Below are positions 1-64,000 of a DNA stretch of 64,000 bases, piece by piece. Every line of letters begins with the position of its first letter. Within the stretch, counting starts at the first letter, position 1. The position numbers and the translations under genes were made by a program. The notes beneath the pieces are model-generated. The model was given only the letters and a program-made list of their open reading frames with translations. It was not told the origin of the DNA and ran no database searches. This stretch comes from Candidatus Latescibacterota bacterium (GTDB lineage: Bacteria > Latescibacterota > UBA2968 > UBA8231), in contig OZ244561.1 in NCBI GenBank assembly GCA_965217585.1, positions 4,512,001-4,576,000 on the forward strand, written 5' to 3'.

Positions 1-1
1 G

Positions 2-1138
2 GTGTACATCGCCCACACCGACGACGGCCGGATTGGCCTCGGCGAGAGCGGGGGCACCGAGCCGCAGGAGACCATTGGCCAGTACATCGGCAGCAACCCC
101 TTTGACTGGATCGGCGACGAGACTTCGCTGGGGTTGGGCACGGCCATGTACGACCTGATGGGGCAGGCCGCTGGCGTACCCGTCTATAAGCTCTTCGGCC
201 AGAAGTATCGGTCGTTTGTACCCGTGGGTGCTTGGACGGTATCGACCCATCCCCAGCACATGGCCGAGGCCGTAACCCACTACGCGGCACAGGGCTACAC
301 TTGGCTGAAGTACCACCTCTCGCCCTTTGAAAACGTCTTTGATCAGACCGAGGCCATGCAGGCGGTCGCGCCGCCCGGCTTCAAAATCCACTACGACTTC
401 ACCATGCACGGCACGGACGACCACATGCCCGAACTGGTGGAGAAACTAGCTGAATATCCGATTGCTGGTTGCTTTGAGGATCCTTTGCCGCCTGGGGACA
501 TCGAGGGCTACATCGACCTGCGCAAGCGGGCCAAGCGGCCCATTGTTTTGCACCACTTCCCGCTGGGGGCTACCTATGAGGTGCTGATGGAGCCAGCCGA
601 TATCTACATGCTCGGGCACGCAAAAATCGGCGATGCCATGCGCCGCGCTGGCTTGTTTGCCGCTGCGGGCAAGCCCTTTATGCTGCAAAACGTCGGCGGT
701 GCCATCACCCGCGCCATGGTCGTGCACATGATGGCCGCCGCGCCCACGGCCACCTTCCACTGCCACAACGACTACGAAGTTTGGCAAAGCGACGTGGTAG
801 AAGAACGGCTGGACCCGATCAACGGCTTGGTGCGGGTGCCGGAAAAACCTGGGCTGGGGCTGACCTTAGATCGGGGGGCGCTAGAGCGGCTGAAAGCGCT
901 AGCGCTGCCCGCACAAGACAGGTGGATCATCAAATCGCGCTTCAAAAACGGCACTCGCATGTACAACATCGCCGATCCGGCCAACTCGATTTTCATGGTG
1001 CGGCCCGACCGCAACCGCCTGATGCCCATGAGCTATGCCGCGCCCATTGAGACGGAGTATTGGGACGACGACGGGACTGAGGAGTACCGGGCGATGTTCA
1101 GCAGGATTGAGCGCGAGGGGATCGTGCTGGAGCGTTGA
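2..1138 (+). CDS. Enolase-superfamily (mandelate racemase/muconate lactonizing enzyme-like) protein, 5' end outside window
   Basis: AMYDLMGQAAGVPVYKLFG N-domain motif, FEDPL, PEKPGLGL; open from window edge. Confidence 0.8.
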   Translation: MYIAHTDDGRIGLGESGGTEPQETIGQYIGSNPFDWIGDETSLGLGTAMYDLMGQAAGVPVYKLFGQKYRSFVPVGAWTVSTHPQHMAEAVTHYAAQGYTWLKYHLSPFENVFDQTEAMQAVAPPGFKIHYDFTMHGTDDHMPELVEKLAEYPIAGCFEDPLPPGDIEGYIDLRKRAKRPIVLHHFPLGATYEVLMEPADIYMLGHAKIGDAMRRAGLFAAAGKPFMLQNVGGAITRAMVVHMMAAAPTATFHCHNDYEVWQSDVVEERLDPINGLVRVPEKPGLGLTLDRGALERLKALALPAQDRWIIKSRFKNGTRMYNIADPANSIFMVRPDRNRLMPMSYAAPIETEYWDDDGTEEYRAMFSRIEREGIVLER

Positions 1139-1140
1139 GC

Positions 1141-1542
1141 CTACTCCTGCTCGCGCTCGAACTTGAGCGACGCCGAGTTCATGCAGTAGCGCAGGCCGGT
1201 CGGCTGGGGGCCGTCGGGGAAGACGTGGCCGAGGTGGGCGTCGCATTGGCTGCATAGAGCCTCGGTGCGCACCATGCCGTGGCTCGCGTCGCGCTCCTCG
1301 GCGACCTTGTCTGCCGCGACCGGCTGCCAAAAACTGGGCCAACCGGACCGCGAATCGTACTTGGTTGCCGAGCTGAACAGCTCGCTGCCGCAGCAGACGC
1401 AGCGATAGACACCCGACTCCTTGTTGTCGCAGAGTTCGCCGGTAAAGGCTCGTTCCGTGCCCTTCTGCCGCGTTACGTGGTATTGCTCTTCGGTGAGTTC
1501 CTGCCGCCACTCGGCTTCGCTTTTGGTGATTTTTTTGCTCAT
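1141..1542 (-). CDS. msrB: Peptide-methionine (R)-S-oxide reductase MsrB
   Basis: GTERAFTG, CxxC pairs, [22 protein letters not shown]; start reassigned to MSKKITKS. Confidence 0.95.
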
Positions 1543-1571
1543 CGTAGCATTCCTTTCTCTTGGGTCAGTGT

Positions 1572-2045
1572 CTAATCGGATAACTCGGTGTAGTGCCCGC
1601 CGAAGAAGATCAGCGGCGCGCCGCTGCCCACCTCGCCGGTCAGGCATTCGCCGATGAACATGTCGTGGTCGCCCGCGGCCGCGATGTCCACTAGCTTGCA
1701 GTCCACATAGGCCAAGGCGTCGGTCAAAATCGGCGCGCCGGTCTGGCCCACCTTCGTCGCCAGGTCCGCAAAGTCCTTGGGGCCGCGCTGGGCAAAGCGC
1801 ACGGAGAGGTCCTCCTGCTCCCGCTTGAGGATGTTGATGGCAAAGCCCTCGGCTTTTTGCAACAGGCCGTGTATGGACGCGCTTTTGTCGACCGAAACCA
1901 CCACCAGCGGCGGCGACAGCGACAGCGACATGACCGCGTTGGCCGTCATGCCCCAAAGCTGGCCGTCGCAGCAGGTGGTCACCACGGTGACGCCGGTGGC
2001 AAAGCGGCCCATAATTTGCCGTTGAAGCAGAGGATCAAACGCCAT
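1572..2045 (-). CDS. Flavin reductase family protein
   Basis: [30 protein letters not shown]; start at MAFDPL. Confidence 0.9.
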
Positions 2046-2065
2046 CGCGCGGTTCCTTTCGCAAT

Positions 2066-3298
2066 TTAATGTAGTGCGTTCTGATAGATGCGGGCCGCGT
2101 CGTCTGGTTCCACCGCGACCGGATTGGGTTCGAGCAGGCGCTGGACGCTCAGGGCGCTGTCGACCATTTGCGGAATGTCGGCGGCGCTTATCCCGGCCGC
2201 GCTCAGCGAGCCGTAGGGGGTGTGCTGACGTCGCAGCCCGTCGATCCACTCCGCCGCTAGCTCGACCCCTTCCTCGCGGCTTTTGCCACCCAGCGCCAGC
2301 CCGGCAGCCCCGGCGGCAAAGTAATACTTGTCGGCCACGGCCGGGGCGTTGTGCCGCATCACCCCAGGCAAGACGAGGGCTACGGCCGCGCCGTGGGGCA
2401 CGGGTGCGCCGCGCTCAAAGGAGACCTTCTCGATCCCGTAGCCGAGCGCGTGGCCGGCCCCGGTGTTGATTGGACTTAACAGCAGCCCGGCTAGGAGGGC
2501 ACAGCGCGCCATTTGATAGCGCGCGTCTGGATCGCCACGGACCACGGCTTGCACGTACGCCGGGCAGCCCGCGGTCAGGGCCGCCCGCGCCACGGCGTCG
2601 CCGATGGCGTTGCTCTTGGTGGAAGCCGTGCATTCGAGGGCGTGGCCGAGGGCATCCAAGCCGGTGATCGCGGTCAATATCGGCGGCAGGTCTTGGTGCA
2701 AATGCGGGTCCACCAGCGCGGCCTTGGGTTGTAAGTAGCTGCTGTACACGGCTTTCTTGCCGGTTGCGTCGGCGATCACTGCTACTCGGCTGACTTCGCT
2801 GCCCGTGCCCGCTGTCGTCGGGATGCCGACGAGCGGAGCTAACGGCGGTTTTTCGTACAGGTCGAAGCCAAAGTAATCGGCCACAGAGCCGCCACTGGCA
2901 GCGGTGCAGAGCGCGGCCTTGGCCGTGTCCATGGTGCTGCCCCCGCCCAAGGCGACGGCCACGTCGAAATCCGCAGCCGCTAGCGCGTGCGCGCATGCAT
3001 CGACGCTTTGTACCGAGGGGTTGGGCGCGATCTCGCTGTATGCGCTCACCACGTCTAAGTCGCCGAGGGCTTGGCGGACTGAGGCGACGAGGGGGGCAAT
3101 GCCCGGATCGTGGATTAGCAGCACCCGGCCCGCGCCGAGGCGGACGCACTCGTCGGCTAGCTGCGCTAGGGCACCCGCCCCGAATACGACCCGCCGATCG
3201 CGGAATTCAAACATTTCTGCTAGCGCTGCCCGCCGACTTTCTGCGGCAAAATAGGCACCGCTGGATAGCAACTCCTCGTTGATCTGCACACTGCCCAT
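2066..3298 (-). CDS. Iron-containing alcohol dehydrogenase family protein
   Basis: ALGGGSTMDTAK, IPTTAGTGSE, DALGHALE, HGAAVA. Confidence 0.9.
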   Translation of the reverse strand: MGSVQINEELLSSGAYFAAESRRAALAEMFEFRDRRVVFGAGALAQLADECVRLGAGRVLLIHDPGIAPLVASVRQALGDLDVVSAYSEIAPNPSVQSVDACAHALAAADFDVAVALGGGSTMDTAKAALCTAASGGSVADYFGFDLYEKPPLAPLVGIPTTAGTGSEVSRVAVIADATGKKAVYSSYLQPKAALVDPHLHQDLPPILTAITGLDALGHALECTASTKSNAIGDAVARAALTAGCPAYVQAVVRGDPDARYQMARCALLAGLLLSPINTGAGHALGYGIEKVSFERGAPVPHGAAVALVLPGVMRHNAPAVADKYYFAAGAAGLALGGKSREEGVELAAEWIDGLRRQHTPYGSLSAAGISAADIPQMVDSALSVQRLLEPNPVAVEPDDAARIYQNALH

Positions 3299-3403
3299 TG
3301 TGGCTTTTCTCCATGTATTGACGCGGCGAACCGAGCCTTGTTTCGCGCGGGGGATTTGTGCAATATATACACGGAACCGCAGCCTTACAAAAACGGAGCC
3401 ACC

Positions 3404-4165
3404 ATGATCCAAGACGCCGCCCAGACGTATGCCGAGCAGGGATTTCTCACGGGCATCGACCTGTTCAGCGCCAGCGAGATCGGTCACTTCCGCGCCTGCT
3501 TCGACGAGCTAGAAGCCCGCGAGGGCCGAGAAAAGTGCCAGATTGGCCTCCAGGCCCGCCATATCGACGAGGAGTTTATCTGGCAGATGGCCACAGACTC
3601 GCGCGTCCTCGACGCCATACAAGAGGTCATGGGCGCGGACATCATGCTGCTCTCGACGCACTTCTTTTGCAAATATCCCGACCCGGAGGCCAAGCACTTT
3701 GTGGCTTGGCATCAAGACGTCACCTATTGGGGGTTGCAGCCGCCCGAAGCCCACACCGCTTGGGTGGCCGTGGATGCCAGCGGCGTGGAGAACGGCTGTA
3801 TGCGGGTTATCCCCGGCTCGCACAAAAACGGCATTGCCACCCACGGGGAGTCGGCCAAAGCCGGCAATCTGCTCAGCATCAATCAGGAGATTCCCGACGA
3901 GTTTGTCGATGACAGCCAAGCCGTTGATCTAGTGCTCGCACCGGGCCAGATGTCCATCCACGACGGCCAGGCATTCCACGCCAGCAACCCCAATACCTCC
4001 AATCGCCGCCGCTGCGGACTGACGCTGCGCTACATCGCCCCGCACGTCGAGCAGGTCGAGCTCAACTCGCTGGGCAACAAGTATCCGACCATCTTGGTGC
4101 GCGGCGAGGATCGCTACGGCAACTTTCCCGAACAACCCATACCCTTTGCCCTCGCTTCTCGATGA
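3404..4165 (+). CDS. Phytanoyl-CoA dioxygenase (PhyH) family 2OG-Fe(II) oxygenase
   Basis: WHQD, ENGCMRVIPGSH, HASNPN..RR; GGAG RBS before ATG 3404. Confidence 0.9.
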   Translation: MIQDAAQTYAEQGFLTGIDLFSASEIGHFRACFDELEAREGREKCQIGLQARHIDEEFIWQMATDSRVLDAIQEVMGADIMLLSTHFFCKYPDPEAKHFVAWHQDVTYWGLQPPEAHTAWVAVDASGVENGCMRVIPGSHKNGIATHGESAKAGNLLSINQEIPDEFVDDSQAVDLVLAPGQMSIHDGQAFHASNPNTSNRRRCGLTLRYIAPHVEQVELNSLGNKYPTILVRGEDRYGNFPEQPIPFALASR

Positions 4166-4204
4166 TTAGCACAGCCCCGCCATACATACTAATAAGGAGA
4201 CACA

Positions 4205-4888
4205 ATGGCCCAGTACGACCGGATGGCCGTCCTCAACGCCATCTACGACACGGGTATCGTCCCGGTCTTTTACAACGCCGACCCAGAAACCACCATTCAC
4301 ATCGTCGAAGCCTGCGCCCGAGGGGGTGCCCGCTGCGCTGAATTCACCAACCGCGGCGATTTGGCCTACCACGTTTTCACCGAGACCGTGCGCCACGTGA
4401 TGGCCGAGAAAATCGACATCATCATGGGCGTTGGCTCGATATGCGATGCGCCCACCGCCGCCCTCTATATTGCCAACGGCGCGAACTTCGTCGTCGGTCC
4501 CTTGCTCAACGAAGAGGTCGCTCGCCTGTGCAATCGCCGCAAAATTGCCTATTCCCCCGGCTGCGGCTCGGTCAGCGAGATCGGCCAGGCCGAAGAGCTA
4601 GGCGTCGAGATCGTCAAAGTGTTTCCAGGCAGCGAAGTCGGCGGCCCGGCCTTCGTCAAATCCGTGCTCGGCCCCTGTCCTTGGACCCGCATCATGCCCA
4701 CCGGCGGCGTCGATGCCACCCGCGAAAGCCTAGCGGCGTGGTTTGAGGCCGGCGTTGCAGCCGTCGGCGCTGGCTCCAAGCTGATTACCAAGGAACTCGT
4801 CGCTGCCAAGGACTGGGATGGCTTGGCTGCCAAGGTCCGCCAGAGCGTCGATTGGATTCGGGAAATCCGTGCTGAGATGGCGGGCTAG
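4205..4888 (+). CDS. eda: KDPG/KHG aldolase family protein
   Basis: EFTNR, GANFVVGP, VKVFPG, IMPTGGV; AAGGAG RBS. Confidence 0.88.
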   Translation: MAQYDRMAVLNAIYDTGIVPVFYNADPETTIHIVEACARGGARCAEFTNRGDLAYHVFTETVRHVMAEKIDIIMGVGSICDAPTAALYIANGANFVVGPLLNEEVARLCNRRKIAYSPGCGSVSEIGQAEELGVEIVKVFPGSEVGGPAFVKSVLGPCPWTRIMPTGGVDATRESLAAWFEAGVAAVGAGSKLITKELVAAKDWDGLAAKVRQSVDWIREIRAEMAG

Positions 4889-4982
4889 TCCGGGTTCATT
4901 GGCACTGTACCGGCTAAGCGCATCCTGTGCTTAGCGATTTGAAAAACTGAGACATCTGCTCGTTGGTTCAAAGGACCGCGCC

Positions 4983-5780
4983 ATGACCTTGACGCAAGCG
5001 CAAAAAAACCACTTTGAGAAACAGGGCTACCTGCCCTACCACCGGATCCTCTCCGACGGCGAATTACAGGCCCTGCGCCAGCGCAGCGAGCAGATCGCCC
5101 GGGGCCAAGCCGACCACGTGCCGCCGCGCTACATCCAGTTGGAAGCCGCCTTCCGCGAGGGCGACGGTGCCGGGGTCAATCGCCTCGATCAGGTGCGCAA
5201 AATGACCCACCTGTGCTATTTCGATCCTCTCTTTGAGGCCGTGGCCCGCAAGGCGGCCATTGTCGATGTCATCGAGGACTTGCTCGGTCCCAACATCAAA
5301 CTCTACTGCGATCAGTTGATGATGAAGGCGCGCTATCACGGCACGGTCACCGACTGGCACCAGGATTCCGTGGCTTGGCCGCAGTTTGCCCCGCAAGACC
5401 ACGTCTCCTGCTGGGTCGCCCTCGACGACGCCACGGTGGAAAACGGCTGCATGACCGTGCTGCCGGGCAGCCATAAATGGGGGCCTATCAATTCGGCGCA
5501 CAAAGCTCGCTTCCTGGACAATCCCCTGATTCCCGAGCCTGTACCCGTGGAATTGCCAGCCGGCTCCTGCTTGTTCCACCACGGCCTCAACTTCCACCGC
5601 ACGGGTGCCAATTCCACCCCCAACCGGCGGCGCGGCCTAGCCCTGCACTATCTCCGCTCGGAGACCATGTATATCGGTGTTGAAGGCGAGGAACATCGCC
5701 TGATGACTGAGTGCGAAAAGCCGCGCGGCGAATTTCGTTTTATGCTGATCAGGGGACGCGAATTCGACGGGCGGGTGTAG
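4983..5780 (+). CDS. Phytanoyl-CoA dioxygenase (PhyH) family protein
   Basis: WHQD, WVALDDATVENGCM..LPGSH, HRTGAN..RR. Confidence 0.9.
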   Translation: MTLTQAQKNHFEKQGYLPYHRILSDGELQALRQRSEQIARGQADHVPPRYIQLEAAFREGDGAGVNRLDQVRKMTHLCYFDPLFEAVARKAAIVDVIEDLLGPNIKLYCDQLMMKARYHGTVTDWHQDSVAWPQFAPQDHVSCWVALDDATVENGCMTVLPGSHKWGPINSAHKARFLDNPLIPEPVPVELPAGSCLFHHGLNFHRTGANSTPNRRRGLALHYLRSETMYIGVEGEEHRLMTECEKPRGEFRFMLIRGREFDGRV

Positions 5781-5812
5781 AAGATGGCTCTGTTTCTGCC
5801 TAGGCGGTTGGT

Positions 5813-7171
5813 GTGACCAATGACCAAAGCTGGACGTGTGGGCTGGAGTTTGACTACGCCAACGACGAGTCCTTCTACTGCCGGCCGCTTCGCCGGTCCG
5901 ATGGCAAGAGCCCCGACCGCATGCCGGTGCCCGCAGAAGCAGAAAGCGTCCAGATCGTCTTCCTGCCGCCAATGTCCGGGCTTGCGGCTACGGAAACACG
6001 CCTTGATGACGGTGCCATCAATGTTCGGATAGGAGAAGGACGTACCGCCGAAGTGTTGCGCAACCTCTGCTTTCGGATTTGCGAAGAAGACAAAACGAAG
6101 TGGAACGAACTCGTCGAGCAGATTGAGAGCCTGTTCGGATCGAGACTCCGTCCGCCACGCTACATTGCCGAACGCGGCGAGATCGCAATGACCTATCTCG
6201 AGCAGGGTGCTGAACTCGACTTGTCGTCCGCCGGGATGTACGCGAATCCCGGCTCAGTCTTGCTCCTAGACGAACCTGACGCCCACCTAGAGATACTTCG
6301 CCAGCGCCAGATCTACCGTCTGCTTACCGATGTGGCGCGCGCCAGCGCCAGCCAGATCATCGCCGCCAGTCACTCTGAAGTGCTGCTCAACGAAGCCGCG
6401 GACCGGGACTTGGTTGTTGCATTCGTGGGCCCGCCGCACCGCATCGACGACCGCGGCAGTCAGGTTTTGAAGGTGCTCAGGGAGATCGGATTCGAGCAAT
6501 ACTATCAGGCGGAACAGACTGGATGGGTGCTCTATCTAGAGGGCTCAACGGATTTAGCGATAATGCAAGCTTTTGCTAGACGGCTGGGACACGAACATGC
6601 GATCCAAGTGCTTGAGCGGCCATTCGTGAAATACGTAGGGAACCAGCCCCCGGCAGTTCAGACCCACTACCACGGCTTGCGGGAGGCTCTCCCCAGGCTT
6701 AGTGGAGTCGCCCTTTTTGATCGCCTTGAATCGGAGCCACTCGACATTTTCCCGGTCGAATGCCTAATCTGGGAGCGTCGAGAGATCGAGAACTACGTTT
6801 GCTCGCGGACCACGCTTGAAGCATACGCGACGGCGACGGCGACGGATGCTGCACCGGGATCGCTGTTCGCAACGGCCGAAGTAGAGAAGCGTCAGAACGC
6901 GATGGGCCAAGCCATTGAGGAAGTAGAGGCGGCCCTAAAGACGCTTGGCAAGGGATCTCCTTGGAGTGCCGACATCAAAGCCAGCGATGATTTCTTGGTC
7001 CCGCTCTTCAAGTCCTACTTCGAGACGCTCGGCCTACCCAACCTGGTGGCCAAGAAAAATTTCTACGAGTTGGCTGAGCACGTCCCCGACAGCGAGATTG
7101 ATCCCGAGATTAGCGAGAAACTAGACGCGATCGTGCGGGTCGCGGAGAGCGCGACGCCTGCAGAAGAATAG
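5813..7171 (+). pseudogene. Truncated ABC/AAA ATPase with TOPRIM-like C-terminal half (OLD-like nuclease type)
   Basis: Walker B LLLDEPDAHL, SHSE H-loop and YLEGSTD/DRL TOPRIM-like motifs present; no Walker A; signature region appears shortened (LSSAG joined to MYANPG); no RBS. Confidence 0.6.
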
Positions 7172-7173
7172 GA

Positions 7174-7323
7174 TTGATCCTCGACGGTCTCCGTCTCGCC
7201 AACTTCAAGGCCTACCAATTACATGGACGGTTTAGCATCCCGAGAGAATTTCGTCGTTTTATTTTGTCAGAAATCGGCGATATTCAAGCCTTGCTGCTTG
7301 GTGGGTCGGGAAGCGGCGTGTGA
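7174..7323 (+). pseudogene. N-terminal stub of a second ABC/AAA ATPase gene
   Basis: TTG 2 bp after the upstream stop gives (M)ILDGLRLANFKAY, a typical SMC/AAA_15-type start; similarity is then lost. Confidence 0.45.
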
Positions 7324-7400
7324 TTGCGAGAGGATTGGCTATTGTATAGTATAAAACTGAATAAAGGTAGTATATGATCGATCAAAAGAGGGAGATCGAC

Positions 7401-8786
7401 ATGATTAGGAAATCGAGGGGCGACGCATTGCGAGTGGGTGGATTTATCGCGGCCTGTGGCCTCCTAATGGGGGCGACCGGGGCCTATGCCGCGAGCGGCG
7501 AAGAACTGCAATTCATCCTCAACACCTTCTCGTTTCTCATCTGGGGCGCGCTCGTAATGTGGATGTGCGCGGGCTTTACCATGCTCGAAGCCGGGTCCGT
7601 GCGCACCAAGAACGCCTCCATGATCTGCCTCAAGAACGTTGGGCTTTATTCGATTGCCGGGATCACTTATTACTTGGTCGGCTACAACCTCATGTACGTC
7701 GATGTGCAGGAAGGTTGGATCGGCACTCTCAAGTTTTTATACGGGCCTTCGGGCGATGAACTCAAGCTGTTGTCTGGTCAGACCGCGGCCGTGACAGAAG
7801 TGACAAAGGCCGGCCATGCCACCATGTCGGATTGGTTTTTTCAGATGGTCTTTGTGGCGACAACCGCTTCTATTGTATCGGGTACGCTGGCCGAGCGGGT
7901 GAATCTGTGGGCGTTTTTTGCTTTTACGGCCGTGTTGACGATAATCATCTATCCCATCGTCGGGGCTTGGACTTGGGGTGAAGGCTGGCTCTATGCAATG
8001 GGGTTTAAGGATTTCGCGGGCTCTACTATCGTGCATTCGACCGGGGGTTGGGCCGCGCTCGCCGGCGCGCTCGTCGTCGGGGCGCGGTTCGGAAAATTTC
8101 GCGCCGACGGCAGCGTCAAGCTCACGCCGCCTTCCAACGTCCCAGCCGTTACTTTGGGCGTCTTCATTTTGTGGCTTGGATGGTTCGGCTTCAACGGCGG
8201 CTCGCAGCTCGCGCTGTCGGGCGCAGCCGATGCAGTCGCCATGAGTCATGTGCTGGTGAATACCAACCTTGCGGCGGCGGCCGGCGTCATGGCTGCGCTC
8301 TTCTTATCGCGGCCCCTCCTCGGGCGCATTGATTTGCTCGCCGTCCTCAACGGCGCGCTCGCCGGCCTCGTCTCCATTACAGCCGGGCCAGATATCGTCG
8401 ATCACTACTGGGCGCTCGTAATTGGTGCCGTGGGCAGCGTGTTGTGCGTCGGCGGGATGAAATTGTTGGAGATTCTTAAGATAGACGACATCGTAGGCGC
8501 GATCCCGGTCCACTTGTTCGCCGGCATCTGGGGCACCCTTGCGGTCTGCATTGCAGCCGGTGGCAACTTCGGCGTCCAGCTCATCGGGGTGCTGGCGGTG
8601 GGCGCATTCGCGTTTGCGGCTTCGTGGCTCTCGTGGTTCGTTCTGGGTAAGATAATGGAGGTGCGGGTGTCGCAGACCGTTGAAGAGCTCGGCCAGGATA
8701 CCGCAGAACTCGGCATCGAAGCGTACCCTGAGTTTGTGCTCATGCCCGATCAGGATGACGTTGACCAGGTTCGGGGCAATTCTTAG
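7401..8786 (+). CDS. amtB: Ammonium transporter (Amt family)
   Basis: FFQMVF, DFAGSTIVH, GWFGFNGGS, DDIVGAIPVH (both pore His present); RBS GAGGGAG before ATG 7401; alternative start 7374. Confidence 0.93.
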   Translation: MIRKSRGDALRVGGFIAACGLLMGATGAYAASGEELQFILNTFSFLIWGALVMWMCAGFTMLEAGSVRTKNASMICLKNVGLYSIAGITYYLVGYNLMYVDVQEGWIGTLKFLYGPSGDELKLLSGQTAAVTEVTKAGHATMSDWFFQMVFVATTASIVSGTLAERVNLWAFFAFTAVLTIIIYPIVGAWTWGEGWLYAMGFKDFAGSTIVHSTGGWAALAGALVVGARFGKFRADGSVKLTPPSNVPAVTLGVFILWLGWFGFNGGSQLALSGAADAVAMSHVLVNTNLAAAAGVMAALFLSRPLLGRIDLLAVLNGALAGLVSITAGPDIVDHYWALVIGAVGSVLCVGGMKLLEILKIDDIVGAIPVHLFAGIWGTLAVCIAAGGNFGVQLIGVLAVGAFAFAASWLSWFVLGKIMEVRVSQTVEELGQDTAELGIEAYPEFVLMPDQDDVDQVRGNS

Positions 8787-8831
8787 ATCAAATAAAAACG
8801 GTGCATACCATTTAGAAAGGTAGGAGATCAA

Positions 8832-9161
8832 GTGAACACCGAACGGAAGGACGGCGTATTAATCGCCAAGCCCGAAGGCCGCATCGATGGAGTCAATGCC
8901 CGCGACTTCCACGAGGCCTTAAGCGAAGCGATCGGCACGGACAGCAACCCGGTGCTCGTCGATTTGGCGGCCATCAACTACATCAGCAGTGCGGGCCTGC
9001 GGACGTTCCTGCTGATTGCCAAAACGCTTCAGCAGCGCAGTGCTCAGTTCGCGCTATGCTCGCTTTCGGAGCCGATACGGGAAATTTTCGAAATCAGCGG
9101 TTTTGACAAGATCATTGCGATCCACGCCTCCGAAGAAGAGGCACTCGCCGCACTGTCGTAA
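8832..9161 (+). CDS. STAS-domain anti-sigma factor antagonist (RsbV/SpoIIAA-like)
   Basis: GRID, YISSAGLR with phosphoacceptor Ser, EIFEISGF. Confidence 0.92.
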   Translation: MNTERKDGVLIAKPEGRIDGVNARDFHEALSEAIGTDSNPVLVDLAAINYISSAGLRTFLLIAKTLQQRSAQFALCSLSEPIREIFEISGFDKIIAIHASEEEALAALS

Positions 9162-11351
9162 TTAAACTGAAGAGGGGGAGGGCGTCGTCGCGTCTGGGTC
9201 GGCTGCGGCCGATTGCAAGGCCGACGGTCGTACGGTGGGCAGCTCGATGGTCATCTCGGTAAATTCTCCAGGCTCGGAGTGGACCTTTATGGTGCCCCCG
9301 TGTTCGCGCACGATGTCGTTAGACAGCGCGAGCCCAAGCCCGGTCCCCTGATCGGTCGGCTTAGTCGTAAAGAACGGGTTGAATATCTTGTCGATGACAT
9401 CCTGAGGGATCCCGTTCCCATTGTCGCGGACGCGGATTTCGGCTTGGTCGGGCATTCGCCGGGTGCTGATCCAGAGCGTGGGTTCGTAGTCGGATGCCGT
9501 CTCTGAGGAGTTCCGCTTCTCGTTGGTGGCGTAGCAGGCATTGCTCACCATATTCAGAAAGACGCGAGCCAAGTCTTGGGGGACCACTTCTAACTCCCCC
9601 ATCTCCTCATCTAAATCTTCCTTGATATCGAGCTGAAAATCTGCACTGGTGGCTCGTGCGCTGTGGAAAGCGAGGCGGGCGTGTTCTTCGAGCAGGGCGT
9701 TGATATCCGCGAGTTGTGCCTCGCCCGACCCCCGACCCATCTGCAGCATGTCGCGGACGATGCGGTTGGCGCGCTCGCCGTGTTGGCGGATGCGCCCGAG
9801 ATTGTCGGTCAAGTCGCCGTTGATCTCGTTGATTAACTCGCGCTGCTCTTCGTCTAATTGCTTGCCGTCTTGCGCTAGGACCTCTTGCAATTCCTCTAAC
9901 AGTTCCTCCGAGACTTCCGCGAAGTTCTTGACGAAGTTCAAGGGATTCTGGATTTCGTGCGCCACGCCCGCAGTGAGTTCCCCCAGGGCGGCTAGCTTTT
10001 CGCGCATGACGATCTGATCCTGCGCCTGCCGCAGGTCGTCGAGCACCTTTTCGAGCGTGGCATTTTTCTCTTCCAAATCGGCGGCCAGCTTTTCCACCAA
10101 GTTGAGCCGCTGGGCCTCCAAAGAGTGGCGGCGAAAGACTTCGAGGGCTGCGGCCATGTCTGCAACCTCGTCGCGCCCGGGCATCTCGATTTTCGCCTTT
10201 AGGTCGCCTTCCGCCATGCGCCGCATTCGGTTCGACAGAAATTCGAGACGGCGCAGTAGCATCCGGCCGACGAACAGCCAAGCAATTAGGATTGCTCCGA
10301 CGATGTTGAACGCGTTGAGGGCGAGCAGGAGCTTGCTGCCGGTGAGGATGGCTTGGGTGGAGGTTTGCGTGGCCGTCTGGGCGCTCGCGCGGGCCGTACT
10401 CACTAGGCCTTCGACCTCGGCGACTAGTTCAATAGCCAAGTCGCGGTTGCGGTCGAGCAGCGCCCGTTGCTGTTCGACGATTTGGAGTTCCGAGGCGCGC
10501 AGTGCGAAGACCTGCTGGTCCCCGCGGCCCAAGTCGAACAGGCGGTCAAAGGTCTGTTCAAGTGCGCTGCGCAAGGGGCCTTTGCCGAGTGCCGCTAGGT
10601 TCCGCTCGATGCCGCCGACCGTGGAATCGAAGCGCTCTTGTAAAGGCTCTAGCAGACGTGCGTCCGACAGGGTGAAGGCACTGGCCAGCAGGCGCGTGGC
10701 CGTAGTGGCCCCTTTCTGCAACTCGGCCAGATCGCGGTAGCGAGAAAACTCAGACTCTGAAAAGTGCTGGGCGCGGGGCGCGGGCGGTTCGTCGAGGGTG
10801 CGGTAGCCGGTCATGGCGTAGAATAGCTGATCGTCGATGGCCGGAATTAAGATACCGGTCAGCTCGTTTTGCAGGGACTCTAGGTTTTTGTGCAACGCAC
10901 GGCTGCGCGCGTTGAGGTCAAAGCGCTTGGCCACCGAAGCCTCAATGGTGTCCGTTTTGGCGATGAGCGTGGTGCCTCGGGCGCGAATCCGCGCGAGGCT
11001 TTCCTCGGCTCCGTCCTGGTGGGTTAGGGCCGCCAATTGCTTTTCAAAGTTGTCCCGCTCGGAGGCGATTTTGGCGGCGACCTCGGCAAATGCCTCTGGC
11101 GTCTCGGCTGCTACCAAGCGCGGAGCCGCGGCGGCGAGGGTGCCGCTTTGCTGGGCGACCGCAAAAGCGGTGGCTATCTCCGGGACGGCCCGCTCGTTTA
11201 CCTGTCTTTGGGCATTGCCGACTTGGTTGAAGGAGAACCAGCCCACCAAGCTCGCGACCATGGTGAGGGCCACGGCCGCGCCGATGCCCATGTAGAGCTG
11301 CACGGCAAGGCGGTGACGGGCTGCGAGCAGGCGTTTCAATAGGGAGATCAT
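9162..11351 (-). CDS. Membrane sensor histidine kinase: helical periplasmic domain (TorS-like), HAMP, HisKA, HATPase
   Basis: Two TM segments flanking about 300 aa helical region; GRDEVADMA HAMP; AHEIQNPL; DNGNGI, FFTTK, GTGLGL. Confidence 0.9.
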   Translation of the reverse strand: MISLLKRLLAARHRLAVQLYMGIGAAVALTMVASLVGWFSFNQVGNAQRQVNERAVPEIATAFAVAQQSGTLAAAAPRLVAAETPEAFAEVAAKIASERDNFEKQLAALTHQDGAEESLARIRARGTTLIAKTDTIEASVAKRFDLNARSRALHKNLESLQNELTGILIPAIDDQLFYAMTGYRTLDEPPAPRAQHFSESEFSRYRDLAELQKGATTATRLLASAFTLSDARLLEPLQERFDSTVGGIERNLAALGKGPLRSALEQTFDRLFDLGRGDQQVFALRASELQIVEQQRALLDRNRDLAIELVAEVEGLVSTARASAQTATQTSTQAILTGSKLLLALNAFNIVGAILIAWLFVGRMLLRRLEFLSNRMRRMAEGDLKAKIEMPGRDEVADMAAALEVFRRHSLEAQRLNLVEKLAADLEEKNATLEKVLDDLRQAQDQIVMREKLAALGELTAGVAHEIQNPLNFVKNFAEVSEELLEELQEVLAQDGKQLDEEQRELINEINGDLTDNLGRIRQHGERANRIVRDMLQMGRGSGEAQLADINALLEEHARLAFHSARATSADFQLDIKEDLDEEMGELEVVPQDLARVFLNMVSNACYATNEKRNSSETASDYEPTLWISTRRMPDQAEIRVRDNGNGIPQDVIDKIFNPFFTTKPTDQGTGLGLALSNDIVREHGGTIKVHSEPGEFTEMTIELPTVRPSALQSAAADPDATTPSPSSV

Positions 11352-12517
11352 GGCTTCGTCATGCTCTTCAAGGAGCGGATGGAGCGGTATTGGCCGTCGC
11401 TGTCGATCACGGTGAGGAAGACCGCATCCGAACCCTGATTGTCGCTATCCCCGTAGCGAAGTTGGAACCCATCTAGGTCAATGATATTAGCGCGGTGCAA
11501 GTTGTCTAATAGGCAGGCGCGGCTGACCTCCCGGCCGCAGTCGGTGAGGGCGGCGATGGCCAAGCGACCGGCTAGATAACCTTCGAACGAGACAAAACTA
11601 GGCTCTACCTCCGGGGCGTAGGCTGCGAGGGCGCGGCGGTACGAGCCGGCGACGGCCGGCTTGGTGGCCGTTGGGAAGGGCACGACCTGCGAGACTATAA
11701 CCCCAGTGCCGGCGGAGCCGAGTTCCCGCGCCAATGCTTTACTGCCCACGAATGAGATAGTCGCAAAGATAGGAGTGAAATTCGTCGTTTGCGCCCAGGC
11801 GATCAGGGTTGCGACCGGCTGGTAGGTCCCGACCAAAATAACGGCCTGGGGATGGCCGCTGCGCAGGTCGAGCAGGGCCGTCTTCACCGCCTTGGTGTTG
11901 CGCGGATACACGCCGACTGACACGAGGGATAGCGCGCGACGCTCTAGCGCGCGGCGCACACCGCGAAACCCCTCCCGGCCGAAGGAGTCGTCTTGGTACA
12001 TTATGGCAATGCGCTCGATGCCCAAGTCGTCGGTCAGGCGAGCGACGATTTCTTCGGTTTCCTGATAGTAGGAGGCGCGCAGGTTGACCACGCCGCGCCA
12101 CTTGGGGTCGCGGAGAAAACTACTGCCCGTGAAGGGAGCGATGTAGGGGACGCCAGCGTCCTCGGCAATGGGAACGGCTGCGCGCGAGGTTGGGGTGCCA
12201 ACGGCACCAATCAGCGCGAAAACCCGCTCGCCCTCGATCAACTGGCGGGTGTTGTCGATGGCGGCTTCCGGCTCGTACCCGTCGTCGAGCGACACCAATT
12301 CGAGCCGACGCCCGTGGATCCCGCCCTGCTCATTCACTTCCCGGAAGGCCGCCTGCATCCCGAGCCGCATGTTCCGGCCCAGCTCCTGGGCTGGCCCGCT
12401 AAAAGCGGCGGATTGGCCAAAGAGGATACTCCGGTCGGAGACACCGGGTTGTTCCTCGCCAAGCGCAGCACCCGCAACCAGCAGCGCGGCTGCGCACCGA
12501 GCAAGCGCGTTACTCAA
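11348..12517 (-). CDS. Periplasmic binding protein, branched-chain amino acid (LivJ-like) fold
   Basis: Signal peptide; GQSAAFSGP, GGIHGRRLEL..DDGYEP; 4-bp overlaps with both neighbours. Confidence 0.88.
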   Translation of the reverse strand: MSNALARCAAALLVAGAALGEEQPGVSDRSILFGQSAAFSGPAQELGRNMRLGMQAAFREVNEQGGIHGRRLELVSLDDGYEPEAAIDNTRQLIEGERVFALIGAVGTPTSRAAVPIAEDAGVPYIAPFTGSSFLRDPKWRGVVNLRASYYQETEEIVARLTDDLGIERIAIMYQDDSFGREGFRGVRRALERRALSLVSVGVYPRNTKAVKTALLDLRSGHPQAVILVGTYQPVATLIAWAQTTNFTPIFATISFVGSKALARELGSAGTGVIVSQVVPFPTATKPAVAGSYRRALAAYAPEVEPSFVSFEGYLAGRLAIAALTDCGREVSRACLLDNLHRANIIDLDGFQLRYGDSDNQGSDAVFLTVIDSDGQYRSIRSLKSMTKP

Positions 12518-12936
12518 CTAGTCCTCCGCTTGACCAAGGTCAGGCAGTTCTTGTTTTGCTGTCGCTGGTAGTGGACCTCGTCCATCATGGTGCACACGAG
12601 GTGGATGCCGAGGCCGCCCACGGTGCGGTCCTCAACCGCGGCGTCCAAGTCCGGCTCTGGTGCGTCGCTGAGCGGATTGAAGGCGTGGCCGTCGTCCTCG
12701 ATCTCGATTGTGATCGCCTCGTCCTCCGAGGAGATCACGATCGAGATTTCGTGGGCTTTGTCGTCGTCGTGCCCGTAATTGACGATGTTGACTCCCAATT
12801 CTTCGATGGCCAGCCCGATCTGAAAGGTGACGTCTGGAGACCAGTTTTCTTCCGCTGCGATCTCCTCAATGGCGGCATTGACCTTCTGCAGCTCGTCTAG
12901 GTCGGTCGCTATGAGCAGCGATCTCTGAGCGCTCAT
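12514..12936 (-). CDS. Anti-sigma factor Ser/Thr kinase (RsbW-like)
   Basis: LAIEELGVNIVNYG, EDDGHAFNP, GGLGIHLV. Confidence 0.9.
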   Translation of the reverse strand: MSAQRSLLIATDLDELQKVNAAIEEIAAEENWSPDVTFQIGLAIEELGVNIVNYGHDDDKAHEISIVISSEDEAITIEIEDDGHAFNPLSDAPEPDLDAAVEDRTVGGLGIHLVCTMMDEVHYQRQQNKNCLTLVKRRTS

Positions 12937-14102
12937 TGGTCTGTCTCGCTGCGGCGAAGCGTCAGGCAGGTGACGTCATCAAATTGAGGGGCCTCGCCGG
13001 CAAAGGCATTGACCGCGTCAAAAACCGCCGCGTTGGTGGCGCGGACATCCGTGGGTGCCCCGTTGATGAAAACCTCACACAGGCGCTGTAGCCCGAACTG
13101 GTCTCCGTGGTCGTTTTCGGCCTCGGTGACGCCATCGGTGTACAAGACAACGCGGTCGCCGGGCCGGAGGGTCACCGCGCTTTCTTCGTAGGTGAGATCT
13201 GGCACCACTCCGAGCGCCACCCCGCCGGTCGGCGGAAGTACGGTCGAGCTGCCGTCGGCGTGGACCACGAGCGGGGTATTGTGCCCGCCGTTGGCATAGG
13301 CCAACTCGCCGCTTGCTGGGTCGAAAGTCGCGTAAAAGACGGTTACGAACATGGCGTCGTCGTTTTCTTCTTGCAGCAGTTGGTTTACTTCGCCCAACAC
13401 TTTGCCCGGCGCGTCGTGACCGATGGCCGCGCCCTTCAGCAGGGTGCGGCTCGACATCATAAACAGGGCCGCAGGCACGCCTTTGTCCGAGACATCGGCG
13501 ACGACGAGGCCGATGCGGCCGTTGTCGAGGGACAAGACGTCGAAGAAGTCGCCGCCGACGTCGCGCGCGGGCTTCATGCTGCCGAAGATCTCAAAGCCCG
13601 AACCCTTGGGGAAACTGGTGGGCAAGACGGACTGCTGCATCTTGTTGGCCACGCTGAGCTCGTTTTGCAGGGCTACCAGTTTGTCGCGCGACTCCAGCGC
13701 CTCGCGCCACAATTCCAGATGGTGCAAGGTCCGCTGGATGGTCACCCGCATGTCCTCGAAATCGATGGGCTTGGTGATGAAGTCAAACGCGCCCCGATTC
13801 ATGGCCGTGCGGATGTTCTTCATATCGCCATATGCCGAGACGATGACCGAGCGGATGTTGGGGTCCACCTTGGGGATCTGATCAAGCAAGGTGAGCCCGT
13901 CCATCCGGGGCATGTTGATGTCCGTGAGCACCATGTCGATGTCTTGCTCTTCGCTTAGCACCTCTAGGGCTTCAACACCGTTTTGGGCGAACATAAAGCT
14001 GTACTGACCTGAGCGAATCTCGCGGCGCATGCGCTGCCGCACTAGGTGCTCAAGGTCTGGCTCGTCGTCGACGACGAGGATCTTGGGTCGTAGTATTTGC
14101 AT
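12933..14102 (-). CDS. Response regulator receiver-PP2C phosphatase (RsbU/SpoIIE-like)
   Basis: REC VVDD..DINMP..KP; PP2C motifs VGGDFFD, ADVSDKG, YTDGVTE, DDVT. Confidence 0.92.
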   Translation of the reverse strand: MQILRPKILVVDDEPDLEHLVRQRMRREIRSGQYSFMFAQNGVEALEVLSEEQDIDMVLTDINMPRMDGLTLLDQIPKVDPNIRSVIVSAYGDMKNIRTAMNRGAFDFITKPIDFEDMRVTIQRTLHHLELWREALESRDKLVALQNELSVANKMQQSVLPTSFPKGSGFEIFGSMKPARDVGGDFFDVLSLDNGRIGLVVADVSDKGVPAALFMMSSRTLLKGAAIGHDAPGKVLGEVNQLLQEENDDAMFVTVFYATFDPASGELAYANGGHNTPLVVHADGSSTVLPPTGGVALGVVPDLTYEESAVTLRPGDRVVLYTDGVTEAENDHGDQFGLQRLCEVFINGAPTDVRATNAAVFDAVNAFAGEAPQFDDVTCLTLRRSETDQ

Positions 14103-14146
14103 CTCTTTCCACCAAGCTGGCTTAGCCTAAAGCGGCTGTTAAACGG

Positions 14147-15274
14147 TTAATCTCCCGGCTCCACCACTACCTTCATGGCCTCTTCGCTGCCGGTGATGTC
14201 GAGGCCCTCGCGGATGTGGGACAGCGGCAGCCGATGCGTGATAAAGCGATCTAAGGGCGCGGTGGTGTGGCGCAAGAAAGATAGTGCGGTCTTGAACTGC
14301 ATGGAAGGATACGCCCACATGCCGCGGATGTCCAAATCCTTAAAACAGACGATGTGCGGGCGAATCTCCACCCCTCCTGGATCGGTGAAGTGCCCCACCT
14401 CCACGACGATCCCGCCCCGGCGTACCAAGTCGAGCGATTCCTTGAAGGCTACGGGCACGCCGGCTGTTTCAATGACGATATCGGCTCCCACGCCCTCGGT
14501 CATGTCTTGGAGGGCCTGCTGCCGCTGCTCAGGGCTACCTTCTCCCATCGCCAGCACTTGATGAGCGCCCATGGCGCGGGCTAGCTCCAGCCGGGCCGCG
14601 CTCAGGTCGCCAGCGATAATCAGGTCGGTGCCGATGTGGCTCAGCACCGCCACCACGAGCTGGCCGATGGGGCCGGCTCCGAGGACCAGCACGGATTTGT
14701 CGAGGCCCAGTCCTTCGCCGATGTGTGGGATGCCCGGCCCCAAGGCGCGCTCTACGGCCCGGGTGGCCACGGCCGCTGGTTCGGTGAGCACGGCCCGTTC
14801 TGAGGGCAGGTCGTCGGGAATCTTGAAGAGCCACGAGTGACCCGTCAAATGCAGGTATTCGGCAAAGCCGCCGCGCGGCATGGGCGCGAGATCGGCGGAC
14901 ACAAATCCGTACACAAAGCGGTTGGCGCACAGGGTGGGGCGCTGGGGCATGTGCAGGCAGTAGTAGCACCGCCCGCAGGCCCGCGACGAGGGCGTGGTCG
15001 TCACGCGGTCGCCCACCGCGACCGGGCCGCCCACTATGGCCAAGCTATCGGCTGCGGCCGGACCCATCTCCTCGATGGTGCCCACTAATTCGTGACCGGG
15101 TATCACTGGAAACGGCAGGGCCATGTGGCCGGCGAACATGTGCTTGTCGCTGCCGCAGATGCCGGTGCGCTCAATCTTCAATAGGACTTCGTCGTCGCCG
15201 ATCTGGGGTTTGGGATACGAGTGTACGGCGATCTGGCCTGGGCCGGTCATCATCGCTGCCTGTATCTGAGCCAT
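14147..15274 (-). CDS. Zinc-dependent (MDR) dehydrogenase
   Basis: GICGSD, GHE, CxxCxxC cluster, GAGPIG. Confidence 0.9.
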   Translation of the reverse strand: MAQIQAAMMTGPGQIAVHSYPKPQIGDDEVLLKIERTGICGSDKHMFAGHMALPFPVIPGHELVGTIEEMGPAAADSLAIVGGPVAVGDRVTTTPSSRACGRCYYCLHMPQRPTLCANRFVYGFVSADLAPMPRGGFAEYLHLTGHSWLFKIPDDLPSERAVLTEPAAVATRAVERALGPGIPHIGEGLGLDKSVLVLGAGPIGQLVVAVLSHIGTDLIIAGDLSAARLELARAMGAHQVLAMGEGSPEQRQQALQDMTEGVGADIVIETAGVPVAFKESLDLVRRGGIVVEVGHFTDPGGVEIRPHIVCFKDLDIRGMWAYPSMQFKTALSFLRHTTAPLDRFITHRLPLSHIREGLDITGSEEAMKVVVEPGD

Positions 15275-15296
15275 GTTTTTCTTCTCCTATGCGATT

Positions 15297-16052
15297 CTAG
15301 TAACCAATGCTGTGCATGTATTGGCGGTTGATTTGCATTTTCTCGGTTTCGGGTCGCTCGGCTTCTCCGGGGCAGACCGTGACCCAGCCGGCGTATCCAG
15401 CCTCCTGCAACGCCGCCATAAATGCCGGGTAGTCGCACATGGGGCCTTCGCCTAGTTCCACGGTCTGTCCGTCCTTGAAATCGTGCAGATGCACGTACGC
15501 GATTCGCGCGGCGAAATCGCGCACGGCTTGGACTGGGTCGTAGCCCCAATGCACGGCGTGGGACATGTCCATACAGAGGCGGCACACGTCTAGGCGACTC
15601 ATGAAGCGCTTCCACTCTGCGGCACTGTCGACGAGGTGATTGATATGCGGATGAAACGCAACTGCAACGCCCAAAGTAGCGCCGTACGCGGCCAGATCCT
15701 CGTACGCGGCCGCCATCCGGTCCAGCTCCGCGTCCGTGCCGTTGCGGCCCTCGCGCCCCGGCCCTTTGGTCATGAAGGTTTCGACGCCGAGCTCGGCAGC
15801 AAACTCGATGCGCCGCTTGTTGATCTGTTGGCTCGGCCCGTCGAGGTCCAGCGCGATGTTCGGCCCGCAGACGGCGGCCACTTCCACGCCAGATACCTCA
15901 CAGAGCCGTCGCACGCGCTGCGGCGTGCCCAACCAGTCGAGCGGTTGCCGCGCCTCCCAGCCATCCCAGCCAAAAGCCCGCAGGGCCGCTAGCTCCTGCG
16001 CTAGATCAGGTGCCCGCCAGAACAGGCCGCTGTACGCCAATTTGTAGCTCAT
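15297..16052 (-). CDS. Sugar phosphate isomerase/epimerase (xylose isomerase-like TIM barrel)
   Basis: FHPH, DMSH, YVHLHD, LGEG. Confidence 0.8.
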   Translation of the reverse strand: MSYKLAYSGLFWRAPDLAQELAALRAFGWDGWEARQPLDWLGTPQRVRRLCEVSGVEVAAVCGPNIALDLDGPSQQINKRRIEFAAELGVETFMTKGPGREGRNGTDAELDRMAAAYEDLAAYGATLGVAVAFHPHINHLVDSAAEWKRFMSRLDVCRLCMDMSHAVHWGYDPVQAVRDFAARIAYVHLHDFKDGQTVELGEGPMCDYPAFMAALQEAGYAGWVTVCPGEAERPETEKMQINRQYMHSIGY

Positions 16053-16267
16053 TTCCCTGCCTGCCTACAAAGGCCCCAATGTACCCAACCGCCGAGGCTG
16101 AGGCAAATGGTCCGGCCGCCGTTATGAATAGAAATTTAAACGAGATGTTACGAGGCATTATATGAATGAAATGGGCGCGAAATTAGAAGCGGTTTCGCAC
16201 CCTTGAGAACGTCTTTGTAAAGATATATAATATAGATATGAATAGACGCAATAAGGAGGTATCCTAC

Positions 16268-16507
16268 ATGGGCGCGAAATCCCACATCGCCAAATGGGGC
16301 ACTAGCTTGGCCGTCCGCATCCCCAAGCCTATTGCCGAGCAATGGGGCGTTTGCGAAGGCTCTGCCATTGAGATAGTCTCGCACGGCGACCAAGTTGTGC
16401 TGCGCAAGAGAACTTATAACTTGGCCGACATGCTGGACCAGGTAACGGAGGACAATCTTCATCCCGAGTTGGACACTGGTCCGGCCCAAGGCAACGAGGC
16501 ATGGTAG
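16268..16507 (+). CDS. mazE: MazE/AbrB antitoxin
   Basis: KWGTSLAVRIPK; AAGGAGG RBS; overlaps toxin start. Confidence 0.9.
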   Translation: MGAKSHIAKWGTSLAVRIPKPIAEQWGVCEGSAIEIVSHGDQVVLRKRTYNLADMLDQVTEDNLHPELDTGPAQGNEAW

Positions 16508-16845
16508 AGCGAGCGTATGTCCCAGGTACAGGGGACATTGTGTGGCTTACCTTCACACCTCAGGCTGGACATGAACAAGCCGGGCGTCGTCCCGCCCTAG
16601 TTCTGAGTCCGCGGAGCTACAACGAGAAAACGGGTCTGGCGCTGTTCTGTCCCATCACGTCTCAAGTCAAGGGCTACCCCTTCGAGGTTGCTCTTCCTCC
16701 CGCTAGTAGCGTCGCGGGCGTCATCCTGGCCGACCAGATCAAGAGCTTGGACTGGCGGGTAAGACGAATCGACTTTGCGTCTCAAGCTCCATCGCACGTG
16801 GTGGGTGAAGTCATAGAAAAGTTGACGGTCCTTCTCGCGGGATAA
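16501..16845 (+). CDS. mazF: MazF endoribonuclease toxin
   Basis: GHEQAGRRPALVLSP, CPITSQVKGYPFEV, DQIKSLDW. Confidence 0.93.
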   Translation: MVERAYVPGTGDIVWLTFTPQAGHEQAGRRPALVLSPRSYNEKTGLALFCPITSQVKGYPFEVALPPASSVAGVILADQIKSLDWRVRRIDFASQAPSHVVGEVIEKLTVLLAG

Positions 16846-16916
16846 GAGCTTGGCTCTCGGCAGGTGCTCCCTTCTGTCCTCTCCAAAATTGCCTAGCGTA
16901 GCAGGATGAGCTGGAT

Positions 16917-17903
16917 TCACGTCCATGCAAATACCACACCCAACGCTTCTTTGGGATTGGCGGCGAGCATGTCGTAGGTGGTTTGGCAATCGGCGGGGTT
17001 GGTGACGTGGGTGATCAGATCTTCGATGGGTAACTTGCCTGCGGCCATCAGGCGCAAGACCAGATCGCGGTCTCTGCTTTTGTTCCAGGGATAATAAATG
17101 TGGTCATCGTCCGGGGTTTTGGGCTGGTGTGCGCCGAGGATCGCGATTTCGCGCAGGTGAACTTCGGGCAAAAAGCTCACTTCGACGGTGCCGCGTGGAG
17201 ACCCCAGCGCGACTAGACGCCCCCCCAGCCGCGGCAGGGTCAGCGCCATGGGATAGACTGCGGGGATGCCGGTTGCTTCGATGACCAAGTCAACCCCATC
17301 GCCCACGCAATGCTGGCGCACGGCTGCGGCGACATCGCCATTGGAATTGATACAAACATCTGCGCCGCGGTCCCTAGCTTTGCCCAGCCGGAAATCATCC
17401 AGATCGATTGCAATGACCGGGAGGGCACCGGCCAACCGCGCAAAGGTCGCAGCCAATTGGCCCACAATGCCCATGCCGGTAATTGCGACAGCCTCGCCCA
17501 ATTCGGGACGACCGACCCGATGCCCGTGTAGGGCAATGGCGCACATGACCATGAAGGCCGCGGATTTGGGCGAGACGCCGGCGGGTGCTTTGCGGAAATT
17601 GCCGGTCAGGACCGCGTGGCTGGCGTGGTTGCCTTGGCCAGCAATGCGGTCGCCGGGTTGTATCTCCTGCACGTCTTTGCCGACTTCGAGCACCACGCCT
17701 GTGTTGCAGTAGCCGGTGGAGCGCGGAAAATTTCTCGCACTCGACGGTTCGCCGCCGTGTGCGTAGCTGTAGATTTCAGTGCCAACGCTTACGGCGGTGT
17801 AGTCGTTTTGCACCAAAATGCCGTGGTCGGGCACGCGCGGCAGTTCAAATTCCGCCAATTCGATTCGCCGGATGTCTGGGCATATTAATCGGTGTGATTT
17901 CAC
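16917..17903 (-). CDS. MDR-family (Zn-binding-like) dehydrogenase
   Basis: VSVGTE, GYCNTG, GMGIVG, DLVIEATG; GTG start. Confidence 0.8.
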   Translation of the reverse strand: MKSHRLICPDIRRIELAEFELPRVPDHGILVQNDYTAVSVGTEIYSYAHGGEPSSARNFPRSTGYCNTGVVLEVGKDVQEIQPGDRIAGQGNHASHAVLTGNFRKAPAGVSPKSAAFMVMCAIALHGHRVGRPELGEAVAITGMGIVGQLAATFARLAGALPVIAIDLDDFRLGKARDRGADVCINSNGDVAAAVRQHCVGDGVDLVIEATGIPAVYPMALTLPRLGGRLVALGSPRGTVEVSFLPEVHLREIAILGAHQPKTPDDDHIYYPWNKSRDRDLVLRLMAAGKLPIEDLITHVTNPADCQTTYDMLAANPKEALGVVFAWT

Positions 17904-18172
17904 GGCTTTCTCCTCTGCAAATTTCGCCCTGTCCCTGAAGCAGCACCGCCACTCGTTGGCGGCACACCTACGGCGATGACAAAAAATAACTCGCCAAGAA
18001 CCTGTCGCTTATTGACCAAACCTCATTCACCAACTAGTACTTGGATGACTTTAAGTAAGGCATTGACCTAATTGCCGTGAAACGTCCGCAGCCTAGAGGC
18101 GTCCTAATGGGGAGTCCATTCTGGCCGGGAATCGGGTCTTGTTGCCACCCTTAGACTGTAGGAGGACCAACA

Positions 18173-20350
18173 ATGCTCAACCAAGAGTCCACCTTTGCCA
18201 AGAATTGGTCCTTGGTACCACTGTTGATCGTCCTCATTGCGACGGCCACCTCCGGCCACGAACCCGCGCCCATCTTTGCACCCGCTGATGCGCCCGACAG
18301 CCTCAATGTGGAACGCGTCGGCGAAATCGTACTCGTCAGCCCTCCCAAAAGCGACGACAATCACCTCTATCCCGACGGCACGGACCTCTATCTCGCGGGC
18401 GATCACGCGCTGATGGGCGACCATCGCGGCATCGTCCATATTGTCGATATCTCCGACCCTGCCAACATGCGCAAAGTAGCCGAGGTGCGCACCCCCGGAC
18501 AGGCACTAGACATAAAGATCGCGGGCGATTTAGCCGTCATTGGCGTACAGGATTCCGGATCCACCTTTGGGTTGTTGATCCTCGACCTCTCCGACCCCGC
18601 AAATCCCGTCGAGCTCTCGCGGTTTGACCAGGAAAGCTGGCAAGGCGTCCACAATCTCTTTCTCCACGGCGATCGCCTCTATCTCGCTCACGGGCTGAAT
18701 CCGGGCCTGAGCATTGTCGATATCTCCGACCCGACCGCGCCCTTGGTCTCGGGCTTCTGGCAGCACGAGGGTGGTTTCAGCAATGTGATCCACGACGTAT
18801 TCATCCGCGACCGTCTCGCCGTCGTCAGCGATTTGTTCTCTGGCTTGGTCCTCCTCGACCTCACCGACCCCGACGCACCCACGATGCTCGCCGCGCTCCC
18901 TTTCGCCGAAGGCATCCACAGCGCTTGGGCCGAGGGCGACTACGTTTACTGCAACCAGGAATTCGGCGGCTGGAAGCAGCGCCTCTACGTCGTCGATATT
19001 GCCGACCCCCGGCAGCCGCAGGTCGTCCACTCTTTCGGCAGCAACCCGCCGCCCCAAGGGCCCATTCTCGGCCCGCACAATCCTTGGGTCCACAACGGGC
19101 TATTGTATTGGGCCTATTACGACGCGGGCTTCCGCGTCTTCGACCTGATTGACCCGGCGCGACCGGTGGAAATCGGCTATCACACCTATCCGGGGTTCGC
19201 TTGGAGCGTCCAACCACACGACGACGGGCTGCTCTATGTCGCCGACGGCGCGGTGGGCATCGAAGCCTTCAGGCTGAACGAGCCGGCCTTCGCCATTCGC
19301 GCTGTCGCCGTCGACCCGCCCGTCGCCATCCGCGGCCGCCACCGGAGCGTGGGCATCGAGGCCACGGTCGAGCCATCGCCGCGCCGCGCCACTGGGCACA
19401 TCGCACAAGTCGGCATCCGCCTCAACGGCGAGGCCACCGTACAGCCGCTCCGCGCCGAGGGCCGCACCTTTACCGGTTCGCTGCCGCTGCCACCCGACCT
19501 GCCTACTGGGCGTCATCGCCTGCACGTCGAACTGGTTGACGACCGAGGCCAGATGTATCCCTACAACCTTTCCTACGACCTGTATCCCGAGCGGGATTTG
19601 GAAATTTACGCGGAGACCCTAGCCGAGGGTTGGTCGCTGGAGAGGGGCGAGACCGTCCGCTTCGCCAGACGCCAAGCCCTGATCCTGTCCGGGAACTTCG
19701 TCTCCATCTTTGAGGCGCGGACCCCTTTCGGCCCGACCGGCTACGCCGCGCTGCGCTTCGCCTTCCGCCCCGACGCGGTGGAGGATTTTCCCACCAATCG
19801 CCTAGGCGTCAACATCGGTGGACCCACCGTGAAGCTCGGGCTTGGCGGCGGGGATTCACTCGCGGTTGATCTTGCAGATAAGCGCTGGCAAATCGTGGAA
19901 ATCCCCCTGTCCACTTTTGGCGTATCCGACGCCGATCCCCCGTTCGAGATTGATTCAGTGCGAATCTCAGGTTATTTGAAGGGGGTGGCGTATATCGCCG
20001 ATCTCACCTTGGTCGCTGCCACGCCGCCGATTGATACCGCTGTGCATGAGGCGCAGGTGGACGCCCGGCCGGTGGCTTTCAATCTCGCGCAAAATTTCCC
20101 CAATCCCTTTAACCAATCGACGGTGATCCGCATCGACTTGGAGACTAGGGCTGAGATGGAACTGGCCGTTTACAATATAGCCGGGCAGAAGGTCGCAACG
20201 CTGGCCCAAGGGCCGTACCCGTCGGGCACGCACACCTTCACTTGGCAAGGACGCAACACCCACGGGGCCGAATTGGCTTCAGGCGTCTATTGCTATCGGC
20301 TCAGGGCCAATGGGCGGGAGCAGACGCGCAAACTGATTCTCCTCCGCTAA
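18173..20350 (+). CDS. Secreted LVIVD-repeat protein with C-terminal FlgD/T9SS-like sorting domain
   Basis: Signal peptide; repeated (I/L)VDISDPxxP; C-terminal QNFPNPFN...YNIAGQKV...ASGVY. Confidence 0.8.
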   Translation: MLNQESTFAKNWSLVPLLIVLIATATSGHEPAPIFAPADAPDSLNVERVGEIVLVSPPKSDDNHLYPDGTDLYLAGDHALMGDHRGIVHIVDISDPANMRKVAEVRTPGQALDIKIAGDLAVIGVQDSGSTFGLLILDLSDPANPVELSRFDQESWQGVHNLFLHGDRLYLAHGLNPGLSIVDISDPTAPLVSGFWQHEGGFSNVIHDVFIRDRLAVVSDLFSGLVLLDLTDPDAPTMLAALPFAEGIHSAWAEGDYVYCNQEFGGWKQRLYVVDIADPRQPQVVHSFGSNPPPQGPILGPHNPWVHNGLLYWAYYDAGFRVFDLIDPARPVEIGYHTYPGFAWSVQPHDDGLLYVADGAVGIEAFRLNEPAFAIRAVAVDPPVAIRGRHRSVGIEATVEPSPRRATGHIAQVGIRLNGEATVQPLRAEGRTFTGSLPLPPDLPTGRHRLHVELVDDRGQMYPYNLSYDLYPERDLEIYAETLAEGWSLERGETVRFARRQALILSGNFVSIFEARTPFGPTGYAALRFAFRPDAVEDFPTNRLGVNIGGPTVKLGLGGGDSLAVDLADKRWQIVEIPLSTFGVSDADPPFEIDSVRISGYLKGVAYIADLTLVAATPPIDTAVHEAQVDARPVAFNLAQNFPNPFNQSTVIRIDLETRAEMELAVYNIAGQKVATLAQGPYPSGTHTFTWQGRNTHGAELASGVYCYRLRANGREQTRKLILLR

Positions 20351-20450
20351 ACGCCGATCCCTGCGGGTTGGTTCAAGGCAGATATTCGATTTTGATTGGA
20401 CCGGCAGCAGGCCTGCCAAAGTAGAAAAAAGATATGCGCTCCGTCGGCTC

Positions 20451-22007
20451 TCAGCAGTGATCGGTGAATCGGCGTTGGTCTTTGTGCCGAAGGTGGCGCG
20501 AGTCGAATTCTAGTGATCCGTTTACCGCGACTGAGTCGAGAAAGTCGAGCGCCACGCGAATGGATTCGAGCAGGTGTTCTGCCATGCCTCGGGTGAGGTT
20601 GCTTTTTACGACAATGCGGAACATACACGATTCCGCGTCCGCGTCGTAAAAAAGAGGTAGTTGCTCATGCGACAGGGGATGGTCGAATTGCATGCGATAG
20701 CTGCCCACATACCAGTGATGCTGGGAAAGCACATGCTGCAGGTCAACATCATCGTAGTTCAACTCGCATGCTGGATTCAGCATCGCCGTCACCACCGGCA
20801 GACAGCCCTCGTCGCCGTGGTCGAGCATGGCGAAGCGAGGTTTGCCGGCGTGGGTCATCGCCCGCAGTCCGTCGCGCAGGTAACGAGCGTTCTCCATCAT
20901 GTTGTCGCAGCATTGGCGATAACCGGATATACCATAGTGCAGCAGCTTGTAGTACTGGCCGTAAACCCCTGCCGCTGGCCTAGAGAAATTCAAGGTATAT
21001 GACTCCGCCTTGCCGCCAAGGTAGCTCACGGAGATGGCGACGTGGTCACTCAGGTCGGCGCGATGCCGCCAGACGATCCAACCCGTGCCGCAAATGGATT
21101 CGCCGTACTTGTGCCCGCTGGAGGATATCGACAACACGTTCCCGACGCGGAAATCCCACGGAGGCAGGTCGTCTTGGAAAGGCGCGATGAACCCGCCGGA
21201 TGCGGCATCGACATGGATGCCAACCTGATAGCCCCTTGCCGCGTTGACTTGGTCAACAACATCGCTCACTTCCTGGACTGAGTCGTAGTGTCCTCCATAG
21301 TGATTGCCCATGATGCAAACCACGCCGATGGTCTGATCGTCGATCTGCTCTCGCACCTTTTCTGGGTCTAACGTGAATGTTTTCACCGACGGCTGGACCA
21401 ACCTCGGTTCGACATCCATGTATTTGAACAACTTTTCCCACGCCGCCTGAAAACAGGTGGAGATGATCAGGTTCGGACGGGCGTGCAGGATTTGTTCCAC
21501 TGTTTTCCCTTGGCGCTTGGCGTACCAATTGCGCCAGCGGAATTTCAGCGCCAGCCCGGCGAGCAGGCAAGCCTCAGTGGAACCGACGGTGCCCGCGCCT
21601 GGGAAGACACCGTAGTCTTCGAACTCCGGGCCTTTGGGGCAATGCCACAGGTTGGCGATCATGTTGACGGTCGCGTCGTGCAGTTTATACGACTGGGGAT
21701 ATACCGTCTGGTCGGCGAGGTTCACCCGCAGACCCATGAGGGCGATGGCCTCCTCCTCGCGCTCAAGGGCGACGTTCACGTAGGAGGAAGTATTCAGCCG
21801 GTGATCGAAATCGAGCGCATGCGCGTTTTCCACCATCAGCTTGACGGCCTCTCGATCCAACCCGGTATCGGGAATGTGCTGCAGGTTGAACCAGTCCCGT
21901 TGGACTAGGGGAGACCAGTAATAACCACTGCTACTTGCCTGCGTCTGCTCCAGCTTTGCGCGAAGCTGCTCTACTTCTTGCCGTAAATGAGTTATTTCGT
22001 TCGTCAT
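20451..22007 (-). CDS. gadB: Glutamate decarboxylase (PLP group II)
   Basis: TVGSTEACLLAGLA, IHVDAASGGF, SGHKYG PLP lysine, TLNFSRP. Confidence 0.85.
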   Translation of the reverse strand: MTNEITHLRQEVEQLRAKLEQTQASSSGYYWSPLVQRDWFNLQHIPDTGLDREAVKLMVENAHALDFDHRLNTSSYVNVALEREEEAIALMGLRVNLADQTVYPQSYKLHDATVNMIANLWHCPKGPEFEDYGVFPGAGTVGSTEACLLAGLALKFRWRNWYAKRQGKTVEQILHARPNLIISTCFQAAWEKLFKYMDVEPRLVQPSVKTFTLDPEKVREQIDDQTIGVVCIMGNHYGGHYDSVQEVSDVVDQVNAARGYQVGIHVDAASGGFIAPFQDDLPPWDFRVGNVLSISSSGHKYGESICGTGWIVWRHRADLSDHVAISVSYLGGKAESYTLNFSRPAAGVYGQYYKLLHYGISGYRQCCDNMMENARYLRDGLRAMTHAGKPRFAMLDHGDEGCLPVVTAMLNPACELNYDDVDLQHVLSQHHWYVGSYRMQFDHPLSHEQLPLFYDADAESCMFRIVVKSNLTRGMAEHLLESIRVALDFLDSVAVNGSLEFDSRHLRHKDQRRFTDHC

Positions 22008-22071
22008 GGGTGCTCTTCACTCCTCTTTTTAAGCAGTCTGTTGAATGGTTATGCAGGCATGGTCGGGTCGC

Positions 22072-22176
22072 TTATGCTCTGACACTGAGTCGGCCCGGTC
22101 GCTGTGAACGGGGCTCGCGGATGACGATTTCTACGTTGCGTCCAAGTGCTGTCAACAGGCGTAGGAGGCGCTCCAC
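22072..22176 (-). pseudogene. C-terminal remnant of an XRE/HTH antitoxin-like gene
   Basis: VERLLRLLTALGRNVEIVIR matches typical HTH_37-like C-termini; upstream part is not HTH-like. Confidence 0.5.
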
Positions 22177-22424
22177 AGCCGGCGGCTCCTTAACCGGCTT
22201 CGAGGGCACGATCTGGTCGCGGTCTCTGGCACGGGATGTCAGGAACCATAGTAGTGTATGAGATGGAGCTAGGGGATACGAGAACAGCCAGCTTTTCTGG
22301 AGTAGTTCAAGGGGCCGCCCATATCCATGGAGGATGAATATCGGAATGCTCGGAAGAGACGCCACCGACAATCAGCGGAGTCGCAACCTATACTTCGTCC
22401 CAAGGGAGACTGCGTTTGCAGACG

Positions 22425-22901
22425 TCAGCCACCAGAACACTGCCTCTCAATGAACGTCAGCACCTCAACGCTTCGCTTCAAGTATTCGCGAACACGCGCC
22501 ACGGTAATCTGAGCGCTGCCACCATGAACTATCTGGTTCCTATTATTCATAATTGAGTCAATGGCATCCCGACGTACGCCGGACTCGCTTACTAGGAATT
22601 GATCTAGTTCCTGCTTCCAATTCGCGTTGAACGCTCCTGCTACCTCGAGGAATCGTCCAGCTTTTGGGTTTGTGACTTGACTCAGGGTGTCACCTACATA
22701 CCGAGCCACGTATGGACTGGACGAGTTGGAAGCGAACTCTGAATAAATCGTCTGCAGTCCGTCTTCTATAAGTCCAGCTACCATAACGCACAAATACCGA
22801 CCCCAGTGGCCCTGCAATTCAATGTCCTCAGTGGCGACCTGAGTGCGATCAACTAGCTGCTGAAGACGTGTCAGTTGCTGGTTCAATTTGCTATTGTGCA
22901 T
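22425..22901 (-). CDS. HEPN-domain protein (MAE_28990/RiboL-PSP-like)
   Basis: Helical; Rx4H motif RNQIVH; overlaps DUF262 stop. Confidence 0.75.
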   Translation of the reverse strand: MHNSKLNQQLTRLQQLVDRTQVATEDIELQGHWGRYLCVMVAGLIEDGLQTIYSEFASNSSSPYVARYVGDTLSQVTNPKAGRFLEVAGAFNANWKQELDQFLVSESGVRRDAIDSIMNNRNQIVHGGSAQITVARVREYLKRSVEVLTFIERQCSGG

Positions 22902-24006
22902 CTGCAAACGCCGCAGTGGCCACCTGCAACCGAACTCTTACCGAATTCTCATCCGAAGTACCTTGGGTAACGGAGTCCAAATATTCTTGATTTTCTGTTA
23001 GTGAATCGTGTGTTCTTTCGATCGCTTGGGCCGTTGGCCGATTATCTTCGCAGACAATACGCTTCGCCAACCCCACCATCATTGAATCGAGTACTGCGGC
23101 GTTGACCGCACGCGCCTTATGTAATCGAAATGCCCCCCTGCCTTTGGCCTCAGCAAATGCTGTGACCGTTTCCTTAAATAGTCTGGCTGTATCATCCAAC
23201 CAAACTTTGTCCGGAGTGCGGTTCCGCTGTGTAAAAACGTTCAAGAATTCGGCCATCGACTTCTTGTATTTGCCTCCGGCGTACCACAATGCCATGAAAC
23301 GAAGGATCATCTCTTGATCTTTCAACCTTTGACTAGGTTTACCGAGAATGCTCCTCCATTCAGTAAGTTCATTAAGGTTCTTGATGCTATCGATGAGAGC
23401 TCCTTGGTAGATCGCACACCTGATCTCATGCGGATTGACTACACGTCCACCGGTATTGAGCCGGCTGAATATCTGGTACATACTCGTGTCGTCACCCGGA
23501 GGCATATCTTGCCTCACGACCGTCGCGTGGATCAGGGAGTCATTTAAATCCCGACGAGTGGTATCGTCCAATGAGCCGAAGCAGAGGCCATCGAATCGAT
23601 TCGAGACGTTCTGCAGTACAAATTCCTGATGGTCACCGCCGGTCTTGGGAAATTTACTATGATAGAAGTATTGGAGCGTCTTGAGACGTTGCTGACCATC
23701 TATAACGTAAAGCCTCCGCGAGTCCGGATCCTTACCCAAAAAAACTCCCGGGACCGGAAGGCCAAGAAGAAGAGACTCAATAAAGCTTGATGCCGTTCGA
23801 AGGGTCCATATAAAGCTCCGCTGCCATTCTGGAATCTCGATATCGCCATTGTCGAGGCGCCGAACAATCCCCTCTACATCGAAGTCGACGCCGTAACTGG
23901 TAATGTCATACTTGACCTGTGGTGCCGAATCATCGTCTTCCGAATCATCGATAATAGTGTCGTCCACATCCGGGTCCAGTTGCTCAATTGGGGGTAAATT
24001 AGTCAT
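22891..24006 (-). CDS. DUF262 (ParB-like) domain protein
   Basis: IPEWQRSFIW, VIDGQQRL, IFSRLNTGG; AGGAG RBS before MTNLPP. Confidence 0.85.
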   Translation of the reverse strand: MTNLPPIEQLDPDVDDTIIDDSEDDDSAPQVKYDITSYGVDFDVEGIVRRLDNGDIEIPEWQRSFIWTLRTASSFIESLLLGLPVPGVFLGKDPDSRRLYVIDGQQRLKTLQYFYHSKFPKTGGDHQEFVLQNVSNRFDGLCFGSLDDTTRRDLNDSLIHATVVRQDMPPGDDTSMYQIFSRLNTGGRVVNPHEIRCAIYQGALIDSIKNLNELTEWRSILGKPSQRLKDQEMILRFMALWYAGGKYKKSMAEFLNVFTQRNRTPDKVWLDDTARLFKETVTAFAEAKGRGAFRLHKARAVNAAVLDSMMVGLAKRIVCEDNRPTAQAIERTHDSLTENQEYLDSVTQGTSDENSVRVRLQVATAAFADAQ

Positions 24007-24309
24007 TTTTTCTCCTAAAATAATCGCCATCGCGTTGCCTTATCATATCACTCCGGACCGCCACATAACATTCTCTACACGGCGAGATTAAGGCACAGCT
24101 CTGCGACCTTCGACGGTCACTGTTGCCAGGAACGGGATCAATTGATTCCGTCAACCTAATAGGCATAATAATCACCGTTATCGCTACTCCTCTGTCAAGG
24201 TGCTAAGGGTGCATGTAAGGGTGCATGTAAGGGGTCCCTGACAATCGTTTGCGGTCTCGCAGGGACGTTTGGAAGTATAGGGAGTGATGTTCAACGAGAA
24301 ACCTTCATA

Positions 24310-24445
24310 AACTGTAGGGGGGAGAATAACCGTTATTGAGATTTCGTAAACAGCTTCTATTATTTCGGCTTGCAGCACTTGCTCAGGAGGGCCTGTGGCC
24401 ACCGCGCGGCCTTCTTTCAGCAGCAATACTCGGGCGGCGGCGAGC
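24310..24445 (-). pseudogene. 3' remnant of iron/heme ABC ATPase (FepC/HmuV-like), copy 1
   Basis: ARVLLLKEGRAVATGPPEQVLQAEIIEAVYEISITV; no N-terminal part; 35 bp (24324-24358) repeated at 27629-27663. Confidence 0.65.
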
Positions 24446-24487
24446 GCATGCTGGTCGGCCGGCGTCACGATCGTTTCGGCACCCGGC

Positions 24488-25966
24488 TCAGCCGGAGGCG
24501 TCCGGGTCCCAGATCGCTACCGGATTCGCCGGGTCCGGATCGACGGGCCAGAGCCCGCGGCCGCTTCCCGTGAACGGAATGGAGGCGAAGTTTAGGGTGC
24601 AGACCCCGGGGCCGTCGAACAGCAGGCCGCGCTCCCAGCGGGCGCCGAAGGCCGCCATCCACCCGGTCATGCTCTTGGCCATGACCGCGAGGGCGGCGTC
24701 CGGCTGCAGCCCGGCGCACTCGTAGAAGGCCGGATCCGGAGTCAGCGCCGGGTACGAGCAGGCGACGAGCTGAATCTGCCCCGACTCGACGACTGCGGCT
24801 TCCCCCATCGAGAAGGCCTGGCCCGTGTAGGCTCCGCCGCGGGCCTTGTAGTTCCCCTCTCCCGTCCAGGTCACGCGCCCTTCCCAGGAGACCGGCGGGT
24901 CGCCGGTGGTGAAGCGGGTCGCCCCGCGGCGGGCCGCGGCGACGGTGCCCGGGTCGACCACCCAGAGCAGCACCTTGCCGGGCAGCTCTTCGCGGAGCGG
25001 CAGCAGTCGCCGCAGGGCCTCGGCGCTGTGGCCGGGGGAGCCCCCGGCGGTCGCGTCCGCGGTGTCGACCAGCACCCAGGGCTCCGGACCCTTGCGCCGG
25101 AGCCTCTGCAGGATCTCCGGCCAGGGGGTGAGCCGGCTTCTCCAGTGGCGCCTCTGGGCGTACCACTCGCCGGCGAGCTTCTGCAGCTCATCGAGGGGGA
25201 CGCCGCCTCCGGCAGCGGTGACGACCACGGAAGAGCCCATTTCGTCGATATCCATCCAGGGCTGCACCGGCAGGATGCAGACGTCGAGGACGTCTCTGTG
25301 CCGCCGTTCCAGCTCGCGGGCGCGGGTGAGCAGGTCGCACAGGTTCCCCGCGAAATGGGTGCTGTCGGTCGGGGGCATCAGGGCGGACACCTTGGCCGCG
25401 GCGCGGGTGAAGGGGCCCGGGTGCAAGGCCAGGCGCGCGGCGCGCTCGCCGGTGGCGGTGAAGTCCATGTGGGGGAAGGTTCGGTACGCGGTGACCGCGT
25501 CGGCGTGCTGCAGCATGCGGCGGGTGAAGTTGGCGTGCAGGTCGAGGGAGAGCACGACCCGGCCGCGGTAGCCGAGATCGGTGCGCACCTTCTCGAGGAG
25601 GTACCCCTCGGGATCGTCCTCGCCGTCGGCGGCCGCGGCCCCGTGCAGGTGGAGGATGAGGACGTCGAACGGCATCGCGGCGGCGACCCGGTCGAGCAGG
25701 GTGCCGCTGATCTCGCGCAAGCAGGCGGCGCTCAGGCGTCCGGCGGGAGAGCCGCAGAGGGCGGTGAAACAGGGGGTGGTTTCCCAGCCGGCTGCGGCCA
25801 GCATCTTTAGGCTGCCGTGCATCTGCGAGTCGGTCCCGGCGGCCCAGGCGCGCACCCGGGCTTCGTCTTCGAGGAAGACTCCCCCTTTCCTGAAGAGGTC
25901 GATCTCCGCCAAGCCGGGAGTGAAGGTGTTGCTTTCGAAGATGAACTGGGCGAGGGCGGCTTTCAT
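24488..25966 (-). CDS. MlrC-like M81 family metallopeptidase
   Basis: FIFESNTF, LHLHGA, LDLHAN, YRTFPHMD, DATAGG; start MKAALAQ. Confidence 0.85.
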   Translation of the reverse strand: MKAALAQFIFESNTFTPGLAEIDLFRKGGVFLEDEARVRAWAAGTDSQMHGSLKMLAAAGWETTPCFTALCGSPAGRLSAACLREISGTLLDRVAAAMPFDVLILHLHGAAAADGEDDPEGYLLEKVRTDLGYRGRVVLSLDLHANFTRRMLQHADAVTAYRTFPHMDFTATGERAARLALHPGPFTRAAAKVSALMPPTDSTHFAGNLCDLLTRARELERRHRDVLDVCILPVQPWMDIDEMGSSVVVTAAGGGVPLDELQKLAGEWYAQRRHWRSRLTPWPEILQRLRRKGPEPWVLVDTADATAGGSPGHSAEALRRLLPLREELPGKVLLWVVDPGTVAAARRGATRFTTGDPPVSWEGRVTWTGEGNYKARGGAYTGQAFSMGEAAVVESGQIQLVACSYPALTPDPAFYECAGLQPDAALAVMAKSMTGWMAAFGARWERGLLFDGPGVCTLNFASIPFTGSGRGLWPVDPDPANPVAIWDPDASG

Positions 25967-26208
25967 CGGACAGCTCGGGTAATGGGTTGTAATTGCCGCA
26001 CCTGATTCTGCCGTGGGTGCTCGGCAGGTACGCCAGGGTGCAGGCATGGGCCTAGGCGGTTGCCCGGCCTCCCCTCCAAAGCTACTTTTCCCCAGGCGGT
26101 CAGGGGCGGTTGCCGAATCGCTCCGCCAGCCTGGAGTTCCACCGGCCCTGGCAAACCGGAACCGCGACATCCTTCAGAAAACACTGCCGACCACGAAAGG
26201 AGAGAGCC

Positions 26209-27294
26209 GTGCTGATTTTCGATGGCGACTACCCGATGGCGCACGGTGCCCTCGATCTCAACAGGGACCTGACCCTTCCGCTCGACGAGCTGCGCGCCGC
26301 CGCCGCCAACCCCTCCAACATTCCCTTCGGCTGCCTCCCGGAGATGCGCAGAGGGGGGGTGTACTGCGCGCTGATGAAGATCGCGGCGCGGCGAATGCGC
26401 AAGGGCAGCATCCTGCCGGGGTATCGCGGCAAGGAGGTGGTGTACGCCGCGGGGAAGGGGCAGCTCGCCCTGTACCGCGGCCTGGAGAGCACCGGGGAAG
26501 CGGTCGTCGTCACCACCGCTGGACAGCTGCGCGAGCTCGCCGGGCAGTGGGAGCAGCGGGAAGGGGACTCCCGGCTGCCGGTCGGCTTCCTGCTCGGCAT
26601 GGAGGGGGCCGACCCGATCCTGACGCCGGGGCAGGTAGGGGAGTGGTGGGATGACGGGGTGCGCGTGGTCAGCCTGACGCACTACGGCCGCAGCCGCTAC
26701 GCCCACGGCACCGGCACCGAGGGGGGGCTGCTGCCCCCCGGACCGGAGCTGCTGCGGGAGATGGAGGCCTGCGGCATGCTGCTCGACACGACGCACATCG
26801 CCGACCGCAGTTTCTGGGAAGCACTCGACCATTACTCCGGCCCGATCCTGGCGAGCCATCAGAACTGCCGCGCCCTGGCCCCGGGAGAGCGCCAGTTCAG
26901 CGACGAGCAGGTCAGGGCGGTGATCGAGCGGGACGGCGTCGTCGGGGCCTCGATGGACACCTGGATGCTGCGCGAGAAGCAGGATCTCGACTGGGCCCGC
27001 ACCAAAGATTTCCCGCGGCGGGAGTACTACGCGCGGGAAGAAGTGACCCTGGAGCATATCGCCAACCACGTCGACCACGTCTGCCAGCTGGCCGGCAACT
27101 CCCGGCACGCGGGGATCGGCGGTGACACCGACGGCCAAGGGGGGATCGACGGGGCCCCGCTCGAGATCGACAGCGTAGCCGACTACGGGAAGCTCGTCCC
27201 GATTCTCGAGCGCCGTGGCTACGGCAGCGAGGACGTCGCCAACGTCATGTACGGGAACTGGCACCGGTTCTACACCTCGTACCTGCCGCAGTGA
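26209..27294 (+). CDS. Membrane dipeptidase (M19) family protein
   Basis: GMEGAD, SLTHYG, LDTTH, ASHQNCRAL, IGGDTDG; GTG start after AAGGAG. Confidence 0.85.
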   Translation: MLIFDGDYPMAHGALDLNRDLTLPLDELRAAAANPSNIPFGCLPEMRRGGVYCALMKIAARRMRKGSILPGYRGKEVVYAAGKGQLALYRGLESTGEAVVVTTAGQLRELAGQWEQREGDSRLPVGFLLGMEGADPILTPGQVGEWWDDGVRVVSLTHYGRSRYAHGTGTEGGLLPPGPELLREMEACGMLLDTTHIADRSFWEALDHYSGPILASHQNCRALAPGERQFSDEQVRAVIERDGVVGASMDTWMLREKQDLDWARTKDFPRREYYAREEVTLEHIANHVDHVCQLAGNSRHAGIGGDTDGQGGIDGAPLEIDSVADYGKLVPILERRGYGSEDVANVMYGNWHRFYTSYLPQ

Positions 27295-27303
27295 GGCAGC
27301 CCG

Positions 27304-27477
27304 ATGGAAACGGCCCTCCACACGAGCAGCTGCAGCGGGTTTTCCGTCGAGCAGGCGCTGGAGCTGACGGCGCGCTCGGGATACCGGCAGGTGGAGATCG
27401 CCGCGGACATCACCGAGTCGCACCACTTCGAGTCGCACCGTCTTGGTGATTGCCAATCTGTCCGTATGAACTCATAG
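27304..27477 (+). pseudogene. 5' fragment of a sugar-phosphate isomerase/epimerase gene
   Basis: METALHTSSCSGFSVEQALELTARSGYRQVEI; breaks off where high GC ends (about 27440). Confidence 0.55.
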
Positions 27478-27575
27478 TGCACTTGGGAGGCAGGTGTACT
27501 CGTGTATAGATAGATTAAGGCGTATATAAGGCACCTTTTTGGACCCTCTGTCAAGGCGCTGAGCGCATGCAAGGG

Positions 27576-27663
27576 TCAGGTAAGATTCGCTGTGGGAACG
27601 ACGAGTGGGCAGGGGCTATGGGGGAGGGGAATGACCGTTATTGGGATTTCGTAAACAGCTTCT
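27576..27663 (-). pseudogene. 3' remnant of iron/heme ABC ATPase (FepC/HmuV-like), copy 2
   Basis: EAVYEIPITVIPLPHSPCPLVVPTANLT-stop; abuts the stop of the di-heme gene. Confidence 0.6.
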
Positions 27664-27664
27664 G

Positions 27665-29056
27665 TCACAGGGACTGCAAAAAGGCCACGAGCGCGTCCCG
27701 GTCGCTCTGGTTGAGTTGGCGCACGAATTCCCGCGCTGTTGCCGCCTCGCCGCCGTGGAACATGATGGCTTCCATCAGCGTGCGGGCCCGTCCATCGTGC
27801 AGATACGCTGGAATGCCATTGACCGTTGCCGTCAGGCCAATGCCCCACAGCGGCGGCGTGCGCCATTCGCGGCCATCGGCCTCAAAGTCGGGACGGTCGT
27901 CGGCCAACTCTTCCCCCATGTCGTGCAACAGCAGATCCGTGTAGGGATGAATGGTCTGGTTGGATAGGGCCGCAATCTCGTGGTGGCCCGTCTGCAAGGT
28001 GGGGATGTGGCACCCCGAGCACTGGGCCGCAGCAAATATCTCTTCGCCGCGCAAAGCCTGCGGATCGTCGATGTTGCGGCGGGCGGGCACTGCTAGAGTT
28101 TGCACGTAAAAGGTGTTGATATCCAGCGTCTCCTGGCCAATTTCAGGATCGTCTTGGTGCTCGTCTATTTGCGGCTGGCCGGCGGAGGACTCCTCGGGGA
28201 AATAGGGGCTGGTGATGCCCATGTCTTGGTGGTAAGCCCCGGCGACCTGCTGCAACAGGTCGGGATTGTTGGCCTTGAGGCCAAAGCGGCCCAATTCGGT
28301 CTGTTGCGTGCGGAAGTTGTACACCCGATTGGGGCGGCCAGATACGCCGTCGCCATCGCTGTCGCCGGGGTCGGCCAGCGCCAGAATAGTCTCTTCGGGG
28401 ATGGCTTCGAGCAGGCCGCGGCCAAATACCGGCGGGGCCATGCGCGGCGAGAACAGGGCGTCCGCCGGCAGCGGTTGATAGGTCTCCACTACGTCGTAAA
28501 CCGGAAAGCGCAGGGAGTACTCTGCGCCGTCGGCAAAATGGTGGGTCTCCTCAAAGTAGGTGACGTCGATCCGCGCTTCGGGTGCGATCCCGAAAACGGC
28601 GCGATCCCCAATCTGTTCGCCAAAGCCCGGCACCGGCTGCGGTCCACCAGGCACTTCGGGGTTGGTGCCGGGCAAGCTGACCCGCATGAGCATAGAGCCG
28701 ATAAAAGGGGCGGTATCGCCAAACCCTTCGCGCCCCCGGCCATCGCGGGCGTGACAGCCCACGCACGAGGTTTGATTGAAAACCGGTCCTAGGCCATGCC
28801 CCACTTCGGCCGGCGCGGTGACAAAGACCTGTTCAAAGGCCGCGTCCCCGGCCAAAAAGCGGTCCATGTCCATCCCGTTCAAAGAGGGGATGGGGTTTTC
28901 AAACGCCAGACTGCTGGCGTCAAAGACCGTCGCCGCCCCGCCCGACAGTGCGCGGTCGTCCTCCACGGGAGTCGGTCCTAACCCACGGTCGTCGCTGCAC
29001 TGGGTGAGCGTAGCTAGAAGGCCCATATAGAGTATGGACGTACGGGTAATGATCAT
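27665..29056 (-). CDS. Di-heme oxidoreductase (DHOR/DUF1111) lipoprotein
   Basis: Two CxxCH (CVGCH, CSGCH), GRFGLKA, YTDLLLHDMG, WRTPPLWG, LHDGRART. Confidence 0.9.
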   Translation of the reverse strand: MIITRTSILYMGLLATLTQCSDDRGLGPTPVEDDRALSGGAATVFDASSLAFENPIPSLNGMDMDRFLAGDAAFEQVFVTAPAEVGHGLGPVFNQTSCVGCHARDGRGREGFGDTAPFIGSMLMRVSLPGTNPEVPGGPQPVPGFGEQIGDRAVFGIAPEARIDVTYFEETHHFADGAEYSLRFPVYDVVETYQPLPADALFSPRMAPPVFGRGLLEAIPEETILALADPGDSDGDGVSGRPNRVYNFRTQQTELGRFGLKANNPDLLQQVAGAYHQDMGITSPYFPEESSAGQPQIDEHQDDPEIGQETLDINTFYVQTLAVPARRNIDDPQALRGEEIFAAAQCSGCHIPTLQTGHHEIAALSNQTIHPYTDLLLHDMGEELADDRPDFEADGREWRTPPLWGIGLTATVNGIPAYLHDGRARTLMEAIMFHGGEAATAREFVRQLNQSDRDALVAFLQSL

Positions 29057-29070
29057 TGCGAGAAATGAAT

Positions 29071-30147
29071 TTAATTACCTAAAACCAGCGGCAGGATATC
29101 TTCCGCCAAGGTTTGCTGGACTTTGGCCACTGCGGCCTGTGCCTTTTCGATTTGGTCCCGATCCGAGGCAATGGCGTCGCGGAAGGGCTGCTGGATACGG
29201 CCGATCTCGGCGATGGCCGTCTGGATTTCCCGTTTGAGCCGCTGATCTAGGTCGGCGTCGGCTTGGCGGATGAATTCGTCCAAGCCCTCGCCGGTGCCCG
29301 CGTAGTCGCCGGTATAGACGTGCTGGACGCTGCGGAGGTTGTTCTGGAAGTCGGCGATAGAATTGAAGCTGAATTGGGATTCGACGAGGCGGGGATCTTC
29401 CTCGACGAAGGGGTCGGCGATTTTGCCGTTGGCCACCTCGTCGCAGATGCCGATCATGCCGTTGACCATTTCCTGGACTGCCGACTGGGCGGACGGATAA
29501 GCGTCGCTGCCATTGCCGGCGTCGCGGACCTTTTGACCAAAGTTGCCGCCACTGGGGATCCAGCTATTGTGCAGGGCACTGGCCGTGGCTTGCAGATCTT
29601 GGGTCGTGGCGATCAGATAGGCGAACTCGCGCTCGGTGAAATCGGCCGCAGTTTTACTGCCTCCTTCGTCAAAGAGCAGGTACTCGATGGTGTGGAAGCC
29701 CTTGAGGGTTCCGTCCAGCCCGCCCACGTACGCGGTCGTCAAGTCGTTGTCGCTGGCCAATACCCCGTTCAAATCCGTGCGGTTGACCGGCCAACTGTCG
29801 AGCGACGGATCGTAGCCGTTGAAGTCCACCGGCCCAAAGAGGAATCCCTCGCTGGCTTCCCAGGGGATGCGCGTGGCCACCCAAGCGTCCCGGGCAGCAC
29901 TGAGGTTTCCAGCCGTAGGATCGCTGCTCAGGGCCTCGATCGCGGCAAGCAGTTCGCCCGCCCGCTCGTCCAAGTCCGCGTACGTGGCAATGACGACTTG
30001 GTCGGTGAAGTTGCTCAAGATGGGCGCAAAGTCGAACTCAGCCGCGGCTGGCCCGGTGGGCGCGTCGCTGTCGTCGCCGCAGCCGGCAACCAGCAGCAGA
30101 CTGCAAGCGGCTAGTCCGATCCCCAATCGCAAGAACGTGGCTTTCAT
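29071..30147 (-). CDS. Imelysin (peptidase M75/IrpA-like) iron-regulated lipoprotein
   Basis: Lipobox VAGC; EGFLFGP, LDSWP, GFHTIEYLL (GxHxxE). Confidence 0.88.
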   Translation of the reverse strand: MKATFLRLGIGLAACSLLLVAGCGDDSDAPTGPAAAEFDFAPILSNFTDQVVIATYADLDERAGELLAAIEALSSDPTAGNLSAARDAWVATRIPWEASEGFLFGPVDFNGYDPSLDSWPVNRTDLNGVLASDNDLTTAYVGGLDGTLKGFHTIEYLLFDEGGSKTAADFTEREFAYLIATTQDLQATASALHNSWIPSGGNFGQKVRDAGNGSDAYPSAQSAVQEMVNGMIGICDEVANGKIADPFVEEDPRLVESQFSFNSIADFQNNLRSVQHVYTGDYAGTGEGLDEFIRQADADLDQRLKREIQTAIAEIGRIQQPFRDAIASDRDQIEKAQAAVAKVQQTLAEDILPLVLGN

Positions 30148-30233
30148 AAGGGTCGCTCCTTTTCGTCAGAATTGAAATCCAGCGCACAGGCGACTTCCAC
30201 CCGTGCCTGGTTTCACGGTGAATGGCTCTTTTT

Positions 30234-31490
30234 TTAGAACTGAAATCCCAGTCCTAAGCTCAAGGTGTTTTCAGGGTTAAAGCGGGCGGCACCCAGTCGC
30301 CGCATGGCGTAATCGGCCTTGAGTACCACGGTTTCTTCCATGTTGTAGTTTGCGCCGAGGGTATAGACCCGACGCGCAAAGCGCGGATTGTCAAAGGTTT
30401 GGTCCGGGACCGCGGCCATACTGTCGTATGCGTCTAAGCGGATGAACAGGTCTAAGCGGTCGGGTGAGGGAGCGGCCAGCCAAGGCAGCACGTCGTAGCC
30501 GACCTCGACGAAGGCCGCATACGCCGCCCGGGCCACTGGCGAGCGCAAGACATCGAGATTGTTCGATAGGGTGCGGTTGCGGGCGCTGACGAGGGCGGCA
30601 TTCTGCAGATGCCCATAGAGGTATAGCCCGCGCGCGCGGACCCGCCCCCAGTCGAAGCTGCCGTGCACATCGACGATGGAGACATGCGCGTCAATCCCTG
30701 CCATATCGGGCTTGGGGCGGTTGTCGGCACTGTCGCCGCGATAGCCAGAAATACCCAGCGCACATTGCGGCGCGAACTGATAATCGAGGCGGGCGACCCA
30801 AGCCATATTGGTCGCCTGAATCGTCTCAAAGCGCTTTTGGTGGCCGCCGACGATCCAGTTTTGCGAGCTGAAACCGGTCGCGTCTAAGCCATTGACTAGC
30901 TGTAGCTGGTAGCGCCAGCCTCGGTAGGCCCCGGAGACCTCCACGCCGGTCTCGTGCCAGAGGGCCGGGATGATGGAAGTCTCGGCTTCCGAACGCCGAG
31001 TGCCGAAAAAATCGGCGGGATGGAAGTGATGGCTTATGTGGCCCACGGCGACGTAGAAATGCCCCAGGCGGACGCGGAAGGCATCGTTGAATGTCCGCTC
31101 GACGGCCAGCTCCTCGACGATGACTTCGCCGCCTTTTTCGATTTCCTGCTCGAACTCGCCGAATTCCTCAAACTCCAATTCCAGCGCGGCACCAGCTCCG
31201 CCGTGCTCAAATTCCACCTCGGCTGCCAACTCCGTATTTTTGAGCAACTCGACTTCCAGTTCGAGTGCGAGGCGGGTGATGTCGATGATGGCGCGGCTGT
31301 CTGGGGGGGAGCCGTTGGGACCGCTTTTTTGGTCGGGGCCGAAATCGAAGTGGGAATAGAGTAGCTCGCCGTAGCCTTCTAGATGAAAAGACGGCCCTGC
31401 GGAGGCGTTCGCACCTTGCACGGGTAAGGAAGAAAGAAGGATAAATAGCTGAAAAATATGGAGATAAGGTTTATTAAGTGCGCGTCGCAT
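30234..31490 (-). CDS. Outer-membrane porin-like beta-barrel of iron-uptake locus
   Basis: Signal peptide, EVEFEHGG motif, alternating strands, C-terminal GFQF. Confidence 0.75.
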   Translation of the reverse strand: MRRALNKPYLHIFQLFILLSSLPVQGANASAGPSFHLEGYGELLYSHFDFGPDQKSGPNGSPPDSRAIIDITRLALELEVELLKNTELAAEVEFEHGGAGAALELEFEEFGEFEQEIEKGGEVIVEELAVERTFNDAFRVRLGHFYVAVGHISHHFHPADFFGTRRSEAETSIIPALWHETGVEVSGAYRGWRYQLQLVNGLDATGFSSQNWIVGGHQKRFETIQATNMAWVARLDYQFAPQCALGISGYRGDSADNRPKPDMAGIDAHVSIVDVHGSFDWGRVRARGLYLYGHLQNAALVSARNRTLSNNLDVLRSPVARAAYAAFVEVGYDVLPWLAAPSPDRLDLFIRLDAYDSMAAVPDQTFDNPRFARRVYTLGANYNMEETVVLKADYAMRRLGAARFNPENTLSLGLGFQF

Positions 31491-31562
31491 GGATTGGATG
31501 AGGGGAGTCGTATTACTATTACATATTTTCTGTAAGTAAAACCAAAGTTTTCTTTAATATCT

Positions 31563-31586
31563 TTTTGTTTTATATATCAAACAAAA
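31563..31586. promoter_or_regulatory. 24-bp AT-rich palindrome, candidate metal-responsive repressor operator
   Basis: TTTTGTTTTATATATCAAACAAAA, 11 of 12 pairs complementary, between the divergent porin operon and glnD. Confidence 0.55.
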
Positions 31587-31731
31587 GTATAGGGCGTATT
31601 CATATCTGTCAAGAACATTATTTGCCGTTAAGGCACCTAACCGCCGAGGATGATGCAAATGACCCGCCAACCGTGCGGAGGACTTTTTTGCATTCGACTT
31701 CGCAGTATATTTATTGGATTTGGAAAAGGCT

Positions 31732-34332
31732 ATGGGATTTGTAGAAACATTTGCTGACTCGCTAAAAGAGATGCCCCGCGCGCCGATGGGGGAGGCCCTG
31801 CGGCCGCTGTGGAGCGAGGCCCTCGCGGACATCAAAGCCGAGCACGAGGCCGGAGCCGACGGGCAGGCCGTGGCCCGGCGGATCGCCGAGGCCATGGACG
31901 CTGTGGTGCTGTCTATCTACCGGAGCGCCGTGCCCCAGACGGCTGGCCCCCACGCGCTGGTGGCGCTGGGCGGGTACGGCCGCTGCGAAATGGCGCCGCA
32001 TTCCGATGTTGACTTGCTCTTCCTGTTCGCCAAGAGCCAAGACAAGGTTCCCGAAGTGGTCGCCGGCGTATTCAATCCGCTCTGGGACTTGGGGTTTGAG
32101 GTGGGGCACAGCAGTCGCACGTTGGACGAGGTGGTCCGGGCGGTGCGCGAAGATTTGGAGTCGCGCACGGCGATGATGGACGGCCGCCTACTGGCTGGCG
32201 ACGCCGCGCTTTTCGCCCAGTTCCAAAAGCAGCTCTACAAGCGCGTGCCCAAGCGCACGATCACCGAGCTGAATCGGCTGCGCCAGCAGCGGCTCGAAGC
32301 GCGGCAGTCCGTCCAGCTTTTAGAGCCGAATGTCAAGGAGAGTCCCGGGGGCCTGCGCGAGATGCAGATGTTCGAGTGGGCGCTCAAGGCCAAGGCCAAA
32401 GCGCCCGAGTGCGGCGATTTGTGCGCGCAGTATCTCGATGGCGGCAGTGAGAGTCTCGCCAAGAGCCGCGCCTTCCTCTGGCGAGTGCGGCACGCGCTCC
32501 ACTTTGCCGTGGGCCGCAAGCGCGATGTGCTAGAGCACGATCTCAAGCCGAAGATCGCGGCCGCCTTGGGCTATGAGGACCAAGATCAAGAGTTGGCGGC
32601 CGAGTGCTTTATGCGCGATTACTACCTACATGCGCGCACTGTGTACCACCTAGTGGAGCGGGCCTTCCAGCGGTTGACGCGCAAGCCGCGCAACAGCAGC
32701 CGCAGCATGTATCTAGAGCGCGGCGTGGCCGCGGTGGAAGGGGAGATCGTCCTCACCGATGACGAGGCGTACTTTGCCGCTGATCCCCTACGCCTGCTGA
32801 AGATTTTCTTTACGGCTCAGAGCAAGAGCTTGAAGCTGAGCGATCAGGTGCAGTGTGCGGTGCGCGCCAGTCTGCCGCTGATCGACGACGAATTCAGACG
32901 CCTGCCAGCGGCCCGCGACTTGTTCTTCAAGATACTCAAGCGCAAATACCGCACGGCGCGCACCCTCCGGCGCATGCACGACCTAGGAGTCTTGGGCGCG
33001 TACTTGCCCGAGTTTGGGCGGCTGACCTGCTTGGTCCAATACGACATTTACCACATCTACACAGTCGATGAGCACACGCTGGTCGCGCTGGAAAACTTGG
33101 AAGCCCTCGGTCAGAAGGAGGGGAGCATGTCGGCGATCCTCGCCCAATGTACGCGCCGCGACCTGCTGTTCTTCGCCGTGCTCTTGCACGATGTGGGCAA
33201 GTGGAAGCGCAACGACCACATCGCGCGCGGCATTGAGATGACCGAGGAGCTGAGCGAGCGGATGGGGCTGGACCAAGAGGAGCGGTCCATGCTGCGCTTC
33301 CTCGTGAAGCACCACCAAGACATGGTGCTGATCTCTAGGCGGCGCAATCTCGACGACTACGAGATGATCGCCGAGTTCGCCGGTTTGTTCGCCAGCGAGG
33401 AATGGCTGCGCGCTCTCTACTTGGTTTCATACGCCGACCTGTCGGCTGTTGCGCCCGACGCTTGGACCGACTGGCAAGGGGCTTTGCTGTGGGAATTGTA
33501 CCACAAGACGGCCGAGCAATTGCACTCGGACATGCAGGCTCTAGAGGCCAAACAGCGCGCGCGCCAGAAGCTCAACGAGCACCTCGATCACATCGAGGGC
33601 CGCTGGTCGGCCCAGCGGGTCGTCCAGTTCCAAGAGCACATTGAGCAGCTATCCCCCAGCTACTTGGTGGCCTACGACCGCGAGCAAATCAAGGTGCATC
33701 TGGAGATGATCGCCCGCCTGGGCCGCGAGCAGCCTTTTGTCTTGGAATTCATCGAGCACGAGGGGCACACCGAGATCGTCGTCTGCACCCGTGACCAGCG
33801 CCAGATCATGGCCAAGATCTGCGGCGCTTTGGCCGTCAACGACATCAACATCCTCCGCGCGGATGTCAATACCCGCGCTGACGACGTCGTGCTCGACATT
33901 TTCCAGGTGACCGACATCGACGACAGCCCGGTGCTGCCCGACTGGAAGAAGGAGCGCATGCGCGAGCGGGTGGCCGAGGTTATTTCGCTGCGGCTCAAGG
34001 CCCGCGACTTGATAGCGCGCTACAGCAGCAGTTGGGATCGCCGCCGTCGGCAGCGGCAGTACGACCAGCCGCCTCGCATCGCGTTCGACAATCAGATTTC
34101 GGCCCGCTACACAGTTGTCGATATCGAAGCCCAAGACACCGTGGGTCTGCTCTACAGAATCGCGTACCTGCTGGACGAGCTGGATCTCAACATTCACCGC
34201 GCCATTATCAATACGGTGGCGGCGCGGGCGCAAGACGCCTTCTACATCGTCGATGCCGAGGGGCAGAAAATCGCCAGCTACGAAGAACTCGACCGGATAC
34301 AGCAGTACCTGCTCGACGGGCTGGCGTCTTAA
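31732..34332 (+). CDS. glnD: [Protein-PII] uridylyltransferase/uridylyl-removing enzyme
   Basis: ALGGYGR..PHSDVD, EPNVKESPGGLR, YHIYTVDEH, LLHDVGK, two ACT domains; alternative TTG start 31714. Confidence 0.95.
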   Translation: MGFVETFADSLKEMPRAPMGEALRPLWSEALADIKAEHEAGADGQAVARRIAEAMDAVVLSIYRSAVPQTAGPHALVALGGYGRCEMAPHSDVDLLFLFAKSQDKVPEVVAGVFNPLWDLGFEVGHSSRTLDEVVRAVREDLESRTAMMDGRLLAGDAALFAQFQKQLYKRVPKRTITELNRLRQQRLEARQSVQLLEPNVKESPGGLREMQMFEWALKAKAKAPECGDLCAQYLDGGSESLAKSRAFLWRVRHALHFAVGRKRDVLEHDLKPKIAAALGYEDQDQELAAECFMRDYYLHARTVYHLVERAFQRLTRKPRNSSRSMYLERGVAAVEGEIVLTDDEAYFAADPLRLLKIFFTAQSKSLKLSDQVQCAVRASLPLIDDEFRRLPAARDLFFKILKRKYRTARTLRRMHDLGVLGAYLPEFGRLTCLVQYDIYHIYTVDEHTLVALENLEALGQKEGSMSAILAQCTRRDLLFFAVLLHDVGKWKRNDHIARGIEMTEELSERMGLDQEERSMLRFLVKHHQDMVLISRRRNLDDYEMIAEFAGLFASEEWLRALYLVSYADLSAVAPDAWTDWQGALLWELYHKTAEQLHSDMQALEAKQRARQKLNEHLDHIEGRWSAQRVVQFQEHIEQLSPSYLVAYDREQIKVHLEMIARLGREQPFVLEFIEHEGHTEIVVCTRDQRQIMAKICGALAVNDINILRADVNTRADDVVLDIFQVTDIDDSPVLPDWKKERMRERVAEVISLRLKARDLIARYSSSWDRRRRQRQYDQPPRIAFDNQISARYTVVDIEAQDTVGLLYRIAYLLDELDLNIHRAIINTVAARAQDAFYIVDAEGQKIASYEELDRIQQYLLDGLAS

Positions 34333-34898
34333 TGCTCAAAGAAGGTCAACTCGTCAAAGCCATTCCCCTAGAAGGGGGACAGGTGCTATGCCGCTATCCG
34401 CGCTGGCAGGACATACCCTCGTACGTCGAAATGTGCCAGATTCTGCACCGCGAGCGGGTGCGGGCCTATCACGCTGATACGGATTTCGCCCTGGGCTGCC
34501 AACGCTTGGCCCAGATCATGGTCGAAGTCGAGACAGGTCAGGCCTCCCACCTTTTGCTGGAGGTGGATGGACGCATTATCGGCGAGGGCCGCATGGCCCC
34601 TCACAACCGGGTCATGGGGATTTTAGGAATCAAAATCATCGGCGAGTACCAGGGTCGGCACTTGGGCACGGCGCTGATGGGAGTTTTGGAGGAAGAGGCG
34701 CGCAAAATGGAGCTGCAGCAGATCTACCTGACTGTATTCGCCAATAACACCTCTGCCCGCCGTTTGTACGAAAAGGTCGGTTACCGGCAAGTGGGGCGCA
34801 TTGCCGAATGGTTCAGTGAAGAGGACGAAGACGGTCCTATTGCACTGGTGGACAGAATAGATATGATGAAACGCATAGAGCCGGAGACTCGAGAATGA
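34332..34898 (+). CDS. GNAT family acetyltransferase
   Basis: YQGRHLGTALM, NTSARRLYEKVGY; TAATG coupling to glnD. Confidence 0.85.
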   Translation: MLKEGQLVKAIPLEGGQVLCRYPRWQDIPSYVEMCQILHRERVRAYHADTDFALGCQRLAQIMVEVETGQASHLLLEVDGRIIGEGRMAPHNRVMGILGIKIIGEYQGRHLGTALMGVLEEEARKMELQQIYLTVFANNTSARRLYEKVGYRQVGRIAEWFSEEDEDGPIALVDRIDMMKRIEPETRE

Positions 34899-34967
34899 AG
34901 ACACCTGCGATCATTTTCACCGACAACGGCTGGCGTCTTAGATCTGTAAATTCATAGAGGAGACCAA

Positions 34968-35381
34968 ATGTCAGAGCATCTCAAGCCAACCTGCAAAGTG
35001 ATTCGTGGCCGAGAAACCTACGAAGGCAAACAGGCACTCTCCTATATTTCGGGGATCGCAGCCGAGACCACCGGCTCGCAGGGGATTTGCATGCACCTGC
35101 TGAACATGCCTCCTAAAGAACGAGCGAAGGCACACCTGCACGAAAACCACGAGACAGCTATTTATGTCATCAGCGGCCAAGCTGGAATGTGGTATGGCGA
35201 GCGGCTGGAGGAGCATGAATCCATCAACAGCGGCGACTTTGTTTACATCCCCGCCGGCATCCCTCACCTTCCCTACAATCCCAGCGAGACTGAGACCTGC
35301 ACTGCTGTGATCGCCCGGACGGATCCCAACGAACAAGAGAGCGTTAAACTCTTACCCGAACTGGACGGGATACACTGCTAG
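34968..35381 (+). CDS. Cupin domain protein
   Basis: AHLHENHETAIY, GDFVYIPAGIPH. Confidence 0.88.
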   Translation: MSEHLKPTCKVIRGRETYEGKQALSYISGIAAETTGSQGICMHLLNMPPKERAKAHLHENHETAIYVISGQAGMWYGERLEEHESINSGDFVYIPAGIPHLPYNPSETETCTAVIARTDPNEQESVKLLPELDGIHC

Positions 35382-35407
35382 ACAAAGGCGGGAAGGGAAG
35401 GTGCTCT

Positions 35408-35806
35408 ATGAGCGACGTTAAATGCGCGAGGATGCTGCTGGATGCGGCTGAGCGCAATGTCGCGGCACTTCGCGTCATGTGCCGTTCCGACGAAATCTCC
35501 GACGAGATTTTCGGCTTTCACGTTCAGCAGGCCGCCGAGAAGCTGTCCAAGGCTTGGATCTCACTGCTGGGCGAGGTGTATCCGCTGACCGACAATATCG
35601 AAAGATTGCTCAATCTCCTCGCCGATCAAGGCGTCGCTGTAGAGTCCTTCCGCAAGCTGATCGATTACACTCCATACGCCGTCGAGTTCCGTTATACAGG
35701 TGTCGGCTCAAGTACCGAAGCAATCGATCGCGCTGGTGCGCTCGCGATCGTCGAATCGTTGCTGGAGCAGGTTCGGCGGCGGTTGGCAGAGGTGGAGGGG
35801 GTGTGA
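35408..35806 (+). CDS. HEPN-domain protein of HEPN/MNT type, no MNT partner adjacent
   Basis: GFHVQQAAEK..KA, YAVEFRY. Confidence 0.75.
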   Translation: MSDVKCARMLLDAAERNVAALRVMCRSDEISDEIFGFHVQQAAEKLSKAWISLLGEVYPLTDNIERLLNLLADQGVAVESFRKLIDYTPYAVEFRYTGVGSSTEAIDRAGALAIVESLLEQVRRRLAEVEGV

Positions 35807-36020
35807 TGGAAATGCTGATTTCGTAGTCGATGCGATTCAGCAGAAGATGAACAGTCTTTAGGCATTCAACAGGGTGCTATAAGTCAAAGGTGTCCTGCGA
35901 AAAGAAGTGGAAAAACTCGAAATTTCCCTTCCTTCATTTTTAATCCAACAGAAATTTGCAGACTCGGTTTCTGATATTATGAGATTAGAAGCCGACCGAT
36001 TCGAGGCATACCGCCACTTA

Positions 36021-36890
36021 GAAGCTGTTGAGTTATTCAGATGCATTTAGCGACCGTACTCTTTATCATGGCAATACGAATCATGTTCTCTGCGGATTGG
36101 GTGAGGATTTCGAAGTCTTTCGCCAAGCGTCGAAATCCACCCAACCAAGCCAAGGTTCGTTCGATGATCCAGCGTTTGGGCACCACTTGGAACCCTTGGG
36201 TTGGTTTATCCGCTATATCGAGTCGCAACCCCAACAGGTTTTCAACGAATTCAACGGTGGTACCGCGATAGCCTTGGTCGCCGCAGAAGGCTTCGACCGA
36301 ATCATACTTTTCCGCGACCCGATCACATACGTCCCATCCTTGGCTGGTATCGGCCACATGGGCGGCATGTACTTGGATGGTCAGCATATTACCCAGCGTA
36401 TCGGTGGCGAGGTGGCGTTTACGTCCTTTGATCTTTTTTCCCCCCATCCACGCCTCGATCCTGACTGGCATATTGGGTTTTAACCGATTGCGAATCGATC
36501 AAGGCATAGGTCGGATGTTCGTTTTTGCCCTGCTTGTGACGGGCGCGCTCATTCAGCGCGTCCAAGGCTTGTTCCCACACGCCACGCTGATTCCAGCGTC
36601 GGTAATGGTCATAGACGGTATCCCAAGGGGGAAAATCAAGCGGCAGCATCCGCCACGGAATACCCCCTTTGACGACATATAAAATGGCATTGACCACCTC
36701 GCGTTTGGCATACTTGCCGGGGTTGCCCCGGGGATCAGGACGGTCGAAAAACCCCGCGATCAGGGCCCATTCTGGATCAGTCAAGTCACTTGGATACCCG
36801 CCCATACTAAAAGCCTCCCTGCGCAAAAAAGACAGCAAGCAATACATTATACATACAATACATACAGAGCTTTTTTAACTCAACAGCTTC
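36021..36890 (-). mobile_element. IS5-family insertion sequence, 870 bp
   Basis: Perfect 15-bp TIRs GAAGCTGTTGAGTTA (36021-36035) and TAACTCAACAGCTTC (36876-36890); TTA duplicated at 36018-20 and 36891-93. Confidence 0.93.
36037..36805 (-). CDS. IS5-family transposase in two frames (36419-36805 and 36037-about 36447)
   Basis: YPSDLTDPEW, IDSQSVK, GKKIKGRKRH, DQGY, RWIIERTLAWL; frames meet at a G6A6G run. Confidence 0.88.
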
Positions 36891-37049
36891 TTAGAGACTC
36901 TATTTCAGGCCAGCCTCCACAGTACTTTCTCCGGTGACCTGACCACCTATTGGCGCGAGGCACATAAGGAGGAACTGCTCCAAGAAAGATAGAGCGGCAG
37001 GCTAAAGAAATCTCTCACGTAGAAACGAAACTGGGGTAATTCCAGTAAT

Positions 37050-40000
37050 ATGTCTTTGAACACAGCAGAGTTGGACAACCAAGAAAAACTCAAGGAAGAG
37101 CTACAAAACGCCCAAGAAGCGTCCAAGCTCGAACGTCTCGCGGCTGCTTTGCTTAGTCGTCTTCTCGACGTGCCGATTGCGGTCGCCAAATCCGGCTTTC
37201 AACATGGCGCGGATGCTGGTCCGGCTGGACAGCAAGGGCGACGGTTTCGGGTGGAATGCAAGAAGTATAGTGATAACAGTAGCTTGAGTGAACGAGAACT
37301 ACTTGGGGAGATTGACCAAGCGCTAGCGCGGGATGAGGCCCTTGAAGCTTGGGTTCTGGTTGTGACCTGTAGCGTTTCAGAACAGATCCGGCAATCGCTT
37401 GATCAGCATGGCGAACAGATGGGTGTCCCCATCGTGATTATCGCTTGGATAGATCAAGATCACGAAGTGGCACCGCTTGCAGCATTGTGTGCATTCGCTC
37501 CTGATTTGGTCGAGAAAGAATTCTCAAAGGAAGCTGGCGCGGCGGCTCGCTCCCTTCAAGCCATATCAGAGGGAGCAATCGAAAGGTTGCGACGCGACTT
37601 GCAGTCTTGGTGTTTGGGGTTTGAAGCAATACGGATGCGCTCTCACGATAAGCTCGATAAGATTTGGAACTCGCCGCAAGAATCAAAGGCTGCAATCGGA
37701 CAAGACGCGGCTGGGGGCGCTCAAAATAAGAAGGTCAAACGTAGCGCAGTACATGAGGCACTGAATGCGTGGTGGCAAGGACCGGCTCGGGATGGTGCCC
37801 CGGCTGCTGTAGTCGGATTGGAAGGGACCGGCAAGACATGGGCGACTTTCCACTGGTTGATCGACAGTAAGGACACGCAACCAATTGTTCTGATAACGCC
37901 ATCCTCTGCGGTAGCCGCCATCGGAAATGTCTCCGAAACCATCGTGAAACAACTCCTAGCGGATAGCCTTCACGAGATGAGCGGGATACGGGATCGGGAA
38001 CACTGGCTCCGCCGGCTCGATTATCTACTTAAACGTCCGATCTGTGAAGGACCAGTCCTGACCATATTCTTCGATGGCCTGAACCAAGAGCCTTCCGTTC
38101 AATGGCTACGACTCTTGCAAGTTTTGCAAGGCGAGACGTTTGGGGAACGCGTAAGGGTAATCGTCAGCACTCGCAATCATCATTTTGAAGAAAAGTTGTC
38201 AGGGCTTCGCGACCTCGTCGTACTAGCCAAGCGGGTTGACGTAAATCTCTATGATACGGCACCCGGGAGCGAACTCGACCAAATGCTTGAGTTCGAGAAT
38301 CTCACGCAGGCCGACTTGCGTCCTGATGTGCTTGAGTTGGCGAGTAACCCCCGTCTTTTCAAGCTCGTAGTACGTTTTCGAGAAAATCTGACTGGGACAG
38401 GTCGAATGACAGGCCACCGCCTGTTGTGGGAGTACGGACGCGACACTTCCGGGATTCTGGCTGGCAGGTCGTTCAGTGAGAGCGAGTGGAGAGAATGGCT
38501 CAAGGAAATTGCTCAGAAACGTCGGAAAGGTATTAAAGAATACTCAGAGAAGTCGCTCGTCGCGACGGTGAACCGTCCAGATCTGAATAAAAACGAAGTG
38601 TATGCACGACTCAGCGACATAATTGACGGTCGGTTCGCCACACGTAGCGCATCGGGCGACCTGCAACTCACTCCTGCGGTCATTTCACATGCCCTCGGCG
38701 TTGCGCTTCTGAACGATCTTGATCAAGTAAACTCGCCAACTTTTGAAACCTTAGATGCCACGTTGGCAGAATGGCTTGATCCCATCGCGGGTCTTGATGA
38801 ACAAGTGGAAATCCTGCGTGCGGCGGTGTCAATTTTGGTAGAGCAGGGACGAGCGTCAGAGGCACCTGTTCCCGGAGTGCTCGTTACGGCATGGCTGCAA
38901 AGCCAGAATACACCCGACGAGCATCGCCAAGAACTTGCCGATCTTGCCCCGCATTTTCCGAATGCTCTACTCGACGCGATCGAATATTCGAATAGTCACG
39001 CTCACAATTCCGCTAGAGTTTGGGCCGTGAACGCGCTGAGTACAATCCCGCGAGACGATAGCGCAGTCCTTGATATGATTGTCAAACGGTCCTGCTGCTG
39101 GCTGGGCGTTGTCGCCTGTGACAGCGATAGGCAGTCGGATAGGCTTAAACGCCTGATCGGTATCGATACCCCGGGTCCGATTACGGTCGTCGACGTCGAT
39201 CTCAAACTGGTCGATCAGTCCTCTAGCTTGATGAAAGCTGTAGTGCCTTTGATCGTCGAAGGCTTTCCGTTGGCTGACGCACTGCCGATTTTCGAGACAG
39301 CAGCCGTTGCGTTAGCGGTCGGAGATCGCAGTAGTTGTTGGGATGGTCTGAAGTGGCTCTGCCTGCTCAACGAAGTTGATTCCAATGAAACGGCGACGGC
39401 TTTACGTGGATTGTCAGAAGAAGTCAGCCGCCGCCAGCCAGAACAGGGCGTACATCCGGATCTTCCGAAGCGCATTGCTGCGCTCCTGCTGTGGCTGACA
39501 GGTCAGGACGAGGACGAGGACGCTGCTGTGTCTATAGATCCCGGCATTGGCCGCCCGCTCACCTATAAGAAAGACTATCTGCCACAGCCCGGTCGAAGCA
39601 TGTTCCCGCTGGAGCGGCGACATGCACACAGCGTCCTCACCGACACAGAACTACCTCTACACTCCCGCGTACAGCGGACCGAAGAGCTATGGCTTGATCC
39701 GAGTTTTGGTCCGCCAGCGAGTTTTGTTGAAGAAGTTTGCGCCGCAGCGACCTGTATTGATGTTGAGAAGTTGAACCGACACGGAGATCTCACTTCTGAG
39801 GATGATGACTTTGAAAGACTGGAACCGGTGCTGGCTCGATGTGCGCCGGATCTGCTCGCGGATCTAATCCGCCGCAAGATGCGGAGTATGGCTACCTGTC
39901 CGCCGGAGTCTAGGCACTGGAGCGCTATCCACGCTACCGAGCACCTAGTGCTGGCGGGCGAGGATGAGGCGGCAGCAGCGAGAGCGTTACGTCTGAATGT

Positions 40001-41465
40001 AGAGGATGAAGATGATGATGCTTCTGACGCCAATAACCTCCTGTTGATAGAGATCCGAAATCTGGATGCACAGGACCAATTCGACGAATTAATTCATGCG
40101 GATTTGAAGTACATCTCGACCAACTTCGCCAAAATCGTGCGTCCTCCGACACCGAATGATGTCGATGGCCTGATCGCTCGCTATGCCGATGGATCACTCA
40201 AACAGCAACGCGACCTGCTCACTCTATTGTCGATCCACCCGGTTGAACTCACGGACACGGCTTGGTCATGGGTTGAAAGATGTGCGAAATGTCAAGACAA
40301 GGATTCTCGCGGATTTGCCTTCCGAATTCTAACCCATGCTGATCCAGTGCGGTCCGGTCAAACGCTTGAGACTGATGGTTGGTCTTGGAGCCGGGACGAG
40401 CATGACTGGGTCAACGATTACGGAACGGACGCCCTTATCAAGGCCACGCTGGATATTCCTTTCGACGACCTAGCACCAAGACTGGCACCTTGGTGGTTGC
40501 TGGAAGCTGTTCGTCAACGTGGAGCTGACCCCACCGAAGTAAGGCTGGCAGCTAAAATCTTCGGTCAATTACTCGATGGGAAGCATCGCGCGGAAGCTAT
40601 CTCCTATTGCGCGGAGGATTTCGTTCCCGTCCTGCAACATGCACCTGATATTGTCGAACAGTGGCTTGAGGGTTGCACTGAGGTCACGACAGATTTTCAG
40701 CACCGTATTTTTTTTGCTGGAAGAGCTTATATTGCGCTCTGCGAGGCCCTCCTTGCACACGCCCCGATGCAGGGCGCGCAGTTGTGTCGTACTCTTTGCA
40801 CTCCCATGATAACACAATATATCGGAGGCGTAGAAAATCTCTTATATATAGTCTTTCGCGTTCCAGACTCACCTACAGTAACGGCGCTCCGAGACGAACT
40901 GGCTGGGTTAGAACATTGCCATACCAATCAGGCACTATTCAATCTGGCAATCGCTGCGTCTTATAACGGTAAGGACGATTGGCTCGCCACTCTCATTGGG
41001 CAAGATAAAGCATCGAAATTCGCTTGGCGACGGGAACGCGCCGCAGTCCTCGCGAGATTCACCGTGAACAATAAGCTACCGGTCGACGACGCTTGGCCTA
41101 ATGGGGAAATCAAAACTGGCTACGCCAATCTTGCTCAGAAAGCAGCACGTTATAGGTGGGCTGAGGCATGTGCCCGCCACTGGTGGCGAGCCTATCTTGC
41201 GTCCTCTGATCCGACTGAGGCTTACGCCGCTTGGGTTTTATTTTTGCGCTCGGCGGATCGTCGTTGTCGGGTCTGGATGAAACAAGATGTTGAAGCTGCA
41301 CAAGAATCGGACGACTTCTTCAAGCTCAAGATGATCCATGCTCGACTTAATCAAGGAAAGCTAGAGAATGCTTTGAAGAAGCGCGAGGACAAGCTCGACA
41401 AGAACTTTTTGGATCGTCGGATTTTTGCGGGTGTAGGCCCTTGGCCAATATACGTGCCGAGTTAG
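37050..41465 (+). CDS. Restriction-endonuclease-like + STAND/NACHT-like ATPase + long helical region (Avs/NLR-like)
   Basis: N-terminal E..GAD..VECKKY PD-(D/E)xK pattern; Walker A GLEGTGKT; Walker B IFFDGLN; VIVSTR. Confidence 0.72.
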   Translation: MSLNTAELDNQEKLKEELQNAQEASKLERLAAALLSRLLDVPIAVAKSGFQHGADAGPAGQQGRRFRVECKKYSDNSSLSERELLGEIDQALARDEALEAWVLVVTCSVSEQIRQSLDQHGEQMGVPIVIIAWIDQDHEVAPLAALCAFAPDLVEKEFSKEAGAAARSLQAISEGAIERLRRDLQSWCLGFEAIRMRSHDKLDKIWNSPQESKAAIGQDAAGGAQNKKVKRSAVHEALNAWWQGPARDGAPAAVVGLEGTGKTWATFHWLIDSKDTQPIVLITPSSAVAAIGNVSETIVKQLLADSLHEMSGIRDREHWLRRLDYLLKRPICEGPVLTIFFDGLNQEPSVQWLRLLQVLQGETFGERVRVIVSTRNHHFEEKLSGLRDLVVLAKRVDVNLYDTAPGSELDQMLEFENLTQADLRPDVLELASNPRLFKLVVRFRENLTGTGRMTGHRLLWEYGRDTSGILAGRSFSESEWREWLKEIAQKRRKGIKEYSEKSLVATVNRPDLNKNEVYARLSDIIDGRFATRSASGDLQLTPAVISHALGVALLNDLDQVNSPTFETLDATLAEWLDPIAGLDEQVEILRAAVSILVEQGRASEAPVPGVLVTAWLQSQNTPDEHRQELADLAPHFPNALLDAIEYSNSHAHNSARVWAVNALSTIPRDDSAVLDMIVKRSCCWLGVVACDSDRQSDRLKRLIGIDTPGPITVVDVDLKLVDQSSSLMKAVVPLIVEGFPLADALPIFETAAVALAVGDRSSCWDGLKWLCLLNEVDSNETATALRGLSEEVSRRQPEQGVHPDLPKRIAALLLWLTGQDEDEDAAVSIDPGIGRPLTYKKDYLPQPGRSMFPLERRHAHSVLTDTELPLHSRVQRTEELWLDPSFGPPASFVEEVCAAATCIDVEKLNRHGDLTSEDDDFERLEPVLARCAPDLLADLIRRKMRSMATCPPESRHWSAIHATEHLVLAGEDEAAAARALRLNVEDEDDDASDANNLLLIEIRNLDAQDQFDELIHADLKYISTNFAKIVRPPTPNDVDGLIARYADGSLKQQRDLLTLLSIHPVELTDTAWSWVERCAKCQDKDSRGFAFRILTHADPVRSGQTLETDGWSWSRDEHDWVNDYGTDALIKATLDIPFDDLAPRLAPWWLLEAVRQRGADPTEVRLAAKIFGQLLDGKHRAEAISYCAEDFVPVLQHAPDIVEQWLEGCTEVTTDFQHRIFFAGRAYIALCEALLAHAPMQGAQLCRTLCTPMITQYIGGVENLLYIVFRVPDSPTVTALRDELAGLEHCHTNQALFNLAIAASYNGKDDWLATLIGQDKASKFAWRRERAAVLARFTVNNKLPVDDAWPNGEIKTGYANLAQKAARYRWAEACARHWWRAYLASSDPTEAYAAWVLFLRSADRRCRVWMKQDVEAAQESDDFFKLKMIHARLNQGKLENALKKREDKLDKNFLDRRIFAGVGPWPIYVPS

Positions 41466-41575
41466 GGCGGTTAAGGCGTTCTTACCTCGCTACAAGACCT
41501 GAAGACCGCTAAGTGCAACTGTCAAACCCTAGCGCAAAAAGAGCAGTGTGCTCGTCCGTACTGTCTATTACCTAA

Positions 41576-41675
41576 GAGGCCCTAACAAAACTGGATTCCC
41601 GCTTTCGCGGGAATGACATGGGTGGGCGGGACGCCCGCGTTCCGAGGATCGCCTAGCAGGTTTTGTTAGAATCTC
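41576..41675. mobile_element. About 100-bp MITE-like element carrying REP-like hairpins
   Basis: Imperfect TIRs (13/16), TAA on both sides, internal ATTCCCGC-TTTC-GCGGGAAT hairpin and GCGGGACGCCCGC. Confidence 0.55.
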
Positions 41676-41794
41676 TAAGTGTGGACATGCCTAGGAGATG
41701 GCACTAGATTGAAATGATTCGCAAAACGAGCGACAACGGCCTAGACCTCGACCCCGTGACCCAAAATTTGGAATAGGAACGCCGGAGATATAAG

Positions 41795-42103
41795 ATGACT
41801 AATGTTGACAAAAACGTCGAAATTAACTTGCCCCTCGAAAATCTCATTGACACTCTCTGCAAACTGCCCCCTGACACTCTGAGGGAAGTCAAACGAAGGC
41901 TTGAAAGGCAACTCCAAGAATCTGATCGGTCTCAAGGGCCGTTGGATGACCTCCATGAGGACGACTTGTGGGGCTTGGAATGGAGTCGAGAAAGTGCCGA
42001 CGACGCGGAGGCTCCGGCCTCGATGGAGGAAGTGCTCAGAATCACATCTAAGTTCAAAGGGTCCATGGCAAAGATCGTGCGTGAAGAACGAGATGAACGA
42101 TAA
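41795..42103 (+). CDS. Small hypothetical, antitoxin-like protein
   Basis: GGAG RBS; acidic; C-terminal SMAKIVREERDER resembles VapB-type tails. Confidence 0.5.
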   Translation: MTNVDKNVEINLPLENLIDTLCKLPPDTLREVKRRLERQLQESDRSQGPLDDLHEDDLWGLEWSRESADDAEAPASMEEVLRITSKFKGSMAKIVREERDER

Positions 42104-42138
42104 TGCTTTCTGTTGCTTGATACGCGGGGTAAGAACAA

Positions 42139-42816
42139 CTAAAGCTTCAGAAAGTGTTTGGCGGCAGCCATGCTGGGGGCATACTCTAAGTCAAGATCAC
42201 TGAATTCATCCTTAATGTCAGCCCGAATTATTGCCTTATTAGGTTCCGCGTAATCTTTCTTGTTAGAAGATACAAACACTATTGGAGTCGTTATACCGTC
42301 GCTGCGAAGTTGGCGAACGCGTTCGAGATATGTCTCCAAGATTACGCAGTCTTTCATGTTGCCCTTCCCCCTTCGAGCCGGAGCGAGTGCCCTATTGACT
42401 CGATCAAACGCGCGTTCGAGGATTTGCGAGGGTTGAGGCACTGGAGTGCCGGCCTTCAACCAGCGCTCTGCCACCTTACGACATCGATTCTCGTGATTGT
42501 TCAAATGACTTAAATCGACTTCACCCGGCGATTCATACAGCGTAGACAACTCATCAAGCTTGGACACCTGATCTCGAAATTTTGCAAGTGAAGTCTTGGC
42601 TTCCTCATGAACGACATCTACCGTGTCGCAAAACTCCTTACGCACCTGTTCGGCAATAAGGGCTGTAAGCCTTTTACCACTCTCTACCTCGGGCAAGAGC
42701 TCCAAAGATGCGGCCTGATCGAGTACGCGAATATCGTCTCTCGCAGGGTCGCGCATAATGTCCAGAATTACACATGTGTCTAAGCACAAGAATCGCGTGT
42801 CTAACATTGTCGTCAC
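42139..42816 (-). CDS. PIN-domain protein
   Basis: CLDTCVILD, EQVRKE, KDCVILE, FVSSNKKDY acidic tetrad. Confidence 0.75.
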   Translation of the reverse strand: MTTMLDTRFLCLDTCVILDIMRDPARDDIRVLDQAASLELLPEVESGKRLTALIAEQVRKEFCDTVDVVHEEAKTSLAKFRDQVSKLDELSTLYESPGEVDLSHLNNHENRCRKVAERWLKAGTPVPQPSQILERAFDRVNRALAPARRGKGNMKDCVILETYLERVRQLRSDGITTPIVFVSSNKKDYAEPNKAIIRADIKDEFSDLDLEYAPSMAAAKHFLKL

Positions 42817-43463
42817 GAGAGATCATATGTATTCAACAAACCTATCCCGAATTCATATTGACCAACAAGATCCTCAGCGACATCGGATGGCCATTCTTCT
42901 ACTTCGGTCAACCACGTAAGCAATGACTCAGCATCAAGTTCACCGTTAGCCTTATAGGCAGCAATCAGAAACCTAAACCACTGGTCTTGGTCTGAGGGGT
43001 GGCTAGATCCGGTAGATTTGTTCGCCCCCATAGAGAAGCTGTGGAGAGCAGCGGCGGCTTCTTGGGATATCCAATCCGTAATAGGTCGCTTGCGTTTTGT
43101 AACCTCTACACAAAATTCGGGATCATTCGATACGACGGGCTCTACAATTTGAACCCTAAAGTCGTTTAGCACATCATTGTACTCTGAGGTACTAAGTTGT
43201 ATAGTCGCCAGAGGTAAAATATTTGAAACTTTGTACCCATCTGATTCCGGCCAAAGCGTCAGGATAGAAGCAGCAATACTGCCTCCAGGCATGTGCTCGA
43301 ACGCCATGCAGCCTTCGGGAAGTCTTTCCTCTGTGTCTTCTGCAAGACGCCACGGAGACTTCGCCTGCGCGATAAGAGCTCGGCGAAGTTCATCTCGGCG
43401 TCTATAGGGACATCTTAGAAACAAATCTTGGAAAACCTCAATGGATTCGATTCTCTCTGGCAT
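42813..43463 (-). CDS. Hypothetical protein coupled to PIN gene
   Basis: 216-aa ORF, GAGGAG RBS, 4-bp overlap, lower GC; ANKSTGSSHPSD motif. Confidence 0.7.
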   Translation of the reverse strand: MPERIESIEVFQDLFLRCPYRRRDELRRALIAQAKSPWRLAEDTEERLPEGCMAFEHMPGGSIAASILTLWPESDGYKVSNILPLATIQLSTSEYNDVLNDFRVQIVEPVVSNDPEFCVEVTKRKRPITDWISQEAAAALHSFSMGANKSTGSSHPSDQDQWFRFLIAAYKANGELDAESLLTWLTEVEEWPSDVAEDLVGQYEFGIGLLNTYDLS

Positions 43464-43586
43464 GATTTCGCTCCTCGCTTTCTTTAGTAGAGTCTTGAAT
43501 TAAAAGATACTTGCCACTTGCTGCTAATACAATCCCCTCAGTTTGCTGTGCCACGTCCGTAAGCTGCACGGACAAAACCCACGCTC

Positions 43587-45305
43587 TTAGCGCAAAAAGA
43601 GCAACTTGCGCGTCAATTCTACTCCTTCGGTCTCTAAGCGATAGAGATACACGCCGCTGGCCACGACGTGGCCGCTGTGGTCGCGGCCATCCCAAGCGGC
43701 TTCGCCGTACCCGGCCGCGACTTGGCCGGTGGTGAGGGTGCGCACCTTCTGCCCGTGGAGATTGTAGATGTGTAGGGCGGCGGGCGCGGAGTCGGGCGCG
43801 AGAAAGGGCAAGATCGTGCCCGCATTGAAGGGGTTGGGGTAGTTGGGCAAGAGGGACCAGCTAACCGGGGTCGAGCCAGTGGTCGCTTCTATGGCCGTGG
43901 GGAGGGCGCGGATGACCTGGGGCGGGCCAGAGGTGGTTAGCTGCTCGATGACCGCGGCGGCCGGCTGGCCGACGAGCGGGAGCGGACCAATGCCGCCGGC
44001 AAAGGGGCGGGAGCGGAACTCGCGGCCGTCGGACAGGGTGATAATCAACTCCCATTCCTCCTCGGGCCGAGGGTCCGCCAAGTCGACGGCGCAGTCCATC
44101 CGGATGTCGGCCGAGCGGACATTGCTGACGTCGGGCAGATCGGGATTGTAGGCGAACAGGGGATCGCGGGTCATCTCGTCGGCCGAAAGGGTGGTGTAGA
44201 GCCGAGTGAGATAGGGCTTTTCCTCTACGAGCTGTCGTACGCTTTCCAGCGGCTCGACCACGATGCGCTGTAAGTCAGCGGCAAAGGCGTTGGCGTCAAA
44301 GGCGAAGTCGGCGAGATAGCGGTCATAGGCACGCATGTTGTTGTAGAAGGAGCGTTCGGCGACGTCTTGGAGCCGGCCTTCCTCCCGCGCTTGCTCATAG
44401 GCTTCGCGGTCGCCAGCAAACATCACTTCGAGCACCCCTTCTTCAAGCACGGCTGGTGGCATGGGAATGTGGCGGCGGATCAGGGTCTGCATCTGCGCGT
44501 CGTCGGGGAAACCCTGCACGAAGGCTGCGTTGAGAAAATCGGCAGGGTGATCCTGCTGGCGCAATTGCGCTAGGTCGAAGTCCCACCAGAAAAAGTTGCG
44601 GACGATCTGGCTGGGACCAGCGTAGTCGGTGACAAACGCTTGGCCTCCGGCCTCGTTTGCGGCTTGGGTGACGACCTGTTGATAGTTGAAGCCGCCGTTG
44701 AACCAATCAATGAGGGCTTCGTTGATCTGCACGTGCCGGTAGTTGGTAGGGACGGCGCGGTACTCGCCCAAGATATATGCGAAGATGCCTAGGTCCGGCT
44801 CGGTGGCTACGGCGGTGAGGCGGATGGGGATGCCGGGCGCGTCGGCCGCATAGGTTACGGCGATGGGCTGCAGGTCGCCGACATCGCGGTCTGGCGCGAG
44901 CTTGAGCGCCAAGAAGTAGAAGCCCTCTTCCACGTAGGGCGTCAAAAGCTCAACCCCCAGTTCGCCGAGCTGGTAGCCGTTGTCCACGAGCCAATCGACA
45001 ATGGCTTGGGCGTCGTCCGAGGAAACGACCGCGGTGTCGTAGGGGCCGACCTGTTCTTGGGCGACCACTGCTATGTGACCGTAGCTTTCCGTGGTTTCAG
45101 CGCAGCCTAAGCAGAGCCCTGGGAAAATGACATCAAATAAATCGAAGAAGAGGTAGCAGCTATCCCCAAACTCCTCAAAGTTTATTTCAAAGACGGGCTG
45201 GGTAGCAAATTGTAGCAGGGCGAAAATTTGGTTGTGGCTGACGGCGAGTTCGGGCACCGCCGGCAGGGGTAGTATCCACGCAAAGTCCGCGGCCGCGCCG
45301 CTGTA
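43587..45305 (-). pseudogene. DUF2330-like protein with FlgD/T9SS-like C-terminal domain, 5'-truncated
   Basis: Begins mid-domain (YSGAAADFAWILPLP) right after the upstream stop; VGPYD, IPIRLTAVA; NYPNPFN tail; no start or signal peptide. Confidence 0.65.
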
Positions 45306-45306
45306 T

Positions 45307-46995
45307 TTAGTACGACCGCGTCGTCCGCCCCAGCTCCTCGGCCTCAATCCACTGCCGCAACACGGCACCAGAGCGCGCCAGCAGCGCTCGATAGGGTCGC
45401 CCCAACGCCTTGTTTTTTGGGTTTTTTCCCGACTGCCGGGGCACGGCGTTGAACCGTCCCCGCACCTCGACGATGTTGCGGCTCGGATTGTGCATGGCGA
45501 TCGTCAATACCCGGGCGCTGTGGCCCTCCGCATCGACCTGCATGGACCACACCGACTTGCTGCCCCGCCGACAGTTGGACACATAGGAGGCGACGCAGTG
45601 GTTCATCGCCCGTCCTTCGAGCGTGAGCTCCTTTTTGGAATTAAGCTCGCGGATGGTCCAGCGCAGCCCTTCTTCTTTGTCGTCCATCCACTCAAAGTTA
45701 GCTATGCCCGACGACTCCCAACTTCCTGAGGGCTGGCGGTTATCGCGGGCTAAGCGTTCGTGCCACTCCTCAACTTGGCGCAGGAGCTTGACCGCGCTGC
45801 GGCCCTTCATGGTGTAGCTAGGTTGCGGCGGCTCGCCCTCCTCTGTGGGGACGTACTTCTGGTGGTTTATATAATCGACGATGGGTCCCACCATATCCGG
45901 GTCGAGCATGGGGTTTTCCACGAAAAAGAGTACCACTGTGCTCCAGAAGGATTCGTCGGCAAAACTGCGGCCCAATTCCGTGGCTATCACGGCCTGGGCT
46001 AGCACCTCGCTGCCTTCCTGACCCACCACTTGTGCCCAGCGCAGGGCCTCGGTCGCCGTCAGTTCGCCCGGTGCCTCGGTAAAGACGTGCGCCATGCGCT
46101 TGGAGAGCACCAGCGGCAGGTCGGCCGTGCGGATGTTCTGCCCGCTGCCCACGTGGACGAACCACCCCTGCTGGCGTTGGGCCTCTTGGTCCCAGCCACC
46201 GAACCACGCCGAATCCAAGCAGGTCGGCACGTCGTAGCGGGCCAATAAAAACCGCGTCAGCGAGGCGAATTGCCGCCGGGGGTTGCGGCTATCTGGCTTC
46301 CACTCGGCTGGTGACTGCTGCCAAGCGTCGCTGTGCCGCGCCAATGCACCGAGGGCCTCGACGAAGGTATTGCCCTCCACCCGCCCCAAGCGCTGGAGAG
46401 TTGGTCGCGCGTCGAGGAGGTTGGGCGCTCGCTTCTCTACGTGCAGGAGCAAATCCCGTAGCTGTGCCCGCTGGTCGCCCGCCAATCCCGCAAAGGCCCG
46501 ATGGATCAGGCGCAGGACCTCAGTGCGCAGCTCTTCCTCGGCGATGGCTCCGGCCCAGAGCTGGTGGACGAGGTCTTTGGTGCGCCGGCTGTGCTTGCGG
46601 CCCGTTTGCAGGGCTTGGGTGCTCTGGAACTGCTGGTGGAGCTTGAGTTCCTTGGTGCGCTGGGCGGCGCTTTTGTGGATGGCGTCGCCGAGTCCCTGTT
46701 GCCGGCACCACGTCTGATAGGCGGCCACCCCGTCTAACCCTAGCTGCGCGACGTGTTGTTGAAAGGCACCTTCGGCTTGGGCGGCCTGTTGGTCGCGCTG
46801 ATGAGCCGCGCGCTCTTGTCGCCGCTCTTGCCAAGTTTTGCTCAGGGCCGCGCTAAATCCGTGTTGGCGGCACCAGACCTTATAGGCTTCGATGGCCTCT
46901 AAGCCTAGCGATTCCATGTGCGCGCCCAACTCGGCATTGGCGCGCGCGGTGGCACCCCGGCGTCGGCTCTTTTTGCGCTTGAGTTGTTTAGCCAT
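45307..46995 (-). CDS. PcfJ-like domain protein
   Basis: EEWHERL, IRELNS..EL..EGRAMNHCVASY; start MAKQLK overlaps upstream stop. Confidence 0.75.
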   Translation of the reverse strand: MAKQLKRKKSRRRGATARANAELGAHMESLGLEAIEAYKVWCRQHGFSAALSKTWQERRQERAAHQRDQQAAQAEGAFQQHVAQLGLDGVAAYQTWCRQQGLGDAIHKSAAQRTKELKLHQQFQSTQALQTGRKHSRRTKDLVHQLWAGAIAEEELRTEVLRLIHRAFAGLAGDQRAQLRDLLLHVEKRAPNLLDARPTLQRLGRVEGNTFVEALGALARHSDAWQQSPAEWKPDSRNPRRQFASLTRFLLARYDVPTCLDSAWFGGWDQEAQRQQGWFVHVGSGQNIRTADLPLVLSKRMAHVFTEAPGELTATEALRWAQVVGQEGSEVLAQAVIATELGRSFADESFWSTVVLFFVENPMLDPDMVGPIVDYINHQKYVPTEEGEPPQPSYTMKGRSAVKLLRQVEEWHERLARDNRQPSGSWESSGIANFEWMDDKEEGLRWTIRELNSKKELTLEGRAMNHCVASYVSNCRRGSKSVWSMQVDAEGHSARVLTIAMHNPSRNIVEVRGRFNAVPRQSGKNPKNKALGRPYRALLARSGAVLRQWIEAEELGRTTRSY

Positions 46996-47959
46996 TTTGC
47001 AAAATCCGCGCCAAGTGATCGGCGGGCGCGTTTCCGCCGCTGATGATGCCAACTACTTTCTTGCCGGCCAAGGAATCGCGAATCTTCAAGGCCGCGGCTA
47101 ATGATGCGGCTCCGGCTCCTTCGGCCACCAGCTTGGCCTCCCGCGCCAATAGGCCAATAGCCGCGTCGATCTCCTCGTCGGAGACGAGTTCAAAGCGATC
47201 TACGAGTTCCCACATCATGCGCGTGGTCGTCTCAAAGGGTACGCGCGTGGCTAGCCCCTCGTGCCGCGTGGCCATAGGGGCCGCCACGTCGAGCTGCCGT
47301 TGCTGCCAGGCCCGGTGGCAGACGGGAGCGCTCTCGCTTTGCACGCCGATGATCTCGACGGCTGGGTTTAGGTGGCGCGCTACGAGCGCGATGCCGCAGA
47401 TGCCGCTGCCGCCGCCTACGGGCACGATCAGCGCGGCGACATCGGGCAGGTCGGCAAAAATCTCCAAGCCCATGGTGCCCACGCCGGCGATTAGATGCGG
47501 TTCGTTAGCCGAATGCACGTAGCGGTAGCCCTCGCCCCGTGCCACGCGCTCGACTTCCTCTCTCGCCTCGTCGAAGTCGCGGCCGAAGAGCCGGACTTCG
47601 GCACCGAGGGCGCGCATGGCCGCGACTTTGGCCGGGTTGCTGGCACGTTCCGGCCCGTAGATAACCACCGGCACGCCAAAGATCCTGCCGGCGTAGGCTA
47701 GCGACTGGCCGTGATTGCCAGTGCTGGCGCTGATGACGCCTCGCTGTCGCTCCGAGGCGTCTAAACGCCCGAGCAGATTGACGCCGCCGCGGACCTTAAA
47801 GGCCCCGGTAGGCTGCAAGTTTTCGCACTTGGCATAGTACTGGCAGCCCAGCAGTTGCGACAACTTCCAGCAATGGACCAGCGGCGTCGGCGCAAGATGC
47901 GCTCCGACTAGGCCTTGTGCCGCTTCTACGTCGGCGAACGTAGGTAGATTTGCAGTCAT
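46988..47959 (-). CDS. Threonine/serine dehydratase (serine racemase-like) PLP enzyme
   Basis: KCENLQPTGAFKVRG, STGNHG, PVGGGSG, IISGGN. Confidence 0.9.
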   Translation of the reverse strand: MTANLPTFADVEAAQGLVGAHLAPTPLVHCWKLSQLLGCQYYAKCENLQPTGAFKVRGGVNLLGRLDASERQRGVISASTGNHGQSLAYAGRIFGVPVVIYGPERASNPAKVAAMRALGAEVRLFGRDFDEAREEVERVARGEGYRYVHSANEPHLIAGVGTMGLEIFADLPDVAALIVPVGGGSGICGIALVARHLNPAVEIIGVQSESAPVCHRAWQQRQLDVAAPMATRHEGLATRVPFETTTRMMWELVDRFELVSDEEIDAAIGLLAREAKLVAEGAGAASLAAALKIRDSLAGKKVVGIISGGNAPADHLARILQNG

Positions 47960-48102
47960 AATCGCTCCTAGGGTAAAAAAACCTAGCCCGCAAGCTGCAC
48001 TGTAGCAAGTAGAGGCCGCCCTATGCAGGCATAGCAACTAGTTGCCCTAATCCTGCTCTCTTGCTATGCTCCCCACACTTGCTACGAAGGGAGGGGTAGC
48101 GC

Positions 48103-48951
48103 GTGAGCACCGAAGTTTGGGGGCTGGTATTGACGGCGGCAGTCGGGCACGCCTTGTGGAACTTCGCCGCCCGCAAAGCCGCTGGCGATGCGGCAGTAAT
48201 TTGGCTCTCCGTAGCTGTTGGTACGCTAGTCGCTGTCCTGCTTTGCGCGTACACTTGGTGGCAGGGCGCACCGCCGACTCTGTCGTGGCCAGGCGGCCTT
48301 TGCCTCGTGGCCACGGGCATTATTCACGGGCTGTACTTCGCCCTGCTGGCCGAGGCTTACGAGCACGGCGAAATCTCCCTCGTCTATCCGGTCGCACGTG
48401 GGTCGGGCGTGGGGCTAACGGCCCTAGCTGCGTGGCTGGTCTTGGGCGAAGACATTTCGCTGTTGGGTGCCAGCGGCATCGCCTTGGTCTTGGCGGGGAT
48501 TTTCTGCTTGGGTGCCCCAGCCCTCAAGCACCAGACACGCGGCTTGCAGCTCGCCTTGGGCGTGGGGCTGACGATTACCTGCTACTCGCTGGTGGATAAA
48601 ATAGGCGTCGGCTACGTGCAACCGCTCCACTATATCACCGGCATGTGGCTGATCAGCACCCTCGTGTGCTCGCCTTGGGTCGTGCGCCGGTACGGGGCAG
48701 GGTTGCTGACGACAGCCCGCGTCCGTTGGCAGACTATCGCCTTGATCGGCGTCGCCTCGCTGGGCACTTATTTCCTGATTCTCTACGCCTACACCCAAGG
48801 CCCAGTTGGCTACATCGTCGCTGTGCGCGAGTCCTCGGTAGTACTCGGGGCACTCCTTGGTTGGTGCTTTCTGCAAGAACGGCTCACTCTGCTCAAGGCG
48901 ACCGGCATCCTCGCCATCGTCGGGGGTTTGGTGCTTATTAAGGCCAGTTGA
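48103..48951 (+). CDS. EamA/DMT family transporter
   Basis: HALWN, SLVYPVARG, VRESSVV; about 10 TM. Confidence 0.88.
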   Translation: MSTEVWGLVLTAAVGHALWNFAARKAAGDAAVIWLSVAVGTLVAVLLCAYTWWQGAPPTLSWPGGLCLVATGIIHGLYFALLAEAYEHGEISLVYPVARGSGVGLTALAAWLVLGEDISLLGASGIALVLAGIFCLGAPALKHQTRGLQLALGVGLTITCYSLVDKIGVGYVQPLHYITGMWLISTLVCSPWVVRRYGAGLLTTARVRWQTIALIGVASLGTYFLILYAYTQGPVGYIVAVRESSVVLGALLGWCFLQERLTLLKATGILAIVGGLVLIKAS

Positions 48952-48952
48952 C

Positions 48953-49525
48953 ATGGAACCACGCATCTTCCCCATCTACCCGCCGTCTGCCGCCCTGTTC
49001 GGCAAAGTGCTGGCCGCATCTTTTGCTGTGATTACCGCCTTTTTCGCCGTGCTGACCCTCGCGCTCTACGCGGCCATTGACCCGGACGGCCCGGTCGCCC
49101 GCATCGCCGCGCCCGTGGCCTTGGGTTCGTCTTGTGTGCTGATGCTGTTCATATTTTTTTCGGTTTTCACTTGGTTTTACTTGAGCGCCCGCCGCACGGA
49201 TTTCGTCTTGCTAGAGGGGCATCTGCTCATCCGCAACAGCGCCCACGGCAAGCACTTCACCTATGACGAGCTAAAGGTGGAGGAGGCCCGCGTCGTCGAT
49301 TTGCCGGCCGCGCCCCAATACCGGCCCGGGGGCAAAATTTTTGCCATCAGCGCGTTCTTTTTTTACGGCGGGGCGTTTTATCTGCGCAGCGGGGAGAAGG
49401 CGCACGTGTTCTACACGGGTGCGCCGCGCGCTGTGTACATTCCAACGCACGGCCCCCATGCCCTCTTGCTCGGCCCGGTCGATCCAGCCGTCTTTTTGCA
49501 CGCTTTGCGAGAAGCGGTGCAGTAG
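48953..49525 (+). CDS. Membrane protein with bacterial PH-like domain
   Basis: Two N-terminal TM helices; GAFYLRSGEKA..VYIPT..LLLGP pattern. Confidence 0.6.
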   Translation: MEPRIFPIYPPSAALFGKVLAASFAVITAFFAVLTLALYAAIDPDGPVARIAAPVALGSSCVLMLFIFFSVFTWFYLSARRTDFVLLEGHLLIRNSAHGKHFTYDELKVEEARVVDLPAAPQYRPGGKIFAISAFFFYGGAFYLRSGEKAHVFYTGAPRAVYIPTHGPHALLLGPVDPAVFLHALREAVQ

Positions 49526-49549
49526 GGGCGACCGGCCGGTCGCCCCTAC
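49522..49549. repeat. GTAG-type REP palindrome
   Basis: GTAGGGGCGACCGGCCGGTCGCCCCTAC, perfect palindrome. Confidence 0.8.
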
Positions 49550-49577
49550 CTTCTAACACCTTTTGGAGGAGATTTTC

Positions 49578-50588
49578 ATGGCCTATCACGTATATGTTTC
49601 AAACTCGGGTAGCAACTTTTTATCGCATTTCCTGATGGACGAAGACACCGGCGCGTTAGAGCCGCAGCCCAATGTCGAGTTGGAGGACTCCCCTGGGGCG
49701 GTGGCCACGCGCCCAGACGGGACCCAGATGTTCGTGGCCCTGCGCTCGGCCCAAAAACTGGCTAGCTATGCGGTCGATGGGGAGAAGGGGACGCTGGTCA
49801 AGCTGGCGGAGACGAGCCTAGAAGAAGGCCCGCCCTATCTGTTTTTGGACAACACCGGTGCCTTTTTGTTGTCGTCCTATTATGGGTCAGGTCAGGTCGC
49901 CGTGCACGGCGTGGCTGTGGACGGCGCACTCTCGGCCGAGCCGCTGCAAACGATCCCCACCGCAGTACGCGCCCACAGCATCCAAACCGACCGTGCGAAC
50001 CGCTTTGCCTTTGTGCCGCACACCAACCCAGCCAACGCGATATTTCAGTTTCGCTTTGACGAGCAAACCGGGCAGCTGACGCCCAACGACCCGCCCAAGA
50101 TAGAACCGGCCACGCCCGAAGGCCCGCGCCACTTTGCCTTCCACCCGACTCGCGACCTGCTCTATTCGATCAACGAAAACGGCAGCACGGCTTCGGCTCA
50201 CCACTTCGACCCGGAGGCCGGGACGCTGTCGTCGTTTCAGGTTATCTCGACCTTGCCGGAGGGGTTTGCCCGCGATGACAACACGACAGCCGAAATAAAG
50301 ATCACGCCCGACGGCCAGTTTCTCTACGGGTCCAACCGCGGCCACGATTCCTTGGCCCTCTTTGCCATTGGCGACGATGGGCGGCTGACGGCCAAAGGGC
50401 ACTACCCGACTGAGGCCACACCTCGCTTTTTCGAGCTGGATCCGAGTGGCCGCTTTGTCTGTTCGGCTGGTCAGGGATCGGGACGGATGACCTCGTACCG
50501 CATTGACGCCACTACTGGTGCGCTGACGCCCTTGGAGCAACACGAAGTAGGGGATAGCCCGCTGTGGATCACCTTCGTCAAACGGTAG
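49578..50588 (+). CDS. pgl: 6-phosphogluconolactonase-like beta-propeller
   Basis: RAHSIQTD, GPRHFAFHP, LYGSNRGHDS, TPRFF. Confidence 0.85.
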   Translation: MAYHVYVSNSGSNFLSHFLMDEDTGALEPQPNVELEDSPGAVATRPDGTQMFVALRSAQKLASYAVDGEKGTLVKLAETSLEEGPPYLFLDNTGAFLLSSYYGSGQVAVHGVAVDGALSAEPLQTIPTAVRAHSIQTDRANRFAFVPHTNPANAIFQFRFDEQTGQLTPNDPPKIEPATPEGPRHFAFHPTRDLLYSINENGSTASAHHFDPEAGTLSSFQVISTLPEGFARDDNTTAEIKITPDGQFLYGSNRGHDSLALFAIGDDGRLTAKGHYPTEATPRFFELDPSGRFVCSAGQGSGRMTSYRIDATTGALTPLEQHEVGDSPLWITFVKR

Positions 50589-50636
50589 AGGCGGTTGCGA
50601 AATAGGTAGGGGCGGTTTGCGAACCGCCCCTACCTA
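50585..50636. repeat. GTAG-type REP palindrome with a preceding degenerate half copy
   Basis: GTAGGGGCGGTT-TGCG-AACCGCCCCTAC at 50606-50633; GTAGAGGCGGTTGCGAA at 50585-50601. Confidence 0.75.
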
Positions 50637-50796
50637 GCCGATTCTGACGCACTGCGACAATTCTGACGCTTGTCGTGGTTCCGGTGGTTTACTCATTGGT
50701 GTGTGGTCGGGTGCGGCCGTAAGATGGGCGCGGATTCCGAAAGATAGATTAGGGTACTGAGCCATCAATGCTTGCGAGCCGTCCAAGCAATGTTAT

Positions 50797-50810
50797 CTTT
50801 ACTAGTAAAG
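50797..50810. promoter_or_regulatory. Palindromic operator candidate for TA autoregulation
   Basis: CTTTACTAGTAAAG perfect 14-bp palindrome about 50 bp upstream of the antitoxin; second GTAAAGA..TCTTTAC pair follows. Confidence 0.5.
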
Positions 50811-50858
50811 AATGTAAAGACCTTTGCTTTCTTTACCTCTACCCAAGCCAATCCACTT

Positions 50859-51080
50859 ATGGACCCGATCAGAATTAGCACGATCTCATCCAAAGGCCAG
50901 ACCACGGTGCCCGTGGCCATTCGCCGTTCGCTGGATCTACATCCGGGAGACGCCATCGCCTATCGAGTAGAAGGCGATAAGGTCAGCATCCACAAAGCCG
51001 CAAAAATCGACTTAGAGTGGGTCAAGGCTCTCGAACAAACCCTGGCGGAGTGGCAGGACGAGGAAGACGATGATCTGTAG
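50859..51080 (+). CDS. AbrB/MazE/SpoVT family antitoxin
   Basis: STISSKGQTTVPVAIRRSLDLHPGD; acidic tail. Confidence 0.85.
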   Translation: MDPIRISTISSKGQTTVPVAIRRSLDLHPGDAIAYRVEGDKVSIHKAAKIDLEWVKALEQTLAEWQDEEDDDL

Positions 51081-51405
51081 CCGCTTTGACATCGTTGATG
51101 TGCCTTTCCCGTTCAGCGATGTGCCCTACGCCAAACGCCGCAAGGCCCTGGTACTGTCCGACGCTGTTTTTAACCAGAAAAACGCCTCCAGCCTGCTTAT
51201 GATGATCACCAGCGCCGCCCGCAGTGCTTGGCATCTCGATGTGTCGCTCGAGCAGTGGAGCCAAGCCGGCTTGCGCAAACCCTGTCTCGCCCGGATGAAG
51301 CTGTTCACGTTGGACAACGGACTCATCCTCGGTACGGTGGGGCGCTTGACAGCGGAAGACCAGCAGAGGGTAACTCAGGCACTGCGAGCGGCACTGCCCT
51401 GCTGA
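51070..51405 (+). CDS. PemK/MazF family toxin
   Basis: FDIVDVPFPFSD..KRRKALVLS, MITS, GLRKPC. Confidence 0.88.
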   Translation: MICSRFDIVDVPFPFSDVPYAKRRKALVLSDAVFNQKNASSLLMMITSAARSAWHLDVSLEQWSQAGLRKPCLARMKLFTLDNGLILGTVGRLTAEDQQRVTQALRAALPC

Positions 51406-51540
51406 CTTAGACCCCAGACCACCCAACCGCAGCGCCTTTTGCGGATTCGTTAATCCTTTACGCCGGGTTCCAGCACCAATCCCATCTCGTGTCAGACGGC
51501 TGTCCGCACCGATGCTCACCCGGTGCCAGCCGGTCGGAGA

Positions 51541-52035
51541 TTATTGGTCCGCTAAAGGGCCGAGCAATTCGTCTAGTTTGGCCTTGAGCTTTTTTTCGTC
51601 TCCGGGCCGATACCCTTGGTGCTTGTACCACACCGTCCCGTCGGCTGCAATAATCAGGGTCGCCGGGACGCCCGCTAGGTGGAACTGCTTGAGCACCTCG
51701 TTGGTCTTGTCGAGCAAGACCGGCAACTTGAGCTTGTGGCGCTGCATAAAGGGCCGCACTTTGGGCAGGTTTCTGGGGCCATCGACATTGATCGTCAGTA
51801 CTTGGACGCCGCGCTTGGCGTATTCTTCAGAGAGGGATTGGAGCTTGGGCAGGCTCTTGATACAGGGCTTGCACCAAGTCGCCCAGAAGTCGAAGACCAC
51901 CGGCCCTTTTTTGAGCGCCTCCACCAGCGAGAAGGTCGATCCGTCGAGATTTTCCAACACGAGTTGCGGTGCCTTTTCGGCGCGAGCCGAGCCGCTGAGT
52001 AGCAAGCAGGTTGTCAATGCGAAAATTGGTTTCAT
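51541..52035 (-). CDS. Exported TlpA/ResA-like thiol-disulfide oxidoreductase
   Basis: Signal peptide; DFWATWCKPC; cis-Pro GVP. Confidence 0.9.
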   Translation of the reverse strand: MKPIFALTTCLLLSGSARAEKAPQLVLENLDGSTFSLVEALKKGPVVFDFWATWCKPCIKSLPKLQSLSEEYAKRGVQVLTINVDGPRNLPKVRPFMQRHKLKLPVLLDKTNEVLKQFHLAGVPATLIIAADGTVWYKHQGYRPGDEKKLKAKLDELLGPLADQ

Positions 52036-52080
52036 TTTAAGGCTCCGTTCCTATAGCAATCCTCAATCATTCACAAGATG

Positions 52081-52109
52081 ATCCGCAGATGGACGCAGAT
52101 GGACGCAGA
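52081..52109 (+). repeat. Short tandem 10-mer repeat (CGCAGATG(A/G)A)n, copy 1
   Basis: ATCCGCAGATGGACGCAGATGGACGCAGA; related copies at 53708 and 56576. Confidence 0.8.
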
Positions 52110-52184
52110 ATAGTATTCACAAGACGATCCACCTATCGAATCGTTCAAGTCATTCAGGACTGCTATATCTATAGGATTCAAATC

Positions 52185-53708
52185 ATGCGCTCAGTTTTTG
52201 CATTTGTACTGCTGCTGGCAGCCCCCCTCCAAGCCGAGTTTAGACTTTCGACCCTGACCGAAGCCCAAGTCGGCAATCTGCCCGGCGCGCAGCCCAGCGA
52301 TTTGCGGACGATCTACCATCAGTTCAGCCTCGACTATGCAGTCGCCGACCTCCAGTTCGGGGTTCGCGGCGAGACCTTCGGCGCTAGCGCCTCCAGCCGC
52401 AACTACGGCGAGCTTCTCCAGCGCTCCGCTGTCTATCGCCGGAGTGGCTTTGAGGCCACTATTGGCAATTTCTACACCATCGTCGGCAGCGGCCTGCTCC
52501 TCCACGCCTTTGAACTGCCCGGCGTCATCACCGAGGAGCGGGGTGCTCGCCGCCGCTACCAGATCGTGCGCGATCTCGACGGCGTTCAGGCGCGCTATCG
52601 CGCCAAGCGGGCCGAAGTGTTGCTGTTGCGCGGCGCGCCGGTCAACAGCACGCTGCCGCCTGGCTTGGAGGGGGTTGAGCGCCGCCCGGACGCGCTCCAC
52701 GCCGGCTCGCTCCAGCTCAAGCCGCACCCGCATTTTGACGTTGGTTTTAGCGCCATCCGCTACGCAATCGGCAGGGGACAGGAAACGAGCGCGGCCTTCA
52801 ATGCCCGCTGGCGACTCGCGTCTGTGCTGGCTCGTCTCGGCCTCACCGGAGTGTATGCCGATGTCCAAGGCGAGTACGCCCAGCGCGATGTGGCGCTCAA
52901 GCGCTTCTTTTCGCTCGACCGCAGTTTGGGCCGCGCCCTGTATCTGGCGGCCACCTTGGCGTCCGGGCCGTGGGGATTGAGCTTGGAATACAAAGACTAC
53001 CAAGATTTCGCCCTCGAACACATCAACAATCCGCCGCCCCTGATCCGCGAACACTCGGCCTATCTCCTCAACCGCATCACGCACGATGTGCTCGCCGATG
53101 ACGAGCAGGGCTACCAAGCTGAACTGAGTTATGTACTACCCAGCGGTCAGACCCTCACTGCCAATGCGACTCGCGCCACGCGCCGCCGCGATCCAGGCTC
53201 AGCCGACGACAACGCCCTGCGCGAATTCTTTGTGGAGCTGGAATCGCCCTTGGGCCAACGCGCCGATGTGCAGCTTTTTGCCGACTTCAGTCACAACCAG
53301 ATTCTCCTCGACGACAAAAGCCGTCTCTTGGGCACGCGCTGGGCGTGGTCTCCAGACGGGTTCTACACCTTTGAACTCGACGCCCAATTCCAAGACGTCG
53401 ATCGGCGGTTTGGCACCCTAGCGCTTCCTTACACCAATCACTACTATGCTCTAGCAGTCCACCGCGCCCCCAGCCTCTCCGCCGCCGTGCAGATTCAGCG
53501 CACCTCCGACAAATTGGAAACCGGGGCCGATCCCTCCGGCATCACTTGGTGGCGGGGCCTCAACATCGGTGCCGACATTGGCGAGGGCCACATCATCAAT
53601 GTTTTCGCCGGCCAGCGCCGCTCGGGCTTGGCCTGCACGGCCGGCATCTGCTATGAGGTGTTAGGGTTTAAGGGCGTTGAAGTCCGGCTGCTCAACCGCT
53701 TCTTCTGA
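52185..53708 (+). CDS. Outer-membrane beta-barrel, DUF6029-like
   Basis: Signal peptide; IGNFY..GSGLLL, EYKDY, C-terminal GLACTAGICYEV..FKG and terminal Phe. Confidence 0.7.
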   Translation: MRSVFAFVLLLAAPLQAEFRLSTLTEAQVGNLPGAQPSDLRTIYHQFSLDYAVADLQFGVRGETFGASASSRNYGELLQRSAVYRRSGFEATIGNFYTIVGSGLLLHAFELPGVITEERGARRRYQIVRDLDGVQARYRAKRAEVLLLRGAPVNSTLPPGLEGVERRPDALHAGSLQLKPHPHFDVGFSAIRYAIGRGQETSAAFNARWRLASVLARLGLTGVYADVQGEYAQRDVALKRFFSLDRSLGRALYLAATLASGPWGLSLEYKDYQDFALEHINNPPPLIREHSAYLLNRITHDVLADDEQGYQAELSYVLPSGQTLTANATRATRRRDPGSADDNALREFFVELESPLGQRADVQLFADFSHNQILLDDKSRLLGTRWAWSPDGFYTFELDAQFQDVDRRFGTLALPYTNHYYALAVHRAPSLSAAVQIQRTSDKLETGADPSGITWWRGLNIGADIGEGHIINVFAGQRRSGLACTAGICYEVLGFKGVEVRLLNRFF

Positions 53709-53738
53709 TCCGCAGATGAACGCAGATGAACGCAGATG
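53708..53738 (+). repeat. Tandem 10-mer repeat, copy 2
   Basis: ATCCGCAGATGAACGCAGATGAACGCAGATG between convergent genes. Confidence 0.8.
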
Positions 53739-53754
53739 TTGCTTGGATGTGCCC

Positions 53755-54597
53755 CTACCTAAGCAGCAGCAGCTTGCGGACCTCTGTGTACTCGTCGGCT
53801 CGCAACTGGTACAGATACACTCCGCTGGTCACCGCTTGCCCCGCTTGGTCGCGGCCGTCCCAGCGCACGGAGAACGTTCCGGCCACGCTCGGCCCTTGTA
53901 CAAGCACGGTCACCGGCTGGCCGAGCAGATTATAGATCGTCAGCTCGACTTGGCTCGGCTGCGGCAGCGCGAAGCGGATCACCGTATTGCTGTTGAACGG
54001 ATTGGGCGCGTTTTGCGCTAGGGCGAAGGCTTGGGGGACGGATGCCTGATCAGACGTTTCCACCGCCGTTTCCACCGTTTCCACTACTTCCTCCTCGATG
54101 GGAGGTAGATCGGCCAGCGCCAGCACCACCTCGTCGCGGAGTTCGCCCACGGGCATCAAGGATTTGGTCTTGAGGCGGAAGATGCCCTCGTGGTCAATGA
54201 TGGCAAAGGTCTGGTTCCCTTGCCCATACGCGATAGCCATCTGGCTGGCCTTCAGCAAGAGGGGCATCGTAACTCCCTTGCCTAATCGCCAGCGGGTGCG
54301 CAACTGTTCCGCGGTGCCGTCCCACACCTCGGCCCCCAGCGCGACAAAGCGCTCGTCGGCAAATTCCTGCCAGAGTTCTTCGAAGCTCTCGGCACGCGAG
54401 AGACAGGCCGGTCAGTTAAAGCCAAAAAAGAAAATCAGCACGACTTGGCCCTCGAAGTCGCTCAGGGCTGCTTGGCCGCCGTCGAGCCGGTCTAAGAGGA
54501 AATCGGGGGCCAGGTCTCCTTCTTGCGGCGCTTGGGCGTCTAGGGCAGAGGCCCCCAACACCGCTAAAGTTGTCAAATGCAACAAAGGTTTGTTCAT
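53755..54597 (-). CDS. Exported AhpC/TSA-like redoxin selenoprotein (UxxC) with FlgD/T9SS-like C-terminal domain, 280 aa
   Basis: ORFs 54412-54597 and 53755-54327 share a frame; single TGA at 54412-54414 gives FFFGFN-U-PAC; downstream hairpin; NAPNPFN tail. Confidence 0.82.
54386..54402 (-). promoter_or_regulatory. Candidate bacterial SECIS hairpin
   Basis: CUCUCG-CGUGC-CGAGAG starting after a 9-nt spacer from the UGA. Confidence 0.6.
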
Positions 54598-54608
54598 AAC
54601 CAGCCTCC

Positions 54609-55469
54609 TTAGTTTTGCCGCACGAACTTCTGAATGCGGTGGTCGGCCTGCACTTCACCCACGTAGAGGTCGCCTTTTGAGTTCATCCAGATGCCGTGGG
54701 GACAGCCGAGGAATTCCCCGAGTTGGTCGCTGCGCTCGCCCGATCCCCACTGAGCAAGCCATTCGCCGTCGAGGTTAAGAATGCTCACCCGCTGGTCGAG
54801 TTCCGCGACATAGACCGTATCTCCGTCGAGGAAGATCGTATCGGGATGGTGAAAGCCGCCCCATTCCTCTAGGTAATTGCCGTCGAGATCGAAGAACTGG
54901 ATGCGGTTGTTGGCGCGGTCGGCCACCATCAGCCGTCCGCGCTGGTCCACGCGCACGCAGTGGGGCAGATCGAACTCCCCTGGGCCGGTGCCGGGACGGC
55001 CCCACGTCTTGATGAATTCGCCGTCGGGTGAATACTTGTGGATGCAGGTGTTGCCGTAGCCGTCAGACACGTAGATACAGCCGTCGGCGTCGAGCGCCAA
55101 GTCGGTAGGCAACCGGAAGGGCTGGCCGTCCGCGCCCTCTTGGTCCGGCGTCCCCAAGGTCATCAGCAGTTCGCCGTCGCGGGTGAACTGGCGCACGCAG
55201 TGGGTTTCGCGCTCGACGCACCAGATTTGGTCGCGGTCGTCGATAAAGATGCCGTGGGCGTCCTTCAGTACCTCGTCGCCCCACGAGGCGATGAAGCGCC
55301 CCTCGCTGTCGAAGACGATCATGGGATGCTCGCTGCGGCTGTACACATAGACCCGATCTGCGGAATCGCAGGCTACGGCCGGAACCCAGCCAAAGCGCCA
55401 GCCGTCCGGCAACTCGAACCAATCTTGCTGCACTTCATAGGTGAATGCTCCGCTGCCTACTAAAGTCAT
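54609..55469 (-). CDS. NHL-repeat beta-propeller (peptidylamidoglycolate lyase-like)
   Basis: FRLPTDLA, YVSDGYGN, FDLPH, VADRANNRIQ. Confidence 0.85.
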   Translation of the reverse strand: MTLVGSGAFTYEVQQDWFELPDGWRFGWVPAVACDSADRVYVYSRSEHPMIVFDSEGRFIASWGDEVLKDAHGIFIDDRDQIWCVERETHCVRQFTRDGELLMTLGTPDQEGADGQPFRLPTDLALDADGCIYVSDGYGNTCIHKYSPDGEFIKTWGRPGTGPGEFDLPHCVRVDQRGRLMVADRANNRIQFFDLDGNYLEEWGGFHHPDTIFLDGDTVYVAELDQRVSILNLDGEWLAQWGSGERSDQLGEFLGCPHGIWMNSKGDLYVGEVQADHRIQKFVRQN

Positions 55470-55515
55470 GGGATGCTCCTCTTTGCAATGATCTTCGCGT
55501 TTCTCCGTAGATAAC

Positions 55516-56439
55516 TCAAATTCCCCGCAATCTCTCTATCTCGTCGGCGGGCAAAAGCTGTGCTCCGGCTGCAGCGTTGGCGCGGGCTTGGGCCGCCGAT
55601 TTGGCACCGGGGATGGCCACTGGCGCGGCTGGATGGGAGATGACGTACTGGAGGGCTTTTTCCACCATGGTCTCTCCGGGCGCGGCGACCTCGGCGAGGC
55701 GCTCGACTTGTGCTAGCTGAGCCTCGAATTTGGCGCGCTGTGGCTCGCCGGCGTTGAGGGGCTGCCGCACTTCGTCGGTAAAAACCGACTCTTTCGTGTA
55801 GCGCCCAGACAAAAGTCCCTTGGCCAGTGGCCCCCGCACCAGCACGGCAATGCCGTGCTCTTGGCAATAGGGTAAAAGCTCGGCTTCGGCCTGGAGGTTG
55901 ACCAGCGAATAGTCTATCTCCACCACCGAGCAGTCGCCTTGGGCGTTGAAGCGCTGGAGCACTTCTAGGCTGTCGGTCGAAATGCCGAAGGCCCGCAGCC
56001 GCCCTTCCTCGACGAGTGCAGCGAAAGCATCCAAGTAGATCGATGGATCGGCGATGTTGCCTTCGTGGCACAGCAGCACATCGTGCCAGTCCGTGCGCAG
56101 CCGGTGCAGAGAGGCGTGGGCGCACAGGCGGATCATATCGACCGTGGTTTTGGGCACGCCCTGCCCGGTGCGCGTCCCCCAATTGCCGATTTTGCTGACC
56201 ACAAAAACTTGGTGCCGGATGCCGGCCAAGGCGCGCCCCAACCGCTCCTCCGACAGCCCGTTGGGCGTGCCGTAGGACTCGGCTGCGTCGAAGAGATTGA
56301 CGCCGCAATCAAAGGCTGTGTTCACGGTGTCCCAAGCTGTGGCTTCGTCGATGGTTCCCCATTGGTTGCCAATGTTCCAAGTTCCCAAACCGATGGCCGA
56401 GACCGGCCAGCCGGTCCGGCCAAATGCTCTGTACAACAT
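55516..56439 (-). CDS. Aldo/keto reductase
   Basis: SAIGLGTW, FDAAESYG, SLHRLRTD, IPGAKS. Confidence 0.9.
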   Translation of the reverse strand: MLYRAFGRTGWPVSAIGLGTWNIGNQWGTIDEATAWDTVNTAFDCGVNLFDAAESYGTPNGLSEERLGRALAGIRHQVFVVSKIGNWGTRTGQGVPKTTVDMIRLCAHASLHRLRTDWHDVLLCHEGNIADPSIYLDAFAALVEEGRLRAFGISTDSLEVLQRFNAQGDCSVVEIDYSLVNLQAEAELLPYCQEHGIAVLVRGPLAKGLLSGRYTKESVFTDEVRQPLNAGEPQRAKFEAQLAQVERLAEVAAPGETMVEKALQYVISHPAAPVAIPGAKSAAQARANAAAGAQLLPADEIERLRGI

Positions 56440-56575
56440 GGGTGGTCTCCTTTCTGAGTTTCAAGGTAAGCCACCGCCTGCGCCGGTCAAGCGGTGCGCG
56501 TTGCTGGGGATAGCCGAGGTGCCTACTTTAGAAGCCGTCTGAAAACCCCTCGCGGCTGTCGTCCGGCGGCAAAGT

Positions 56576-56604
56576 ATCCGCAGATGAACGCAGATGAACG
56601 CAGA
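56576..56604 (+). repeat. Tandem 10-mer repeat, copy 3
   Basis: ATCCGCAGATGAACGCAGATGAACGCAGA. Confidence 0.8.
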
Positions 56605-56645
56605 GGGGGATAACGGGCGGCATCTTAATGCCTTGGGAGGCTGCT

Positions 56646-56846
56646 ATGGAATACTTTGGCAAAGGGCTGTACCTAATTTTCTTCGCGCTAATTTTCTGGT
56701 TTGTCCACCGGGCTCACGGTCGCGGCCTCGGCCGCCTCGTCGAGGACAACCACCGGGCACACGAGCGGGTCCACCACACCCTAAAAGAGCACCCGGAGGG
56801 CGGCACGTGGCCCCAATACAAGCAATGGATGGAGGAGGCAGCATGA
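56646..56846 (+). CDS. Small His-rich single-TM protein coupled to msrA
   Basis: GGGAGG RBS, hydrophobic N-terminus, ATGA overlap with msrA. Confidence 0.6.
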   Translation: MEYFGKGLYLIFFALIFWFVHRAHGRGLGRLVEDNHRAHERVHHTLKEHPEGGTWPQYKQWMEEAA

Positions 56847-57385
56847 CTTTGGAAACTACTACTTTGGGCGCGGGTTGCTTCTGGTGCGTCGAAGCCGTGT
56901 ATCAAGACCTGCGGGGGGTCGCCAGCGCGGTCTCCGGCTATATGGGCGGTCCGTCGGAGCACCCCACATACCAAGCCGTTTGCAGCGGCCAGACCGGCCA
57001 CGCCGAGGTCTTACAACTGCAATTCGACCCCGAGGTCACTAGCTTTGACGATTTGCTCTACATATTCTGGCGCACGCACGACCCCACCACGCTCAACCGC
57101 CAGGGCGCGGACTCCGGCACCCAGTACCGCTCGGCGATTTTCTACCACAGCCCTGAGCAGCAAGCGATAGCTGCCGCCTCCAAGTCCGCCACGGACGCGA
57201 GCGACCTCTGGGCCGATCCGATTGTGACCGAGATCGCGCCCGCCAGCGCCTTTTGGCCGGCCGAGTCGTATCACCAAAACTACTACCGGCTCAACCCCAA
57301 CCAGCCCTACTGCGCGATAGTTATCGATCCCAAGATGCAGGCGTTCCGCCGGAAGTTTGCCGGCCGCCTCCAGCCGACTGCCTAG
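56843..57385 (+). CDS. msrA: Peptide-methionine (S)-S-oxide reductase MsrA
   Basis: GAGCFWCVE, TGHAE, HDPTTLNRQG, AESYHQNY. Confidence 0.95.
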   Translation: MTLETTTLGAGCFWCVEAVYQDLRGVASAVSGYMGGPSEHPTYQAVCSGQTGHAEVLQLQFDPEVTSFDDLLYIFWRTHDPTTLNRQGADSGTQYRSAIFYHSPEQQAIAAASKSATDASDLWADPIVTEIAPASAFWPAESYHQNYYRLNPNQPYCAIVIDPKMQAFRRKFAGRLQPTA

Positions 57386-57390
57386 GCGTC

Positions 57391-58542
57391 GTGTCCACTG
57401 CCATCAGCCGGCTGCACGCCGCGGACTTTGAAGAGGCCCTCGACGTCCTCAACCTCGCCTTTGGCAAAGCGCCGCCCCGGGATTTTGAGGCCATTTTGCC
57501 GGCTCTGTACCGGTGTGGGGAAGAGGAGATGAACTGGAACTTTGCCTTGCGCGAAAGCGGTCGCATCCGCGCCATCGTCGGGCTGTTCCCCCTCGCTTAC
57601 CGCTGGGGAGGTGCGACTCTGCGCGTGGCTGGTATCGGCGGTGTCTCCTGCCATCCGCACGCCCGCGGCCGGGGCTACATGCAGCAGCTCATGGCCCATT
57701 GCGTCCAAGCCGCGCCCGCGGAGGGTTTTCACCTGTCTTGGCTGGGGGGACAGCGCCAGCGCTACGGCTATTCCGGCTACGAGAAGTGCGGCGTTTACTA
57801 CCGGCTGACGCTGAGCCAAACCAATGTGCGCCACGCCTTGGGGTCCGCCGATTTCGGGATTGACTTTCGTCCGCTTGAGCGCGAGGACCATACGCACCTG
57901 CAAGGCGTAATCGGCCTGCACGACGCTCAGCCGTTTCGCGGGGTGCGCGCCCCGCCCCGCTTCTACGACCTGCTCCTGAGCTGGGGTCACCGGCCCTATG
58001 TGGCCCGCTCGCGCGATGGCCGCATGATCGGCTATCTCGTCGCTCAGGCCGACCGGACGTGCGTCACCGAACTGTTGGCCGTCAATGAGGGCGAGCCTGA
58101 GTTGGATATAGCCGCTGCTTGGGTGCAGCGCCACGGGAATACCTGCTTTGAGCTGCCGCCTTGGAGCCGCCTCCTGCCCAAGCTGGCCCAGCTCTGCGAA
58201 GGCGCGAGCGCATCGAGTTCGGGCAATTGGCAAATTTTTGATTGGGCGGCAACGCTCGACGCCTTGCTCAAGACGTGCGCCGCGCTGGTGCCGCTGATGG
58301 ACGGCGCGGTCGTCGTGGAGATTGCGGGTTACGGCCGGGTGGCGCTGGAGGTGCGAGGCAACGCCGCGCAGTGCGTCCGCACCGAGGCCGCGCCCGTGCT
58401 GCAAATGGACACCTTTACGGCCATGCGCCTGCTCTGCGGCCCCCTGCCGCCCTCGCTCGTATCGCCTCTGCCTGCTGCGGCCGCCCCACTCGAACAGTGG
58501 TGCCCTCTGCCGCTTTTTTTAGGCCGCCAAGACGCAGTCTAA
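57391..58542 (+). CDS. Eis-like GNAT acetyltransferase
   Basis: AGIGGVSCHPHARGRGYM, RYGYSGYE; SCP2-like C-terminus; GTG start. Confidence 0.78.
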   Translation: MSTAISRLHAADFEEALDVLNLAFGKAPPRDFEAILPALYRCGEEEMNWNFALRESGRIRAIVGLFPLAYRWGGATLRVAGIGGVSCHPHARGRGYMQQLMAHCVQAAPAEGFHLSWLGGQRQRYGYSGYEKCGVYYRLTLSQTNVRHALGSADFGIDFRPLEREDHTHLQGVIGLHDAQPFRGVRAPPRFYDLLLSWGHRPYVARSRDGRMIGYLVAQADRTCVTELLAVNEGEPELDIAAAWVQRHGNTCFELPPWSRLLPKLAQLCEGASASSSGNWQIFDWAATLDALLKTCAALVPLMDGAVVVEIAGYGRVALEVRGNAAQCVRTEAAPVLQMDTFTAMRLLCGPLPPSLVSPLPAAAAPLEQWCPLPLFLGRQDAV

Positions 58543-59474
58543 GGCGTCAGTACCCGCTCGACGAATAGCTCGAGAAAGCGCGCCCGCTCCACGTCCATCG
58601 CACACGCTACGGGCTGTCCCTGCGGCTTTTGCTCGCTCGCCAAGGCACGCTGGTCAACTACCAACTGCCCGGCGGTCAACTCGCCGGTGGTCTCCACATC
58701 CACCCACAGTCGCTGCGTGCGAAAGAGCTGCGGCCACAGGGCCGCTCCCAAGGCCACGGGATCGTGCACGTGCATTCCGGCAAACCCGTAGTGCGCGGAC
58801 TCAAAGGCTATCACCGGCTCACACGCCGCTCGGCAAAACGCAGTGCGCGCCCCTGCGCAACTTTGCAAGGCGGCCTGCTCCAGCACGACCTGCTCGGTGA
58901 CGTCGAGCCCTACTAACACCAGCTCGGCCTCGGACGCGAGGACTTGGCGCGCTGCGTGCGGGTCGGCGTAGAAATTGAACTCGGCCGTTGGCGTGACATT
59001 GCCCGGCACTCGCATGGCTCCGCCCATGATCACCACTTGACGCGCCCGCCGCAGCACGCCCGGCACCTGCGCCTCGGCCCGCGCCAAGTTGGTCAACGGC
59101 CCGGTGGCGACGAGAGTCACCTCTCCGGGACGCGCCTGCAAGGTGTTCAGCAGAAATTCCACCCCGTCGCCCGCTGGTGAGGTGCGCGCCTCGGGCAACT
59201 GGGCCGCGCCTAGTCCCGTCACGCCGTGAACATCCGCTGCCGCGACTGCGTTCCGTACCAAGGGCCGCTCTGCACCGGCGTAAACAGGAACGTCGGCCCG
59301 CCCCGCCCACTGCAACAGGCGCAGTGTGTTGTCGGTAGTCCGCGGTAGCGGCACATTGCCGGCCACCGTAGAGACGCCCACTAGCTCGACCTCGGGCGAG
59401 GACAAGGCCAAGAGCAGGGCGAGGGCATCGTCAACGCCCGTATCGACGTCCATAATCAGGGGAGTTGCAGGCAA
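58539..59474 (-). CDS. Inosine/uridine-preferring nucleoside hydrolase
   Basis: DVDTGVDD, TGPLTN, AEFNFYADP, HDP; TTG start after GGAGG. Confidence 0.9.
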   Translation of the reverse strand: MPATPLIMDVDTGVDDALALLLALSSPEVELVGVSTVAGNVPLPRTTDNTLRLLQWAGRADVPVYAGAERPLVRNAVAAADVHGVTGLGAAQLPEARTSPAGDGVEFLLNTLQARPGEVTLVATGPLTNLARAEAQVPGVLRRARQVVIMGGAMRVPGNVTPTAEFNFYADPHAARQVLASEAELVLVGLDVTEQVVLEQAALQSCAGARTAFCRAACEPVIAFESAHYGFAGMHVHDPVALGAALWPQLFRTQRLWVDVETTGELTAGQLVVDQRALASEQKPQGQPVACAMDVERARFLELFVERVLTP

Positions 59475-59589
59475 TGCACAGCCTCCTTGTGTCCGTGAAT
59501 TCGTCGCCTTAAAATACCAAATAGCGGCCGCGAGCCAATCGCCGAGCCGCCGCTTACTCCAACCCACCCGTTAGCCGAGGGAATAGCCC

Positions 59590-60483
59590 ATGACTACCGC
59601 CTCCATCGATATAGCTCCCCTGCCGCAAGCCACTTTTGGCAAGACCGGCGCACACGTCCCCTTGCTCGGCTTGGGCACGGCCCCCGGCGGCTTTGGCCTA
59701 GCAGACGCGGATGCCATCGCGCTTTTTGAACGGGCCATTGACCTCGGCGTTACCTACATCGATACGGCCCCCGGCTACGAGCGCGCCCAGAGCCAGCTCG
59801 CCCAGATCGTCCCTCATTGTCGGCGCGAGCTGTTCTTGGTTAGCAAAGCCCACACGGCCCACTACCAAGAGGCGCTCGATATCGTCGAAAAGAACTTGGA
59901 CGCCTTGGGCACTGATCACTTGGACCTGATGTACGTCCACTCGCTGGGGCACTTAGACGTGGAACAAGTGCTGGCCAAAGACGGTGCCCTCGCTGGCTTG
60001 CGCGAAGCGCAGCGTCGCGGTTGGACCCGCTATATCGGCATCACCGCTCACCACGCACCTTGGAAATCCGCCAAGGTCCTGCGCGAGGTCGAGATCGACG
60101 CCTGCATGTTCGCCTTCAACTTCGTCGACTGCCACATTTACAACTTTGAGGAGGTGGTCCTGCCCTTGGCCCGCGCCCAGAGCGCTGGCATTGCCGCGAT
60201 GAAGGTGTACGGCGGGGCCATCGACATGAAGTACGACAAGTCCCGGCCCTCGCAGATGGCCAACAGCGGCTTTGACGATCACGAGCGGGCGCTGCGCTAC
60301 GCCATGGGATTGCCGGGAGTGAGCTTGGCGGTCATTGGAGTCTATAACGAGGAGGAGCTAGTGCAGAATATCGAATGGGTGCGGCGTTACGCGCCGTTAG
60401 ATGCTGGCGAACAACAGGCGCTCCTAGCGCAGGGGCGGGATATGGCGCGTCAATGGGGGCCGCACTACGGGCCGGTGGAGTGA
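59590..60483 (+). CDS. Aldo/keto reductase whose 3' end is repeated twice downstream
   Basis: GVTYIDTAPGY, LDLMYVH, AMKVYGG. Confidence 0.9.
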   Translation: MTTASIDIAPLPQATFGKTGAHVPLLGLGTAPGGFGLADADAIALFERAIDLGVTYIDTAPGYERAQSQLAQIVPHCRRELFLVSKAHTAHYQEALDIVEKNLDALGTDHLDLMYVHSLGHLDVEQVLAKDGALAGLREAQRRGWTRYIGITAHHAPWKSAKVLREVEIDACMFAFNFVDCHIYNFEEVVLPLARAQSAGIAAMKVYGGAIDMKYDKSRPSQMANSGFDDHERALRYAMGLPGVSLAVIGVYNEEELVQNIEWVRRYAPLDAGEQQALLAQGRDMARQWGPHYGPVE

Positions 60484-60487
60484 GCCT
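60422..60487 (+). repeat. att-like direct repeat copy 1 (intact AKR 3' end)
   Basis: ...CGTCAATGGGGGCCGCACTACGGGCCGGTGGAGTGAGCCT. Confidence 0.9.
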
Positions 60488-60516
60488 CCGTAATACAAAA
60501 CATTAATGGGGAATTT

Positions 60517-61650
60517 ATGAAAATCACCAAGGTCAAAGCCCTTGTTTCATCAAGCGGCCATTTTTTCGTGAAGGTAGAAACCGATGCTGGCATCTACGGT
60601 CTCGGTGAAGGTGGCGTAAGACGACGTGCCCTCGCCCTAGCCGAAGTCGTTCGCTCTTTTGAACCGTTTCTCATTGGTGCAGACCCGTTCCAAATCGAAC
60701 ATCTGTGGCAAGTGATGTTCCGCGGTGGCTTCTTCCCCGGCGGGGTCGTCCAATCCGCCGCAGTAAGTGCCGTAGATATCGCACTTTGGGACATCAAAGG
60801 AAAAGCACTAAATGTTCCTGTGTACGAACTTTTAGGCGGACGCACGCGAGACAAAGTCGTCTGCTATCCTCACAACGGTGGCGGTACGATTGATGCTCTC
60901 GTTGAGAGCTGTCGAAAAACCCATGCAGCCGGTTGGAAATTCGTCCGCTGGGGCTTGGCTGACGGTGCAGACAAAGGGACGTTTGAACCCAGACGCGCTA
61001 TTCAGCACGGCGTTGAGCAGGTACAGGCAGTTCGCAATGCATTGGGCGACCAGGTCGAAATATTAGTTGACGTGCATACCCGTCTCGACCCAGCGGATAG
61101 TCTCGATTTCTGCAACCGGGTTGCTCCCTACAATCCGTTTTTTATTGAAGATCCGCTGCGGAGTGAAAACCCAGCCAGTCTCCGGCGGCTCCGCCAACAG
61201 ACTTCTGTCCCGCTTGCTGTCGGGGAACAATTTGATAGCAAGTGGACCTTCAGAGAAGTCATTGAGGAGGATCTGATGGATTACTGCCGAGTTGATCTGT
61301 GCATTGCCGGTGGATTGACAGAGGCGCGTAAAATTGCCGGGTGGTGCGAAACGCATTACATCCATCTGGCACCACACAACCCGCTTGGTCCTGTCTCCAC
61401 TGCAGCCTGTCTGCATCTTTGTTTAGCATCCTCACTCGTGGGTGTCCAGGAACTTCCTCGTGCGCCGATGTCTTCACTGACCGATGAGTTTCCGGTGCAG
61501 GTGCCGTTTGAATCTGGTTACCTCTTGCCGCCCGCAGCCCCTGGTCTCGGTATTGAATTCAACGAGGCAGCATTCATCAACGTGTCAACACAGGACTACG
61601 GACCACCCACCGGCTATCAGCGCGATGATGGGTCCTATACAAATTGGTAG
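60517..61650 (+). CDS. Mandelate racemase-family acid-sugar dehydratase (DgoD/RspA-like)
   Basis: IALWDIKGK, VDVHTR, FIEDP, VGEQ, APHNP; lower GC than flank. Confidence 0.85.
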   Translation: MKITKVKALVSSSGHFFVKVETDAGIYGLGEGGVRRRALALAEVVRSFEPFLIGADPFQIEHLWQVMFRGGFFPGGVVQSAAVSAVDIALWDIKGKALNVPVYELLGGRTRDKVVCYPHNGGGTIDALVESCRKTHAAGWKFVRWGLADGADKGTFEPRRAIQHGVEQVQAVRNALGDQVEILVDVHTRLDPADSLDFCNRVAPYNPFFIEDPLRSENPASLRRLRQQTSVPLAVGEQFDSKWTFREVIEEDLMDYCRVDLCIAGGLTEARKIAGWCETHYIHLAPHNPLGPVSTAACLHLCLASSLVGVQELPRAPMSSLTDEFPVQVPFESGYLLPPAAPGLGIEFNEAAFINVSTQDYGPPTGYQRDDGSYTNW

Positions 61651-61958
61651 GGATTTAAAGGGTTATACATCGACTACATCCCACGAAAGGCACGCTTTCA
61701 AACCCGGCCTCGATCCGACGCTATCTAGAGGGGGAGGGCTGTCGGCGGTGCCCCAGTTCGATTTCGCCGCCGGACCTGCCTTGTCTTTCGCTTCCGCCTC
61801 CGGCCATACGGCTTGGTGTGCCCTGAAGGATCCCCAAGTACCGGGTTGACCCCGATAGGTGCCGACGGGCAACTAAACCGTACGTACTACGAGCCCTGTC
61901 GAGGAACCTGCAAACGATCTTCAGGGAACTTGCCCGACCCTTGCCTGCGCTTAGTGCC

Positions 61959-61988
61959 TTGACAGGGAATAAATGCCTATGTTATCTT
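61959..61988 (+). promoter_or_regulatory. Sigma70-like promoter
   Basis: TTGACA, 18-bp spacer, TGn-TATCTT, upstream of AAGGAGG RBS. Confidence 0.55.
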
Positions 61989-62044
61989 GCGCCTAGTTGG
62001 ACCCACCTAGCCCATACATAGCGCATAATTTAAGGAGGAGAGGA

Positions 62045-62722
62045 ATGTCTGACCACAATAAGCAGGGTAACAGCGATGATAAGCCTACCTTGCTAAAGGC
62101 AGTGGAACTCGTACTAGCCGATCCTGCGGAAATAAGAAGAGAGGCTATTGTCCTCAAGCAGCAATATCAGCGACGATTTTCCGACTCAAATTCGGATGAC
62201 GAAATCAACACCTTGGTGGCTGACAAAATCATATCCAACTATTCCTACTATGCTGCTTTTGTCGGAGGCACTACTGCGCTGACAGGTGTGGTGCCTGGAT
62301 TAGGAACAGCGATAGCAACTTTTGGTGGAGCAACCGCTGATGCTGCTTTATCTATGAAATATCAGATCGAAATGACAATGGCTCTTGCTACTGTTTATGA
62401 CCATAACATCGAAATTGAGGAAGAGAAAAGACTTTGCTTCATCGTAGCGGGTCTAGGAGCAATTAATGAGGCAGCTAAAAAAGGCGGCAAAGCTGTAGGG
62501 ACAAAGGCTTTCGTCAAAATGACTCAGCAATATTTGAGAGGCGCAACCTTGCAGGCAGTAAAAGAAATCTTCAAAAAGGTCGGTGTTACATTCACGCGAA
62601 AAGCTGTTGAAAAATCAATTCCTTTTGGAATTGGAGTGATTATAAGCTTTTCGGCCAACAAGGGGCTCACTTGGTATGTGGGTAACAAAGCTAAGAATTT
62701 CTTTGCTATATACGATTCCTAG
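62045..62722 (+). CDS. EcsC-like family protein
   Basis: GGTTALTGVVPGLG..AD, KSIPFGIG; low GC; stop lies inside repeat copy 2. Confidence 0.7.
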   Translation: MSDHNKQGNSDDKPTLLKAVELVLADPAEIRREAIVLKQQYQRRFSDSNSDDEINTLVADKIISNYSYYAAFVGGTTALTGVVPGLGTAIATFGGATADAALSMKYQIEMTMALATVYDHNIEIEEEKRLCFIVAGLGAINEAAKKGGKAVGTKAFVKMTQQYLRGATLQAVKEIFKKVGVTFTRKAVEKSIPFGIGVIISFSANKGLTWYVGNKAKNFFAIYDS

Positions 62723-62780
62723 TGCAGGGACGGGACTCGCACGTCAATGGGGCCGCACTACGGGCCGGTGGAGTGAGCCT
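62717..62780 (+). repeat. att-like direct repeat copy 2
   Basis: Matches 60422-60487; G-run is 4 instead of 5. Confidence 0.9.
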
Positions 62781-62806
62781 TACCGATTGTTCAAACTGTT
62801 AAAGCT

Positions 62807-63133
62807 CTATAGCTCGGCGAAATCCAATCTGATCCGAAATCCCAAGGCCGATACAATGGCCATCAGATTGTCTATCTTCGGCTTACTGCGACTTGAAAGC
62901 ACGCGGTAGAGATGTTCGCGGTTGAGGCCAGAGCGCTCTGCCAATGCCCCAACGCCCCCTTGTGCTTGGGCGACATCGCGCAGGGCCAATAGCAGCCCAT
63001 CGATCTCGCCGCTTGCTTCACACTCATCTAGCGCGACTTCCAAGTAGGCCCGAGCTTCTTCGGGGTCTTTGAGTGCTTTTAGCAGCCCTTCGTCGTAGCT
63101 GACCGTGCGTTTCAAAACATGTTTCTCATTCAT
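62807..63133 (-). CDS. Addiction module antidote (HTH) protein
   Basis: YLEVALD, LLLALRDVAQAQGG, GLNREHLYRVLS. Confidence 0.88.
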   Translation of the reverse strand: MNEKHVLKRTVSYDEGLLKALKDPEEARAYLEVALDECEASGEIDGLLLALRDVAQAQGGVGALAERSGLNREHLYRVLSSRSKPKIDNLMAIVSALGFRIRLDFAEL

Positions 63134-63464
63134 CGCTATAGCTCCTCAAGTCCTGCCAATATGCTTTGGCGCGTTCAATGTCGCGGCGTTGTGATCGTTT
63201 AGTACCGCCGCAGAGCAAAATTACAATCGTCCTTCCTATTTCTCCATAATACACGCGATACCCCGGACCATAGTGGATTCTCAGTTCAAACACACCTCCA
63301 CCTAGAGATTCGGCATCGCCCATGTTTCCCTGTCGCACACGATTAATTCGGTTGCGGACGATCGCTCGTGCTTTTCTATCTTTGAGAGACTCCAACCAAT
63401 CATCAAAAGGCACGTTTCCTTGTGGGGAAACGTAATTGCGCAACGTCCTAGGAGACATGTTCAT
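63126..63464 (-). CDS. Addiction module killer protein (RelE/ParE-like)
   Basis: GNMGD, ELRIHYGPGYRVYY, LLCGGTKRSQRRDI. Confidence 0.9.
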   Translation of the reverse strand: MNMSPRTLRNYVSPQGNVPFDDWLESLKDRKARAIVRNRINRVRQGNMGDAESLGGGVFELRIHYGPGYRVYYGEIGRTIVILLCGGTKRSQRRDIERAKAYWQDLRSYSDE

Positions 63465-63472
63465 ATGCAGAA

Positions 63473-63490
63473 TGTAGCGTACGCGCTACA
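63473..63490. promoter_or_regulatory. Palindromic operator candidate upstream of TA pair
   Basis: TGTAGCG-TACG-CGCTACA, 8 bp upstream of the toxin ATG. Confidence 0.5.
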
Positions 63491-63515
63491 AGAAGTAAAC
63501 TAAAGGTGTGGCGTT

Positions 63516-63559
63516 TGGCCCGTCAATGGGGCCGCACTACGGACCGGTGGAGTGATCCT
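63516..63559 (+). repeat. att-like direct repeat copy 3
   Basis: TGGCCCGTCAATGGGGCCGCACTACGGACCGGTGGAGTGATCCT; same missing G as copy 2. Confidence 0.88.
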
Positions 63560-64000
63560 TTATCCTTGAGGAGGCGACATATTAACAACGGTAGCGTCTC
63601 CATAAGTGGATTGCACGACACGTTCCATAGAATCGATTTCCTCATCCGCCAGATGGTTAAAGTGGCTTGCACGTCTTCGTGCGGACAGTCGGCCGTTGTT
63701 TTGGAGGCAAAAACGAATGAAGAGGTCAATCTGTCGGTCGGGCATATCTACGATGTCTTGGATAGCTTGTTTGGTCGCATCGTAGTTGGCCAGGAAGGCC
63801 AGTTCGCGGGCGAGTTCGGTATCGATGGTCTGATCGATGAAGCGAAAAAGTGCCTCCGCTTGGGGGGTCATGTCGATATAGCGGTACCATGTAGCGGTAT
63901 CGTTGTGCACAGTCAAGCGTCCATCTTGGTCGAGTGTGTATTCCACCAAGGGCATTAGCTGTCGGGAGAACGCATTTAGGGAAGCGTCATAGTCGGCTGG
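63560..64000 (-). CDS. C-terminal part of a probable Fic-family protein (5' end outside window)
   Basis: Open to window edge; YRYIDMT..AEAL, IVDMPDRQIDLFIRFCLQNNGRLS resembles Fic C-termini; Fic motif itself not visible. Confidence 0.6.
   Translation of the reverse strand, partial: PADYDASLNAFSRQLMPLVEYTLDQDGRLTVHNDTATWYRYIDMTPQAEALFRFIDQTIDTELARELAFLANYDATKQAIQDIVDMPDRQIDLFIRFCLQNNGRLSARRRASHFNHLADEEIDSMERVVQSTYGDATVVNMSPPQG

Follow-up and report, generated by a model that had tools for sequence, protein, structure and literature searches.

A probable exported selenoprotein in Latescibacterota: an unannotated UxxC redoxin with a T9SS-type C-terminal tail

A gene of a Candidatus Latescibacterota bacterium, 53755..54597 on the minus strand of the window (the whole 64,000-nucleotide stretch of DNA analysed), probably encodes an exported selenoprotein that annotation has passed over: a single gene for a selenocysteine (Sec) redoxin carrying a T9SS tail. 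The original prediction described a hidden UxxC redoxin fused to a sorting domain. Its observation was confirmed, with every described element found in place, and its interpretation as a selenoprotein was supported by a TGA conserved among relatives, by Cys at that column in homologues and by purifying selection of equal strength before and after the TGA.

Gene layout and the redoxin domain

Minus strand 54597..53755 forms one frame of 280 codons followed by a TAG stop, interrupted solely by a TGA at codon 62 (54414..54412). The same layout recurs in nine orthologous loci (L001–L009), which together with the window give ten full-length loci. The two ORFs that had been proposed to be one broken frame, 54412..54597 (minus strand, 61 residues, ending FFFGFN) and 53755..54327 (minus strand, 190 residues), do share a frame, and no stop interrupts codons 63–90, the 28 codons that separate the TGA from the second ORF's GTG. 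Translation of TGA as U gives a single 280-residue protein with one in-frame TGA in the context FFFGFN-U-PAC. The TGA thus takes the first position of the redox motif, U-P-A-C, of a TlpA/ResA-like thioredoxin fold. This predicted Sec codon (54412..54414, minus strand) is TGA in 10/10 loci, and its partner, the predicted resolving Cys65 (54403..54405, minus strand), is encoded by a TGT that is likewise invariant in 10/10 loci and is Cys in 21/21 homologues.

The ATG is preceded at 6 nt by a Shine-Dalgarno sequence, AAGGAGG (54604..54610, minus strand; read from the sequence). It overlaps the TAA stop of an upstream NHL-repeat gene, an arrangement that suggests an operon and translational coupling. 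The expected N-terminal signal peptide was recognised by inspection from the n-h-c layout of residues 1–21/23: about codons 1–21 (54535..54597, minus strand) comprise the n-region MNK, a hydrophobic core and ALDA before Q. This layout is common to 52 N-terminal database fragments and the Cys homologues, and AF2 pLDDT is low over residues 1–20. The redoxin domain occupies residues 25–165 (54103..54525, minus strand). It is followed by an acidic E/T/V-rich linker, residues 166–197 (54007..54102, minus strand), judged disordered from pLDDT below 50 for residues 173–183 and from its length variation, being longer by up to about 100 residues in L006–L009. The C-terminal sorting domain covers residues 198–280 (53758..54006, minus strand).

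Pfam, PDB sequence search, AF2 and Foldseek agreed on a TlpA/ResA-like thioredoxin fold for the redoxin. The Pfam domain match runs unbroken across the TGA: AhpC-TSA matched residues 27–139 (E 1.6e-13; 51.1 bits against a cut-off of 26) and Redoxin residues 25–138 (33.5 bits against 26.6). As a control, all 74 TGA read-through candidates of the window were screened for a Pfam domain running across the TGA, and the one positive was the selenoprotein gene itself. The AF2 model (pLDDT 88.8) has a strand at residues 52–58 and a helix from residue 63. Its Foldseek comparison with ResA gave TM(target) of 0.88–0.90 and an rmsd of 1.7–1.8 Å, and U62 aligns with the first Cys of WCPPC in PDB 3kcm. The protein is accordingly modelled as a thioredoxin fold whose helix 1 carries a CxxC-type motif at its N-terminus. 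NCBIfam equivalog scores were 33.5 bits for ResA (cut-off 170) and 15.8 for TlpA (cut-off 230), and the redoxin shares the fold class of these proteins but is not an orthologue of either. Assignment as a peroxiredoxin proper was rejected, as the residues F-F-F-G-F-N before U62 provide neither Pro nor Thr at the positions of the peroxidatic motif PxxxTxxC(U), as that motif is given in PMC13188914. Matches to Prx chains were weak (E 0.001–0.004).

The C-terminal tail and location of the product

An NPFN-type C-terminal domain had been reported as shared with two other genes of the window, and it was recovered in both (18173..20350, plus strand; 43587..45368, minus strand). In the selenoprotein, TIGR04183 matched residues 198–277 of 280 with 41.2 bits (cut-off 23) and FlgD_ig residues 205–267 with 41.5 bits (cut-off 27; E 1.4e-10); Pfam Por_Secre_tail stayed under its own cut-off (23 versus 27 bits). 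Modelled alone by AF2, the domain is a FlgD-Ig-like beta-sandwich of seven strands (pLDDT 90.6). Its Foldseek matches comprised FlgD, ranked first, PorZ, PorU, a T9SS-bound cargo CTD and the mirolase CTD; as FlgD ranks first, the fold is not specific. The account of T9SS CTDs in the review PMC11285876 describes an Ig-like beta-sandwich of seven strands, the last of which contains a conserved Lys. The features of a type A CTD were found here, namely an extreme C-terminal position, an Ig-like sandwich and a Lys in the last strand, K275, which is invariant. The same tail is carried by many unrelated proteins of these genomes (591 confirmed stretches, and three genes of the window).

From these features we infer export by a T9SS. 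Among the Pfam matches of the 64-kb window, T9SS core genes were not recognisable. Gemmatimonadetes and other FCB phyla, and not Latescibacterota, appear in the list of possible T9SS holders in PMC11285876. Our literature search returned no report of a T9SS in Latescibacterota, and nothing relevant linking selenoproteins or selenocysteine with type IX secretion.

The neighbourhood is conserved. Upstream lies the NHL-repeat beta-propeller gene (54609..55469, minus strand; Pfam NHL), whose product has no signal peptide. It is syntenic in 8/9 orthologous loci, all but L005, and is probably co-transcribed with the selenoprotein gene. A convergent DUF6029 gene (52089..53708, plus strand; Pfam DUF6029) keeps synteny across L001–L010. 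Its product has a signal-peptide-like start at an internal Met and a C-terminal Phe, presumably as in outer-membrane barrels, and is a probable outer-membrane protein. A second exported TlpA/ResA-like redoxin, of the ordinary kind with WCKPC (51541..52035, minus strand; Pfam and NCBIfam), belongs to the same conserved neighbourhood. A promoter and terminator scan of 53600..56700 returned nothing above chance. MsrA (56594..57385) and MsrB (1141..1956) were set aside as extracytoplasmic partners, their long N-terminal ORF extensions looking spurious; the MsrA of the window has Cys (GCFWC).

The main alternative concerning location is a true selenoprotein that remains in the periplasm. The FlgD-Ig-like domain would then be a binding or anchoring module, and a CcdA/DsbD-type membrane system would return the redoxin to its reduced state, as for other TlpA-family proteins. 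We consider this unlikely, although several observations speak for it: the Por_Secre_tail score below cut-off, FlgD as the best structural match of the tail, and the conserved neighbours, of which one is a TlpA-like redoxin of the periplasm and another probably an outer-membrane protein. The T9SS genes not seen in the window and the literature search point the same way, and a redoxin on the surface would have no obvious electron donor. The TIGR04183 score, far over its cut-off, favours a sorting signal instead, as does a domain at the extreme C-terminus bearing the invariant Lys that PMC11285876 ascribes to the last strand of T9SS CTDs. Occurrence on many unrelated proteins is typical of such a signal, and a T9SS cargo with a thioredoxin motif, HBP35, is already described (PMC2907840, PMC3120885). 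The original prediction had called a surface or secreted location uncommon for a selenoenzyme; uncommon it is, but not unprecedented, with outer-membrane and substrate-binding families among the selenoproteins tabulated in the 2026 review PMC13188914.

Conservation and decoding of the UGA

Conservation of the TGA among relatives had been named as a point on which the selenoprotein interpretation would turn, and relatives do conserve it. The TGA lies at the same codon in 10/10 full-length loci, and 52/52 public N-terminal ORF fragments (representatives of 90%-identity clusters, 67–98% identical) end exactly before it, 50 of them at 60–61 residues. The ten loci are closely related (neighbour proteins 71–98% identical, barring two weak enolase-paralog matches; dS about 0.4), so part of this conservation is shared ancestry. 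The frame was kept in all ten copies, although the signal peptide has one-codon indels and the linker large in-frame expansions, and second stops or frameshifts were found in none of them. Pooled pairwise dN/dS was 0.22 for codons 25–61 and 0.24 for codons 63–165, indicating equal purifying selection on the two sides of the TGA; the signal peptide gave 0.30 and the CTD 0.14. TGA also ends 19/48 of the other Pfam-supported ORFs in the window as an ordinary stop, and hence the codon is not reassigned.

Pairing of the TGA with Cys was equally clear. The column is Cys in 21/21 aligned, more distant homologues, which were picked from 150 listed and are 25–40% identical over their full length (20 of them 245–285 aa); all 21 have Cys at both motif positions. 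The alignment that contains these homologues has 24 members, of which 23 matched Redoxin and 20 matched Por_Secre_tail. In the searched databases, full-length Cys forms did not exceed about 47% identity. Standard gene callers do miss the gene, as had been expected: its close relatives are all deposited in the databases as a piece of ~61 aa and/or one of 163–258 aa. The best 76 near-length matches cover at most 74% of the query, and 19/19 aligned near-length matches begin after residue 74.

Downstream of the UGA lies the hairpin noted originally, a 6-bp stem CUCUCG/CGAGAG closing the loop CGUGC (54386..54402, minus strand). The stem starts 9 nt after the UGA, and the first loop base is the 16th nucleotide after it. 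The bSECIS model in the Fig. 2 legend of PMC13188914 specifies a loop of 3–9 nt, a stem of 4–16 bp, a G in the first two loop positions, a distance of 16–37 nt from the UGA and an MFE of -7.5 kcal/mol or lower. Loop size (5 nt) and stem length fit this model, and the G-U at loop positions 2–3 places a G within the first two. The loop start at nucleotide 16 lies at the very edge of the permitted range. Stability is weak against the model threshold, at -6.4 kcal/mol for the hairpin alone and -7.2 kcal/mol with one further G-C pair and a bulged U (54384..54404). The hairpin falls outside the 60-nt MFE fold of the window sequence (pair probability about 0.01) and within the MFE fold of 7/10 orthologues, and the 66-nt region was no more stable than shuffled sequences (z -0.09). 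Perfect Watson-Crick hairpins with 6 bp or more and a SECIS-like geometry follow 31/1589 (2.0%) of the TGA trinucleotides in the window, or 265/1589 (16.7%) when G-U pairs are allowed. Rfam returned no SECIS or other credible family, either for the whole window at gathering score or for 54300..54480 at E up to 10.

The stem is invariant in 10/10 loci and for that reason supplies no covariation evidence. Constraint at the nucleotide level is nonetheless seen: the minimum of synonymous variation among 266 seven-codon windows falls at codons 61–70, and twenty-codon windows at the hairpin score 0.09 against a median of 0.23. Codons 65–70 each use a single codon in 10/10 loci, though their residues vary freely in the Cys homologues. 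A second small conserved hairpin, UGGCAG-GAAU-UUGCCG (54357..54372, minus strand), is present in the MFE folds of all ten loci; it lies in the region of low synonymous variation, and with a loop that begins 46 nt past the UGA it is outside the 16–37 nt SECIS range. The hairpin at 54402..54386 is a candidate SECIS.

The search for Sec machinery sampled little of the genomes concerned. The window holds no tRNA, none of its 141 ORFs has a SelA, SelB or SelD domain, tRNA-Sec was found in none of 80 loci, and tblastn with E. coli SelA, SelB and SelD over 1,308,046 bases gave two weak partial matches only. As these 1.31 Mb stem from many genomes of roughly 4.5–6.6 Mb each, such absence carries no information and does not count as a negative result. 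A 94-nt 'tRNA-Trp' call in L077 was rejected as tRNA-Sec; it is without Rfam support and comes from an unrelated Bacteroidota MAG. Other selenoprotein genes were found neither among the 74 candidates of the window nor among ten candidates scanned from the loci. The loci gave 2395 read-through candidates, 158 with CxxU or UxxC, nine of these belonging to the family of the present gene; ten hand-picked from the 149 non-family ones were scanned and had no domain across the TGA, the other 139 being judged by eye only.

A full-length frame under clear selection could also be obtained by selenium-free read-through, with a near-cognate or suppressor tRNA inserting, for example, Cys, Trp or Gly at a context-stimulated UGA to give a redoxin devoid of Sec. 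The marginal fit of the hairpin to SECIS rules and the Sec machinery not seen in the 1.31 Mb sampled would suit this proposal, which we hold to be quite improbable. TGA serves as an ordinary stop in 19/48 genes of the window, and the recoded site is the nucleophilic Cys of CxxC, given in PMC13188914 as a classic Sec site of thioredoxin folds. Were Cys the residue needed, TGC or TGT would serve better, and fixation of TGA over more than 50 sequence clusters would be hard to explain.

Two separate products, an exported 61-residue peptide and a protein of 190–218 residues from an internal start, are what gene callers yield, and NCBI names the 60-aa piece 'redoxin domain-containing protein' and the rest 'T9SS type A sorting domain-containing protein'. 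We judge this highly unlikely: the stop lies inside a single Pfam domain and a single predicted thioredoxin fold, and the 28 codons from there to the internal start are conserved as protein. The called internal starts also vary among relatives (residues 75, 88–89 and 91–93), and the downstream piece would be a secretion tail lacking a signal peptide and attached to half a fold. Decay of a redoxin gene through a TGC/TGT-to-TGA nonsense lesion, one base away from a Cys codon and in keeping with the Sec machinery not seen in the window and 80 loci, can be dismissed given the same TGA in 10/10 loci and at the end of 52/52 fragments, ten copies free of frameshifts and second stops, dN/dS of 0.22–0.24 on both sides and no close Cys-bearing relative in the searched databases.

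Under the selenoprotein reading, translation would start at the ATG at 54597, behind the strong Shine-Dalgarno sequence overlapping the NHL-repeat gene's stop. At UGA codon 62 the hairpin 9 nt downstream would recruit SelB with Sec-tRNA(Sec), and Sec would be inserted instead of termination. The signal peptide would direct the product through the Sec translocon, and the redox pair U62-x-x-C65 would form at the N-terminus of helix 1 in the TlpA/ResA-like fold. Beyond an acidic spacer of variable length, the type A T9SS C-terminal domain would take the protein over the outer membrane, where it would either be set free or stay attached to the cell surface. The selenol/thiol pair may there perform thiol-disulfide exchange or reduce peroxides or sulfenic acids. 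In this scheme the single frame, the conserved TGA and its pairing with Cys, selection on both halves, the fold, the tail domain and the constraint over the hairpin are observed; Sec insertion, SECIS action of the hairpin, T9SS export and the substrate are inferred.

Implications and comparison with known systems

The results correct a systematic annotation error, in which more than 50 sequence clusters are stored as two meaningless fragments. They also enlarge a widespread but unstudied family of secreted redoxins by a Sec form and suggest that Latescibacterota use selenium. Should the T9SS tail be functional, the protein would be a natural cell-surface selenoenzyme, and the question becomes what re-reduces it there. 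A further-reaching reading is quite possible, though we put it forward tentatively. The protein would be the first selenoprotein shown as a T9SS cargo, a selenol/thiol oxidoreductase held by a flexible acidic tether on the outer surface of Latescibacterota cells, beyond known cellular reductants. Sec would be fixed there for resistance to irreversible over-oxidation and for low-pKa reactivity, and Sec decoding would extend to a phylum for which our literature search, made for Latescibacter, found no report of selenocysteine or selenoproteins. The understanding of selenoproteins as such is unchanged. UxxC thioredoxin-fold proteins are the commonest kind of selenoprotein in marine metagenomes.

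In both structure and sequence the redoxin is closest to extracytoplasmic thiol-disulfide reductases of the ResA, TlpA and CcmG type, exported proteins whose CxxC lies where helix 1 begins. They differ in being periplasmic, membrane-anchored and without a secretion tail. In the HMM alignment with 3kcm, the Pro of G-V-P-E-T-F, which we take to be the fold's cis-proline, has no Pro counterpart in the selenoprotein redoxin. The surface-exposed thioredoxin lipoproteins Etrx1/2 of Streptococcus pneumoniae (PDB 2yp6 and 4hqz among the matches) similarly place a TlpA-like fold outside the cytoplasmic membrane, but are lipid-anchored Cys proteins of a Gram-positive organism. Etrx1/2 receive electrons from CcdA and are linked to MsrAB. 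HBP35 of Porphyromonas gingivalis, likened here by description, is a T9SS cargo that reaches the surface and combines a thioredoxin-like motif with a cleavable CTD (PMC2907840, PMC3120885; the CTD structure is cited in PMC11285876). In contrast to the protein described here, HBP35 is a Cys protein with a haem-binding role in another phylum.

Sequence comparison places the protein as the apparent Sec form of a wider family of about 250–275 aa (signal peptide, CPxC redoxin, Por_Secre_tail) in other FCB-group bacteria, the taxa resting on few source names. Members such as 'redoxin family protein [Gracilimonas sediminicola]' and 'T9SS C-terminal target domain-containing protein [Balneola sp.]' are 25–47% identical to the selenoprotein and share its length and architecture, running from a signal peptide through an FFFGxxCPxC redoxin and a short linker to a Por_Secre_tail. 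They differ in having Cys at the TGA column and in being annotated at full length. They also have T-Y-D-R before a strand for which the Latescibacterota clade has Q-T-F. A second identically shortened database set (P0339–P0346) hints that Sec forms may occur in more than one clade of the family.

UxxC redoxins are recognised bacterial selenoproteins, as the original prediction took them to be: the predicted Prx-like, TlpA-like and Redoxin families of UxxC selenoproteins are established (PMC13188914, Table 1; PMC2398784, Table 2). The marine 'Prx-like', 'thiol-disulfide isomerase-like (cd02966)' and 'Redoxin family (PF08534)' UxxC proteins of the Sargasso Sea and GOS surveys share the PF00578/PF08534 fold, Sec first in UxxC and many Cys homologues, and were recognised in the same manner, by an in-frame TGA aligned to Cys and a downstream hairpin. 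A T9SS-type sorting tail does not feature in the descriptions of these families in PMC13188914 and PMC2398784, with which the comparison is made, whereas the gene analysed here has one. The protein is probably a variant form of the marine 'Prx-like' UxxC selenoproteins, and its part unusual for a selenoprotein is the cell-surface sorting tail.

Reading frame and conservation of the TGA codon

The two same-frame minus-strand ORFs listed at 54412..54597 (61 aa) and 53755..54327 (190 aa) form a single frame. Reading 54597..53755 with TGA as U gave one 280-residue protein whose sole in-frame TGA is codon 62 (54414..54412, minus strand; context FFFGFN-U-PAC). A single Pfam AhpC-TSA/Redoxin domain spans this codon (residues 27–139, E 1.6e-13), and a FlgD_ig/Por_Secre_tail domain lies at the C-terminus. 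The same tail occurs in two more window genes (18173..20350 and 43587..45368). A strong AAGGAGG, 6 nt ahead of the ATG, shares bases with the stop codon of an upstream NHL-repeat gene. Frame, domains, Shine-Dalgarno and a hairpin past the UGA were all located, and the observation behind the original prediction (one frame interrupted by one TGA, a stem-loop with loop CGUGC, a shared C-terminal domain) is therefore confirmed in all details. The upstream gene (54609..55469, minus strand) encodes an NHL-repeat beta-propeller without a signal peptide; in eukaryotic NHLRC2, a TlpA-like thioredoxin domain is fused to an NHL propeller.

General reassignment of TGA was dismissed because it terminates 19 of the 48 Pfam-supported ORFs in the window. 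A GTDB genome scan gave nine loci matching residues 1–280 (L001–L009), labelled Latescibacterota with one Gemmatimonadota. All nine carry TGA at the identical codon, and no further stop or frameshift was found in any of them. One-codon indels occur in the signal peptide, and the linker is expanded in frame by up to ~100 codons. Adjoining genes are syntenic, with neighbour proteins mostly 71–98% identical; these loci are orthologues within a fairly narrow clade. Pooled pairwise dN/dS was 0.22 in the mature segment ahead of the stop, 0.24 in the redoxin segment beyond it, 0.30 in the signal peptide and 0.14 in the tail. The halves on either side of the TGA are evidently translated and selected alike.

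Query coverage did not exceed 74% in the best 76 near-length database matches, and all 19 that were aligned start past residue 74. A short-protein search returned 53 matches, 52 of which are N-terminal pieces ending at the residue just before the stop (50 of these are 60–61 aa; identity 67–98%). Close relatives in public data are thus all stored as two fragments split at the TGA codon, and gene callers do miss the full gene as anticipated. No full-length Cys form above ~47% identity was found in the protein databases searched.

The candidate SECIS hairpin

The hairpin (54402..54386, minus strand) starts 9 nt past the UGA, with stem CUCUCG/CGAGAG and loop CGUGC. The published bSECIS model specifies a loop of 3–9 nt that carries a G at its first or second position (as a rule with G or U next), a stem of 4–16 bp, a UGA-to-loop distance of 16–37 nt and an MFE no higher than -7.5 kcal/mol (PMC13188914). 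The window hairpin has a 5-nt loop with G-U at positions 2–3 and a stem of 6 bp, or 7 with a bulged U. Its loop begins at nt 16 after the UGA, the edge of the model range, and its MFE of -6.4 to -7.2 kcal/mol falls just short. A perfect Watson-Crick hairpin of the same geometry follows only 31 of the 1589 TGA trinucleotides in the window (265 allowing G-U). Shuffled sequences fold as stably as the hairpin region (z -0.09), and no Rfam match was found in searches of the window and the hairpin region. The hairpin is present in the 60-nt MFE fold of 7/10 orthologues and absent from that of the window sequence itself.

Codons 65–70 each use one codon in 10/10 loci, and the windows over codons 61–70 show the least synonymous variation among 266 seven-codon windows. 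In twenty-codon windows over the hairpin region this variation was 0.09, against a median of 0.23. The encoded residues vary freely in Cys homologues, so the constraint acts on RNA rather than protein. The comparison shows selection on both halves and RNA-level constraint just past the UGA. The stem is invariant among the compared loci and no covariation signal is possible. A second small conserved hairpin (54372..54357, minus strand) lies too far downstream for the bSECIS model.

The redoxin domain and its sorting tail

An exhaustive HMMER search with residues 1–165 recovered 7617 relatives with E values of 0.001 or less, 284 of them reaching 1e-10 or better. We aligned 21 hand-picked motif-spanning homologues, 25–40% identical over full length and, in 20 cases, 245–285 aa long. 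Both motif positions are Cys in all 21, mostly as C-P-x-C, which bears out the proposed Cys/TGA pairing. By this alignment, the conserved UGA stands where a CxxC redox motif has its nucleophile. The homologues have the architecture of the window protein; Redoxin matched 23 of 24 alignment members and Por_Secre_tail 20, and source names include 'redoxin family protein [Gracilimonas sediminicola]' and 'T9SS C-terminal target domain-containing protein [Balneola sp.]'. Given this shared architecture and the Cys at the TGA column, the window gene is the Sec counterpart within an already existing family that joins a redoxin to a sorting tail. A second group (P0339, P0340, P0342, P0343 and P0346; 175–179 aa, ~35% identical to the window protein) shares a start column ~30 residues past the CxxC, like the truncated calls of the TGA-bearing relatives. 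This group is possibly another clade in which an in-frame stop occupies the position of the redox Cys.

The AlphaFold2 model on the family alignment (mean pLDDT 88.8) placed a thioredoxin fold at residues 25–165, with U62 between strand 52–58 and a helix starting at 63, followed by a disordered acidic linker and a beta-sandwich tail. Top Foldseek matches were ResA and other TlpA-like reductases (TM normalised to target 0.88–0.90, rmsd 1.7–1.8 Å). The protein is not a ResA or TlpA orthologue, since its NCBIfam scores lie far under the cut-offs, and the PxxxTxxC motif that marks true peroxiredoxins is missing from it. The best solved relative by sequence is the Geobacter thioredoxin-family protein 3kcm (E 2.5e-10), and U62 pairs with the first Cys of its WCPPC. 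At residues 124–135, Cys forms conserve T-Y-D-R ahead of strand xVID, and the TGA-bearing clade reads (S/G)-(Y/N)-Q-T-F-A-I-I-D-H-E-G. Neither has a Pro opposite G-V-P-E-T-F of 3kcm. If that Pro is the cis-proline, its lack would be unusual for a thioredoxin fold.

The linker (54007..54102, minus strand) is a variable low-complexity E/T/V/A repeat, ~30 residues long in the window versus 90–130 in L006–L009 (around 10500..10850 of these loci), always in frame. The tail (residues 198–280) scored above the NCBIfam TIGR04183 cut-off (41.2 bits vs 23). A separate model of the tail (pLDDT 90.6) is a seven-strand sandwich resembling the FlgD Ig-like domain and the C-terminal domains (CTDs) of PorZ, PorU and T9SS cargos. 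Lys275 in its last strand is invariant, in keeping with the Lys reported as conserved in T9SS CTDs (PMC11285876). The protein has a predicted export signal at either end.

The interval 51541..53708 holds a DUF6029 gene ending ...NRFF, with a signal-peptide-like internal start, and, divergent from it, an ordinary exported TlpA/ResA-like redoxin (WCKPC). Both are kept beside the selenoprotein gene in L002–L010; the short contig L001 has the end of the DUF6029 gene only, without the second redoxin. These neighbours may be functionally linked to it, for instance through a redox relay or as an outer-membrane partner. Elsewhere in the window, many ORFs are of defence or toxin-antitoxin type (16501..16845, 51070..51405, 22425..24030, 35408..35806, 42139..42816 and 5813..7171), their domains being two PemK/MazF-like, RiboL-PSP HEPN beside GmrSD_N, a HEPN domain, PIN_12 and AbiEii-like AAA_21. 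An IS4/IS5-type transposase (36037..36847, minus strand) comprises two overlapping ORFs, DUF4096 then DDE_Tnp_1; a frameshift, programmed or not, may explain the split. At E up to 1e-5, Pfam matches nothing in a 1471-residue ORF (37050..41465, plus strand).

Proposed working and relation to known systems

No tRNA-Sec, SelA, SelB or SelD was seen in the window and 80 loci (1.31 Mb in all), nor a second selenoprotein gene among the candidates scanned, nor a T9SS core gene among the window's Pfam matches; the sample is far too small to signify absence. A 94-nt ARAGORN 'tRNA-Trp (cca)' in a Bacteroidota MAG (L077, 2880..2973, minus strand), with no Rfam match at E up to 0.01, is probably false. 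The literature searched yielded no account of Sec use or a T9SS in Latescibacterota, nor of any T9SS-tailed selenoprotein.

We propose that the UGA would be decoded by SelB with Sec-tRNA(Sec), assisted by the hairpin. The precursor would cross the inner membrane via its signal peptide and fold, and the C-terminal domain would direct passage through a T9SS to release or surface tethering, with the variable acidic linker as spacer. The selenol/thiol pair might then exchange disulfides, or reduce peroxides or sulfenic acids. Periplasmic residence with a CcdA/DsbD-type electron donor is a serious rival. The original interpretation is supported: a genuine exported selenoprotein is, taken as a whole, the probable reading, with Sec use alone meriting greater confidence and T9SS export alone less.

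The gene is real and systematically mis-annotated, and within a family of secreted redoxins it is the form with Sec. A known selenoprotein compared here has a Cys-rich extra domain, unlike the Cys-free tail of the window protein. P. gingivalis HBP35 indicates that a thioredoxin-motif protein can be T9SS cargo (PMC2907840, PMC3120885). The location claimed as uncommon is so, but not unprecedented, since a review table lists extracytoplasmic bacterial selenoproteins, e.g. of TonB-dependent receptor type and an ABC substrate-binding subunit (PMC13188914). Unusual in predicted location, the protein is biochemically of a familiar kind: predicted families of UxxC thioredoxin-fold selenoproteins have long been established, under the names 'Prx-like thiol:disulfide oxidoreductase', 'thiol-disulfide isomerase-like, cd02966' and 'Redoxin family, PF08534', and rank among the most abundant selenoproteins of marine metagenomes (PMC13188914, PMC2398784).

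Follow-up and report, generated by a model that had tools for sequence, protein, structure and literature searches.

How did the end of one metabolic gene come to stand three times along the chromosome of a Candidatus Latescibacterota bacterium, with small genes between the copies? Near the right end of the window, the stretch of 64,000 nucleotides analysed here, the 3' end of an aldo/keto reductase (AKR) gene is repeated at two downstream sites, on the + strand and in direct orientation, as found by a repeat search and by gapped blastn-short. A sequence-only reading had taken these copies as the borders of three very small integrase-less cassettes, lodged at a reusable site in the AKR gene end. 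The features are as follows.

59590..60483, + strand: AKR, a core gene of the genus (Pfam Aldo_ket_red, E 5e-22)
60419..60488, + strand: repeat copy 1 (r1), the functional AKR 3' end with its stop and about 5 nt (nhmmer, E 1e-20)
60517..61650, + strand: enolase-superfamily dehydratase, galactonate dehydratase-like (Pfam MR_MLE_N/C; NCBIfam NF010624, 315 bits, cut-off 311)
61664..62716, + strand: EcsC-like segment of 1.05 kb, found among 24 genomes only in the window genome (G000)
61843-61970, inside the EcsC-like segment: promoter-like 122-nt element, with 4 further copies in the genome
62045-62722, + strand: EcsC-like ORF (PADLOC PDC-S29, E 2e-8; Pfam EcsC, E 4e-4, below cut-off)
62716..62781, + strand: repeat copy 2 (r2, 'rA' type), a displaced, frameshifted AKR 3' end (blastn-short, repeat search)
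62807..63133, - strand: HigA-like antitoxin, HI1420 family (Pfam PF21716, E 8e-15; TIGR02684, 54.2 bits, cut-off 53.7)
63126..63464, - strand: HigB/RelE-ParE-like toxin, HI1419 family (TIGR02683, 125 bits, cut-off 62.9; Pfam Gp49)
63474..63489, unstranded: 6-4-6 inverted repeat upstream of higB, read from the sequence, likely an operator
63504..63559, + strand: repeat copy 3 (r3, 'rB' type), a displaced AKR 3' end (blastn-short, repeat search)
63560..64000, continuing to 65161, - strand: Fic-domain gene, its 3' part in the window (Pfam Fic, E 2e-13; PADLOC PDC-S24, E 2e-184)
65178-66068, past the window end: EamA, convergent to AKR

The repeated unit consists of the last codons of AKR, whose orthologues in the genus share 75-95% amino acid identity. 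Copy r2 aligns with r1 over 66 nt at 89% identity and is identical to it over the right-hand 32 nt; r3 matches the AKR end over 50-57 nt at 84% identity, with its left border at 63504 or 63510 and its right border at 63559. A 22-nt core is matched exactly in both downstream copies and in 0 of 100 dinucleotide shuffles. These searches confirm the recurrence, and blastn-short over the whole genome, a single 7.32 Mb contig, returned only the three known copies, the next best match being of 18 nt. The finer observations of the sequence-only reading also stand. Alignment gaps show that r2 and r3 both lack one G of a GGGGG run, a frame-preserving five-base run kept in 21/21 AKR orthologues of the cassette-bearing clade. 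The junctions are tight, the EcsC-like stop (62720-62722) falling within r2 and the complement of the Fic stop codon (63560-62) beginning one base past r3. The GC content is 44-57% from 60500 to about 65170 (about 55% in the dehydratase gene), against 62-70% in the flanks.

The nature of the target became visible in three of the 24 genomes (G016, G023 and G017), where AKR and EamA converge directly, with a 19-nt overlap, as read from the empty-site sequences and the EamA C-termini. There a CTA lying 16 nt ahead of the AKR TGA is, on the other strand, the EamA stop. Each repeat copy supplies an EamA 3' end as well as an AKR end: the copies represent the displaced overlap, and through them both genes stay whole. 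The proposal of a reusable site holds for the insertion point, which has been reused, but the target is the AKR/EamA overlap and not AKR alone. The rB type adjoins EamA in most relatives and encodes its last codons; the rA type is also found to the left of HigA in G012 and G003, and adjoining EamA in G012. In the window genome the last 8 or so EamA codons are replaced by Fic, which directly adjoins EamA with no repeat on its far side, so that the third unit, lacking a fourth copy, is not the repeat-delimited cassette it had been thought to be. The Fic gene is 515-533 aa long, the PDC-S24 match spans its full length, and its first 25 nt or so after r3 correspond to the leader found ahead of MNT in relatives.

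This locus is hypervariable in a genus of Candidatus Latescibacterota. A galactonate-dehydratase-like gene occupies it in 21 of the 24 genomes, 17 of which add further cassettes: HigBA, MNT/HepT, DUF433/PIN, the Fic-like PDC-S24, the EcsC-like PDC-S29, HSDR_N and a second dehydratase. EamA was located in 19 genomes, which show about 15 different gene contents; far from being identical and fixed in all relatives, the content differs in all four of the best-supported sister pairs. Fic is scattered across 4 lineages, and truncated HigB, HepT and Fic are common in relatives' arrays, where the inverted repeat upstream of higB is kept. Some cassettes belong to single genomes (EcsC in G000, HSDR_N in G002, a HEPN 301-aa gene in G020), and a complete PIN/DUF433 occurs at this locus only in G001. 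What had been described as a first unit of dehydratase plus EcsC comes apart in this comparison. The dehydratase, the innermost cassette, is fixed in the clade (21/21 cassette-bearing genomes, absent from the 3/3 empty ones) and is followed in relatives by an 18-38 nt repeat remnant that the window genome has lost; the EcsC-like segment is separate, with no blastn match in 19 relatives and, in a tblastn map of the 24 genomes, an EcsC gene only in G000. The locus is now a small toxin-antitoxin and defence islet.

In the 21 filled genomes repeat copies lie at cassette borders and every match with E<=0.4 is on the + strand, the sole minus-strand match within an array having an E of 4.6. The left junctions of three unrelated cassettes (the dehydratase, HigA and the MNT leader) differ by no more than about 3 nt and lie 5-8 nt past the AKR stop, and the Fic and PIN cassettes open with the start of the MNT leader sequence. 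By a rough estimate, with no computed test behind it, such coincidence is unlikely if the junction were free to fall within a 36-72 nt duplication. The displaced copies are bipartite: the core of each is nearly identical, whereas the outer part next to it has diverged more, as is the case in attP-derived arms. The duplicated length varies: the stretch after the dehydratase has 18-38 nt, others have about 55 and 66 nt, and that of the newest cassette has about 125 nt. Inner copies, worn to 18-38 nt, show no sign of constraint.

As had been noted for the window, no integrase accompanies the array. Neither an integrase gene nor a recognisable fragment was found among the labelled or scanned ORFs of 22 arrays, which include part of those <100 aa (the region downstream in G145 was covered only by a genome-wide PF00589 search), and in the six genomes searched no tyrosine recombinase gene over the Pfam cut-off comes closer than 0.47 Mb to the array. 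Five relatives have only a XerD-like, a XerC-like and a third Xer-like gene, beside mutL and conserved in all six; the window genome has two tyrosine recombinases more and no gene with a resolvase domain. No integron-integrase match passed the NCBIfam cut-offs. The repeats were also correctly judged to differ from attC sites, as they contain neither a hairpin (folding z-scores -0.8 to +0.4) nor a clear inverted-repeat core. Elsewhere in the genome, as a positive control, a tyrosine recombinase gene lies within three to four direct repeats of 75-107 nt. Searches of 185,579 species genomes (9 loci, all AKR), IMG/VR (0 matches) and JGI metagenomes (8 true among 66 repeat matches, all AKR genes) placed no repeat copy anywhere but at the AKR locus, which leaves no external attP candidate.

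Most cassettes are old, because their divergence about equals that of the flanking genes: HigA, HigB, Fic and MNT share 88-97% nucleotide identity between most species, against 86-95% for AKR. Judged by these identities, the pattern fits an old array that would mostly have been losing parts rather than brisk cassette traffic, and a single ancestral array followed by losses could account for the relative order of the cassettes. The second dehydratase, as the newest gain, is 98.3-99.6% identical across 4 species over a tract of the gene ±25 nt; its borders lie away from the repeats, with a duplication of about 125 nt and a right junction 35 nt inside EamA. In G144 two different alleles of the locus have apparently been joined 35 nt inside EamA, the left copy following an intact HigB and the right copy a HigB-deletion scar. 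The HigBA module (62821-63504) shares 83.6% nucleotide identity with a module in another family of the class, where it stands in a different context without repeats.

Other loci share this architecture: a gene end is followed by a small cassette and then by 59-92 nt copied from that end, and relatives have empty sites there. One PIN/DUF433 module (83% nucleotide identity) is found at two different loci, each with a locus-derived repeat: 59-71 nt of a PhyH gene end in G000 and 92 nt of an aldolase gene end in G145. In G021 and G141 the module, at another place, carries along a PhyH-like gene-end fragment. At a DUF4249-gene locus an adenine methylase and DUF7687 cassette has been inserted, and the displaced copy has the bases of a sister species at 3 positions where the functional copy differs. 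Across loci the duplications measure 25-125 nt and always end 0-26 nt past a stop codon.

It is very improbable that misassembly or chance resemblance explains the repeats, even though the window comes from a metagenome-assembled genome and public short-read contigs end at r2. Besides the shuffles and the single-contig assembly, the same junctions (repeat to HigA, HigB to repeat, repeat to EamA) are found again in relatives whose genomes were assembled independently, many as a single contig, and among four public sequencing runs examined as Logan contigs the dehydratase-EcsC join is bridged by contigs from three studies, with 0 differences in two runs and 8 in the third. Those metagenomes also contain contigs with exact jumps, between the end of r2 and that of r3 or between r3 and EamA, as might be expected of a live integron-like platform in which a host recombinase encoded elsewhere (the third Xer-like gene or either extra one of G000) moves single cassettes, each with one repeat. 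The small, mostly toxin-antitoxin or defence cassettes bounded by direct repeats and differing between sister species would suit such a platform, as would the lineage-specific gains (EcsC, HSDR_N, the HEPN gene, the complete PIN/DUF433) and the conservation of the third recombinase. The skipping contigs, however, are relatives' alleles and not excision products, because they were matched at 85% likeness and have depths unlike that of the G000-specific segment (where contig depth is about 9 in 3 runs, and far higher in the flanks). The platform also sits poorly with shared cassettes as diverged as their flanks, an order that fits losses from an ancestral array, the missing hairpin and inverted-repeat core, the eroded inner copies, and the lack of any cassette at another repeat-bearing site, there being no other such site. 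We therefore think it improbable, and find no support for a trans-acting recombinase that actively mobilises single cassettes.

A serious rival, although in our view a rather unlikely one, is a duplicative route in which no site-specific recombinase was ever involved. Homology to a flanking core gene would hold one side of incoming DNA from relatives in place, and the other side would be joined illegitimately; homology-facilitated illegitimate recombination and replication template switching are candidate mechanisms. Because the two genes overlap, only joins that duplicate the overlap keep both of them, and selection alone could then produce the repeats. The varied lengths and junctions, the G144 alleles, the gene-tight borders of the 99%-identical dehydratase unit, the repeat-free HigBA of the other host, the PIN/DUF433 module with its own repeat at each of two loci, the sister-species bases at the DUF4249 locus and the scarcity of recombinases in these genomes all speak for this route, and many hotspots without integrases change their content through recombination in the core genes that flank them, according to two reports (PMC5635113, PMC10250203). 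It accounts less well for three old junctions that coincide within about 3 nt, for bipartite copies, for the PhyH-like fragment that travels with PIN/DUF433 like an attP mimic, and for duplications confined to 25-125 nt and to 0-26 nt past a stop, where a free illegitimate join should often differ.

We give about an even chance to an old series of Campbell-type integrations at the shared gene end, after which deletions, IS elements and interspecies exchange altered the array; its recombination chemistry and order of events we infer, whereas the anatomy, the empty site, the variability and the lack of a linked recombinase are observed. Foreign modules would have entered serially by single crossover at the shared 3' end, accreting in tandem within the 19-nt overlap, which would be duplicated at each entry: the AKR-side copy would retain the AKR stop, the EamA-side copy the last EamA codons, and inner copies would decay. 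The first three entries (dehydratase, HigBA, MNT/HepT) would be due to a site-specific recombinase, either encoded on since-lost parts of the incoming DNA or supplied in trans. Afterwards the array would have been reshaped by deletions between repeats or at microhomologies, by IS hits, and by exchange, homologous or illegitimate, among species that occur together. We count in favour of serial integration the empty site, border repeats in one direction, coinciding left junctions, bipartite copies, turnover, cassette age, the positive-control recombinase locus and the precedent of tRNA and ssrA islands, where successive integrations displace older elements outward, partial copies of the target mark remnants, and some units have no integration genes (10.1101/2020.12.28.424599, PMC3146451, PMC5704250). 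Against it we count the lack of a nearby recombinase in recombinase-poor genomes, the variable duplication length, a second dehydratase that ends off the repeats, the lack of an external attP candidate, EcsC without a left and Fic without a right repeat, and a HigBA that travels repeat-free in another family.

Among known systems, the AKR-EamA array resembles the tandem accretion of streptococcal ICEs, IMEs and CIMEs, with direct repeats of the target gene 3' end between units; ICESt1, for example, targets the end of the fda gene. CIMEs, or cis-mobilizable elements, keep attL and attR and have lost their integration genes, some streptococcal units are integrase-free, and new units integrate at the att copy beside decayed ones (PMC5704250). 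Compared with CIMEs, the AKR-EamA units have no integrase or conjugation gene in 24 genomes, measure 0.5-3 kb with one or two genes each, and use the overlap of two convergent protein genes, with uneven duplication lengths and junctions. Dehalococcoides likewise has multiple tandem islands downstream of one gene, bounded by 3'-end direct repeats; the published account gives a tmRNA target, a uniform 20 bp repeat, 16 islands with a serine recombinase module, 15 without an integration module, and one base that consistently differs between gene and repeats (PMC3146451). The arrays described here have no recombinase, and their window genome no resolvase-domain gene. Tycheposon islands of Prochlorococcus also arise by serial integration at one site, older elements being pushed outward; they lie at tRNA genes, contain partial target copies and degraded remnants, mostly lack a live element and include defence genes in their cargo, and the population has integrase-carrying elements (937 elements) (10.1101/2020.12.28.424599). 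Neither the 24 genomes nor the 66 metagenome loci nor IMG/VR yielded such an element for the AKR-EamA site. An ordered array of small cassettes with one repeat orientation and a recombinase outside the cassettes recalls sedentary chromosomal integrons, whose cassettes are often promoterless or bear toxin-antitoxin genes. Those integrons, however, have an adjacent intI and cassette-specific attC sites; here no intI adjoins the array, and the repeats do not fold, being copies of a host gene end. Also similar are integrase-free hotspots of horizontal transfer and core defence hotspots, variable defence-rich regions between core genes without mobile-element markers, whose content has been suggested to change through homologous recombination in the flanking regions; these reports do not describe internal scars (PMC5635113, PMC10250203). 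The AKR-EamA units, in contrast, are separated by displaced gene-end copies, and these record how the units entered.

The locus between the aldo/keto reductase (AKR) gene and the convergent EamA gene of the genome under study (G000, one contig of 7.32 Mb) is a real hypervariable islet of defence and toxin-antitoxin (TA) genes with an unusual and informative scar pattern. The gene order of this array of cassettes was assigned with Pfam, NCBIfam and PADLOC. It is listed here in window coordinates, while positions prefixed G000:C1 refer to the contig.

59590-60483, + strand: AKR gene (Pfam)
60517-61650, + strand: galactonate-dehydratase-like gene of the enolase superfamily (Pfam/NCBIfam)
62045-62722, + strand: EcsC-like gene (Pfam match under the cut-off; PADLOC PDC-S29, E 2e-8)
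62716-62781, direct: second copy of the AKR 3' end, 66 nt, 89% identity
62807-63133, - strand: HigA-like gene (TIGR02684, 54.2 bits; cut-off 53.7)
63126-63464, - strand: HigB-like gene (TIGR02683, 125.4 bits; cut-off 62.85)
63504-63559, direct: third copy of the AKR 3' end, 50-57 nt, 84% identity
63560-65161, - strand: Fic-domain gene, running past the window end (PADLOC PDC-S24, E 2e-184)
Beyond the window: EamA gene (- strand), then sulfatase, GH113 and GFO oxidoreductase genes

The GC content is 44-57% from 60500 to about 65170 and 62-70% outside. By family models over their cut-offs, the HigA-like and HigB-like genes, which overlap by 8 nt and lie downstream of a 6-4-6 inverted repeat, are a predicted type II TA pair (HI1419/HI1420, HigBA-like). 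As the sequence-only reading had described, the AKR 3' end recurs twice downstream in direct orientation, and both downstream copies are one G short of the gene itself. The two copies share a 22-nt core with the AKR end, matched in 0 of 100 shuffles. A whole-genome search returned only the three copies in G000; therefore there is no repeat on the far side of Fic. Of the three repeat-delimited units originally proposed, HigBA is indeed bounded on both sides, but the EcsC-like gene has no left copy and the Fic gene, the supposed third unit, no right one. Rfam, searched with 9 kb, returned nothing at E<=1. A 122-nt promoter-like element at 61843-61970, upstream of the EcsC-like gene, recurs four times elsewhere in G000 (75-88% identity), in one case 9.6 kb from a tyrosine recombinase gene. 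The array dehydratase, used as a tblastn query, has about 65 matches (E<=1e-5) around G000, a very large expansion of enolase-superfamily dehydratase-like sequences.

We compared the locus across 24 genomes of the genus, G000 included, and found differing cassette sets as well as the empty sites that the earlier reading had proposed to look for. In three more distant species (G016, G023 and G017) AKR directly meets EamA, and the two frames share 19 nt, bounded by the AKR stop and the complement of the EamA stop. The 21 filled genomes, in which the reading frames of AKR and EamA are still open, form one clade with SH-aLRT 100 in a tree of six flanking proteins (23 rows; G017, with fewer than two of the six, was omitted). 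A dehydratase gene lies right behind AKR in all 21, alone in two of them and with further units in 17; the other two (G019 and G145) have no EamA within 14 kb, and the G019 locus is disrupted by two IS (DDE_Tnp_1) copies. The further units comprise HigA with or without HigB, MNT/HepT, DUF433/DUF5615-PIN, Fic, an HSDR_N protein, a HEPN protein, an aspartyl-protease pair and a second dehydratase. Between AKR and EamA, the 19 genomes with EamA found show roughly 15 distinct combinations of genes, and content differs within all four best-supported sister pairs. Repeats in the relatives also bound the dehydratase, MNT/HepT and second-dehydratase units. With its PADLOC matches (PDC-S24, PDC-S29), TA pairs and HSDR_N, the region carries variable, defence-enriched accessory content between conserved core genes, as a core defence hotspot or integrase-free horizontal-transfer hotspot does. 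In G012, an IS5-family transposase element interrupts the array dehydratase (contig L023, 3674-4598).

The nature of the repeat became apparent from its position. A search profile built from 16 genuine AKR ends located additional copies at the edges of units in the majority of filled genomes, with every match of E<=0.4 on the + strand. Since the copy adjoining EamA encodes the last 8-9 EamA codons on the other strand and the AKR copy encodes the AKR end, the repeat is the duplicated AKR/EamA overlap, and with it neither gene is lost when a unit is inserted between the two. No such role protects the inner copies from decay, and those behind the dehydratase are worn down to 18-38 nt. Three unrelated units, namely the dehydratase, HigA and the MNT leader, have their left borders clustered within about 3 nt, 5-8 nt past the AKR stop. 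Fic and the PIN cassette of G001, the sister species, each open with the first part of the MNT leader, so they may have taken the place of genes inside an existing slot.

Most of the content is old. Between species, HigA, HigB, Fic and MNT show about the same divergence as AKR and the dehydratase, and the relative order of the old cassettes could derive from a single ancestral array that lost different members in different lineages; truncated forms of HigB, HepT and Fic and a shared 39-nt microhomology deletion fit the same history. The reusable gene-end site proposed from sequence stands; active traffic in integrase-less cassettes is still a conjecture. Gains are seen as well. A 1.05 kb EcsC segment is unique to G000 among the 24 genomes; in public-run data (Logan contigs of four runs) it has a contig depth of about 9, and its neighbours total far more in three runs. 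Copies of the second dehydratase from four species share 98.3-99.6% identity, against 87-94% for the AKR genes of these species, and the identical tract, the gene plus or minus 25 nt, stops short of the flanks. In G144 this unit is flanked by a repeat of about 125 nt, in which the higB operator and the AKR-end repeat are joined to 35 nt of EamA; the junction of this newest event lies 35 nt further on than the three clustered left junctions. An intact HigB precedes the left copy and a HigB-deletion scar the right one, as would result from the fusion of two alleles. Another family of the class has a module 83.6% identical to the HigBA module of G000 (62821-63504), there without such repeats.

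No recombinase accompanies the array. An integrase was found neither among the array ORFs of the 24 genomes (Pfam on unlabelled ORFs plus tblastn labels), nor in the 20 kb beyond the window (Fic, EamA, sulfatase, GH113, GFO oxidoreductase), nor at the IS-broken G019 locus. G000 has five PF00589 genes, namely XerD, a XerC-like gene, a third Xer-like gene and two more, all at least 1.2 Mb from the array, and no resolvase-domain gene. The third of these, flanked by leuS and mutL (G000:C1:6415855-6416829), is a Xer-like tyrosine recombinase gene whose type was found in 6 of 6 genus genomes searched. Five relatives hold only the XerD-, XerC- and third Xer-like types, and in the six genomes searched no PF00589 match over the cut-off lies nearer to the AKR locus than 0.47 Mb. 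The notion of a reusable gene-end site with no linked integrase is upheld. Pattern scans of genome, viral and metagenome contig collections gave no repeat copy outside AKR loci: genome contigs yielded nine loci, all in Latescibacterota-type MAGs at the AKR locus, viral contigs none, and metagenome contigs 66 (8 true AKR genes, the other 58 chance matches).

Two metagenome contigs of the same species as G017 (L087 and L089) carry one intact and one truncated tyrosine recombinase gene, 2.6-5.7 kb from AKR. We rejected these as an array-linked integrase, as the island has its start within EamA, some 73 nt downstream of the AKR stop, and not at the repeat. No second repeat copy occurs within 11.6 kb, synteny differs on both sides, and no relation of this integrase to the G000 recombinases was found. 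Following the roughly 73 nt of EamA is a low-GC island of 8-9 kb, which also holds a DUF3472 gene, a glutathione peroxidase and a metallophosphoesterase. Sequencing runs that contain a small fraction of the sequence words of this stretch are labelled sponge or marine metagenomes, and one of them (X2) holds related sequence. Contig joints that skip HigBA, Fic or both were considered as excision forms and rejected, as they belong to relatives; likewise, a 'go-back' joint (L001, 5532 to 4754), considered as a circle, reflects a variant repeat carried by a relative of higher abundance.

The same signature was then sought in the rest of G000 by scanning for isolated short direct repeats 250-6000 nt apart around lower-GC DNA. 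Four of the nine candidates inspected, out of 38, share the build of gene end, insert and gene-end copy, and three were confirmed by Pfam and an empty site in a relative:

G000:C1:459301-460157 (locus a): DUF5615-PIN/DUF433 pair behind a PhyH gene; repeat 59/59 identical, or 71 nt by empty-site overlap
G000:C1:286966-289084 (locus b): GmrSD restriction gene pair behind a GFO oxidoreductase gene; repeat about 70-75 nt
G000:C1:2051229-2052894 (locus d): Dam-type adenine methylase and DUF7687 behind a DUF4249 gene; repeat about 74-77 nt

At least 10 species, among them the sister G001, have an empty locus a; locus b is empty in G005 and G144, and locus d, where the insert supplies the stop codon, in G001. 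The locus a module recurs in G145 (83% nucleotide identity) behind an aldolase gene, with a 92-nt repeat of that gene's end (97% identical); the aldolase locus shows remnants or empty sites in other species. In G021 and G141 the module sits elsewhere, accompanied by a PhyH-like end fragment. No shared end motifs were seen by eye among the inserts at five loci. For comparison, a tyrosine recombinase gene (G000:C1:3359222-3360226) lies among interleaved direct repeats of 75 nt (four copies) and 107 nt (three copies) spanning G000:C1:3343762-3373935, probably a recombinase-linked tandem island, and shows how a recombinase-linked array looks in this genome. Two further low-GC inserts, with families read from translations only, lie between direct repeats of 27-37 nt that take in a gene end: one of 3.5 kb with four ORFs (G000:C1:1736417-1739941) and one of 2.5 kb with IS630-like pieces (G000:C1:3377604-3380152). 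The direct-repeat scan also returned a repeat-spacer region beside a cas2-like ORF (G000:C1:1975400-1977200), probably a CRISPR array.

How did the array arise? We give about an even chance to old site-specific entries at the AKR/EamA gene end, followed by decay and exchange. This reading is based mainly on the coincidence of three junctions, on the bipartite build of the displaced copies and on precedent. Anatomically, the array matches tandem accretion at the 3' end of a gene, a build known from tRNA, tmRNA and some protein genes; passages of PMC5704250, PMC3146451 and 10.1101/2020.12.28.424599 offer precedents, including units without integration genes. A duplicative route free of recombinases carries a modest probability. 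It is favoured by the varying duplication lengths and junctions, the allele join in G144, the flanking of one module by differing, locus-specific repeats and the near absence of recombinases; homology-facilitated illegitimate recombination and template switching are known mechanisms.

A live integron-like platform driven by a host recombinase is considerably less probable. The features of integron sites, like pdif modules, are well known, and the likeness to an integron suggested by the sequence-only reading did not hold: integron integrase models score far under their cut-offs for all five G000 recombinases, and neither intI nor attI was found beside the array, within 1.2 Mb of which G000 has no recombinase. 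That the array lacks attC hairpins, as the same reading had it, was borne out, since both strands of all three copies, folded as single-stranded DNA, gave z-scores of -0.79 to +0.36, and 39-123 of 200 shuffles folded equally well. That the whole arrangement is an assembly artefact is very improbable indeed.

Beyond this locus, we consider it rather doubtful, but worth stating, that sponge-associated, recombinase-poor Latescibacterota possess a general route that places gene-tight TA and defence modules at host gene 3' ends with a target duplication of 60-90 nt, by a trans-acting host recombinase or with no site-specific recombinase. AKR/EamA would be the most reused site of such a route, and integrase-free hotspots elsewhere may be built alike but lose their scars. 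According to passages of PMC5635113 and PMC10250203, many bacterial gene-gain hotspots, defence hotspots included, lack mobile-element genes, and their filling still awaits an explanation. The AKR/EamA locus is a written record in this respect, with a displaced shared gene end between units and relatives that supply the empty site and many intermediates. Given that the signature recurs at other G000 loci as recent insertions absent from sister species, the mechanism of entry is directly testable; furthermore, a gene end, a low-GC insert and a copy of the gene end provide a simple way to find small defence and TA insertions in uncultured genomes.

Compared with known systems, integrons have intI and attI beside the array and attC sites that fold, whereas the AKR/EamA array has neither. 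In ICE/IME/CIME accretion arrays target-site repeats bound every unit; here, in G000, HigBA is bounded on both sides and EcsC and Fic on one. Those arrays also have an integrase of matching specificity in at least some units or related elements, in contrast to none in the arrays of the 24 genomes. As in ICE/IME/CIME systems, however, relatives retain the empty target site, and AKR is intact after insertion.
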